A DNA stretch of 53,550 nt, counting the filler, from Sphacelaria rigidula (taxonomy: Eukaryota), in NCBI GenBank assembly GCA_964200075.2. It is 2 parts of 2 records of this genome, joined end to end, with 100 filler letters (N's around TTAATTAATTAA, not from the genome) between each part and the next. Parts side by side here need not be neighbours in the genome. Positions count along the whole stretch, not along the records: positions 1 to 26,744 come from CAXNAA020000131.1; 1 more part is not named here. One strand, 5' to 3'. The notes below the pieces were generated by a model. It worked only from the letters and a program-made list of their open reading frames with translations, ran no database searches and was not told the DNA's origin. Positions 1-53,550 of this stretch are shown here, piece after piece (the first letter of the stretch is position 1; each line of letters begins with the position of its first letter). Made by a program: the position numbers and the translations under genes.

Positions 1-190
1 GCCATCATGCTTACCGCAAAAAAAACGCAAGCGCGCAAAAAAAACGGTAACCTGGTTGCCTAGCTTACGCAGTGAGTAACGTGCTTTATAGCGCCATCGC
101 CAACCTACGCCAACCTACGCCAACCATCGGGGGTCCGCCCCTACAAAGCCGGGACGGAGCACGCCGGGTTGTTGCCGGACCAGGCTGAGG
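1..190 (+). repeat. Family A repeat, 3' part
   Basis: CGGTAACCTGGTTGCCTAGCTTACGCAGTGAG...CCCTACAAAGCCGGGACGGAGCACGCCGGG matches 26925-27100 and 3640-3720. Confidence 0.85.
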
Positions 191-699
191 GTGAGAGGGC
201 GGGGGGGGCGGGAGGAGGGAACAACAGTGCAGGCAGGCAACCGCAAAATCATCAACAGGAGCAGCAACACACCTGCGCCAAACATCTAGGGCACGTGAGG
301 GAGCAACGGACAAAACACAACCGCCCGTGTAGTACAAGAACGGGCACTGTTGAGATGCGTCGAAGAGTTCGAACACATCCGAACCCCCCGGACACTTGGA
401 GAAGCAACTGGAAAGCCACGATAACCTCTACCATGCCGTGTAAACGACGAGGAAAATATGCGACACGACAGAAACACTTATAGAGGCGGTGAGGCGAAAA
501 CCCCAAAAGACAGTTGCACCGCGACTCACGAAGCCGTGACCATCGAACACCACAGCCGATAACGAGGTTGAAGGATATTTGGATATGCTCAACATGGAAA
601 ACGTAAGGAGCGAAAAAAAGTGAACTCAAACACCTTGGATGGTAGTAAGCGGTGCAATAGTTGAAAATACTTGCAAGAGAAACATTATTCAAGTATCCC

Positions 700-958
700 G
701 CGAAAAAGTATCGAGCCAATTAATTGCCTCCATAGGTGGGGTGCAATAATCGCAAATAGTTGCACTAGGGAAAAAAGTGTACTGCGAAAAATTATCAAAC
801 CAATTTGCCCTCGATAGGTGGTGCAATATAGCAGCAAATAATTGCACTAGGAAAAAAAGTGTACTGCGAAAAAGTATCGAACCAATTTGCCCTCTATATA
901 GGTGGTGCAATAGTCGAAAATAGTTGCACTAGGAAAAAGTGTACTGCGTAAAGTATTC
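700..958 (+). repeat. Three tandem ~83-bp subterminal repeats
   Basis: GCGAAAAAGTATCGAACCAATTTGCCC..ATAGGTGGTGCAATA..AAATAGTTGCACTAGGAAAAAAGTGTACT recurs at about 700, 785 and 867. Each unit contains the TIR-internal motif GGTGCAATA..TAGTTGCAC. Confidence 0.9.
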
Positions 959-1006
959 AGTTTTCCCCTTGGAGAAACTATTTCACACCCTGGACAATAC
1001 AATATG

Positions 1007-2395
1007 TAATATATATTGCCCGCTCAATATATCGAGGCGTCAGGTGGTCAATATATATTGGGCGAGCAATATGATGACACGAGAGAGGGTCAATATATAT
1101 TGTGCCATCAATATATCAAGGCTCGCGACATGCAATATATACCGACCGAACAATATATCACGACACGCGCCACCTCAATATATATTGGGCGAGTACTATG
1201 TTGGTGCGAGAAGGCACCAGTGTATATTTATCGGGCAATATACTTGCTGCCACCCGAGGTCAATATATATTGACGATTCAATATACTCGACACCCGAAGC
1301 GCCAATATATATTGGGTGGACAATACACGAGGGAACCGACGGTCAAAATACATGTTGATGTAGCAAAATATACTTATCTTCAACATATAGATTGGAAATT
1401 GTATTGGAATCAGTATTGTGGGCAGTTCTTTGTTCGCGGGCGCCATTCAAATACGTATTTTACATGCCGAAATGCTCAATGTATTCCTCCGCAAGCGTGT
1501 TCAATATATATTGGCTGCACAATAGCTATCCGATCAGCGTGCGCAATATGTATTGGAAAAAAAATACTTCTGCATGGTTTGCGTTCAATATATATTACGG
1601 TAACAATATGCTACGCATCGCCTCGGCTCAATATACATTGACATACATTACTTCAAGATCATGACACGAGCAATATATGTTGTTGCTTCAATGTCTCCGA
1701 GGACATCTCAACACAATATATATATTGAAAGGACAATATTCGCGCTGGCTCCAATAAAAAGTATCAGTATCATATTGGAACATACTATATTGTCCAGGGT
1801 ATAAGCAACACAGCCCCGGTGACCACAGGGGTACCAAAATGCGCATATCGACCCGCGTTTTCTGTCGTCGTGACGTTTAGCCAAGATGTTGATATTACAT
1901 GCTGGAAAGGGGATGGGCGGCCCCGCACCGGTGACCAGATAGATATCAGGAGGCATATATACCGGGTCGCCTCTTCTGTCATCATATTCTCCAACCAGTA
2001 TACATATATATATATATATATCGAACGCATTCAACAACTTTCCGCAGTAATGCACGCGAACTTCTGCGGCTCCCTTTAAAGCTTTTCCCAATCTGCACGG
2101 GCTCCGGCATCCATCGCGTCTTGATCTCTCCTAGAGCGTACACGATACTTATAATATCTAATATATATTGGCCGGCCAATACATTGTCACCCACGCAGAC
2201 CCAATATATATTGATGGAACAATATGTGTTCAACCCGTTAGTACCAATATATATTGGGCAGGCAATATGTATGCAGTCCCACGACATCAATATATATATT
2301 GGGCGCGGAATACGTGTGCAGTCTACGGGTACCAATATATATTACACCGGCAATATATCGCAAAATTCCAATATGATCGACTAATATATATTGGA
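1007..2395 (+). repeat. Periodic array of palindromic CAATATATATTG plus CAATAT half-site with unique spacers, in three blocks
   Basis: Unit starts: 1007, 1049, 1091, 1133, 1176, 1218, 1261, 1303, ~1346; then 1502, 1544, 1586, 1629, 1671, 1714; then 2159, 2202, 2245, 2288, 2333, 2382. The period is 42-43 bp except for the last two intervals. Confidence 0.9.
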
Positions 2396-3205
2396 AACAT
2401 GTTGTATTGTCCAGGGTGTGAACTATTTGCAACTATTGCACCCCCTGTTATCCAAGGTGTGAGAATGAACAGCACACGAGTGTCGACTGAAAGGCGAAGA
2501 GGCTAGTCCACAAACGCCAACGAGCAATGAAAATTCGCCACAAGGAGAAAGAAAGACGCTAAAATTGCACATACAACTGAAACCGCCACGCTCTGTCTAC
2601 GACTCACATGTACATCACATTGTGAATCTGTGTCTGCACGTGGGGGAAAGATCTCAGATGAACATTCGAGGAGGACGAAGGGTCCAAGGGAGACAGAGAG
2701 AAGTAAAAAAATGTATTCATACAACCGTACTCACCTCGTCCTGCCAATCAATCATCTACAAATCAGCGGGAGGTGGGGTGAGGGCAACAAGCAGATTATC
2801 ATGTACGCCTAAATTCGCCACGTCACGTCACACCCCGCCCGCTCGCCCGCCTACAACTCATACGCAAATCAGGAGAGGCGTACTCATCTGCTGCCGGCCT
2901 TAGTCATTCGAGCATTGGTCACGCATCCCTTCCGAAGCGGAGCACTGTTTCTACTCCTAGTCGACACCTCAACCATTTGGGCGCACATGATGTTTTCCCC
3001 TATACATCACATGATAATATTTCACATATCTTATCCCCTTCCTGCTTCGCCGTCTGAGGTCGTTATCTCTCTACTAGCATAGCGATCGTTTTCTCGGTAT
3101 TGTACTCTCTGGTGTACCGAACGATTCCATGTCACATTCGTTTGGTACCTCATCTCCTCTGATACGCCCAGTTCCTTGTGTATTGTAGTTCACACGCCAT
3201 CAATA

Positions 3206-3730
3206 GGGGGTATGTACTCAACATCTTGCGGGTCGTAGTAAAAAGACCGTTGGCCTCGCATCCCTACAAAGCCGAGACGGAGCACGCCGGGTTTTCGCCG
3301 GACCAGGCTCGCAACCATCAACAAGCAAAACGTCGTGATGTGTTCGACCGTGCGCACGGGAAGGGTGATCTGCATCCTGCTACGATCGTTCGGGCTGAAG
3401 CGCACTTGTTGATGGGATACGGATGGCAGCCTCGAATGAGTTGCTTCATTTTCTGGTATCGCCGCCTCCAGAGACAGCCAAGGCTCACACACTGCCTTAT
3501 GGGTATCTCGCCATTTCAACGACACGTAGTTCGAAACGTAGTACGATCATCCCATTTGCGCGGACTTGAGGTTCTCCACCTCGCACAAGGTGATCCAACT
3601 TGACCCCTATGGATACCGCGAAATAAACGGAAGTGAGGAAAAAATACGGTAATCTAAGTGCCTAGCTTGTGCAGTAAGTGGCGTGTTTTACACGGTCGTT
3701 GCCGACCGACGCCAATCCTTGAAGGGGGAC
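3206..3730 (+). repeat. Abundant ~500-bp dispersed repeat, family A (near-complete copy)
   Basis: The core CATCCCTACAAAGCCGRGACGGAGCACGCCGGGTTTTCGCCGGACCAGGCTCGCAA and downstream blocks align by eye with copies at 1-190, 26845-27100, 27538-27735, 36248-36750, 46036-46340 and 49890-50247 (minus). Confidence 0.9.
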
Positions 3731-5445
3731 ATCAATCCTAGGGGGGGGGGAACGAGGGAGGGGGGGAGGGGGGTAAGCGAAATCCATCATACACCAACGG
3801 AAAGAGAAAAATACTGAAGGGTACACGGGGCAGAATTTTCTCGAAAGCAAAAATGAAGCAATTTTGATCGAAGTGGGGGGAACAGGATAGGCCTCCTCAT
3901 GCGGGCGTTTCGGAGAAGGGGACAAAGTAAAGGTTAAACTTCAGGAGAGACGGATCTGATATAATAGCTTCGATCGAAAAAAGCTTGACGCATTTTTTTT
4001 CTGTAAATTACAGGAGAGACACAAATTTAATAACTCCAACTCGAAAATTCTCCATGCATATATATATTTACATATATAGTGTATTGCGACCTGTCCCCTG
4101 AAAAAACAGATGACACGAAAATTCTTCAATTTCAGAGGTTCTCCGAAGACAAAGGCTGCGGCTTGAGAGCTAGCTCCGCGGGGACAGATGCTGTGATTCG
4201 AAGCCAACTGTGAACATTAAGGTACATTCAATACAGTGCCTGCAAGTCAGACATGCTGTTTACAGATAAAATCCAGGTCTTCATCACAGCCCCTGGGGGT
4301 GTTCTCTTCATCTATCCCTACATGCTTTTCAACGCCATTCATCGCGATACTACCAGTTTTATCACGTGTCGTCGTTACTTTGAACCCTTTGACCGGCAGG
4401 ACGGGTCAACCGTCGATTCGGTATCACTTTCACTCGAAACATGTGGCCGGCGGAAGATCCCCTCTGAACGGTACGACAGTTGAGTGCACAGCGAAGCCGA
4501 CCCAACACTGGTACGTACGGGCGTGTTTTGAAGTACCCGTGATACAGTCAGTGAGATGGGGTCTGATTTGAAGGGATCTTGAAAAGGCTTGCTGGCGAAA
4601 ACCTCTCGCACGGGGGGGTAAGAATTTTCTATTTTCTTCTATCCTTACAGTACTTGGAGGAGAGTGCCACCGGGTTACCGTTAGGGCCGCGTGGAAAGGG
4701 CGACTGAAGCTGTTTCGGAACAGTACAGTGTTGGGGTTCCAATGACGCTGCTATGCCGTGGGAATGGAGCGGAGTTCCTTTGTCCATCAAATCTCCATGA
4801 AGCGGCTACTCGTTGCTTGTCGCCGACTATGCAGGGAAACAGGGCAACATATTCCGCTGCGGTATGGCAGGGCCACCTGGACGCGAGTCCTGTCCTTTAT
4901 TGTCATTTGCTTTCGATACTACTGTGGTACCCTACGGTACTGTCTGCGGTGCATAAGCAGCTCAGTACAGGCACACAGTAGAGTTAGTAGCAGGCGGTGG
5001 AGAAAGCTTGTAGTGGGCATACGAGTATGAAGAGCGAGTTTTTGGTGGGCAAATGGAGATAGGCAATAAGTCCAATACCTTACGCGGTGCATTAGACCCG
5101 GCTAAAGCAGCAAATTAGCCCCGGCTAAAGCAGTTATTCCACCACCCATCGTTCAGTGGTGTGAAGTTTTGCGCCGAACAGACAATAGCCCAGGAGTTCG
5201 GAACGGCAGCCGCGAAGGGAATGCGGCGCATGGACAAAGTACAACCCCGACCCCAAAAAAATAGGTCTGAACTCCCCGAACATCCCGTTAACTCAAATGT
5301 TTTTGAGGAGATCTCCCCAACGTACAGTAGCTGCAGCTGTGTCGTTGACACGGAAGCATGGGTTCTCTGTCACCACGGGTGTTAACCTCCGTCAACCACA
5401 AGCGTACGATACTCGCAGATAACACGGTATGATAGCTCGACTCAC

Positions 5446-5575
5446 CATTTGCCGCTATGATGAAGTCGAAGAAAGAAACCAGCCCCACTTTGGACGCCGG
5501 ACTATTTGGCTGGACGCCCAGGACGCGATACCCGCATGCCTCAGCATCCTCCCCGCTGCTTTGTTTGTTTCCCAT
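5446..5575 (-). CDS. GORASP: GRASP55/65 (Golgi reassembly-stacking protein) family gene, first coding exon; remaining exons not identified in the window
   Basis: Translates to MGNKQSSGEDAEACGYRVLGVQPNSPASKVGLVSFFDFIIAANG. This has a Gly2 myristoylation-type start and matches the start of the first GRASP PDZ-like domain (GY.VL.VQ.NSPA...GL..FFDFI). It ends at a GTGAG donor (5445-5441), phase 1. Confidence 0.9.
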
Positions 5576-6256
5576 CGCCTCGCCACGCTCCAATTTCGGA
5601 ACAATTTATCCAGCTTCCAGAAAACCAGTGCTGCTCCACGGCGTCCCAGACGGCGTACGGATTAAAGAGAGAGAGAACAAGAGTATAGCGTACTTCTTCT
5701 ATTCTGCTATAAATCCTTGTTGTGTGAACCCTTACTAACTAGCCCTTCACGGTGCAGTACACGCAGTGCCATACACTCAGGGCAGCGCTTCTTGTGTGCA
5801 GATCTCCCACTATCGATGGAAGACGGAAACGGAAATGTAACTGTCTTGTAACCGTCATTTTTTGCCCGACACTGCCCGTCGGACCACATCCTCTCACCGG
5901 ATGTTGCGGATATATGACGAAGTATGTCTGTTGTCATCCGTACTCGTTCATTTTTGGATACAGCAGAGAACAGCTCACGCGCTGCCGACTGTACCGATCC
6001 CGAGCATAGTCTCCATACCTTGCTGCCCAGTTGACTCTACGCGTGCCGCACCCCGACCGACTCACGCGACAGCTCGGTAGCACACCCAGCGCCGCTTGTG
6101 CTCGTAGAGAGGAGGAAGAAGGGGTGCCTTTTCAGGGAAAGGACGTCCACTCAATTGAGCAGCACATATGAAGGAAGGGATACATCGCTGGAGAGCCTAC
6201 GGTAGATACTAGCGTTGGCACGAGTGCAACATTCGCGGTAATAATCTAGAAAAGGT
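5576..6256. promoter_or_regulatory. Putative bidirectional promoter / 5' UTR region between GRASP and WDR35
   Basis: The divergent start codons at 5575 (-) and 6257 (+) are separated by 681 bp. No specific promoter motif was identified. Confidence 0.55.
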
Positions 6257-9200
6257 ATGTTCATTTACCTGAGCAAAAAGATCGCGATCCCCAATGGCAC
6301 TAAGCTGGATAGTTTGGCATGGAACCCGGCGCAGGGCTGGATCGCCTGCGGGGGATCCAACGGTCTCACGAAGGTGAGCCACCAGTCTGAATGTGCTACT
6401 TATTCATGTTTAGATCACAGGGCAATCACGGTCCCGAGATTGAGCGGCGAGTGGGTCATGCCCCCACAACTCTGTGTAGTAAACTGCGGATGATGGTCGA
6501 TTTCGGAATAATTTCAGGGGATTTATGTCATTCGAACTGAAGGCGAAGCAGTCCATTCGAGTCCACTTATGCCCGTGCACCGCTTTTTGTACTGAGTTTC
6601 GTCGACGACTACTCCAGGAGAACATACCTCAGCCTACTTGTAGTCAAAAGGATAACGTGGTTGACCTCTACAAGCTCAGCCGTGGCCACAAAATGGGCAT
6701 ACCCAAGATACCGTTCGTTACAGCACGAAGTAGACGGAAGCACTCGCCGAAGTGCACTCGAGGGAGAACAAATTGTCAACTGTAAACGCGGGAGAATAAT
6801 AGAGAAAAGGGAAGAAGTACTCGTAAGAGGGAAATGCTGGGAAGAAAGGGGAGCGAAAAACAAATGAGGGAAATTGTACACGTCTGTTGGAAAGTGTTCA
6901 TCAACTGGTTCGCAACGAGTCCGCCCGTGGTCACAAGTTAAACGCCCCTGAGGCACATAAACGAGACCACTCACTGAGGGACAATCGGGTGGAAACAGGA
7001 CGAAAGGGGACAACACACACAAACAAAAAATCGTCAGATTCGCCAGAGTAAGAGAGGCGCCGATAGAACCCACGACAGAGTCTGCCAGAACTCCAGGTAT
7101 GAATGAGGACGTTCAAGAATTACAGATGCGGAAGCACGTTGCTACTCAACAATCTGAAAACCACACTATGATATGAGAGGCAAGCACTCTCACTCACCCA
7201 ACAAATCTGAAGGACAGGAGACACAAGTAATAGTACGAGCGCGAACGAACGAGAACAACGGAAGAGGTCGAGAGGAAAGTGAGCTAAGCTCGAGCTGCAA
7301 GCAAGATTGAGGGGTGGTTGATGACCAGATAAGGTAGAAATATCAATCTTCCCCCCCGCCCCCTCCCGCCTCTTGTCAGGGATAGCGGGTGTGTCCGAAT
7401 ACCCAAATCCGGACGGATACACGACTTCAACGCGTATTTCCGCGAATCCCAACTCGAAGCTTACAACGTACGCATCCAGACTGGATCCAATGAGTTCATA
7501 AAGGGGTTACATGTCGAACAGTCGACTGCAGTAAGGATTATAGCCTCTGCCACACGATCTGGACAAAAAGACTTTCAACGAGGGACTCCTCCACTATTAC
7601 TGGCCTCGTGCTCCACAAGTCCTTTCTTCTCACTTGTTACTATCACGGAGTGATCCTCAACAGATCACATCACGAGCCAGACAGCAAGGGGCCACACAGA
7701 AGGGGGCCATCAATCCAGGATCCCCTATCCCCTGCCACTGCTCCAATCATGCATGCGGTTACACTGAAACCTACGGCTTGGTATCATTTCGGCTACAGCA
7801 CCCTCAAAGCGAGTTCAAGACAGACGAACGAGCTTGACAACCAACAAAAACCAAGGCGAAATCGCATGCGCCAGATCACAAAGAAAAATCATACTCCGAC
7901 GCTAGTTTACTGTCAACCGCAGTTGACGCAGCTCCTTCAATACAAATTCAGGCGCAGAAGAGTGAATCTGCCAAGAGACTTCCACGTACGTTCTTCAGCA
8001 CCGAACCCATCCCGATCGACCAAAACAATGATTTCACCATTGTCATCCTCAGCGACGTGCACCAAAGCATTCATCCGACATTCACCTTGAGCATACGAAT
8101 GCTGAAGTTCATCTTTTAGTTCCGCAGTGATGTGCAACTGCGAGTCAGCATAGAAACGCAAATGAGTGACGTGGGCCGAGTGTATGGCGCCAGAAACAAT
8201 GCTCTGTACCGAATACACGTGAGCGTGATCGGCTCCGACCACTCCCCATGGACGGACATCAACTTTGGCGTCACACCTTGCCTGCGAACACGGGCATACA
8301 ATACGAAATATCCAACTGCAAATTTGGGCAACACAGCCTGGCCCTGAGCACGCTTGCGTTTGGTTTCGCGAGACACCGCGGCAGCAGCTTGCACTTCGTT
8401 ACAAAACCGCACTTACTCGTCTCAAACTTTGTCACGCAACATATCAGCATCCATGACATCGACGTTCCACTCGCCGCCATGAAAACAAAACAGCGCGGAA
8501 AACCTTGTACGCGGCGCATGCCCAAACACCACACAATACGGAGTGTTACGGTAGCGTTCACGAAAATAAGTATTCAACGCCCACTGAGCGGCTGGCAAAA
8601 CATCAACCCATTTAGACACCAGCCGTCTTTGTTCTAACAAAATCAACCGCAAAGCACGAACAACCTCTCTCATCATGCGTTCACAAGCACCATTCGACCA
8701 AGGGGTATACGCAACAGCAAGTTGGTGCTGTACCTTGGGCGCGTCGCTCAGCTGCGCGATTACTTGATTCTTGAAGTGCGTGGCGGTATCACTAACCCAC
8801 ACACGCGGCACCCCCAAAGTCTTGCACCAATGCAGCAAGTGCTTAGCCGTACCCTCCGCGGTGCAAGCCTCGGTCGGCTCCAACCAAACGAAATTTGTTA
8901 AACCATCCATGATGACCAAAACGTACCGAAAATCACCCTCATCAGGCAAACCGTTAGCACCTTCAGATCCGCTACTTCCGACGTACAGAAAACCAAAATG
9001 AACAACTCCACCTGGCGCAGTATCATGCACAGTATCGCCATACCGACGGGGTACAGTCGCTCCAGCACGAGTGTCTACACAATGCAAACACTGGCGAACG
9101 AAGTCGCGGACGTGGAAATCCATATGAGGCCACACACAGTATTCTTTCAAACGAAACAGAGTCGGCGCCACACCACGGTGACCAGCCGACNNNNNNNNNN

Positions 9201-12200
9201 CACCATCAAGCGAGTTTGTAGAGCCTGATCGTCCGACGGAATCCACAAACATCACTACTGCCAACACGCACGCGAAACAAACTATCGTCAGCCAAGGCAG
9301 CTTGAGCGAAAGTCGTAGGAAAAGAATGAACACCGTCACCGACATTTTTGCGCTGCGCGGTACGAATGACATGTAACGAGGGCAGCGAATCATCGGCATC
9401 ACACGGGCTGTACACAGTAACAGAACGAGCAGGCACGGTAGGAACCTTCACCCAGCGAGACAACAAATACCCCCAACAGTTGTGCTCTCCAGGGATATGT
9501 TCAATGGCATACCGATATTGACCGAGCACCCCTTTCCAATTTTCAAGCCGTTGTGCCATGGCCTTCGTCACCGATGTGACACACTCTTCAGGGTTAAAAA
9601 TGTACTTCCTTTGTCCAATAAGTAAAGCCCGTTATGGGGGATAGGCCGGACCTCGCCAACGGAGGTGCTCACGATATCATGGTTAGATTCGTTGAAAACA
9701 TATAGTTGTGGAGATGGCCACTGGAAAAATCAAAAATAAAATATTCGACCTACAACCGTAGAATCGTTGAGTCAAACATGGCCAAATTCTGACCAAATTC
9801 CGTCCAATCTGTACATTTCCGGCGGAATTTCGACGAGTTTGGCTTGTTTTGAAGTAATTGAAGGCTGCAATGTAAACGAGTGGTTTCGGACTAGGCGTAG
9901 CTATCGTATTCCAGCAATGAATCGGAGAAAAAGAGCCATTTACGCTTTTTTCGCGATTTTTCGCGGTTTTTCGGGTTTCCTGGATTCTTCTCTGCGTTCT
10001 GGTAGTGGCGCGAAATATGGTCATTTCTGGGCCGTGTGATCGTTTATCGGCCCGTTCGGGCACGCTGGCTGCTGCGCAAAAAGAAGAAAATAAAACGTAA
10101 TTCATCTGAAAAACCCGCAAGATTTCAAAAAACAAATATCGCCTACGGCATTGGACTCAGTTAAGGGTCCGTGTGATCATAAAGGACTTTGCTTATGGGA
10201 CAGAGGAAGTATTTAGGATTTCGATGATCGGTGAAAATGCGAACACCACCCCAAATCAAGTACTCTAGCCTTCGAAATGTATTAACTATAGCGAAACCTT
10301 CTTTTCCCACTGTCGCCCACCGCAACTGTGAACCCTTGAAGCTACCACTCAGAAAAGCCAACGCTTCGTGTGACATGTTTTTGAGCGAAATGCCACCACT
10401 AAACTCGCCGACAGGCACTTGCGTTAAAAACTACCCCAGTGGAAATCCGAAGTCTCTGGAAACATCAGAACAACGCATCCGAGGATGATACAGCGGCAGC
10501 GCTTGCGCCACCAAATCTTGCGCATCACACCATGCCCACACACGATCCTCCGTCCAAGCATCCTCCGGGATGATACGATCACGCGCCACCCGCTTGGTCC
10601 GACGCAAAGCCCCGACCATAAGTTGTTCCCAAAACACACGAAGTGGCGCACCTAATTTCGCCATGCGCGGAAGCGAAGCCCGCAACCCGTTCACCGACTG
10701 CAGTAACTGCATCAGCTCACTAGCGGTTTGAGGACGTTGCATATTGCTCAATCCTTGGATGCGGACGGAATCATGCGAAAAACTACCCTTGGAGTACACC
10801 TTACCACACCAAACCACTTCGCGGGCAAACAAGGTACACTTATGCGCAGCGACGAACAGACCAACACTTTCCAAACGGCCAATGTTATCGTCAAGGAAAG
10901 CTAACAATGCTTCTCCGGTTTCAGCAAAATAGAAAACGTCATCCACCCACACTTTACAGTTTAAACCTCGCAAAATGTCAGTCAGCACACCTTGGAAATA
11001 CGCCGTGGCGTTCAACATGCCCTGCGAGACACGAGTAGGCGTAAACAAACCGTCGGGCGTGACGATCTCGAATATCTCCTGAGCCTCCGGCGCCAGAGGC
11101 ATCTGCCAATACCCCTGTAGCAGGTCCACCTTGCCGAAGCATTGGGCTCCCAGCAACTCCCGCATGTCTTCTTGGCTTGGCATCACCCCTGGAGATTGTT
11201 CCACTTGCGCGTTCACCGCCTGATAGTCGCTGACCAAACGGAATGTGTCCCTCTCCGGCACCGCCATCGCCGGACCCGCCCACACAGCCTGGATGTTGCC
11301 AACTACTGAACCAAACGCTATCAAAGCTGCGATGCATGAAGCCGGCCACCCGGTCTTCACCGGATCGTAGCGTCGGGGCTTGGCTTTCACAGCCTTTGCA
11401 TGTGGCTTGAATTGCATCCTCATGGGCTCTACGCGCGCTGGCGGATCACCACATAGCGCGCGACGAAAGGTATCCACGCGACGAGCCAAGATATCACGCA
11501 GACGATAGGCGCCATCCGCGCTCAGGCCCTTCTGCCCGGCCTGCTGCACGCTATCCTCTAGCGCATGTTTTCTTGCACCTCTCTCCTCCGCAGAGTCCAT
11601 ATATATGTCGGGCCCCCATCGTCCAGATCCAGATCGCCACGCAGCAAGGTAGCTGGGGTTTTCCACGCCGGTTTGCACCGGCACAGCACGCGGGCGTAAC
11701 TTATCCAACGCCAGCGGGTACAAATCAATCCCGAGCTCCTTCATCGTCGCCATCCCAAACAGAACAACGTTGTCCCTGCCGGACATGACAGCAAAAGTGA
11801 TGGGATGCAACTCCACAGCCCTCCACGGCGTACGCACGCTAACAGCAATCGGCACCATTTTGTGTGTAACCGTCACGGGAGCACCCGTGGCGGTCTGTGC
11901 CATTTGCGCTCCATTTTCGAAGGGAATCTGCAGCTGAGCGCTGCCAAACTGCGAAGACATTTGTTCTGGCAACCCCACACCGATCGATGTGAGCACGGAC
12001 CCAGAATCCAGAATAACGCGGGCCATGAACGAATCTATGGAACCAGACAAGGAAAGGTCTGTGCGTAAACATTCTTCGGTGCGATCGACAGGTACCACGC
12101 CTGCCGAAGAACCCTGGTCGGTACCAAGAGTCACCTGATGCCAAGGGCTGCGCTCCAGTACTGGGCATCGGTAATTGAGGATCGGCGGTCCACCCAGACC

Positions 12201-15200
12201 ACGTCGCCGAATATGCAGACGGCGGTGTTACAGCCATCGCAGCAGTGGAAGATGCACCAGACACGGATCCTGCCTGGCCGAGGGGTTGCGAACTATTCGC
12301 TCCAGCACTCCCCACCGAAGTATTTGCATTTCTGTCCGCCCCGACACGGACGAACCATGAGATCCAGAGTCACCACCTGATGACGTAATGGAAAAAGGAG
12401 CAGCAGAGGAGTCATCATCCGCCGCCGATTACTTGCTACCGCGACCGCCGCGCCCACGTCCCTGGTTGGCACGACCCCGTCCACCGTGACGACCGCCTCG
12501 AGATCCTGATAAATGTCGCGCATTGCCCTGAGCAGCGCCTTGAGCGCGAGTCTTGGGGCAGTCCTTAATCAGGTGTCCGTTGTCGCCGCAGTTGTAACAC
12601 GCGCGAGTGGACGACGTTCGCGAAGGCGGCTGCTGTTTCTGCTGCTGTTGTTGTTTGCGGCGCGCACCACCTGCACTTGCCGCAGAATCGCGCCGGCTCT
12701 GCGCCTCAATGAACTTCCAAAGGTCGACGGCATCAGATATTTTGTTCAACACCATCGTCGGATTCTTTTCCCATCCGGCTACATGCGCTAGTACACTTCC
12801 GGAGGTGGAATCCCCGTCCACGAAAGCTGTGGAAACCGACTCGGACGGGCTTGGCAACCAGCTCCTGTCCTCCGCACGGTACATGGCTTGCACCATGAGG
12901 TTTCCAGCGTAAAACGTTTCCATCGATCAATTGACCACCATCGCTCTATCTTTGACGGATATTCCACAGCTTTGCGGCATAGTAAAAACTTTATGCCGGT
13001 CTGCTGCAGCCCGCGCGGTGTTATGTTTGCTACCGGTCGTGGTGTACCCGGCATGCTGCTTCATAGCATCTAGCGATTCGTCGGGGGTCATAGCACGACA
13101 GTCCTTGTACATGCCTTCGAAGCACCGATGAATGTATGTAGGGATGAGTTGAACTATGCTCACCCTAGCATGCCGTACAACTTCTTGAGCATTCGCGAGG
13201 TACAAATGCTCTATGTAGTCGAGATATTTGGCGTAGAAAATTCTTGATGCTTCCTCGATCCACACCTTGCCATACATTGGCGGGTCTAGCGGCTCACCTA
13301 AGACCAGCGGCGCTGTCGCCGCTTGAGCCATGTTGTCAAAAATTCGAACACTTCACGGAGAGACTCTTGCCTGACTTGTGCGTCCACCAGCCCACGAAGC
13401 GTTCTCCACTGCTGTGCGCTTCAAGTTGTCTCCCTCCGACCGCGGGCCAAACTGGCTTCCAGCTGCGGCCCCTCTCCTCAGCCAAACTCCTCCAACAGAG
13501 TGCCGAAAAGAATACATAGATAATCTAGCCTGTGCCAGACGATCTGGTCAAGAGAACTTTCAACGAGGGACTCCTCCAGTATCACTGGCCTCGTGCTCCA
13601 CAAGTCCTTTCTTCTCACTTGTTACTATCACGGAGTGATCCTCAACAGATCACATCACGAGCCAGACAGCAAAGAGCCACACAGAAGGGGGCCATCAATC
13701 CAGGATTCCCTATCCCCTGCCACTGCTCCAATCATGCATGCGATTACACTGAAACCTACGGCTTGGTATCATTTCGGCTACAGGATGCAGATATATGTCA
13801 ACGATATGTTTTCAGTGAAATTCGCAGGTTCAGACCCCAGGGTTCACTCCTGTAGTGAAACTGGTATACCAACGGCCCGTTTGGTCGGATTTCGTTCGTT
13901 CGAATCCCAAAACACATATGTATATATGTTATTCAGTTTCCGTCGTCGGAAGAGTGAGGACGCGAGCAGCCACATACAAGTCCGATGAAAGCCAACGGAG
14001 TGCTAATTTAGTACTGGACAATTAAGTGCAACAAAAGGCAATGCCAGAGGAGGGACGGCTTATCTTCTCGAGGCTTTACGGACTCAAAAAAGGGAGTCGA
14101 GGCGTTGAAAGTATCAAAAACATACAGATACGGGAAAACACCATAGAGTGGTTCTACGGCGTGAGTGCACATTCTCCCCCGGGGCTCTTCACCTCAGGAG
14201 CCTCTGAATGACAAGCATCTGGGCCTTAGTGTACAGCCCCAGAAAATGTTTGGGCTACAGAGTGCACGCACCCCCACCCTAGAATCGCTCCATAGTGTGT
14301 GTAGGGCTGCGTGTTGGTCAGCTTAATCAATACAACATACGCCGAAGATTATTATAGCCAAGATGCTAATATCTACGAGTGTGGGCAGCTCACTACGACG
14401 CACTTACAGTAGGATGAAGAGTGATCGCCGGGGGAGGGCGTCTCCAGCGTCTCCCCGAGATGGCGGCTAGGGTCACCTGCATGCCGTAAGACTGCACCAG
14501 ACGATGCTCACTCTCTTCGGTAGATTTGGGCATGAAGTTGGGCATACTTGTTGTGATCCAGGGGTGCCTGCGACCTCGTTGTTTCAAGTTCTTTGGGATG
14601 GCACACCTGCTGGTCTAGGGTCACGAGATCCAACATGTACAGGTAAGACGGGTCTCGTCGGGCTCTCGCGCTCCCCGTCCTTGTCGGAACGGTCTTCGCC
14701 GCGAAACAGATCTCTATCGTTTGTGCATGTTGTGACAGCAATCTCTGATATTGACATGTAAAGGTTGGCTTCGATATGAGCAGTGAACTGGTGTCGATAC
14801 TTATTGGTACGGTGCAGCGTCCAAACGAGCGCCGCGAGGGCATGAGCCCGCCGAAGCGCCTCCCTCCCTGCCTGGTGGAGATCAGCCAAAGGTGTCGCTC
14901 GAGGCAAAAAAGGAGAAACTGCGCGGCTTGTTGTCTCTTTGAACTCGAGGTCACTACTTTGATAGTATAGGGGCAACATTCTTCGTGTACGAAGTTCAAT
15001 TTCCATTATGTCGAACGACCTCTGCTGGTGAGCGCCCTTTCAGTGCTGGAGACGCTGTTCGTGCCCGAGGTTAACTGCTTGGAGGACGCTGCTGCCGCTG
15101 TCAACAGCAACATCTTTCGCGCCACACCACAGTTCAACGACGACACTAACATATCATTTGTGAAAATCATGGTGAAAGGTCACAATATACCCTTATTCAA

Positions 15201-18200
15201 TGGGAACTGACGATAGCATGGGCATCAATATCTTGGCTCATTCAGAATACACGAAATTCAACTACAATCCGAGGCTTCAGCAAGAGGTGTGTCGGGTAAC
15301 CTGCAAGTATCTCTCTCCATTTATTCGGAGAATCTGACTCACCTGTGGCACTTGCAAGTACTTTCTTGAATCCCCAGTCGCCTTTAGCGGTGGTTTGTGA
15401 ATTAATAAGGCGGTATATCGGAGGCAATCAGTACAACAAGGGCGAAGTACGTATACTACGGTACCGTATATCCAGCATTGTACAGTACAACAATATACTG
15501 TTCTTTCATCACGCCATTTCGACTAGCAACGTTTTTCGCAGACGGTGTAGTTTATTCCATTACAATTGGTGCTGTCTGAGACTGCGGTCACACATGGGGC
15601 CTTTCTTCCTTTTCTTGTTATCTCGTCTAACTCCTCCCCTCCCTCGGGACGAGTCCCGTGGTCTCAAGGGATCAAGCCACCTCTCCCCCGATACCCGTCT
15701 TTTATTTTGGTGTCGCGGACTGGATCATGGCTACAGCACTCCCGCACCGCGTCCACAGTCGTCGAATAAATAAACTCAGTCAGCCCAATATACTTTTTCC
15801 CGGTAGTGACGTCCTTACGCTTTCAAAGACGGAAACCAGGTAGGTCTAATGAAAAAAGAATCAAACTAGGCGCATCTGGCGGCGCTCGAACCCGTGTTTT
15901 CCTGCCCTAGTAGCGTCAGTGGTATCAGAGCAATGCTACGGTAGGGGTGCACTTTTTGCGCTAAATCTTGTCTGGTTCAGGGGCTCCTAAAGATTCTAAA
16001 TGCACAAGAATATGGGTCAGGTCACGCCCGTTTGCAAATCCATTCGGTACATCCCTAGCACATTGGATCAGTAACCCTGGCTTACTCTCAGATATTTCAT
16101 AAGTCGTGTTTGGCACGAGATAAAGGGCTCCTGAAAATTCTGACCTCAGAAAATATTTGTGCACCCCTACCGTAGCATCCCTCATCACTTGACGACCGGG
16201 GCGCGGCGGCATTCGTGTTGTGATGGTTATTCCGTGACGTGATCGTGTATCGACATCGACCCATATCCAGTGGTCCCGACACGTAGCCGTAGCAAGCACC
16301 GTTGGGAAACAGTACTGACACTACCGCGAGTAGAGTCACATATCTCAGCACGATCGTTCCGATGACACTTTTTCGGTGCGTGGCATGGTCGAATGGTCCG
16401 ACTGTTACCAGTAGGGTGGAGAGAACACGTGGATTGGTGTGGAGAGACCGTGGGTTCGATTTCCAATGCGTCGGGGGTTTTCTTGAAGTATTTGATTTCA
16501 CCTTCGAAATCATGAGTACGTGAGTAAACGAATAGTAATTAACTGAGTTTGTTTGACGAAAGTTGACGCGGCGCGGGGGTGCTGACCCAATCCGCGAGAC
16601 GGAAATGCACGGCGTGTACCGGGGGGGGGAGGGGCGTACTCATTTGTTACTTGTCTTAGCCGTTTGACCATTGACCACGCATACATTTTGAGACGGAGCG
16701 TATACCGGGGAGATATGGGTTAATCCCTTGAGACCAAGGACTCGTCCCGAGGAAGGGAAGGGGATTAAAGTGCGACATATGAAAAAATAATAAATAAATA
16801 ATTCAACGTAAGAACCTGGATCGCAATATTTACACCCACCTCAGGAAACAGTCCAAACGTTTCTCAGCTGCTACATTTTATTGAGAGTTTTTACGTATTT
16901 CTTCGTACGTCGTGGATTGAATTATTCATGTGATCAGAAGTTTTAGTGCAGGTCATATCGCTTTTTCCATCAGAGTATAATCTTCCTACGGATATATTCT
17001 GTCCCCGAACACAAATCATGACTATCTGAAACATACGTTCAATCTGGAGATTGGATGCGGACAAGCGAACGGTCGTCGATTGTTTGTCGTGGGCACTACG
17101 TTCCGATCCTGACACAGGCCTCACTCCCCCTGTTGAATGCCGCTAGCGCGCAGAACATTTCCACGTGGATAATCTCGGCACGTGATTCTTTATGTGTACT
17201 TTACCCTAGCCTTCGAATACCCCGCGGCAACTGTGTCGAAGCCATGCATCCGATGACGTTTGCGACATTCTTTCAGGTTTCTTTTAGCCCACGATGCGTA
17301 CAGTGCAGCTAGCTAGCATCGGAGCAGGAGTAGTCAGCACCAGATATGCTGCCGACACGTCTGACAACAATTATTCGTTGAGTTCTATACCGGTAAATGT
17401 AAACAACACTACAGAGCGTGAGCCGCAGTCCGTACCCTGTCAAACGAATCTCATTCTGTCGGGCGAAACCTTAATGGTATTCTTCTCTCGTCATCTTATT
17501 GAAGATATACTCGGGAAGACACACGATTAGATGCCGAGCGTTCCCTGAGAGGATTTGTTTTGTAATTTTAATAGGTAGTGCACCGCCGAATCCGTAGCGA
17601 GCTAGATATTAATCGGCGGCGCTGAAATCAACCAGTCCATCATTTGCACGATTCCTGGCGAATCCGGGTATTCCGGACGTAAACTGGCAACCGTTGATCT
17701 GGATTTCTTGCATCGTGCCGGCAAACCCTGTCCCAGGTGCTCAAATTAGAGTCCGTTGCGGGAGGGGGTAACAAGGACTCAAATGCGGCCGCAGCTGCAG
17801 CTGCGGTAGCGGCGGCGGAAGGAGGGAGGGGGAGCGGCGGCGGTTCAAATTTGAGCATGAACCAGACGTTGGAGGGGCACGAAGGCTCAGTGGTAAGATG
17901 CGTCAGCCACATGTACATGTGCGGCGCAACTCGGTTCTCGTCGGTACCGGGGAGAACAACCTTTTTTAACGGGCGGCACAGACAACATGACAGGGGGTGT
18001 TGAGCTTGCATTTTAGTCTCGCCTACTTGCTGCCGACTAGTTGTTGGTCTTCCGTGGTTGAATTATGAAGACGACGGCTCCAGCAGGCTGAGCCAGCGCT
18101 AGCAGCACACCACATGTCTCAGCAGGGTCGGAGAAGCGGCACAGAGAAGAAAAAAGCTTGAAGGTAACCCGGTGTGCCTGGCCAACCGACGCCAAGCCTC

Positions 18201-21200
18201 ACCTTTGGAGGCAAGGGAGCAGGGAGGAGAAGGATGAGTGACAGCGGGCGTGTGTGATCGTGCAAGCCGTTATTGGTTGGTTGCTGCTCTGCCTCTGTCT
18301 CTCCGTCCCTCCGTCTCTGTCTTTCTGTCTGTCTGTCCCTGTCTTCGTCTGTGTCCCTGTCATTCTTGCGCCCCGCAGTCGCGAACGACTACGAATGCAA
18401 ATGAGGACCCTGAAGGCACCGTCAATCTAATGAGACGCAGTATAATAAATGAATATCATACATGGTATATGTACTCCAGGCACCATCAGAGTTTGTTTGT
18501 TTCCGAAAATCAGAGTACGGCTATTTCATGCCATCATGACATTTCCCCCAGCGAATAAAAGGACAAATTTATCGGGTTTTTTTTCTTTTCTGAAAAATCA
18601 TAATAGGTGTGCGTGACCTGGAATGCTACATACTCGAAGCTCACGACGTGCGACGAGCACGGCCTGATCATCGTGTGGATGTTGCATAAGGGGCTGTGGT
18701 TCGAGGAGATGATCAACAACCGGAACAAATCTGCCGTGAGGGATATGAAGGTCAGCTGTGTAAACCATTGCAGTGTTCCCAACACCCATGCGTCAAGCGT
18801 GTGTCGTATTCCACGACTACTGCGGCAGTGCAGTATAGCCCCCCGATGGCCTGGGTTCAAGGAAGACCTGGGGGTCTCTGGAACCAGCTCACCGGTCCTT
18901 CCTTGAGTCGGCATAAATGATCGAATAGACGAAGCTGCTGTGGGAAAATTTAGCATGACGACCAAGGCCGTCACGGAGAGTTGGAAGCGACATTCCGTCC
19001 GTATTCTTCGTGCATCAATGTCCACGGCGACGAAAAACCTCGTATACCTACCGGGGAGAGATGGGTTTATCCCGTGAGACCACGGACTCGTCACGAGGTA
19101 GGGAAGGGGTTCAAAGTGCGATGAATTAAAAAAATAACACATGAGCAATAAATGAAAAAACCTCGTGACCTCATCTTTTTCAGAGATTTAACTTTCCTGC
19201 ATGTCATAGTTTTCCTTCGGGTTGTGGGCAACATGCAGCGTATTCTATGAACCGAATTTCCAGCTAACCTGCGCAAGCGTTACCTGTCCGAGCGCGGCCA
19301 TTTTTGTCGCGTGCCTGCCGGTGTGCGTGCGTCAACATTACTATCCATCGCAGTGGACCAGCAATGGGCAGAAAATCTGCATCATCTACGCGGACGGGGC
19401 AGTTATCGTGGGTTCAGTGGATGGCAACCGTCTGTGGGGCAAGGAGTTGGACATGGGTCTCCTTAAAGTCGAGTGGGCTCCAGATGGCCGAAGGTTCGCA
19501 ACTCGTGCTCGCTCGCGGTCTTGCATTCTTGCGCAAGCTCCATCACATCATGTGGATATATATCTACCTTGGATATGGACGTCCATTTGCGATACCAATC
19601 TGGGCCATCAGATCTATCTGGGATAGCCATATGAGATTTGGACATGCATCTGGAGCATGAACATCCATCTGTCGGATATGAACGTTCCAAAATGACATGC
19701 CGCAAGCATACCGTTTCCAACATGGATGCCCATATCCCACATGAACATTATAGATGGACGACACTTTTTACGATAGCCCCCCGCAGAAATCAGCCAAAAC
19801 GTGTCACGAAAAAAATGGCCATACAGCTCCTGATGTTGGGTTCAGGCTGCATTAAGCGCCTCATATGGGCGACATTGGCTAGAACGAACCCAAGCGTGAG
19901 AATTCCCCGCTGCTCGCTGTGCTCGGCTTTTCCCATTTCGATTTAAGTAAAGATTTTGCCATCCCAAACCATGCCTTTTTGGGGGGGGGGGGCTATCGTA
20001 GAAAGTTTCGGACATTGATATCCCAGCTAGACGTCTCAGGTGGATATGATATGCAGATTAGTATTCCAGATCGGTGTGATATCCCACATGAAGGTTGCAC
20101 AATAATGCGAGGCTCCCTACCCGCCGCTGTTTGTCGTGAGAACTATACACTAGAACGTTGCTCAGAAACTTTATTTTTATCAGTTGTCGGCCAATCCGCT
20201 CGTTGCCTCGCACGTGCGTTTCTCTCACCTGGAGCTGTGCTGTCGCGTCATCAATGCTCTGTCCCTCCTTCGACAGTCGCGGAGCATAGCTGACACGCGA
20301 TGATTCTTTGTCATGCGCGAACGGAACTGGTGGTATTTTCTGCCAGCGATATTTTCTGCTGCCGAGCATGTAAACACCCCAAAGGCAACATTTTGTTTTT
20401 CTTGGCTTTTTTATTTGCACTACAGATCTTTCCTTCTTGGTGTATGATTTCATGTTGTGCGGCATTTCTTCCGTCAATACACCATGGCATGTCGTACCAC
20501 GTGCGCCCTCCTCAGTACAACGTAGACTAACGACGTTATATTTGAAACGCCGCTCTACTTCTACTCTGGATTTCTCCTCAGACACTAGAAATGGGTGGTT
20601 TGTAACACCGCTGCACGCCTAGACAAGACTGCGGATGTTGTCTTCCGAGTATTTAGAAGCGATACGTCAAAACAATGTCACCGGGATACTAGCTTGCCAC
20701 TGTAATGCGAGTTGGACCATACGCATCCTCCCTTCAACAAACCACGCTTTTGGGGGGGGTCACAACTTTTTGTGGTACAGGATATTGTTTGTAACGACGA
20801 CCGGCGAAGTGCTCATCTACGACGCGCAGGGCAAGCGCGTGAGAGCCATGACTTTACCCGAAGGCTCAGAGGTCACATCAGGATTGGGGTCGAAAACAAC
20901 ACCTTCTGCTGGGTCGGACGGCAAAAACGATGATGACGATGACGAAGATAGTGAGACTAAAGGAAGTGGGTAAACCGCTCACCAATGAGCCTGGGGTGGG
21001 GGGGAAGGATGCAAAAAATGATTGACGACGCAGATGGTGCATTCAAGCCAGATTCACTCGTCGCAGAGTGCGCCACGACGGAGGAGCAATATCTGATCCG
21101 TACCCTTAATTCAACGCTGCGTCTTCTCAGCGCGAGAGAATGCATCAAGAGGCATGCTGCTTACAAGTAATACATACACCACATTACCTGGAGGACGATG

Positions 21201-24200
21201 GTTCCCTATATAAATATATAAATAAATATATATATATATATATAATCGCTCATCGTCGGCCTGCTGTTCACGTATCGTTCGTATGTGTAAAGGACAGTAC
21301 GCCATGTTATTTGTTCAAACATGTTTCGAATATTCTCTCGCTGACTGAATGAATGAGACATGACGGAATCATGCGTTTCGCCATCCCTAAAAACTTCCCT
21401 TCACCGCGCCTGCTATTGAGTGTGAGTCTCGGGTCCACAGACGTACTTGTTGAAATGCGCCCCCTCAAGAAAGCCGCCCCCTAGGCTAACATCTGGCAAT
21501 TGAAGGAGCTTAAAGTAAGCCGCTGACTTCGAAGTGCTCTCTGTATCCGCACATTCAAACCGTCGAATGCGTCGCGGGAAACACGCCCTCTATTGCGGTG
21601 CTTGTCCGTTCATGTAGTTTCCACCTTGGCCATTCTGAATAGCCCGCCTACACACGTGAAAAAAAAACGCTTTTTCGGCAGGCGAAGGGAAGGACGGCAG
21701 CAGCGACCGCAAACCGAGGGGTATGGTGGTCTCAATGGAGTGGTATGACGGGGCGGAGGGATTGCTGCACCAGCGTGTTCCGACGCTCTGTATCGCTCTC
21801 GCCGGTGGTACTATCCAGCTCAGCAGAGGGGTCGACGATCTGGACCCTATTGTGGTGAATTGTCACATGGAAATCCGTCAGGTGAAGCCATGCTTTTACA
21901 ACCGTTATATCTCAACGATTGAACCAATGACTTGCCTGATGTCCCGGAACCAAGAAAGTTGTGCGGGCTGTCGCTCGGGAACCGAATTTATCGAAGAGGT
22001 TAGGAGGAATACCGGACCGAGGCTGAGGAAAATAATCTTTAGTTGTGCGGAATGTCGCTCGGGAACCACAATCATCGAGAAGGTTTTTTGGAATACCCGA
22101 CCGAGGCTGAGGGAAAATAATCATTCAAGAGCCATGCGTTTCAAGTAATAGTTGATCACGCTGGAGTCGCGGAGCACGGTGACATGGAAACGTTGCCCTG
22201 TGGATGTTGTTCTTCTTTCCTCAAGCATTTCACGGTACAGTCTGTCCACAGAGAACTGGCACCGCCCTCGGGCAAGGTTCAGAACGCCGCAAAATCCAGC
22301 GGGCTTGATTGGACGAAGGCGATTTGGAATTTTCCCCCGCCATTCACTTCAGACACTCGAGGGAATCCGCGGACCAACCAATCTTCTGGGAATAAGCAGC
22401 GCAATTCCCGCGCATTCCTACTCTTGACATAAATACATCCTGCAAAGCCGGAAATGTAGGATACTACATGTTGTATGCATGTAACGAGCAATGCTGGTCT
22501 CTACCAGACGTTGGCGCAACGCTGAAAATATACACCCACCACAAATTTTGCACAAACCTGGAAACCTCTCGATAGCCCTCCTCTCGTCCTACTCTTCGTT
22601 ATCCTCTCGTGATCACACCCTCACTTTCCCTAAGCCATGACTTCACGTACCCCCGTTGTTCCCCTTGTTCTACCGGCGCGCTACTGCTTACTAGCCGAAA
22701 GTCTGACCCTGACCCCGATGACAAAAACGCCTCTGTCACCCACTTCGTGGTTCTCTTGCCGTACCTCACAAAAAAAGGCTCGATGGAACAAGAACGGAAC
22801 GGTTTTGGCCCTGAGCGGGACGGCACGCGCAACCTTCAACAAATCTGGCCAGAGTCGAGATCTCTCCGTGGTCAAGATGTACTCCCCTTACGGAATCATG
22901 CTTCGCACGCTAAAGGTTTTGAGTAAAAGAAGCATAGCACATCACCAACCACTCGACCGCCACACGCCAAGCACGCCACGCGCATGGGGTTGTTGTTGTC
23001 GGAGGAGCGAGTCGTTCGGTAGGGCCGAATCAAAGGCACGTCAAACCCTCGACACTACACACCGGAGCTTCGAGCGAATAATGACTTAGTCTTTCGGACT
23101 TTGGATGATGACACGTGTTTGATCTGGCTCGCCAATAATGTGGGAAGCAAGAAAAATCCCCGTGCTTCAAAGTCGCTTCGCTTTTTCCGAGGTCAATGAA
23201 TCCGCATAGGATCCTCGTACCAAAGACATCTACAACACTGACATGCTCTGGACAATGTTTCCTAGCGGCTGTTTATCCTGGTAGGGATAGAACAAAAAAC
23301 GGAGTATTTTCGGGCCGCTTAAACGGTTTAAGTGATCCAATTGGGGTTAACGCCACGCTGTAATGTTTTCAATTAACCTGCTTGCGCTGTTTGTCCGGTC
23401 CTGCGGGGGTGTGTTTGATTGTATGTTTGATCCACTTTTGTGGTTTTTTGTCGGTGGGCGATGTTTGTGACTGTGTCCATGCTTACCTCGCGGGTTCCTC
23501 GATCGAGCGTACTGCCCGTGCAATACAAGATGTTTCGGCGGAAAACAGGCAGTACGGAAGAAGCTCCCCGCGTAGTCTGTATTACAGACACACAATAGTC
23601 GCTTCGTTGAGTTTGAGGCGGACCGATAGACAAGCTGTCGTGTAGAATGTTGAACCGTCGGGTACGTATCGAGGAACAGGTGCATTAGTCGCTGCAAAGC
23701 AGAGTTTTTCTGTCGACCATGGTTAGGGATGTTTTTCGTCACTGGCAGCTGCTTCAATGGATTAAGTGTTCGACTCCTTCATTGTGGACAGTCCTTTCTA
23801 TACCTAAGACGGTCGGGTGGCCAGACACTATTCCTGCAACCTCATCTTGCCGCGGGTACTGAACCCACGACTGACGAGAATCCAAAGCTGGGGGGACGTG
23901 ACCGAACCTTCTAAACAATACAGAATGTAGAGCACAAAATGGACCAAGTGTGTACTATCCGTTTTTTTCGACTGGTGCTATAAACGCAGGTGCCGGGTAA
24001 CGGCATCAGCAGTCTGGCGTGGGAAGGGGGTGGACTGAGAATCGCTCTCGCAGTCGATGCCTACATCTACTTCGCAAATATTCGGTGAGAGATGTTGTCA
24101 CCAAGTCGTAACCACCAAGCATTCGCTGCCAGTAATTGACTCGTCGCAGGGGGCGGGGAGAGGGGATGCGAGAGGGTTTCATCACGCCGACTTCAGGAGA

Positions 24201-26512
24201 CAACAAAGAATGGAACAAGTACGTGTCACGAGAAATCTCGCTTTCAAACTCAGGGCGTATCTACATCTACTAAACCGAACAAAGATGGCACTTGGCGTTT
24301 GGTAAGAAAAGCAGTGTGCCCGTGATCGATGCAAGTATCAATGTGAAGACCACGTTATATACGTTCGCGAGGTTCTTCAGCTCTGCCCTCGTACAAGTAT
24401 CTATGCGAGAGATTTTTCCCAATCATCAGGCCGGTTGGTGGCCGACTCCGACCCCGATCCCTTGAGAAACAGAACTGTGGATCTCCTTCGTGATCCATGA
24501 TACAAGGAAAAACCTTGAATCGATGGTTAATGATCAAGCATAGCCTTCACGGGAGCCAGTTGTTGAGTGGGAGCGCAGTGTTTCCGTCCAGCATGCCGCT
24601 CTCTAATCCACCTTTACAGCTTCTGCACGCTGGCACAACGGTGTCGAAATGGGTGCCCAGATCTGCATGCTCACCATGTAATTTACCGGCGTGTCGAATT
24701 ATTTTGTAGGTATGGCTTCCGCCCAGCATTTGCTAGGTACCAGAAGAGTATGTACCGCAGGGCTACTTCACAACACTGCTGTATCGCTGTACGTGCAAAT
24801 CTCCCCCCTCATACACTGTTTTTTTGTTATTGCTGCCGCCGGTGCGTTCGGTCGGTGTTCGAAATTACATCCACCGACATCACCATCTCCATCGTATCAT
24901 CAGCTTCAATTCGAAAGAACATTTGAATGGGATCCCCGTCCCCATCCTCCGTTTTCGCCTGTTTGCAGCCCAGACTACGCGTGGGCTTTCGCGGGAAGCG
25001 CAAACTGCATAGCTTACGCCTACCAGAGAGCGGACAAAGCCCACACACAGGTAAGGGACTGCAGTTGAGCACGTTATTTATTTGCTGACACCGTGAAATC
25101 TATCGAGAAAATTCACCAGGGGGTGTGAAGCTATTTTCCGGACGTGAGTGCCTGAAGCAACCACAGAGCTGCTGGCAACAAGACAATTACTTGTTTAGCT
25201 AGAGAGAAGCTTGCGGCGGAGTTGTAATAGTCCTGCCGTAGTGCAGTCGACCGAAGTGTGGGATGTCAACGGAGTCAGATCGAAACTGCGTGTCACAAGA
25301 TCCGTTGTCTATTCTATTCGTGAGGAATTGGACAGGGATCCAGCCACTGCGCGGCCGGGCTGATCGGGCCAATAACCGCACCATCGTGAATCACATCTGT
25401 ATCACACGGAGAAGCACATTATCATCCATGTGTACCGTTGGGAGCGACTTTGGAAAGGTCTCTGACGGGGGAAATCACGCAGCGAGAGGTACAGAAGCAT
25501 CGGAGACCGTCATATCGATTTGACATGACAACTACATTACCTCAGAACCACCGTCACAAGCCGGCTTACTGTGCGGCTCGTTTTCAGACCTACACTGCCG
25601 CGTCTGACACACTTGAGTACACTGAATCTGATGATGCAATCAGAAGGGACCGGTCGTCGGTCGTGGTGTCATGCTGTTCTCGCACGAGCTCACCGACTAG
25701 CCGTGTTGATGTCGCTACACTTGCTTGAATACATACCCTACCGACCATCCACCGTCATTTCGCAAAAACAGATTTGCTTCTGGGACCTGAAAACAGGAGA
25801 GCGTCGAGTGAAGCAACATCGAGACCTCAAGCTCATCTGCGGTAGCGGGGAGCACGTGTGTCTCACTACGGGACCAAATGATAAGGGAAGGTCCGTGATG
25901 GTACCACAAATCTTCAGATAATCATTCCGCACCACACATTCGGGGATTCCACTGCAAATCAAACGCGGACAGTGCATGGTTTCACGACAATTCACCTGTT
26001 TCCGAAGAAGCGGCCCTGTGTTGCGGAAGGAATTTGTTATGATGGCCACGCGGTAAGCGCAGTGGAGAGAAAGCAATGGTGTATCGACATACGTGTCTGG
26101 GTCAGGAGTGCTGATGGCTATACTGGTAAACCCTCTCGAGGAGTATTTCTGCTTGCTTGTACGCGCCTCAAGCGCTCACCTATTTCCCCGCTCCAATGCC
26201 GCTCGCTGACTTCGACCCCTCCCAAAATTGTACCTACACGCCTTGAAAACTCCTTCCATAACCTTTGATGTATACAAAAATAGACTGAAACTCCCCGAAA
26301 TAAGGTTTTAATAGACCCTTTCCGAAAACACCAAAATACTCCGGAAACCATATCCTTTCAGGCACATCCTGACGCTCACGAACGCAATCGGATCGCCGCT
26401 TGAAAAGCGCCTTCTGCCTGAGGGAATGCATCCCTGCTGCTCCGCCATGGGCGGTGCACACGTTGTTGTAGCGGGCAGCCACGCAGCGTACGTCTGGCAA
26501 TACAAGCACCAG
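6257..26512 (+). CDS. WDR35: WDR35 / IFT121 intraflagellar transport A-complex protein, N-terminal ~500 aa (11 exons); truncated by the assembly gap
   Basis: Phase-consistent GT-AG exons: 6257-6373 ([25 protein letters not shown]), 17737-17892 ([17 protein letters not shown]), 18607-18750 ([32 protein letters not shown]), 19354-19493 ([28 protein letters not shown]), 20781-20965 (alternative donor after 20950), 21682-21881, 22778-22915, 23990-24084 ([30 protein letters not shown]), 24969-25050, 25772-25890, 26362-26512 (NAIGSP..YVWQY). These motifs are the conserved WDR35 N-terminus. Confidence 0.95.
7539..7797 (-). repeat. 3' LTR of the Gypsy element
   Basis: Direct repeat of 13524-13782 with 13 mismatches in 259 bp by hand alignment. 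Plus-strand ends are TATAGCC...GGCTACA, an imperfect terminal inverted repeat. Confidence 0.93.
7937..9602 (-). pseudogene. Gypsy pol: end of RNase H, integrase (zinc-binding region and DDE core) and chromodomain-like tail
   Basis: ORF 9206-9571 has [21 protein letters not shown] 8422-9402 has GHRG...[20 protein letters not shown] and [15 protein letters not shown] 7937-8242 has [15 protein letters not shown], which resembles the chromodomain W.G...TWEP motif. Confidence 0.88.
9605..10209. mobile_element. Tc1/mariner-type (Stowaway-like) MITE nested in the Gypsy RNase H
   Basis: TIRs CTTCCTTTGTCCAATAAGTAAAGCCC and GGACTTTGCTTATGGGACAGAGGAAG, with TA on both sides (9603-9604, 10210-10211). 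Removing the element and one TA restores the pol frame [13 protein letters not shown]. Confidence 0.9.
10212..12134 (-). pseudogene. Gypsy pol: aspartic protease, reverse transcriptase and 5' part of RNase H
   Basis: ORF 10431-12134 contains ILDSGS (protease), [31 protein letters not shown] and WVDD (RT). The frameshifted ORF 10161-10418 has [33 protein letters not shown] (RNase H). Confidence 0.92.
12140..13331 (-). pseudogene. Gypsy gag (disrupted) with CCHC zinc knuckle
   Basis: ORF 12927-13331 continues in frame past a stop into ORF 12429-12923, which contains [14 protein letters not shown] (CX2CX4HX4C) followed by an RGG-rich tail. Confidence 0.85.
13524..13782 (-). repeat. 5' LTR of the Gypsy element
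   Basis: Direct repeat of 7539-7797. Plus-strand ends are TCTAGCC...GGCTACA. It lies upstream of gag on the minus strand. Confidence 0.93.
14400..15150 (-). pseudogene. Possible decayed coding remnant of unknown (probably transposon-derived) origin in WDR35 intron 1
   Basis: Overlapping intron-less minus-strand frames (14508-14999, 14584-15006) give protein-like stretches such as [27 protein letters not shown], broken by stops. No family was recognised. Confidence 0.25.
16705..16800 (+). repeat. ~85-bp SINE-like repeat with an A-rich tail (family B)
   Basis: CCGGGGAGATATGGGTTAATCCCTTGAGACCAAGGACTCGTCCCGAGGAAGGGAAGGGGATTAAAGTGCGA..AAAAAATAA. Homologues at 19051-19137 (+), 15610-15690 (-), 49283-49345 (+) and a degenerate one at 29254-29330 (+). 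Confidence 0.75.
19545..20096. mobile_element. Older GGATAT/ATATCC-motif-rich TIR element interrupted by the 250-bp MITE
   Basis: Imperfect inverted ends ACATCATGTGGATAT and ATATCCCACATGAAGGT. Recurrent GGATAT(G) and (G)ATATCC motifs occur on both sides of the nested MITE. Confidence 0.55.
19760..20009. mobile_element. ~250-bp MITE with 4-bp TSD (copy 1)
   Basis: TIRs GACACTTTTTACGATAGCCCCCC and GGGGGGCTATCGTAGAAAGTTTC, flanked by GGAC on both sides. Homologous to 34172-34424. Confidence 0.9.
21957..22124 (+). repeat. Two tandem ~84-bp units in a WDR35 intron
   Basis: AGTTGTGCGG..TGTCGCTCGGGAACC..ATCGA..GGAATACC.GACCGAGGCTGAGG.AAAATAATC occurs at 21957 and 22041. Confidence 0.85.
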
Positions 26513-26744
26513 GTGTGGCGGGTACCGGCGAAGGTCCTTACTACACCTACAGCTTGGTATCAACACTTGAAAACGGTGTTCACCCCAAGGAACGTCCGGA
26601 GGTCACTCGACTACATAGTGCATGCTGTTGCCTACACGTCTACTCACTTGCGTCATCACCGTCATCTTTCCCCCAACCCACCCCAACACCCAAAAAGACA
26701 AAAAACACAAGACATAAAGGCACAAGAGGATATAATGTAATCAA

Positions 26745-26844
26745 NNNNNNNNNNNNNNNNNNNNNNNNNNNNNNNNNNNNNNNNNNNNTTAATTAATTAA
26801 NNNNNNNNNNNNNNNNNNNNNNNNNNNNNNNNNNNNNNNNNNNN
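26745..26844. other. Assembly gap with artificial six-frame-stop linker
   Basis: Exactly 100 positions: 44 N, TTAATTAATTAA (26789-26800), 44 N. The 12-mer is palindromic and has TAA in all frames. Confidence 0.95.
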
Positions 26845-27192
26845 CACTACGTAGTACGATCATCCTCATTGTGCGGAGTTGAGCTTCTCCCACGACGCAC
26901 AACATGATCTAGCTCGACTACCATCATGGTTACCGGGAAAAAAAACGCAAGCACGCGAAAAGAAACGGTAACCTGCCTGCCTAGCTTCCGTAGTGAGTGG
27001 CGTGTTTTATGGCGTCATCGCCAAGCGACGCCAACCCTATCGGGGTTCCGACCCTACAAAGCCGGGACGGAGCACGCTGGGTTCTCGCCAGACCAGGCTT
27101 GACACGACTTTGGGGGGAGGGGGGGGGTACTCATTTGTTGCATGCCTTAGTCGTTTGACCATTGATCACGCATCCCTTTCGAGACGGAGCAC
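26845..27192 (+). repeat. Family A repeat, 3' part, followed by a G-run and a short related module
   Basis: Starts mid-element right after the gap (CACTACGTAGTACGATCATCC) and matches 3535-3720 and 36563-36745. The module 27120-27192 matches 16630-16700. Confidence 0.85.
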
Positions 27193-27537
27193 CGTTCCTA
27201 CTCCTATTAGAGATACCTCCAACATTCCGGCGCTCATTACGTGCCTTGCATACATTACACAAAAACCTTTCACATGTCTTATCCCCGTCCTGTTTCGTTG
27301 TCTCTATCCACCAACTATCTCCTCGTTTACCCATCGTTTTTTCGCTACTGTCTAGTGCATCAAACGATTTTATGCCATCTTCGTTTACGTCCCGCATTTC
27401 TCCCTCTAGCAGCCCCATTCCTTGTATAGGTCACATTCTGCCACTATGTGACTTTTGCTCTCTGTTGCTTAGCCACAGGGGCAATTCCGTCCATCTACTT
27501 CCTCTTCCTTCCGACAATGACTTGGAGTGTGTGTGTG

Positions 27538-27735
27538 GTGTGCTCATGATCTTGCATGTCGTGGTCACAACACCATTGACCTTGCATCCCTACAAAGCCG
27601 GTACGGAGCACGCCGGATTTTCGTCGGGCGAGGCTCGCACTCAATCGCCAAGCGCCCAGCGTCGTGATGTGTTCGGCGAGTCGCATGAAGGGTGAGCTTC
27701 ATCCTGCTAGGATTATTTGGCCCGAGGCGTTCTGA
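27538..27735 (+). repeat. Family A repeat, 5' part
   Basis: GTGCTCATGATCTTGCATGTC..CCATTGACCTTGCATCCCTACAAAGCCGGTACGGAGCACGCCGG..GTGTTCGGCGAGTCGCATGAAGGGTGAGCT matches the other copies. Confidence 0.85.
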
Positions 27736-29356
27736 TTCTCTTGAATTTGGATGGCTGGGGGGGAGGGGGAGGGGGTGGAGGGGGGTAGAGTAGATTCATC
27801 GAGCGTAGGCTGCGATTGCGAGACGATTCCGATAACGTAACAAGGCAACCGTTAGAACCGTAAGAGCTGGGGCGATGCGTGTGCCTAATGATTCTTGTTG
27901 CTCCAGGCGCCAACTGAAGCTATGTTCGAAACATATCCAGCAGCACCATTCAAGCGATGTCCAATGAAGTCCGAGTTGCCATCGCTACTTTGAAAGTATC
28001 TCTGCATCTGATTCCTCTCATTGTGAGTGATGTAGGCGGAAGCGAGTTACACATGTTTCCACATCGCTGTTTTGTAACGGGTAGGTATAGTCAATACGGT
28101 AGAGTACAGGCCAACACATATATGTACCCCTCTCTTGCGTTGCTACCAATCTTTCAGGGCATTGTAAAGCTACTACCGTAAGACGCAACCTCGTCTTGCC
28201 TGAGATTTGCCCCTTTGCCAGCAATGCGTGTTGGGATCATCATCGCCGGGTTCGGGTCCCACGGCTAGATCAAAGCGTTCCTGTTCAAGACGGACGACAT
28301 GTTCACCGTGCGACACCATTGCTGAGCTTCCTTATTTGCTCCATGCTTGTCTGCAGTGGATGCGGGACAGCCCAGAGTGGACACGTTGCACACTCGGTAC
28401 TATTTTTCATGGTCCCTTGGGAATGAGAACGTCTCTGAAGCATGCATGGCGAACAAGAGCAGTTCATTCCCAAGGTCGGTGTCGCTCTGTGTGTCGGTCT
28501 GAAACAGCCTAGTTTTCCGAAAGGGCCTAATACCCTGCGCCCCTTCCAATGCGTATTTTCTCGCGTTCTGAGATGAAGTACGTGTCGGTCCATAATGCTG
28601 TGTTCTGGTCACCTATGGCTCATGCGTACATCGCTCGCACATGTTGATGTTATTCGAACACACGACGGTCCCCCCCAACCAAGAAACGCAAGTGAGTAAC
28701 GCGTTCGGAGTACACAAACAAGTATCAGAGCACTCCATGCATCAAGGTGCCCACAGCACACCATCGAAATGTACAACAAGAGGGTCGAGCGCTCCTCGCC
28801 ACACTTTGGCCACCCTGTAGGATATGCAGCCCCCAGAAACGATGGACCGTGCGATTCTAGGCGGCTATTCCATCCGCAACAATAAGATCGAGGGCTCACC
28901 GCCACAGTTTGGCCACCCTGTTGGATACTCAGCCTAAACAAATCGCGGATTATGAGATCCTATGGGGCTAATCCATCCGCCCGTTTACGGCTCAAAGAGA
29001 AGCGCAACGATTTCCAGCACAATTGCCGCCGTACTCCGGTGGTCTGACTTGTACATCCTATAATCATTTAGGGCGGCGTTGGGGGTTCGAACCCCAGCAG
29101 ACACGATATGCGATATAGATCTTTGTCTCAGGAGAATCTGGTTTGCGTCACACTCAACGCGCGAAGATGAGTAGCGAACCAAATTTAATTGACGAGAGCC
29201 GACGCTGTGCGGGAGTGCTGAACCAGTTCGTGGTACCAAACAGCTAGGGGTGAGCCGGGGGAGATGGGTCTCTCCGTCGAGAACACAGGGTTGTCCCGAG
29301 GAAGAGAGTATTGGGAAGTATAACGAAGTAGACAAGGAAAAGGTATCATGTACTAC

Positions 29357-32300
29357 CTGCATCCTCCTCCATTGTTCCTGGAACATCGAAGGCGGCAGGG
29401 AAGCACTCTTTGTCAATGTCCGACATGTATCGGTGTCACCAGACCGCCAAGAATCGACAGAAGTCAACTGACGAACGAGGAGCCTGTAATGTATTAAGGC
29501 AAGGGTCATCCTTAGACAGGCGAGCTCCGTCGATGAGTCGACCATCACAAACGCTTCTTGTCAGATCACACGCTTGCACCTGAACTTTGAAATTATTGCC
29601 GATTTTCTGCTTGATGAGATTATTCTCACAATTCTGAACATGTGACGTTGTTGGCGATGAATTGCAGTAAGCACAAGACGCGTACCGGATATAAGTGACG
29701 ACCGGCTGTCGCGGGCGTTCGAACCAGCTCTGTAGCATCTTTTCAGCTGGGCATTTTCCATCTGCTATCCCTCTTGGTCCCCTGCATTCTTCTCGTCTGG
29801 AATTTTGATACACTACGAAGTGCATGCGAACTTTGTTCAGCCCACTCTACCCCCTTACCCAACTTCCTGGCCGTCCTCCACGCGTGTAAGTAATCTTCTA
29901 ACCTTACCATGTCTCACTTGTCTAGTTCATCCTGCTTTCCTGTATCACTCGCACCGTGATAATGACCCCTTGTGTCCTTCAGCGTCACCGTCTTGAGGGA
30001 GACTGACGACGTTACTGTCGGCGACGTGGCCCGGTGGATTGCCTCGCCATCGCCTCTAGGCGCCTGTTCCCCACCGTCGCGTATTGTCGAGTTTTCATCC
30101 CCAGCGTTGGGGGTCGCCCCCTCTGCCTCACAACGTCGTCGTAGTAGGCGCACGCGCTCCTTGCAGTCCTCGGAAACAGGGAAAAATACATTTTCGCTAA
30201 TGAGACTCTTGATGCTGTCGTTGTCATTACTGCTGTTGTTGCTGTCGTTATTGTTGTTGTTGGCCCTGGCGGCGGCATCGGTGTCGTCGTTTTTGTCTGC
30301 GCCGTTGGATGATCTCATCGGCAGCAGCGTTTGTTGTCGCGCAGCTTCAGCTTGCAAAGAAGTAGCCTCTTCTGCGTGATGATTGCTTGCCTTGTGTTTA
30401 TTTTGTGACATCTCTCCCCCTGCACAAGTATGAGTGTGACGTCGACTTCCATCGGTTTGGTTAAGTTGTCTACTCGATGGCTCATTTTCCAAGCCTCTTT
30501 TCGTACCTTCCACTCAGGAAAGATCGGTCAACTTTTGTATTCGGGGACTCCTTTTCAAAGTCCTGTTCGTGCCGTCGATCGGTGTCGTCGAGTGGGCTGT
30601 GCTGAGCAGTTGCGACGCCGTCATCTGCAACCCACACAAGTCGCGATGTTTCGCTCATGTATGCCAAATGCTTCGTATCGTCGTTCCTATCAGCGAGTAC
30701 CGTTGGTTCAAATGATGAAACCTGGAAGTTTTGCGACTTCGAGCGACACGCCGGTTGCAGCCTATCTTCGATACTCAGTTTTCTACATTCGGCGAGACAG
30801 GTTACAGGTTAACTTCACTCACGTTTCGTATATGATTTATAGTCGGGTGTTGGGAACATTTCAGATTTCAGATTTTTCCGGTACAAGATTATGACTGTTA
30901 AAAATTTCCCTGCGGAGTTCAGTTCTAGTTCTCACGTGGAAAATGTGTGCAGTGAACGACGAGATCGGTTGATGTTAGGTCAGAGGATGAGACTTACGCG
31001 GCAATTCTGCATCCGCGGTGATTCTGGTCGCCGGAACACGTCTCCCCTTACACCGTTGCGCCAGCGATGGAAGCTCTCGCAGATTGTCCTGTAGGAAGGG
31101 GGACATTTTTGTGTTTATCTCTTTGCCCACTCTCTTGTTTTTCCAGCGAACGCTGTCCGCAACCTGCCGTGATAGATCGGTACAAGCAGGAGTCAATGAC
31201 CGAACATTGATCGGCGAGAAGCGGTATCGTACTGTATGCATTTTGGAATGTTCCAGTGTACGTAACGCCAAGCGTTCGATTTGGGGCGACTATTAATACA
31301 AGATTTTTCTAGACTCACTGGAGGTTCCGCACCAAAAGGATGCAGAAATATCTGCGAGGGTACGCAGAATATCGTTCGAGAAATATACAGAAGCAACATT
31401 CTGCTAATTTTTGACATGCTACTCATCAATTGGTACCTGCGACCCCTCATCACGATTTCTGCCCTTCATTCGGCCTATTTCGCTGCCTTTTTCACTCAAA
31501 ACTTCTGCGCTATGTTTTCGGTGCACCCTCGTAGGAACAGTGCCTACCAAGGAATTGCAGGCCCCGCCGGCGATGATCTCGTTGTACATGTTTCCATACA
31601 GTATTTTGCCCAGGTGGTTCCTCGCTGCTCTGGTTCGGAGATACGCGCGTTCAGTAACCGGAAAGCGTCAACGAAACACGCGTTCGCAGTGGAGCACGGA
31701 GTCGCGCGAGGGACTCAATTAAGGATAAAGGGTTTATGCAGAGTCACGTTGACCGATTAACCATACACTAAAACCATAGTAATATCAATAGTTGAAGCGA
31801 TGTGAAGTGGTTGATGCCCATCAGTACAGCAGGGCGCGTGAATTTTGCAAAATCGCCCAGGTGAGGGAACACGTGCGCCGTAATCCACCAAAAAAGCAGC
31901 GTGACAGTGAGTGAGTTTTGTGGTCATTACATTGTACCTTCCAAAAGTAGTCATGTTCTCAGTTGCTAAGAAACGTAGCTGGACGCGAAGGCAGCAACGC
32001 AAACGCGGTAGCGAGCGCCGGTTCTGCCCGAGAGCAGGAGCTGTCTCGAAACTCTTCCACATCCGGACCATCTTTGCCCCAAGGAAGATTTCGAAAACAT
32101 GACACGCAATTATTCCGCCGTAAATAGCCAGCCAGTTTCATAGCTGAACTACCGGAAGCACCCTCACCCCAATAAACTATTTCTCTGATCATGCAAAGTA
32201 CCGGAAAGCACACATCTCACCCGGCGCTGGTTGAGTACGTGGAATGAGCTGCGGCCATTTCCATTCGCAACTGACGCTCCTCGCGGCCCCCTCCGGTCCA

Positions 32301-35300
32301 TATGTCAGGGTTGATTCGGGCACCCTTGCTCCCCTCTCCTTTTTTTCTTTCTCCAGCTGCGTTGTCCACGGCTTTGTGGAGCACGTCGTCTATCTCTCGC
32401 TGAGTAGCCAACCGTTTTCTTGTTCTTGGCTTGGTTTGGGTATTTTCGCCTCCTCTATCGCTGCCAATGTCACCGGTGCCTCCTTGGTTATCGAAGGCAG
32501 AGTTGATGGGCAGCACTGAAGAAGCTGGCCCTGAAAGTGGATTTTCGGCACCATTCCTTCTCTCCCTTTCCTCCAAGCTGGCTCGGCGTCGTCGTCGTCG
32601 TCGTCGTTGTTGTTGTGGTTGTTGTCCTAGTTCCCCCGAAACAGCGACCACTGCGGCTTGTGGTGGCAGAGGCACTCCCCCCGTCCGTTGCATAGAAGTA
32701 AGAAAGGTGCTCGAGCCAGACCCGCCTTCTTTATCACCACCTTGATCCGCACGACTCGACTGTGCGCCAGATCGTACCAAACTGTGCTGTCCTGTGGCCG
32801 GCACTACTGGAGCTGTTGGGTCGTGTTCGGCGGCAGTCGATCGAGTCCGGCGGGGCGGGCAGCATCGCCTTCCCGTACCTCTACTCTCTCCCACTCGTCG
32901 AAGGATTTGTTCGCTGAAAATACGGTACTCTTCGATTTCAGCCGCGGGTTTGATGTGTGGGGCCGTTAGCGACGGACAAGACCATCTGCGCGCGCGTGAC
33001 AACACAGTGCATCATATAAGACAAGCTTGCACGTAGGTACAGGCGGCCAGAAATACTGGTGCATGAGTTGCATGTATCCCGTGAAACAGGAGTACATAAC
33101 ACGTACTATTATTGACGGTATTAAGTGACCATCGTGATTTTTATCCTCATCGCATACGTTACCTGAACGGTGATATTTTTGCACCCTTCAAAACACGGAG
33201 ATCCTTCGGTGAACTGTATGTCTGACGGGGTATCTCGTGGCGAGAAAGACACAGCGAAGTGTTTCAACGATGTGCCGACGACGACGGTAAAAATGTAGCT
33301 GCACGGGATGCGATATGCGTTGTTTGGTTTCGCGGTTGCGGGTACCGCATTTCGCTTCTTTTGGGTCATGACGAAAGGACAACGATCAAACCCCGCTGAA
33401 GAGCGAGGGCTCACGCCTCTTTACCCAGAGGAGATTCTGCCGCTCGTGCGCCATCATGTACGGTGATTGACTGATTGATGGGCTGATCGCTTGATTGTCG
33501 CGCAATAGCTGATCCCCTGCGAGTCATGGTCCAGCCGTGGTCATTCTCCACAAGACAGACGTGCCCAAGGTAAACAAAATGGAAGCAATCGTCAGGACAA
33601 ACTCGGCAAGGGGAGATGATATTGGGAGAAAATGGGAGAACAACCTGAGCAAACCGAGCAAAAACGAGAGATAAACAAAACATGCGGCTACCGTACTCTT
33701 TTAGAAAGAAACGGAAAAGTAAGGCCCAATGTATCCTCTAGAAGTCGGAGTTTGAATGGACCTCATCAATCGCTGGGGTTCTTGCTGTCAGTACTGTCTA
33801 TCTGGTGTCAAATTGCTAGTATGTGGAGAGTCATGAATATCTCCTGCTGTGGCATGTGACTTGAATTCCTTGTGCCGGCGAACTGCTGCACAAAGAGTGA
33901 ATCGCAAAAGTATATTGACATACCCTGGAGAATAACACGTGTCAGCAACTATTGACTCTAAAAGCGGTACTTCATATATGGCAGAAATACTGCTACTCAG
34001 TGCTTCTCGCACGTTTCGGCCCGATCGATTCGTACGCTTTCCGTGTCCCGCATGTCCACCTCTCCCAGCATCTCCATCGCCTTGAATTTCAGTGCTCCAA
34101 CCTGAAGAATTCGAAAGGGGGTGTGCGATAGGAATATTCAATGCAATGCGCAAGGGGTTCGGTTTACATAGGACACTTTCTACGATAACCCCCCCCTCAA
34201 ACCAGCCCAAAAGTGTCACGAAAAAATATGGACACACGGCGCCTGATGTTTGGGTCCAGGCTGCATGAAGCGCCTCATACGGGCAACATTGGCGAGAACG
34301 AACCCAAGCGTGGGAATTCCCAGCTGCTCGTTGTGCTCGGCTTTTCACATTCCGATTCACGTAAAGATCTTGCCTCTCCAAACCAGGCATTTTGTTTGGG
34401 GGGGGGGCTATCGTAGAAAGTGCCATAGTCGCGCGATTTCAGAATGCGACGGGTCTTGTGCTGCTGCCCAATGCTTCAGCGGTTCCACCGGGCAATATGT
34501 GAGTCGTTTTCAAGGAAAACTGCAACACTTGCTATAGCCTGTACGATATTCAAGTTGCGGCTGTAGGCAATACATGGACAACGTATATCAATGGCAACTC
34601 TGATGAGGCATCCCAGCCTACGAACGCAAAAAAGCAACGCGACTAATGTTTTGCCCAAAGCTTTAATCTTCACAGACATGCCGTTTGGATGGCGTGAAAA
34701 TAAGAGCCGGAACCCTTTTTCACATGCGTTGATTCTGCAAACGAAATACCGGTGAGCTCCTGGGCGATTTATTGGCAAACGACACGAAGGTTTCCTTGCA
34801 TATAATCACCATGATGAGTAGCTGTGCAACCGAATACTCCCTGCTGCCTGGTCCAACATCAATAATTAAAAATATGTGCTTACGTCGCCAAGTTGTCCAA
34901 AGATTTCAGCAACTCAGCATACGGGGAACGTACGCCTTCGTCGCTGGTGTTCGTCAGGTGTCAACACCCACAACCGGGTTATCATGAATAAATGCGTACA
35001 TAGTTCAAGTCTTTTCAAGGTTGAGGTCTTGATATCCTGACCGACGCTGATTGTGTGTCTTCCTCCCCTATTACTGCCAATTTCTCGACAACCTAAACTA
35101 GATAATGTCCATGTCTCGACCGTGTGAAAAAAAGGAACCCCATCATTAATTTTACCCTAGCCAGAAAACTGGAGCGCGATTCCTCATTTGTTGTTCGCTT
35201 GTCGAAATTCATACGAACCCACGATCTACCTGAACACCGGGAAAAATACCAGCAGAGAGCGATGGGTCGCCTGCACCCCGACAACAAAAATACGATATAG

Positions 35301-36765
35301 TATCTACATATGAAAAGCATGCCAAAAGATGGAAGGATCGCCTTCTTTTTATGTTGTCGTGAAATTGGTCTCAATGTCTCGGCGTTCCAAAGTCAGGGGG
35401 TGTATGCCCTTTGCTGCCCACCTCGTATTGTCATACTTTGTATAGAGATTACAGTACAGTGCTTCCATTCGCGGGTAGTTGTTGGAGAGGACGGTGTTAT
35501 TCTCTTTCGAGATTATTCTTTGCTTCCACAAGCAACCTGCGTGTTCTTCCCTTTTTTCTCAGCCAGATGAGAACGCTTTCGAGGTTAGGAATCGAACCCT
35601 TAACTTCACGGTTGGAAGGACTTGGGACCCATCTCCGCAGACTACGGGGTGTGTGTTCGTTGACGATGGGCTGGGCTGCACAAAAGAGAACTGGATAGCG
35701 TGGACACCGCATCTTACGGTTTGATCTTTGGAAAAAAAAAAACATCGACAACGAAATAAAGATTCTTGCCTGAACATCGACAAGCGTGAAGAGTCGCACG
35801 GTGCAGTCTGTGCTCGCCGTCACCACCAGAGAGGTTTTGTCCACCAGACACAGGCTTGACACAGGACGCCCTCGGTGGGCTTCCCACTTCAAATTTGGTG
35901 GAATCGCCGTCAAATGATCAAAAACACGCTTGACACTGTCCGATCAGTGTTGCAGGGCAAGACAGGCGGGGGGGTGGAGGTATCATGTGGACGGGTTTGT
36001 AATGCGTGAGAGGACCGCGTGCTTAGAGGACCGCATCGAAATTTGAATACCCCTATGGTTAGGGTTAGGGTTAGGGTTAGGGTTAGTGTTGGGGTTAGGG
36101 TCAGTGGCGTGGTACCTGCAGGGACTGACCCGATTGGTTTTGAAAAACGTCGATCCTGAGGTATTTTGAATTACGGTGCGGTCCTCTAAGCACGCCGTGC
36201 TCTCACGCATTACAGGGTTGTTAGGAGCCGGTAAAGGTATGTTGCGTGGGGTGTAGGCATGATCTTGTATGCCGTGATCATATGACCACTGACCTCGCAT
36301 CCCTTACAAAGTTGAGACGGAGCCGGTCGGGTTTTTGCCGGACCAGGCTCGCAATCAACCACCAAGCGCGAAGCGCCGTGATGTGTTCGGCGAGTCGCAT
36401 GAAGGGCGAGCTGCATCCTGCTACGATTGTTCGGCCCGAAGCATATACTGATTATATCCCATGTGGATGGCAGCCTAAAATGAATGCCTCATTTTCTGGT
36501 CTCGCCACTTCCAGAGACAGTCACGGGTTCCTTACTGCCTAACGGATATCTCACCATTATAAACACTACGAGGTACGATCATCCCCTTTGCGCGGATCAG
36601 GTTCTCCACTCCGCACAACATGATCTAGCTCGATCACCATATTTACCGTAAAAAAACTCAAGCGGCAAAAGACGGTAGCTTGGTTGCCTAGCTTACGCAG
36701 TGAATGCCATGTTTTACGGTGTCGTTCGCAACCGCCACCAACCCTCAAAAGGCAGGGATCATCTT

Positions 36766-36800
<35 letters not shown>

Positions 36801-36900
36801 GGTTTAGGTGGGTGTATTTGGGGGGGGGCGGGNNNNNNNNNNGTTGTGTGTCGGAGGTTTTGTCGGTGTGGTAGGTGCCCCGCCCGCCGCGCACCCCCCA

Positions 36901-36947
<47 letters not shown>

Positions 36948-39900
36948 CGTGAAGGGGGCGTTTCGAATTAGGTGTAGCTTTTGGTGGAACAGGTCTCTAC
37001 ACACTTAATCCGACTCGAACTATTGAATACATTATGGATAGAGCGGAGACTCTGATTGAAAGGGAGTCATTACGCAATCGGCAATGGAATAGGTCGACCC
37101 ACACGAGGAGCCACAGGGACAGGCGGGTTTGGGGGGTCATGTATGGAATGGAGTGACTATGCGTGCTAACGTCGAGGTGAGTAGTGCTTTGAATTCGAAA
37201 GGGGGCGGGGAAACGAAGAGCGCACGGCAGAGGGGGACCAATAGACCAGGCAGGCACTAATGGTCATCAACAAAGAGTATGTACTCTCAGGCGAAGTGCG
37301 ATTGTTAGCTCCACGTACTTGTACGCTGCTCGCACTATTGGGCAGCGAACAGTAGACACGCGGTTCAAAGCCAGTAGATACACGGCGCTTGCTGGTTGAC
37401 TGACACGTCAGAGTCACTCAGCAGGTGCCGACAATATGTTGCCCTGCTAAAATCTTCAACTGTCATGCACAGGCAGGCCAAGTATCACCTGCATCCTCCC
37501 AATGTCGAGGACAACGCGGACTGGGGGCAGCAACGCAAGCCCGACCGTGTTTGCCTGTTGCCGCGTAGCTGGTTCGCAGGGTCGCGGGTTTCGTGTTGCC
37601 GAGGCAGTCTCGACAGCATCGCATCTCTGTGCAAGACGAAAACGACGTAGATATAGTGGTGTTCCCTCACGGCCGAAAAATACATTTTTGGTAACGGGCG
37701 ATTGCAGCTGATGTCGGCACATGAGTTACAAGCGTGATAGATGGGAATACCGGGCAGGTAACAAGGAAACAAAACAAAAACCCTCACCAGCACCCGAGGC
37801 ACAGAGTAGTGAGGGCTAGTTCTCAAAAGGGTGAGGAGAGGACATCGAGAAAAAATGTCATATGTTGGCTGTAGGCGACGCATCAAGTCACATGCTTTTC
37901 CAACATGGTCTTCTACCCAGTGCGTACCAGTGGGAAAATGTCAAATGTCGACAATGACGGGAAAATAGTGTACGGGTTTCTCGGAACTGCTTAGTCATCG
38001 TGAAATTGATACACGAAGAACAGTGGATTTTTCTCACAAGTGTATGTTGAGGGCAGGAGACCCTGTTCGTCCTGAGGGCCATTTGGTCACGAGGTCATGG
38101 CGCCTAAAGCTTCAGATATCGGCTGACTGCATCGGTTTATACAAAATAACTGAAGAAGGCCTTTACGTTATTCGATTAAATCATAACGGGCTTCATTTTG
38201 ACGTTTGCAAAATTAATGCGATAAGTGGTGCAAAAAGTGTGATATAATCACGGAGAAGCCTTGATTTTCTATCGGGCACGACAGTACTGTAGGCCGGGCA
38301 TTAGACCGAGGGAATCCCAATGCCCGCCTCTCACAAGTCAACGCCTGCAGCAGCCATCAGGCCCTCCGCCCTCCACGCCTCCACCCAGCCGCTGGCGCTC
38401 CCGGCAACAATCAGCAACCTCGACAGTACATCTTCTCTGTTTGTGTTGCTCCCGCCAGCATTCGAACGTCTTACAGTATTAGCTTCAGTGCAAGGAACCA
38501 TGTCTACCTCACGTCCATCGTTGGCGGCATGTTTTCTTGAACATTCGTCACATTCGCCCTTGCTCGCAAAAATACTGCCTGTGTCCGGTGTTGTGGTTTC
38601 TTTCTGCTCTGTGTACGGACGTTGTGTATTGGTCCCTTTCGTTGCTGCGATGTCCTCTATGGTCCAGTGGAGATGCAGCTCGTACACGGGGCTTTGCTGT
38701 TGCCGTTGCTGCTGGTGCTGGTGCTGGTGCTGGTGCTGTTGTTGTTGTCGTTGTGGCTGATGATGATTAGGAGACTGCGATGGCGAAATTAGTTCGTCTC
38801 TCATTTTCTGTGGAGTCGTAATACGCCGACTCGACAAAATTGCTCCTGGTCGTAACGTCAGCGCGGCAGACGACTGAAGCAGTGGGGGAGAACAACCCAC
38901 CGACCGATGTCGAATCGATAACAGCAACAAGTGGGGAGGCAAACACGGCGAAGGCGTGCGAAACGTAGGGTCTCATTGCCTCTAACCATGTCTCAGGCTA
39001 TGCAGAAGCTTACAAGATATCTAGGGCTTACCTCGGAAGATTCGCGCGGCACTGTTTCCGCGACAGATTTCGGTTTAGAGTGTTGGGCGGTGGTACTGCA
39101 CAAGATCACGACGCCACTACGACACCATACCGCGGTATCCCAAGATCTCACATACCACTTACTGTGAGCACCAATGCTACGGATCTCTGGTGAGATGCCG
39201 TACCATCACGCAAATCACTCGTACCGCGTCGTACCGTACCACGAATCCTAAATATCGCGCATACTGTTGAAAATCTGCGCTATTCTGAAGATCTCATTAA
39301 CACCGCATGATAATGGGATACGTGTGGCTCAAACCTGGTCGCTGAGGAACCAACTCTGCGGCTTATGGTGCAAATCCTGGGTAAACGTTTCTTGACAAGC
39401 GATTCACCGCGGTAGGTATACCGAGGTTCCTGATTACCGCGGAGACCGCAATACTTATATGCTATCGGGTGGGCACAGCGGTTGTTTGGCTCCGTACCGC
39501 ACCGTACTGCGTTTTCGGGACCCACATACCGTGATGCCGAGCGATACGAAGATAACAACCTACCAAGCTGTACCGTGCCGCACTTACCAAGGACCGCCCC
39601 CAATTCTGTGATAATCACTAGCCGTACCGTACGATCATTTTTCGAGCATCGCTACCGAGGTAAGCCGTGAAAATGCCAAGCCCCACACCAGATACACAGA
39701 GGCTTATAGGGTAGATGACAATGCTGATCCATCATACGTCAACTACACTATGTTCCGTTTTTCCTCGTACTCGCTAAATTCAAGTCCACGCTGAAAAGCA
39801 GATCAAGCACAAGTCAGGAATGCAAGAGTTAGCATGCTGAGGACAAATTAGGACATGCGAGGCCCGCTCTCACCTCAAAGATCGGTTCAAAACATAAAGA

Positions 39901-42900
39901 TATTAAAGCACGTGAAAAGCACGTGGGAAAGCACTACAACAACGTACTTACAGTGACGCCTGATTAGTGTGGCCCAGATGCCGGAAAACGATGGACCAAT
40001 GATCTCAAGTGATAATGCCGGCTAGCTTCTGAGTACCATTTACGGGCTGATCATTTACAGATCAAAAGTCTGCGGATTAGCCGTCAGATATGTACAAGGC
40101 GACCAGGAAGGGTGCCGCATGTGGAAGATTCCCGAACATATAAACGTCAAAGTCCTGATTTCACAGGAGATCGAGGGAGGAAAATTTGTACGGGAAGTGA
40201 AATATGTTGAGGAGAGCGAGGAGCATTGCGGCCATCACCTCTGTGACCGGTGAAACTTGAAGGCACCGAGGCCTACTGTCAAATATAGCCTATGCAAATC
40301 TCACCCCTTTCAAGCGTGTCTGCTGGACAGCAGGACTTTCCACCTCAGAGCTCTTGGTAGGAGTCAGGTCAGTCTTCGACGGGGAGCACTTTTCGTACAT
40401 TCCACCGCAGACATTCCCTCTGTCTCCTTCTGTGCCGTCTGCCACTTCACGTGTTTCAGCCGCACCAGTGTTGTCCACGCTGCTATCTTCGACGCCCCCA
40501 TCCCATGCCGGTGCGGCTTTCCATTGCCCCCGGGTACCTCCCGCGCTGTCGAGGACCAGGCATTTCTTTTTCCCGACAACTGCTGAGCAACAACCGTAAT
40601 TAAAGTCATGGGGCATGCGTGTAGAGGTGCTTTGTGTATCGCTTGTCGCGTCAACAAAGTTTCCGTGTTCAGCACCAATGACGTCGCTTCATATCGCCAA
40701 ACATACTGCACAACAAGCCATCCTACCGGAGGCCAAGGATAGGACACTAGAGGTCACGATGAACTTCGATGTATCTGAACAACGAACGGCTGGCCGAAAC
40801 GGTGATATTCATAGGAAGATCGAAGATGTGGCTTGAATCCAGGTGCTGTCCAGTAGTTGGGAATGGTAGACTAGGCGAGTGATATTCTCTGTACACTCAA
40901 AAGGACAACACGCACATCGTATCTGGCAATTCTGTTTGCGCAGGGTAAAGTGATATGACTGAATGACTGAAATGAATCAATGAAGTGGTATGACCGAATA
41001 ACGTACTTGTTGCTCAATTAGTCGGGCCTCAGCTTCTGACGTTGCACGAGTCGGACACAACGTGTTTCGAGGCATACTACAGTATGTAAGTTTTCGTTCG
41101 GATACTATATCAACCACCCGACGACACACTTCTGCGGGGAAACGTTGTTGAAAGAATTTTTGATGTTGTGCTTTTAGTCGCTGTAGCTTGACCTACACCT
41201 GGTCCTTTGATTTGCTCGTGAGTCTCAGCATCTAATTCGAAGACAAAATGACCGCCCATCAATTCTCTAGAAGCGGGCAGCGCGCTGTTCGGGTTACGCC
41301 ACTCTTCTTGAAAATATAATATACTCCAAGACAGAAAAGCTTGTAAGTTTGATGCTCGTTCTCTTTTTGGAAAAAGAACAACCCCCGACGTGTTTTCAAG
41401 CGTGACGTTCAAAACTGCGTCTCTCAAGGGGACCGACTGACCGCCCGGTGTACACCATCTGTCGCCATGATACAACCACTTGCCTTGTAGGCCATGACCA
41501 GGAGCGACTCCACCCGCAGATTTTTCCACCACCCAGAGGGTGATTTCACCGTCGGAATCACCAGCCAGGAGACATGATGTTCGGGGAAGGAAGGTCAGGG
41601 CCACCACGTCTGCTTCCAGGTCTGATATGCCTCCTTGAAACCTCAAATCCTGGGCAGGAGTGGTGGCAGGAGACGCCGGTCTCTATCACGTTGTCAACGA
41701 ATGACCCATCTATATTATTAGACCTTTGTCCCCCACGCGGACTTTTTTGTATTTGGGGCCATGCTACTGATTCCAGAGTGAGCCTGAGTAGCATGGATAA
41801 ACCGCCGAATCGATTACTGCTACGGCAGGTGGTACCAGCCACTTTTGGGGGGGGTCGGTGGTTAATCTGTTTTCCCCCCTGCGTTGCATTGTACGAACTC
41901 TACACGAGGGCGGAAAGGATTACGGAAGGAAAATTGCTTCGTCGGAACCCCCCAAATGGGTGCTGTTTGCGAACGATAAACACCAATAAAATAGGGAGCC
42001 ACTCTGAGGATGGTGCACTGTGACAACAGTCGTCGTGTTGCAACTCAACCTCACGAGGGATTGAACGACAGTAATCAGGCGAGGCTCTGAGGCGTGATTC
42101 ATTGCAACCCACACACTCATCATAACCTCACAAGCACTAGAGCTTCGGAAGTACGACAAAAATTTCAACAACAATGCTGTGAAAATGACATTCAAATATC
42201 TCTGATGGAAGTATTAGTTGCGTCACATATCTTATTAGTGGAATTAGCTATACAGCTTCAGCATCCCCCCCAAAACAACAAGGAAGAGCGACAGACACCT
42301 TCTTGTCCCAAAGGCGTATCTCCCCCCCAGAGGCCGTGGCGATGAGCTGGGCGTCTGGGCTTACAGCACACGCGGACACCACTTTTTTGTGGACCTGTGG
42401 ATGTATGTGTTAGGATGTAGATTGCGAGAATACTTGTGTGAGGATATCGGCGAGGGTTTTCGTGGATTATGACGTGTCGTTTATCGGTTTCGCCGCGGGA
42501 GTTGTTCAAGGAGGCAAACGATGCACGATGAACAAGCGAAGAACAAGCGGATAAATTCTGCCCGTGCTACTTCTACGGCATGTGTACGGACATCCACTTT
42601 GTCCTCGTTTCCCGATCCCGTTCAGAGAAGATTTCCACGTGTACTGAGGCCGTAGTGTTTTTTTACCGAAGCTCGGAATACAGTTGCAACCACAGGTACG
42701 TATTTTGAGGGGGAGAACAGAGTAACAATGGGTCTCAGGGCCGAGTGAAACAATGAGCTGGTTGTCCCCTGATTGGCGGAGGGGAGGGGAAGGGAGTGTG
42801 ACGGGATTACATATCGGCAGGTTAGATCGCTGTTAGGGCAGGGAGATGGGCATTAGGGGGGGGGAGGGCGATATGTGTGCAAGACTCATCGGTGCGAAAG

Positions 42901-45900
42901 CTGAGAGGACAGTGCGTACATTCTTGCCGCCTACATTGGCTGCACAAACTGATCGAATTCATCGTTTATCGGTGTGAGTATCCCCATGTACAATCCACCA
43001 GCGTAGCTTCTATTCCCACAACCATTCCAACCATAATTGGGATTCTCTGAGTTTACATTACGCAACGATGGACGGAACAGGTTCTTTCGAAATGTGCCAC
43101 ACATCTGTCTCACGAAATATTCCACGTTAACTGAGCTTTTTCCCTACCGAATATACGGTGCAGACTTAAACAAGCCCCCTAACTGCACCTTCTGTTGTCA
43201 GATTAGCACGTTTCCATACGATTCCGGGTAGGGCAAGCCCGAGGTGTTTTGAGCTTGACGCGATTAGTTGAGCCAGGAAAATAAAATGTACTCCCGCCAA
43301 ATCGCGAAGTCGAATGTGTTGGAATATGTTGACTATGTCCTACGCTTACTGGTTCACCGGAAGTATCAACTGCCTTCGACAATGGTAGTCTCCGAAACGA
43401 CGGTTGAGAACCTTCAGTATCACGTCTCATAGGCAGGATTTACGACAAAGTACAAAGCTAGGAAGCGCAATGAATCACGTGTGGTACGCAAGCACACAGC
43501 CAAAGAAACCAAACGCTCGTGCATAAAATCAACTGTTCTTGACTTGGGTGACTTACATTCCAACACATATTTCTCAGGGTTAGGGCTTAGACTTAGGGTT
43601 AGGGTCAGGGTTAAGAACAGGGAAAAGGCGTCCAACAGATGAACAACGGGAAAAAAACCACGATGATTGAATAACAACCAGTACAGGAAGGGAACACTAA
43701 AAAATAGTGGTCGTACAATTATAGCGACTGCAGAATCGTCGGCAAGCACAACATGAAGAAGCAAAGCCGGCCTGATCCCGTCTCCTCGAACGCTGTGTAG
43801 AAGAGCAACGTGGGTGACAAATCGTCATAATGATTTCGTCATGATTGTACACTGGTATCGTAGGTGCACCATATGCAAGGTCAATTTGCCCTCTGTATGT
43901 ATACTATATTGTTCTCTCAACCCCCCCCCCCTCCCTAATCTTACGTCTTCGACGATTCCTGATAGGACGAGACCAAGTCCGTTGCATTTTTCGCGGAAAA
44001 TCATCATCCGCCTGTCGACCCCAATCGATGTCACTTCTCGCGTGGAGGGGCAAACGACGAGCTGTGTCACGGGGCCATGATGCGCGTCCTTCACCTCGAA
44101 CAAAAGCTATGTAGTGCGGGGAAAACGTACGAGGGAGGCGTATACGTTTTGGTGGAATAAACTGAGCATTGTAACTTGCATCCGAAGCACTGCCTCATTT
44201 CATATCTCAAACAAGAACATCTCTTTTATCGGGGTAGATACATTGTTCAGTGGGGCAAACGATCAGCACGCAGTGCCCGTATGAACATCTCGAACAACAA
44301 AAGAGAAGTGCTTCCCCGATCGGTGTATACATATCATGGGCATGTATGCCAACCAGTTGGTGGGAGGGTGGTCTTCATTGTAAAGAAAAATGAGCTCATT
44401 TCGAACAAGAGTCATATCTTCAATCGGTACATATCTGCCTGTCGTTGCATCATTGAATAGGGTAGCCGTTGCTATTATTATGGGAAATGGTCAGGGTGCG
44501 CAGTGTGTACCGTATAAATGGATCTAAAAAAAAAAATGCGGCGTGCCAGGGCAGACGTGTGCATATCCTGAACAACAGGTTTGCATCAAGCGATGGAGAT
44601 CCCCTGCAAACACGGCACATTAGTGTCGGTACGAATGCACCGCACCAAGGGAGGAACTCGATAAATCGAGAAAATCTACTATTGCACCCGGGATATGCAC
44701 GGAGCAGCAAGCAAGTGGGAGAGAGATTGCAAGGAAGGATATGCACGCATCTTGACGTTCCTTTTCTGTCGCTGTCTGTTGTTGCCTTTCAATTCTGGTT
44801 TTGCGTAGGATGTGAGCTACCTCCATGAATCGTTCGACTGCGGGAAATGAAAACTCGTGGCAAGCGATGTGTGTCACAAGCGGTGCCCCGTGCCGTGGCA
44901 TCTATGGAGCGAAGGACCGAAATCCTCAGACTGAGAACATTCTATGGAGCGAAGGACCGAAATTCCTCGGACTGAGAAAGTCGTGGGACGGTAGCCCTGT
45001 ACGTTTTTGGCCAAACGTTGTCTGATGTATTTTCACGTGGCGACATGAAGCAACGCCATTCTTCACATTTAGTGTTTACCTTCGAGACGATCGCCTCCCG
45101 TTCGGACACAACTTTGTCCTGAATGCACTAGTACGAGTGCACGAGAGCGTGTATCGAACCCCACATCGCCGGCCGAGAAAACATGTGTGAACCGCTACCG
45201 CAGCACGTCTCTAAAGGCTGTCGGCAAATCTTTGCACTAGGAATATACGTGCACCGTAACCTGCGGGGGCGCCGTGGTGTGTAGTCTTGCATCGGGCCGC
45301 GCCAACTCGACAACAGCTGGCGGTGATTATCGGTGTGACACTGGGCACTGGACAGTCGCGCAAAACAGTTTGTATTCTATCGAATAATACCTTTTTCCGA
45401 AGATGAACCTCGCTGATGGTGCGTCTACACCGAAACCTACGCGTGGTATTCCAAACCCAGCACTGTCACTTCCTCATCTCGAAGCAGTCAGGTTGGGCAG
45501 TACGGATGAAATACCTGCCCTGTGACGATGTGCATCACGGCTATCCCTCCTTCGAACGTTCCGAGGTACAATCTCCTAGGACCTGGGCGGTCGGTGGTCA
45601 TGCAGGCGATGCCTGATGGACAAGGAGACGGAATTTCCCTCAAAGGGTCGGACGTCTGCAGGTTCCAGAATCGTAACTGGCGCCCCGTCGACGCGATCAG
45701 ATCCATCGACTTATCTGGTTGTCAAAAAAAATGCAGAAGTAGGAGCAGCAGTGAACATCTGATGGAATCAGCATGGAGAGGGATTTCTAGCGACAAAACC
45801 ACCAAACAACGCCGTTTAACTCACATATGATAGAGCCAGTGTTGATATTGAATGTTTGTAAGAAACAACGAGCAAATGAAAGACAACAGTCAGTAGTTCC

Positions 45901-48900
45901 TACTTGTTGAATAAAAGTAAAACACACACCGCCAAACGTAAACAAGTCACGTCTCACAGAACCACAATTCCTAGTTTTCTGCTCCGAAACTGCTGTTCAT
46001 AGCAGGATATTATGGGGTCCAGGCTACTTAAGGATGTACTCATGATCTTGCATGTCATAGTCACGTTACCATTGACCTCCCATCCCTACAAAGCCGGGAC
46101 GGAGCACGCCGGGTTTTCGCCGGACCGGGCTCGCAATCAATCATCAAGCGCGAAGCGCCGTGGTGTGTTCGGCGAGTCGCTTTAAGGGTGAGCTGCATCC
46201 TGCTAATATCGTTCGGACCGAAGCGAACTGATTATCTCGCATTCGGGTGACAACCTCCAATGACTTGCTTCATCTTCTGGCATTGCCACTTCCAGAGACA
46301 GCCATGGCTGATGCACTGCCTCATGGGTGTCTCACCATAATTAAGGGGGGAATGGGGGGGGGGGGGGCGTATAAAACACCCCGAACATTTGGGCCCTCAT
46401 TACGTTCCTTCCATACAAAAAAAGTTTACATGTCTTATCCCCTCCCTGTGTCTCCGTCTGTGGTCATCATGTACCTCCTGGTATAGCGATCGTTTTCTCG
46501 CAGCTGTCTAGGGGAGGGGGGGGGGGATGATCGCTGGTGCCCTCGAAACGCAGCGCTGAAAAGAGTTTGCGGGAAAACTGTGATGAACACACTATTTTCT
46601 CTCATGACGGCGGATTCGCGACCGAACAGCCGATCATCGAAATTGAGGATGGAGCTTTTCTTTGAGGATGAGAGCCCGGAGGATTAAAATCTTCATGTCT
46701 ACACCAAATCGTCGAAATATGGTTCCATTCTTCCACCTACTGGTAGCTATCGATAACTGCTACACGCCCTACAAATTTGGATTTCGATAACCGAAATGTT
46801 GGGGTCCTGGATAAAGAAAACAAATGTCAAATTTAGGTGATCCGTTCGGATCGCCGAAATTCCCCGAAATTGATTTTACACCTAGGACCCCAACATTTCG
46901 GTTATCGAGATCCAAATTTGTATGGCTTTTAGTATTTGCTAATATCTACCAGTAGGTGAATGAATGGAACCATATTTCGAAGATTTGGTGTGGATACGGA
47001 GATTTTGTTCCTTCGGGTTCTCATCCTCAATGAAAAGCTCCAACATCAATTTCGATGATCGGCTGTTCACGGTCGAAAAGAAGTCAGAGAGACCGTTATT
47101 TTTCTTCCTCTTCCCTGTCTCGAGAAGATCTGCCGCTTTAGGGCGAAAACGTACCGATGTAGACGAGCACGCTAACGGGCACGGCGTCCTTGATGAGTTG
47201 TCGCGTTCGGATGACGGCGGTACCCCCAATACCCCGCATAATAAGATCTGGCCAGATGCAGCACATGCTTTGATCGGTGTCGTCATTCTGCATTGCACCA
47301 TCTTCCCCCCAGCGGCTGTTCTGGTGGTCACACAGGGGGAACAAGAGGAAATACTGGGCAAGCCATACGCGGGATGCGCCGGGAAAAGCCTGAAAATACG
47401 GCACTGAAGAAGAATCATTTCGGAATAAATAGGCTGTTGTGCATCATGCTCTCCAGGGCGTGCTCAACGTTGTATTGTCGGGGCCTTGTATCTGCTTGTT
47501 GACCCGAGGAAGCTAGGCTGCCTTGACATGACAAAAGCGCTCTTCGGTTTTCACATGTTCGGCATATCGAACATTACGTATTGACAATCGACGCCCCGTA
47601 GGGAGCTCCGATCCCTGAAGCAAAGGCAGTTCTTATTCGCTGGGCCTCTGGCTCAAACTAATGAAAGGTCTCTATCGCTGAAATTATTCTCACAAACCAG
47701 TGATACGTCAACTGCATCATAAAGCTGTGGTCGGTTCGTCGACTCAGATCCTGCCTCATCTTCCCGGACAGCGGTTGCTTAGACACGCGATTGTAGGGGG
47801 CATAGGGGGCAGATGATGGCATGTATGTAATCGGCAACGCCATTATGTAAGCCTGAAATCTCCCGGAGAAAAACAACGGGTGACACAAAGTGAGAGTGAT
47901 TAATTTAGTTCCTCCAGACCATGACTAGTTATTCAGCGTTTTCCCTTATTTTCCCTTTTAACATCAATGTCACGTCAAACGTGGTACAAACCGCTAATCC
48001 GTTTCTCCCATTCAGCGGTACTCCGCACTTCCTCCTCAGGCCTCCTCATCGGCTAAATTTCGTCTGCGGTTGAGCATTGATTGCGATAGTGGTTTGAAAA
48101 ACACCTCCACGCAAAAAAGGGATTGCAGGAGTGGAATGTTCTGCGGCAAAATGTAACCCATTTCACAACAGTACAGTAGCATCGACGGCAGAACCATCCA
48201 CTAGAGTTCCAAAGAGTCAGAACCACGAGGTCAGGTAACACTTGTCAATATGGAAAACACATTCATTCTCGTGCTGATGGCGATGATGTATCTGTGCTGT
48301 GCATGACCATGTCTCTCCCGATGCACGATACCATGATATGCTGCTGATATCCTATGGCAGTGCGACTGCGTGTGTGTTTTGACCTAGTCGGTATGATCGG
48401 CGTCTGAACAACGAAGCACTGCATCGGGACAAAAAAAATTGGCGTACTATGCTATTTCTTTACTTGCAACACGTATATATCGTCTCGCGCACGACCTGCT
48501 GCCGCTGTCCAACACCCGTCTGCATCTCTTACGATAGTGAGCGCCGTGACACACCGAGTGTCTCATTCGTGAGGTAGGTAAACCTTGAACACGACAAGCT
48601 TTCTGTGCAGTGTCGTAATATTCGTGAAGCGAGAACGGGTGTCCCGATGATCGAGGAGACTGAGATGAGAATGGGATCATACCCCGTTTGGGATCATACC
48701 CCGTTTGGAATGTTCACAATCGAGATTGATCTGCGGCTACTTAAGGGTCAGCATCACAGTAGCTCAATCGAAAGGCATATATGTTGCTCTCATTGATCAG
48801 ACCAAGCAGATACTTGTGTATTTCTCTTGCTGGTTTCCGCCTTCCGTGTTACTCTGCCTTGTTACCCCCAGCAGTTGGTCGAGTGTTATGTTATATGTGG

Positions 48901-51900
48901 TCACAAACCACAAAGGACAGAGTAGAAGGGACGAGGCGAAAATCAGATATTTCGCAGAAAAAATCCGAATGGAGCGCATCCGGTGGGGAATAAAACAGTT
49001 GTGCCAACAGACAACCGGGGCACAGCACCTACTCAATACGCATCAACATGCTGGGGGTTGGGACGATTGAGCTCACAAATAGCCGTGTAAGAACGATCTA
49101 GACTAGGCAAATAGATGTAAGTTATCGCGAACGCTGCACAACTTGTGTTGATTACGGTTTGAGAGCGTGAAGACGTGAGTAGCAAATATTATTTTCTTGG
49201 TTGAGTTTGCTTGACGAGAGTCGACACGGTGTAGGAGTGCTGGTCATGCTCCAGTCCGCGATATCAAAATGCAAGACGTACGTCGGGGAAGTGACGATTT
49301 GATCCCTTCAGGCCACCGACTCGTCTCGAGAACGGAGGGTCTAATGTGTTACAAAAACAAAATAACCGACACTTGGAGGCGTGTATGTATATATATGCAC
49401 GTGTATGTTTCAAAATCTAAACAGGCGAGATCGTCGATTGAACAAATGTATGCCTCCCAGTGCCAGTTTACATCACTACATTAGATCCTGAACTATGAGC
49501 TAACTACTAGCCGTATACGAAAAATCAAGATTGACGAAGCAATACATAATTTCGCACACACTTGATTGCGGGTATTGTACATTGGACCTACCAGCTAAGA
49601 TGGTACCCACGTATGGAGGTCGCTAGACTGCTTTCCAACGCCCACGTATGTTTAGTTCCACAGAAGACGAGGGCCCAGGAAACGTCCAAGATACTGTACG
49701 GACCTTGTGGGAAACTGTAATCAACACATGTATGCGTTAAAGCGGGCGAAGAATTACATACGAGAAGTCATGGGGAAAACTACTGTTCATAAAACATGCC
49801 ATCTCCAAACTGCAAAAAAAGGCCGAGCAAACAATGTATCATAGATGCGATGAAGAAGTGACATAATCTGTTGAAGAATGCCCGGAAAAAGGTGGAACCT
49901 GAACTCCGCGCAAAGGGGATAACCGTACTACGTAGTGATTGAACGGTGAGACACCTGTGAGGTAATGTGTAACCCGTGGCTGTCTCTGGAAGTGGCGAGA
50001 CCAAAAAATGAAGCAATTCATTCGACGCTTTCATCCATATGCAAGATAATGAGTACCCTTCGGGCCGAACAATGTTGGCAAGATGCAGCTCATCCTTCAT
50101 GCGGCTTGTCGAATACATTACGGTGTTGCGCGCTTGGTGATTGATTGGGAGCCCGGTCCAGCGAAAACTCGGTATGCTCCGTCCAGGCTTTGTAGGGGTG
50201 CGAGGTCAATGATCATGTTACTACGGGACGCAAGATCATGAGTACCTCTCCCCCGAGGGTGCTCCGTCTCGAAGGGGATGCGTGGTCAATGATCATATGA
50301 CTATCGCATGCGAAATCATGAGTACCCCCCCCCGCCGCCCCCCCCCCCCCCCCGACGCACCCTTGTGGATGTATTGTCATTCTCTCAAAATCCACAAGGC
50401 TATTTCATCTTTGTACTCTACAGCAAAGCGCAATGTCGAAATTGTGTGTTCGAAGGTGAGGTATTTAAACACTCTGCATGTCACTTGTGATGTTGTCAGG
50501 CGTCACAGAAACGAAGCCATTTTCGCTACTTTTCTGGATTGCGATTTGAAAACTGCAGTTTCCACAGTACCACCCCTACTGCATCTCAGACTCGCCTGGT
50601 TGTCTCCATCCTTGTCGTCCATAGACCGGTGACGGTGGAATCTGTGGAAACCCCAAACTTCGCCAAAGTTTGGCCGCCAGGTTGAAATAGAAAACGTTTG
50701 CATCACTTCCGCGCACCCGCCCTTGGCCTTGCTCATCCCGAAGAACAAAATCAGGATAATCCCCAGAACGTTTTGAAATAATAATTGCTGTTTTAATCCT
50801 CCATTTTTTCAAGGCAGTGACAGTGCGCGGATGGTGCACGCGATGCGACACGAAACGGACCACAAGAGGGAGATTCTCGATCGAACCCTGACTGACTCAC
50901 CCCCACCTCCTGAGACTATTTCCATGTATTTCGACCCACGTACAACCTTCGACATGGAGCATGTATTGACTATGACCGAAGAGGGTGTTTTGTACTTATA
51001 ACCTTGGGTTACGGAGAAGAGGAGCCTCCAGTGATGTGATAAGTTTTTCGACTTCGTGAATTTCACCAGGGGATACCGTACACACGACGAGATTTCGACA
51101 CAATGGTTTCAATCACGGTAGTCTCGGGCTCAATATCACCCCCATCTGTGAATATATCGAGCCTGTCAAGGTATGACCAAGGAGTAGGATTCCCTGTAAC
51201 CTGCAGTTCTGTTCTGCTGAGACATGTTTACGCTCATATTTTGCCAGACGTGATAGACTGGATTCTAGTGCTTTTGTGTCCTCTGCTCTACGACCACGGC
51301 ACAAAGACTTTTCATATCACCCTTGAAGTGCCAACGGGACTTGCGCCAATTTCTGGTGCCGACAGTCCCGCCTGCAAAATCACCTGTACTTAGAGAATGA
51401 TCTACTCTGTAGGCGTAGGCGCATGTTAGTTGAATGTGAGCGCTTAGACAATTTTTCATGGGAACCAATCCGTATTTGAGCATATTCGAGAATTTCAGCC
51501 CGTCTACAGGCGATTTTCTCCCCGGGATTGATTTTTCGGGCCCCAGTCCGTTGGGTGATGTTTTTCGGCTAGCTATGAGAAAATCATGTATATTCTCCGA
51601 TTCTCTGGACGTTGGTTTTTGGTATGTCACCTTTCTGCCCAACGGGCTGCGGGCCGAAAAAACAACACCCGGGGGAAAGTCGCCTGTAGACGGGCTGAAA
51701 TCCTCATGTTTGTACAAATACGGAGTGATTCCCGTACAAGATGGTCTTCCAGGAAACAACAGAAAATAAGTTACGGTCAGTGGGATCAACCAGTAACCTT
51801 CCGAATGCCCCCAGAGGCCCGTCCAAGCAATGTCCAGCTAGCCACCACGTCGCTAGAGGACCTGACAATGCAAGTTCAACTCACCTCGAAATGTTGACAA

Positions 51901-52994
51901 ATTGTCGTTCTCTATTTTTCATTCAACTGCCGCATTGTTTGGCTTGGAAGTGTGACTTCTACAGATAATTCCGTGCAGTTATTGCGCCGCCTACATTGTA
52001 AAGGTGCACAAAGTATTTAAATCCCAATCAAGCTGCAATCATATGATCACTGCATCCTGTTGTTCAGGCCTCATCGCTCGACTGTGACAGGCATTAGCCC
52101 CGATGTTTTTCATGAGGGCATCCTACCCGTTGTAATAACTGTCAGTCAGCATTACGCTCGTCTGTAGAGTAAAAGCACGCGTCCAAGATCCAGATTCGTG
52201 GTAACGTTGGCATCATAACGTTGGAATTGGTACGAGGATCAAGACTCTATTTTACTCATCATCCCGTCGAACTTTGAAGATGCGAATTACCATATGTTTA
52301 CATATTTCGTATTACAATAATATTTCTCTTTTTTTTTCTTCTCATATCTGTACATTGACCTGATCTCTCGAACCCCTGGCCATAGATGTAGGCTCGCCTT
52401 TCCGGAACCGTCACTACTATTCCATACAATACATTATTGTGCTATTCGGAGATACCTCAATTATAGTAGGATTAAAAGCTGCGAATCTGGGTTTGACAAT
52501 CAGCTGTTATAGGGAGCTCTTTACAATCCCGAAACAGCTACAAATCGTGCAGACCTGGCTGGAGAGAAAATGCTCGATGAGGGTTAGAATTGATGATTGC
52601 CTTGACATTGTACCATATTTTTGTCAGCTTTGATGTTCGCCGTGACACCATCTTTTTGACAACGCACGTGCCGGTAGTTGCCTTGAAATTGAATATGATT
52701 ATATCGGTTGGTCAACGACTTCGTGGGGGAAATGTGCGTATTTGTACGCAAAGACCAGTAACGTCAAACCGTACACGAAACCCACCGCTCGATCGAGTAT
52801 TCTCGACGATATGTTGATCTCACCTGGCCATTTCCGATATCCCAAACGAAAAATTCTCCCGTGGAATCCCCCGTAATTGCTCTGATCTGACCCCCCTGAC
52901 GGGTGTCGATGAAGGATGTCATTTCCACCCCCACGATCTGATGCCGATGGCCGATCAGCCTACAGCACGTCTGTTGCGTCCCCACACTTATGAC
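29357..52994 (-). CDS. Large multi-exon WD40-repeat protein with a long low-complexity C-terminal region (possibly WDR49/WDR64-like); 5' end outside the window, 3' end approximate
   Basis: Exons bounded by splice signals, mostly phase-consistent: 52824-52994 (RLIGHRHQIVGV..ITGDSTGEFFVWDI), 50596-50727, 47155-47320, 45515-45714 (LIASTGRQLRFWN..RRLYLGTFEGGI), 43945-44106 (DAHHGPVTQL..SIGVDRRMMIF), one unresolved exon, 41484-41633 (LLAGDSDGEITLW), 40305-40579, 38335-38873 (poly-Q/H; LIVAGSASGWVEAW), 37489-37626, 35770-35935 (WEAHRGRPVSSL..VVTASTDCTVRLF). Less certain exons follow near 34010-34100, 33415-33550, 32221-32985, 30999-31089, 29955-30420 and 29357-29483. The family assignment is inference. 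Confidence 0.8.
34172..34424. mobile_element. ~250-bp MITE with 4-bp TSD (copy 2)
   Basis: TIRs GACACTTTCTACGATAACCCCCC and GGGGGGCTATCGTAGAAAGTGCC, flanked by ATAG on both sides. The interior is colinear with 19760-20009. Confidence 0.9.
35577..35648 (-). repeat. tRNA-like / Pol III B-box-containing relic (probable SINE head, not a functional tRNA)
   Basis: The minus strand has an exact B-box, GGTTCGATTCC (35598-35588), about 45 nt downstream of a weak A-box-like TAGTCTGCGGAGATGG. No convincing cloverleaf was found. Confidence 0.35.
35998..36214. mobile_element. TGT...ACA MITE with ~40-bp TIRs, 5-bp TSD and an internal TTAGGG tract
   Basis: TIRs TGTAATGCGTGAGAGGACCGCGTGCTTAGAGGACCGCA and TGCGGTCCTCTAAGCACGCCGTGCTCTCACGCATTACA. 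GGGTT flanks both ends (35993-35997, 36215-36219). Seven TTAGGG-like units lie at 36059-36100. Confidence 0.9.
36248..36750 (+). repeat. Family A repeat, near-complete copy followed by long poly-G tracts
   Basis: Colinear with 3206-3730 along its length. Confidence 0.88.
39021..39680. mobile_element. Degenerate TIR element rich in ACCGTACCG/ACCGC motifs
   Basis: The inverted 12-mers GGCTTACCTCGG (39025-39036) and CCGAGGTAAGCC (39656-39667) bound a region with repeated GTACCGTACC and GTACCGCACCGTAC motifs. Confidence 0.55.
46036..46340 (+). repeat. Family A repeat, 5' part
   Basis: GTACTCATGATCTTGCATGTCATAGTCAC..CATCCCTACAAAGCCGGGACGGAGCACGCCGGGTTTTCGCCGGACC..CCACTTCCAGAGACAGCCA matches the other copies. 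Confidence 0.88.
46619..47075. mobile_element. Foldback element with ~190-bp inverted arms
   Basis: The left arm AACAGCCGATCATCGAAATTGA...GATAACCGAAATGTTGGGGTCCT mirrors the right arm AGGACCCCAACATTTCGGTTATC...TCAATTTCGATGATCGGCTGTT. There is a central mini-hairpin, GATCCGTTCGGATC. Confidence 0.9.
49890..50247 (-). repeat. Family A repeat, inverted copy
   Basis: The reverse complement reads GGTACTCATGATCTTGCGTCCCGTAG..CATTGACCTCGCACCCCTACAAAGCCTGGACGGAGCATACCGAGTTTTCGCTGGACC..CCACTTCCAGAGACAGCCACGGG. Confidence 0.88.
51460..51733. mobile_element. ~275-bp MITE with ~65-bp TIRs
   Basis: GGGAACCAATCCGTATTTG..TTTCAGCCCGTCTACAGGCGATTTTCTCCCCGGG is inverted as CCCGGGGGAAAGTCGCCTGTAGACGGGCTGAAA..CAAATACGGAGTGATTCCC. 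No clear TSD. Confidence 0.85.
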
Positions 52995-53483
52995 CTGGAA
53001 GGTATACGTAGGCAGGCGCAGTTCAAGTCGAGTTTCGGATCGTTCGACGATACAGGGTGTGCGTGTGTGTGTGGGGGGGGGGTACTCATGATCACGCATA
53101 CCATAGTACGGTATAGTAGGGAGGAGGGGGGGGCGTCGGGTTTCAAGCACCACCAGATAGGAAGAGAATCAGAAACAATGGTACTTTTTGCCTTCCCTGA
53201 AATGCTTTTGATTTCACGCCTCCCCCTAAATTTGTACCGGCGTTTTTCCAAGTCGTGGTGAGATGTTGCCGCGAACTCCGGTATCGACATGCGTGTATTT
53301 GATCCGCGCTCCCTGCAGTGGCTGGGAGATTCTCGTGCTTGGGAGCTTGTGGGTGCAAAACTACGTGGAGATCTATACGGTAGAAGGTCGTGGGAGATAT
53401 GTGGGCAGCATTTGAAAAGGCACCTGAAAAGGCACTGGATAAGGCACCGGAGGGAAGCGCTTGCTTGAAAGGACGCTTCAAAA

Positions 53484-53550
53484 AACAGCCGATCATCTAT
53501 GTTGAGGATGGTGCTTTTCATTGAGGATGAGAACCCGGAGGATTAAAATC
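53484..53550. mobile_element. Start of a second copy of the foldback element (runs off the window)
   Basis: AACAGCCGATCATCTATGTTGAGGATGGTGCTTTTCATTGAGGATGAGAACCCGGAGGATTAAAATC matches 46625-46691. Confidence 0.85.

What the first reader, a model, noticed from the sequence alone, without database searches (positions are those of the whole stretch)
1007..2395. Repeat-spacer array (12-bp palindrome + 6 nt + 6-bp half-site + 18/19-nt unique spacer; 42-43 bp period) in a eukaryotic intron
Seen in sequence: about 20 units in three blocks (1007-1370, 1502-1745, 2159-2395). Examples are 1049 CAATATATATTG-ggcgag-CAATAT-gatgacacgagagagggt, 1261 CAATATATATTG-acgatt-CAATAT-actcgacacccgaagcgc and 2245 CAATATATATTG-ggcagg-CAATAT-gtatgcagtcccacgacat. 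The two AT-rich boxes and both spacer lengths are conserved, but the spacers are GC-richer and mutually different, so this is not an ordinary satellite in which all positions decay alike. Mixed 42/43-bp periods break any reading frame, so the constraint acts on DNA or RNA. Established knowledge: 42 bp is about four helical turns, and arrays of conserved repeats with variable spacers template guide RNAs in prokaryotic systems (CRISPR; dual-repeat TIGR arrays). Inference: this is either a phased protein-binding or DNA-bending scaffold of a transposon family, or an array processed into ~42-nt RNAs. No associated effector gene is visible in the window.
Basis: partly seen in the sequence, partly recalled or inferred. 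Interest (0 to 1): 0.88.

Follow-up and report, generated by a model that had tools for sequence, protein, structure and literature searches.

The report
Binding-site array inside a jumping-gene copy
The repeat-and-spacer pattern is real, but it is the body of a very abundant, non-coding cut-and-paste transposon of a brown-alga-like genome, and its conserved AT-rich boxes are most likely docking sites for the transposase, not templates for guide RNAs.

Summary
About 21 units of 42-43 bp (12-bp palindrome, 6 nt, CAATAT, 18-19 nt) lie only in 1007-2393. The boxes are about 90% conserved and the spacers are close to random.

The array fills a 1,437-bp element (984-2420). It has 23-bp terminal inverted repeats and a perfect 8-bp target-site duplication, AACTATTT. 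Laying public contigs shows a very high-copy family with unlike flanks at exactly these ends. It also occurs in a second organism, with the same spacers in the same order. Fixed spacers, no effector gene and a eukaryotic host reject a CRISPR/TIGR-like guide array.

The half-site CAATAT also forms the inner part of the terminal repeat. Box spacing is held although spacer sequence is saturated. This copy's own mutations hit boxes and spacers alike.

Best reading: a non-autonomous hAT-like transposon. Its termini are CACAC...GTGTG, as annotated for Ectocarpus hAT-2, and its target duplication has a central TA, as in Buster-type hAT elements. Its phased boxes would be transposase-binding sites kept by selection for mobilisation. 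No transposase gene or binding assay was available. This is an unusually regular example of an ordinary kind of feature.

The parts
976..983 (.). Left copy of the 8-bp target-site duplication AACTATTT
   Evidence: Read directly. It is identical to 2421-2428. Contigs of other copies diverge from the window exactly before 984 (table 7).
984..1006 (+). Left terminal inverted repeat, CACACCCTGGACAATACAATATG. Its inner part is two adjacent half-sites (CAATA, CAATAT).
   Evidence: Inverted-repeat pair I1. The 15-mer CACCCTGGACAATAC is found exactly at 986 (+) and 2404-2418 (-). A CAATAT occurrence at 1000 is listed.
1007..1388 (+). Array block 1: nine 42-43-bp units, the last (1346) degenerate
1389..1501 (+). 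Degenerate stretch between blocks 1 and 2, with only box-like remnants
   Evidence: Read. The family covers it at high summed depth (table 2).
1502..1757 (+). Array block 2: six units (1502, 1544, 1586, 1629, 1671, 1714/1716)
1780..1801 (-). Inner, diverged copy of the right end (2 mismatches in the 15-mer), preceded by the same box layout as the true right end
   Evidence: (I8). Contigs of other copies and of organism B run across it (table 8, records 4-7 and 13), so it belongs to the family's structure.
1802..2158 (.). Non-array core of the element, with a (TA)n run at 1999-2021
   Evidence: It is as highly repeated as the arrays (table 2). There is no Pfam hit in its ORFs.
2159..2393 (+). 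Array block 3: five units plus a terminal palindrome at 2382
2398..2420 (-). Right terminal inverted repeat (reverse complement CACACCCTGGACAATACAACATG)
   Evidence: Loose ends of other copies begin behind 2420/2422 (table 7).
2421..2428 (.). Right copy of the 8-bp target-site duplication AACTATTT
   Evidence: Read directly.

Best explanation
Positions 984-2420 are one copy of a 1.4-kb non-autonomous cut-and-paste DNA transposon. It is most likely of the hAT superfamily with Buster-type target choice, and it has multiplied to very high copy number in this stramenopile (brown-alga-like) genome.

Its body is an old tandem array. Each 42-43-bp unit offers three copies of the half-site CAATAT: two as a 12-bp palindrome, and one more 6 nt downstream. 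The same half-site forms the inner part of the terminal inverted repeat.

Inferred mechanism: the DNA-binding domain of the family's transposase, supplied in trans by an autonomous relative, recognises this half-site. In hAT elements that domain is a BED zinc finger. Palindromes would bind two domains cooperatively. The four-helical-turn period puts all sites on one face of the DNA, so an oligomeric transposase is captured with high avidity and the two ends are brought together.

Copies that keep the boxes and their spacing are the ones that get mobilised. In the element's lineage, boxes and spacing are therefore preserved while the spacers drift to randomness. Once inserted, a copy such as this one decays neutrally.

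Shown here: the array, the element's ends, the target duplication, the high copy number, and the fixed spacers. Inferred: the superfamily, protein binding, and the role of phasing.
For: 1. Transposon anatomy. There is a 23-bp terminal inverted repeat (22 of 23 positions matching) and a perfect 8-bp target duplication.

2. Family. 8,715 (X1) and 8,420 (X4) contig records lay on 500-2900 at 80% identity or more. Summed depth is about 4x10^4 to 2x10^5 inside 986-2443, against 72-87 in the X1 flanks. At 984, 67 loose ends were listed in X1, and 77 plus 53 at 2420/2422, with only 0.37-0.40 agreement, meaning the flanks differ.

3. Fixed spacers. Organism B (X10) has pieces covering 983-1314, 1302-1597, 1629-1866, 1894-2186 and 2201-2404, with 12-24 other letters each and the same order (table 8).

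4. Box constraint. Boxes are 12-16 of 16 identical per column, against near-random spacers. Spacer CpG observed/expected is 1.26, so CpG decay does not explain the contrast. Periods stay at 42-43 although spacer sequence is saturated.

5. Common origin of units. Three spacer pairs share 14 or more of 24 positions, against 0.116 expected.

6. Link between box and end. CAATA-CAATAT lies inside the terminal repeat, next to a palindrome, at both ends. 29 of the window's 40 CAATAT sites lie in the element.

7. Neutral decay in place. table 3 shows 40 of 295 difference rows. Of the 20 shown that fall in the arrays, 7 are in boxes and 13 in spacers. Boxes make up about 42% of a unit. In 6 of the 7 box differences, the majority letter is the consensus box letter.

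8. Superfamily. The TSD is 8 bp with a central TA. Flank consensus in other copies reads ..ATATTC before 984 and GAATATTT behind 2420. The Buster-type consensus nnnTAnnn is given in PMC3517528 (passages). [quoted passage not shown]

9. Precedent. The Hermes BED domain binds short subterminal repeats. A palindromic pair is bound cooperatively, exact phasing is crucial, and the left and right ends are asymmetric (PMC10368747, passages).
Against: No transposase gene, autonomous copy or protein-binding data could be examined, because no genome is held for this window.

The terminal motif CACAC departs from the YARNG motif I recall for hAT ends. An 8-bp TSD is also produced by KDZ/Zisupton elements, which in Ectocarpus have tandem-repeat-rich termini.

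All units point the same way across the whole element, instead of mirroring at the two ends. The array fills about three quarters of the element, far more than the about 100-250 bp of subterminal sequence that hAT elements are reported to need.

The target-site consensus rests on 30-letter consensus strings of low overall agreement. The box-versus-spacer count rests on only the 40 of 295 difference rows that were shown.
Confidence: 0.68

Rival explanations
1. The mechanism is the same, but the element belongs to another 8-bp-TSD superfamily such as KDZ/Zisupton, not hAT. The boxes would then be bound by that transposase or by an accessory protein.
For: The Ectocarpus KDZ families all have 8-bp TSDs and 'complex termini featuring tandem repeats', including a 2.2-kb non-autonomous one (PMC12477816, supplement 1). 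The terminal motif CACAC is not the usual hAT motif (recalled).
Against: The KDZ termini listed there start with GGGG or CAGTA, not CACAC. The one family listed with CACAC-GTGTG termini and about 21-bp TIRs is a hAT. The central TA in the target fits Buster-type hAT.
Confidence: 0.2
2. The array is a functionless minisatellite carried by a miniature transposon, as in tandem-repeat-containing MITEs. The boxes survive only through mutation bias or chance.
For: Vestigial spacer similarity shows an origin by tandem duplication. Extra TA steps inside two boxes show slippage. MITEs with internal tandem repeats are known (PMC3879986, abstract as shown in the search listing).
Against: The contrast of about 90% box identity with about 28% spacer identity, inside one array without CpG depletion, cannot be neutral. 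Spacing is kept to within 1 bp despite saturated substitution. The box half-site recurs in the terminal repeat.
Confidence: 0.07
3. The boxes are bound by a host factor, or act purely through DNA mechanics. TA-rich flexible steps every four turns could give bending, nucleosome exclusion, or a regulatory or scaffold-attachment role, with no transposase contact.
For: The boxes are TATA-like and phased at about four helical turns.
Against: This copy's boxes have decayed like its spacers, so there is no sign of host-level selection at this locus (table 3, partial view). The shared half-site in the terminal repeat points to the element's own recognition system.
Confidence: 0.1
4. The array is transcribed and cut into about 42-nt RNAs that guide a protein, in the manner of CRISPR or TIGR.
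For: It has a superficial repeat-spacer layout with two conserved boxes and two spacers per unit.
Against: The spacers and their order are inherited unchanged across copies and in a second organism. Unit differences between copies are whole-unit deletions or duplications (tables 5 and 5c). No spacer matches the rest of the window better than shuffles do. No Nop, Cas or nuclease domain was found in 119 ORFs. TIGR units are 36 nt with two 8-12-nt spacers and box C/D motifs beside a Nop protein, in prokaryotes and their viruses (PMC12045711, passages). No such array was found in 185,579 species genomes or in IMG/VR. There is no Rfam match.
Confidence: 0.02

Closest known systems
hAT transposons with subterminal repeats (Hermes, Ac/Ds, Tol2, Tag1), especially the Buster group and Ectocarpus hAT-2_Ec32 / hAT-2_ESi
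   Same: 8-bp target duplication with a central TA. Short (about 21-23 bp) terminal inverted repeats with CACAC...GTGTG tips, as annotated for hAT-2_Ec32. Many short repeated motifs inside the ends, one palindromic pair next to the terminal repeat, and asymmetric left and right ends. Non-autonomous copies far outnumber autonomous ones.
   Different: The motifs form a strictly periodic 42-43-bp array of composite sites (palindrome plus half-site), all in one orientation. They fill about three quarters of the element, not a scatter of 4-6-bp motifs in the outer 100-250 bp. No transposase was seen, and sequence identity to hAT-2_Ec32 could not be checked because the library file was not readable.
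CACTA / En-Spm subterminal repeat regions bound by TNPA
   Same: Reiterated motifs inside the ends act as cis-determinants of transposition. They are bound by an element-encoded DNA-binding protein and are conserved, while the sequence between them is not (PMC2613891, passages).
   Different: CACTA elements make 2-3-bp target duplications and end in CACTA. This element makes 8 bp and ends in CACAC. CACTA motifs occur in both orientations, which I state from memory.
KDZ (Kyakuja-Dileera-Zisupton) elements of Ectocarpus
   Same: 8-bp target duplication and tandem-repeat-rich termini, and non-autonomous derivatives exist.
   Different: The listed termini are GGGG... or CAGTA..., with long low-identity terminal repeats. 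Here the terminal repeat is a crisp 23 bp.
Tandem-repeat-containing MITEs (DTC84 of the clam Donax trunculus) and foldback elements such as Tetris
   Same: A high-copy non-coding transposon whose core is a short tandem array (PMC3879986 and PMC4079207, abstracts as shown in the search listing).
   Different: From what I recall, and not checked here, those arrays are satellite-like with whole units alike. Here only 18 of about 42 positions per unit are conserved.
CRISPR and TIGR arrays
   Same: Conserved repeats alternate with unlike spacers of fixed length. As in TIGR, there are two repeats and two spacers per unit.
   Different: The host is a eukaryote, the spacers are fixed in all copies, the array is carried inside a transposon present in thousands of pieces, and there is no effector gene. 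The unit is 42-43 nt with 6 plus 18/19-nt spacers, against 36 nt with two 8-12-nt spacers.

Membership tests
Class II cut-and-paste (TIR) DNA transposon | Terminal inverted repeats | tested here: met
   984-1006 against 2398-2420, 22 of 23 positions complementary.
Class II cut-and-paste (TIR) DNA transposon | Target-site duplication directly outside the ends | tested here: met
   AACTATTT at 976-983 and 2421-2428, 8 of 8 identical.
Class II cut-and-paste (TIR) DNA transposon | Many copies with unrelated flanks ending at the same bases | tested here: met
   8,715 records laid in X1. Loose ends at 984 and 2420/2422 show 0.37-0.40 agreement.
Class II cut-and-paste (TIR) DNA transposon | A transposase, in this copy or in an autonomous relative | not testable with these tools
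   No ORF of the element hits Pfam. No genome is held.
hAT superfamily | 8-bp target-site duplication | tested here: met
hAT superfamily | Target consensus nTnnnnAn (Ac group, recalled) or nnnTAnnn (Buster group, PMC3517528) | tested here: met
   The window's TSD is AACTATTT. Flank consensus strings of other copies are ..(A/G)AAT(A/G)TTC and GAATATTT (table 7). Both have TA at positions 4-5. This is weak evidence because overall agreement is only about 0.4.
hAT superfamily | Short TIRs (about 10-25 bp) beginning YARNG (recalled) | tested here: inconclusive
   The length of 23 bp fits. The tip CACAC does not fit YARNG, but it equals the tip annotated for Ectocarpus hAT-2_Ec32.
hAT superfamily | Transposase with BED finger, DDE/RNase-H fold and hAT dimerisation domain | not testable with these tools
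   No autonomous copy was available.
KDZ / Zisupton | 8-bp TSD with complex tandem-repeat termini, and a KDZ transposase | tested here: inconclusive
   The TSD and the repeat-rich body fit. The termini are unlike those listed. The transposase is not testable.
CACTA / En-Spm | 2-3-bp TSD and CACTA termini | tested here: not met
   The TSD is 8 bp and the termini are CACAC.
CRISPR array | Spacers differ between copies or strains because they are acquired | tested here: not met
   The same spacers in the same order occur in other copies and in organism B (table 8).
CRISPR array | Adjacent cas genes, in a prokaryotic or viral genome | tested here: not met
   0 of 119 ORFs scanned carry Cas domains. 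The window carries eukaryotic genes: GRASP55/65, WDR35 and an LTR retroelement.
TIGR-Tas | About 36-nt units with two spacers of 8-12 nt flanked by box C/D motifs | tested here: not met
   The units are 42-43 nt with spacers of 6 and 18-19 nt. TIGR features are taken from PMC12045711.
TIGR-Tas | Nop-domain Tas gene beside the array | tested here: not met
   There is no Nop hit among the 119 ORFs scanned.
TIGR-Tas | Processing into unit-length RNAs | not testable with these tools
   No run on record as RNA was available.
Tandem-repeat-containing MITE / satellite | Units alike over their whole length | tested here: not met
   Only the 12+6 box positions are conserved. Spacers are 28% identical against 26% for shuffles.

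The most novel reading that the evidence does not exclude
The fixed 'spacers' are not junk. On this reading, transcripts of the array are cut at the boxes into about 42-nt RNAs that an element-encoded protein uses with fixed specificity, for instance for self-recognition, homing or silencing evasion. That would be closer to bridge RNAs or snoRNAs than to adaptive CRISPR. My evidence rules out adaptive spacer turnover, but it contains no RNA data and so cannot strictly rule out processing.

A milder and more likely novelty (about 0.3) is that the roughly 60 phased half-sites act as a high-avidity 'transposase sponge', which would explain the family's huge copy number.
Probability: 0.02. Interest if true: 0.9.

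Novelty: new member of a known kind. Interest (0 to 1): 0.3.

Why it matters
Most of the value here is corrective. A eukaryotic sequence that looks like a CRISPR/TIGR array turns out to be a transposon's array of protein-binding sites. This shows how to tell the two apart: check whether the spacers are fixed across copies, and whether the repeat recurs in the terminal inverted repeat.

For transposon biology it is an unusually clean natural experiment. About 20 composite sites are held at a four-turn period while everything between them is randomised. It therefore marks exactly which bases and which spacing the unknown transposase reads. It could guide footprinting and structural work on how hAT-type transposases assemble on long ends, and on how non-autonomous elements outcompete their autonomous partners.

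It also supplies a high-copy repeat family to be masked or annotated in brown-alga-like genomes.

Tried and rejected
- Own genome: none is held, so no genome-wide copy census or search for an autonomous copy was possible.
- Metagenome scan with the unit motif: 119 loci, each with a single chance match. In a script, 0 of 119 had three boxes at unit spacing or the terminal repeat.
- IMG/VR: the unit motif gave 6 single matches. The two-palindrome pattern gave 0. The 15-mer from the terminal repeat gave 50 single matches, which I took as chance. So no link to phaeoviruses or giant viruses was seen.
- GTDB species genomes: 0 matches to the double-unit pattern. Two Clostridia MAGs have just two palindromes 42 bp apart, which looks like an operator pair and is unrelated.
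- Rfam: only a sub-threshold mir-310 hit (20 bits against a gathering score of 48).
- RNA folding: z = -3.7 and -5.9. This is the trivial result of every palindrome pairing with every other, so I do not count it as evidence of a structured RNA.
- Expression: no RNA holder was listed. X6 is only guessed to be RNA and may be low-coverage DNA. Its lack of cover on the flanks and its pieces of the family therefore say nothing about transcription.
- Spacer targets: for 18 spacers, the best match elsewhere in the window (mean 13.7 matching letters) equals that of their shuffles (13.8). Only this 52-kb window could be searched.
- Intron claim: tblastn with six stramenopile GRASP proteins found exon 1 only, and nothing convincing in 1-5443.
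- Literature: the 12-mer box occurs in 0 papers. 0 papers hold Phaeophyceae, 'miniature inverted-repeat' and hAT together. Three 12-letter motifs from the box and the terminal repeat were absent from the four readable supplements of PMC12477816. Its two TE-library FASTA files could not be read, so a match to a curated Ectocarpus family remains open.
- Earlier scan notes: there was nothing on this genome or sequence. A word search gave only analogies.
- An empty-site allele joining 983 to 2421 was not among the 15 of 203 joints shown. This is no evidence either way.

Full report
**The observation.** The array exists as described. The 12-bp palindrome CAATATATATTG (up to 1 mismatch) occurs 16 times in the window. 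All 16 lie between 1007 and 2393, against 0.14 expected from shuffles. Cutting the sequence at these starts gives units of palindrome, 6 nt, CAATAT and 18-19 nt, with periods of 42 or 43 in blocks 1 and 2. Block 3 has periods of 43, 43, 43, 45 and 49; one 45 is due to an extra TA step inside a box. A relaxed pattern finds 19 complete units, all on the + strand and all inside the finding, with none elsewhere in 53.5 kb in that orientation. Over the 16 best units, every box column has the same base in 12-16 units. Spacer columns peak at 4-11 of 16. The spacers are 58% GC in a 50% GC window.

**What the array sits in.** The array is flanked by CACACCCTGGACAATACAATATG at 984-1006 and by its inverted copy, with one mismatch, at 2398-2420. 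Directly outside these lies the same 8-mer, AACTATTT, at 976-983 and at 2421-2428. That is the signature of a cut-and-paste transposon insertion of 1,437 bp. It inserted into another, low-copy repeat: 82-bp tandem units at 646-972, with one inverted motif at 2421-2446.

**Other copies.** No genome is held for this window, so I laid public contigs on 500-2900.
- In the best holder (X1), 8,715 records laid at 80% identity or more. In an independent study (X4), 8,420 did.
- Summed depth jumps from 72-87 in the flanks to about 4x10^4 to 2x10^5 between 986 and 2443. It drops back at 2444. The tool warns that this is not a copy number, but it means a very abundant family.
- Records of other copies leave the window's sequence exactly before 984 (67 records in X1) and behind 2420 or 2422 (77 and 53 records). 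They run into mutually unlike sequence there (agreement 0.37-0.40).
- Identity classes in X1 are 992 / 2,170 / 3,373 / 2,180 records at 99% or more, 95-99%, 90-95% and under 90%. The family therefore has copies of many ages.

**Are the spacers variable between copies?** No. A second organism (X10, organism B) holds pieces covering 983-1314, 1302-1597, 1629-1866, 1894-2186 and 2201-2404. Each has only 12-24 differing letters, and the order is the same (table 8). Thousands of pieces in X1 and X4 align through the spacers. Differences between copies are of two kinds. Some are whole-unit skips, for example 45, 77 or 108 bp. One is an extra unit between 1302 and 1314, which is itself the same in 36 records and in organism B (tables 5, 5c and 7).

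**What the boxes are.**
- The half-site CAATAT is part of the terminal repeat itself (…GGA-CAATA-CAATAT-G), and a palindrome follows within 1-5 nt at both ends. 29 of the window's 40 CAATAT sites are in the element.
- Single half-sites all point one way, so the two ends are asymmetric beyond the terminal repeat plus palindrome.
- A third, diverged right end at 1780-1801 shares the box layout of the true right end but not its spacers. Other copies, including those of organism B, run across it. The composite structure is therefore ancestral to the family.
- The units descend from one another. Three spacer pairs (1049/1176, 1091/1133, 2245/2290) share 14-15 of 24 variable positions, against 0.116 such pairs expected. 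Overall spacer identity is slightly above shuffles (0.281 against 0.256; 17 of 2000 shuffles reach it).
- Spacer sequence is thus near saturation, yet the boxes are about 90% intact and unit length is held to within 1 bp. CpG observed/expected in the spacers is 1.26, which excludes CpG decay as the cause.
- Where this copy differs from the family majority, 7 of the 20 array positions shown are in boxes and 13 are in spacers. Boxes make up about 42% of a unit. In 6 of the 7 box differences, the majority letter restores the box (table 3; only 40 of 295 rows were shown).
- The constraint therefore acted on the element's lineage, that is on its ability to be mobilised, and not on this locus.

**Mechanism (inferred).** The known parallel is the subterminal repeats of hAT and CACTA elements. 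The Hermes BED finger binds short repeats scattered in the ends. It binds a palindromic pair next to the terminal repeat cooperatively, needs exact phasing, and treats the left and right ends differently (PMC10368747, passages read). TNPA binds the reiterated subterminal motifs that are cis-determinants of En/Spm transposition (PMC2613891, passages read). I propose the same here. The partner transposase's DNA-binding domain reads CAATAT. Palindromes take two domains. The four-turn period lines the sites up on one face of the DNA, giving a high-avidity platform that could explain the family's success.

**Superfamily.** An 8-bp duplication narrows the choice. The window's duplication, and the flank consensus of other copies (..ATATTC before the element and GAATATTT behind it), both have TA at positions 4-5. 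That is the Buster-type hAT pattern nnnTAnnn (PMC3517528, passages). [quoted passage not shown] KDZ families there also make 8-bp duplications and have tandem-repeat termini, but with other tips. I could not read the library sequences. The hAT assignment is therefore a lead supported by three features, not a demonstrated membership.

**Guide-array tests.** Beyond the fixed spacers:
- No spacer matches the rest of the window better than its shuffles do.
- 0 of 119 ORFs scanned carry Cas, Nop or nuclease domains. Pfam found only an LTR retroelement, WDR35 exons and a GRASP exon.
- Rfam has nothing above threshold.
- The array type is absent from IMG/VR and from one genome each of 185,579 prokaryote species.
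- TIGR units differ in size, spacer symmetry and motifs (PMC12045711, passages).

**Context.** The GRASP exon's best named relatives are stramenopiles, including the brown algae Choristocarpus (80% identity over the exon) and Ectocarpus. The element lies 3 kb downstream of that exon on the gene's strand, and no later exon lies in the window. An intron location is likely but unproven.

**What remains open.** Still unknown are the autonomous partner, actual protein binding, whether the array is transcribed, and whether the family is already in a curated repeat library.

Noticed in passing
window 646-972 and 2421-2446: About four tandem copies of an 82-89-bp unit carry the motif GGTGCAATAGT..AAATAGTTGCA. 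One inverted copy of that motif lies right after the insertion. The transposon therefore landed inside another repeat-bearing, possibly MITE-like, low-copy element (summed depth only 99-130 against 72 in X1).
   Followed up: partly
window 8422-13331, minus strand: An LTR-retrotransposon-like coding region: a gag zinc knuckle (12429-12923), reverse transcriptase (10431-12134), and integrase zinc-binding and core domains (8422-9402). The order is gag-RT-IN.
   Followed up: no
window 5444-5575, minus strand: First exon (residues 1-43) of a GRASP55/65 Golgi stacking protein gene. The closest named relatives are stramenopile algae. The rest of the gene is not in the window.
   Followed up: partly
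window 19210-26740, plus strand: Several exons of a WDR35/IFT121-like intraflagellar-transport gene, covering the first and second beta-propellers. They are separated by introns of 1-2 kb.
   Followed up: no
window 36057-36101, 43576-43613, 36769-36799, 36901-36947: Interstitial telomere-like repeats, (GGTTAG)7.5 and (AGGGTT)6, and two pure G runs of 31 and 47 nt close together.
   Followed up: no
window 7-186 versus 3262-3309 and 3609-3715: Two dispersed repeat segments (107 nt at 75% identity, 48 nt at 94%) flank the region in swapped order. They are probably pieces of another repeat family.
   Followed up: no
L176 2001-2054 and L177 2001-2054 (Clostridia MAGs): The same 14-bp palindrome ACAATATATATTGT occurs twice, 42 bp apart, in an intergenic stretch of two related gut Clostridia. 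It looks like a pair of operator sites and is unrelated to the algal element.
   Followed up: partly
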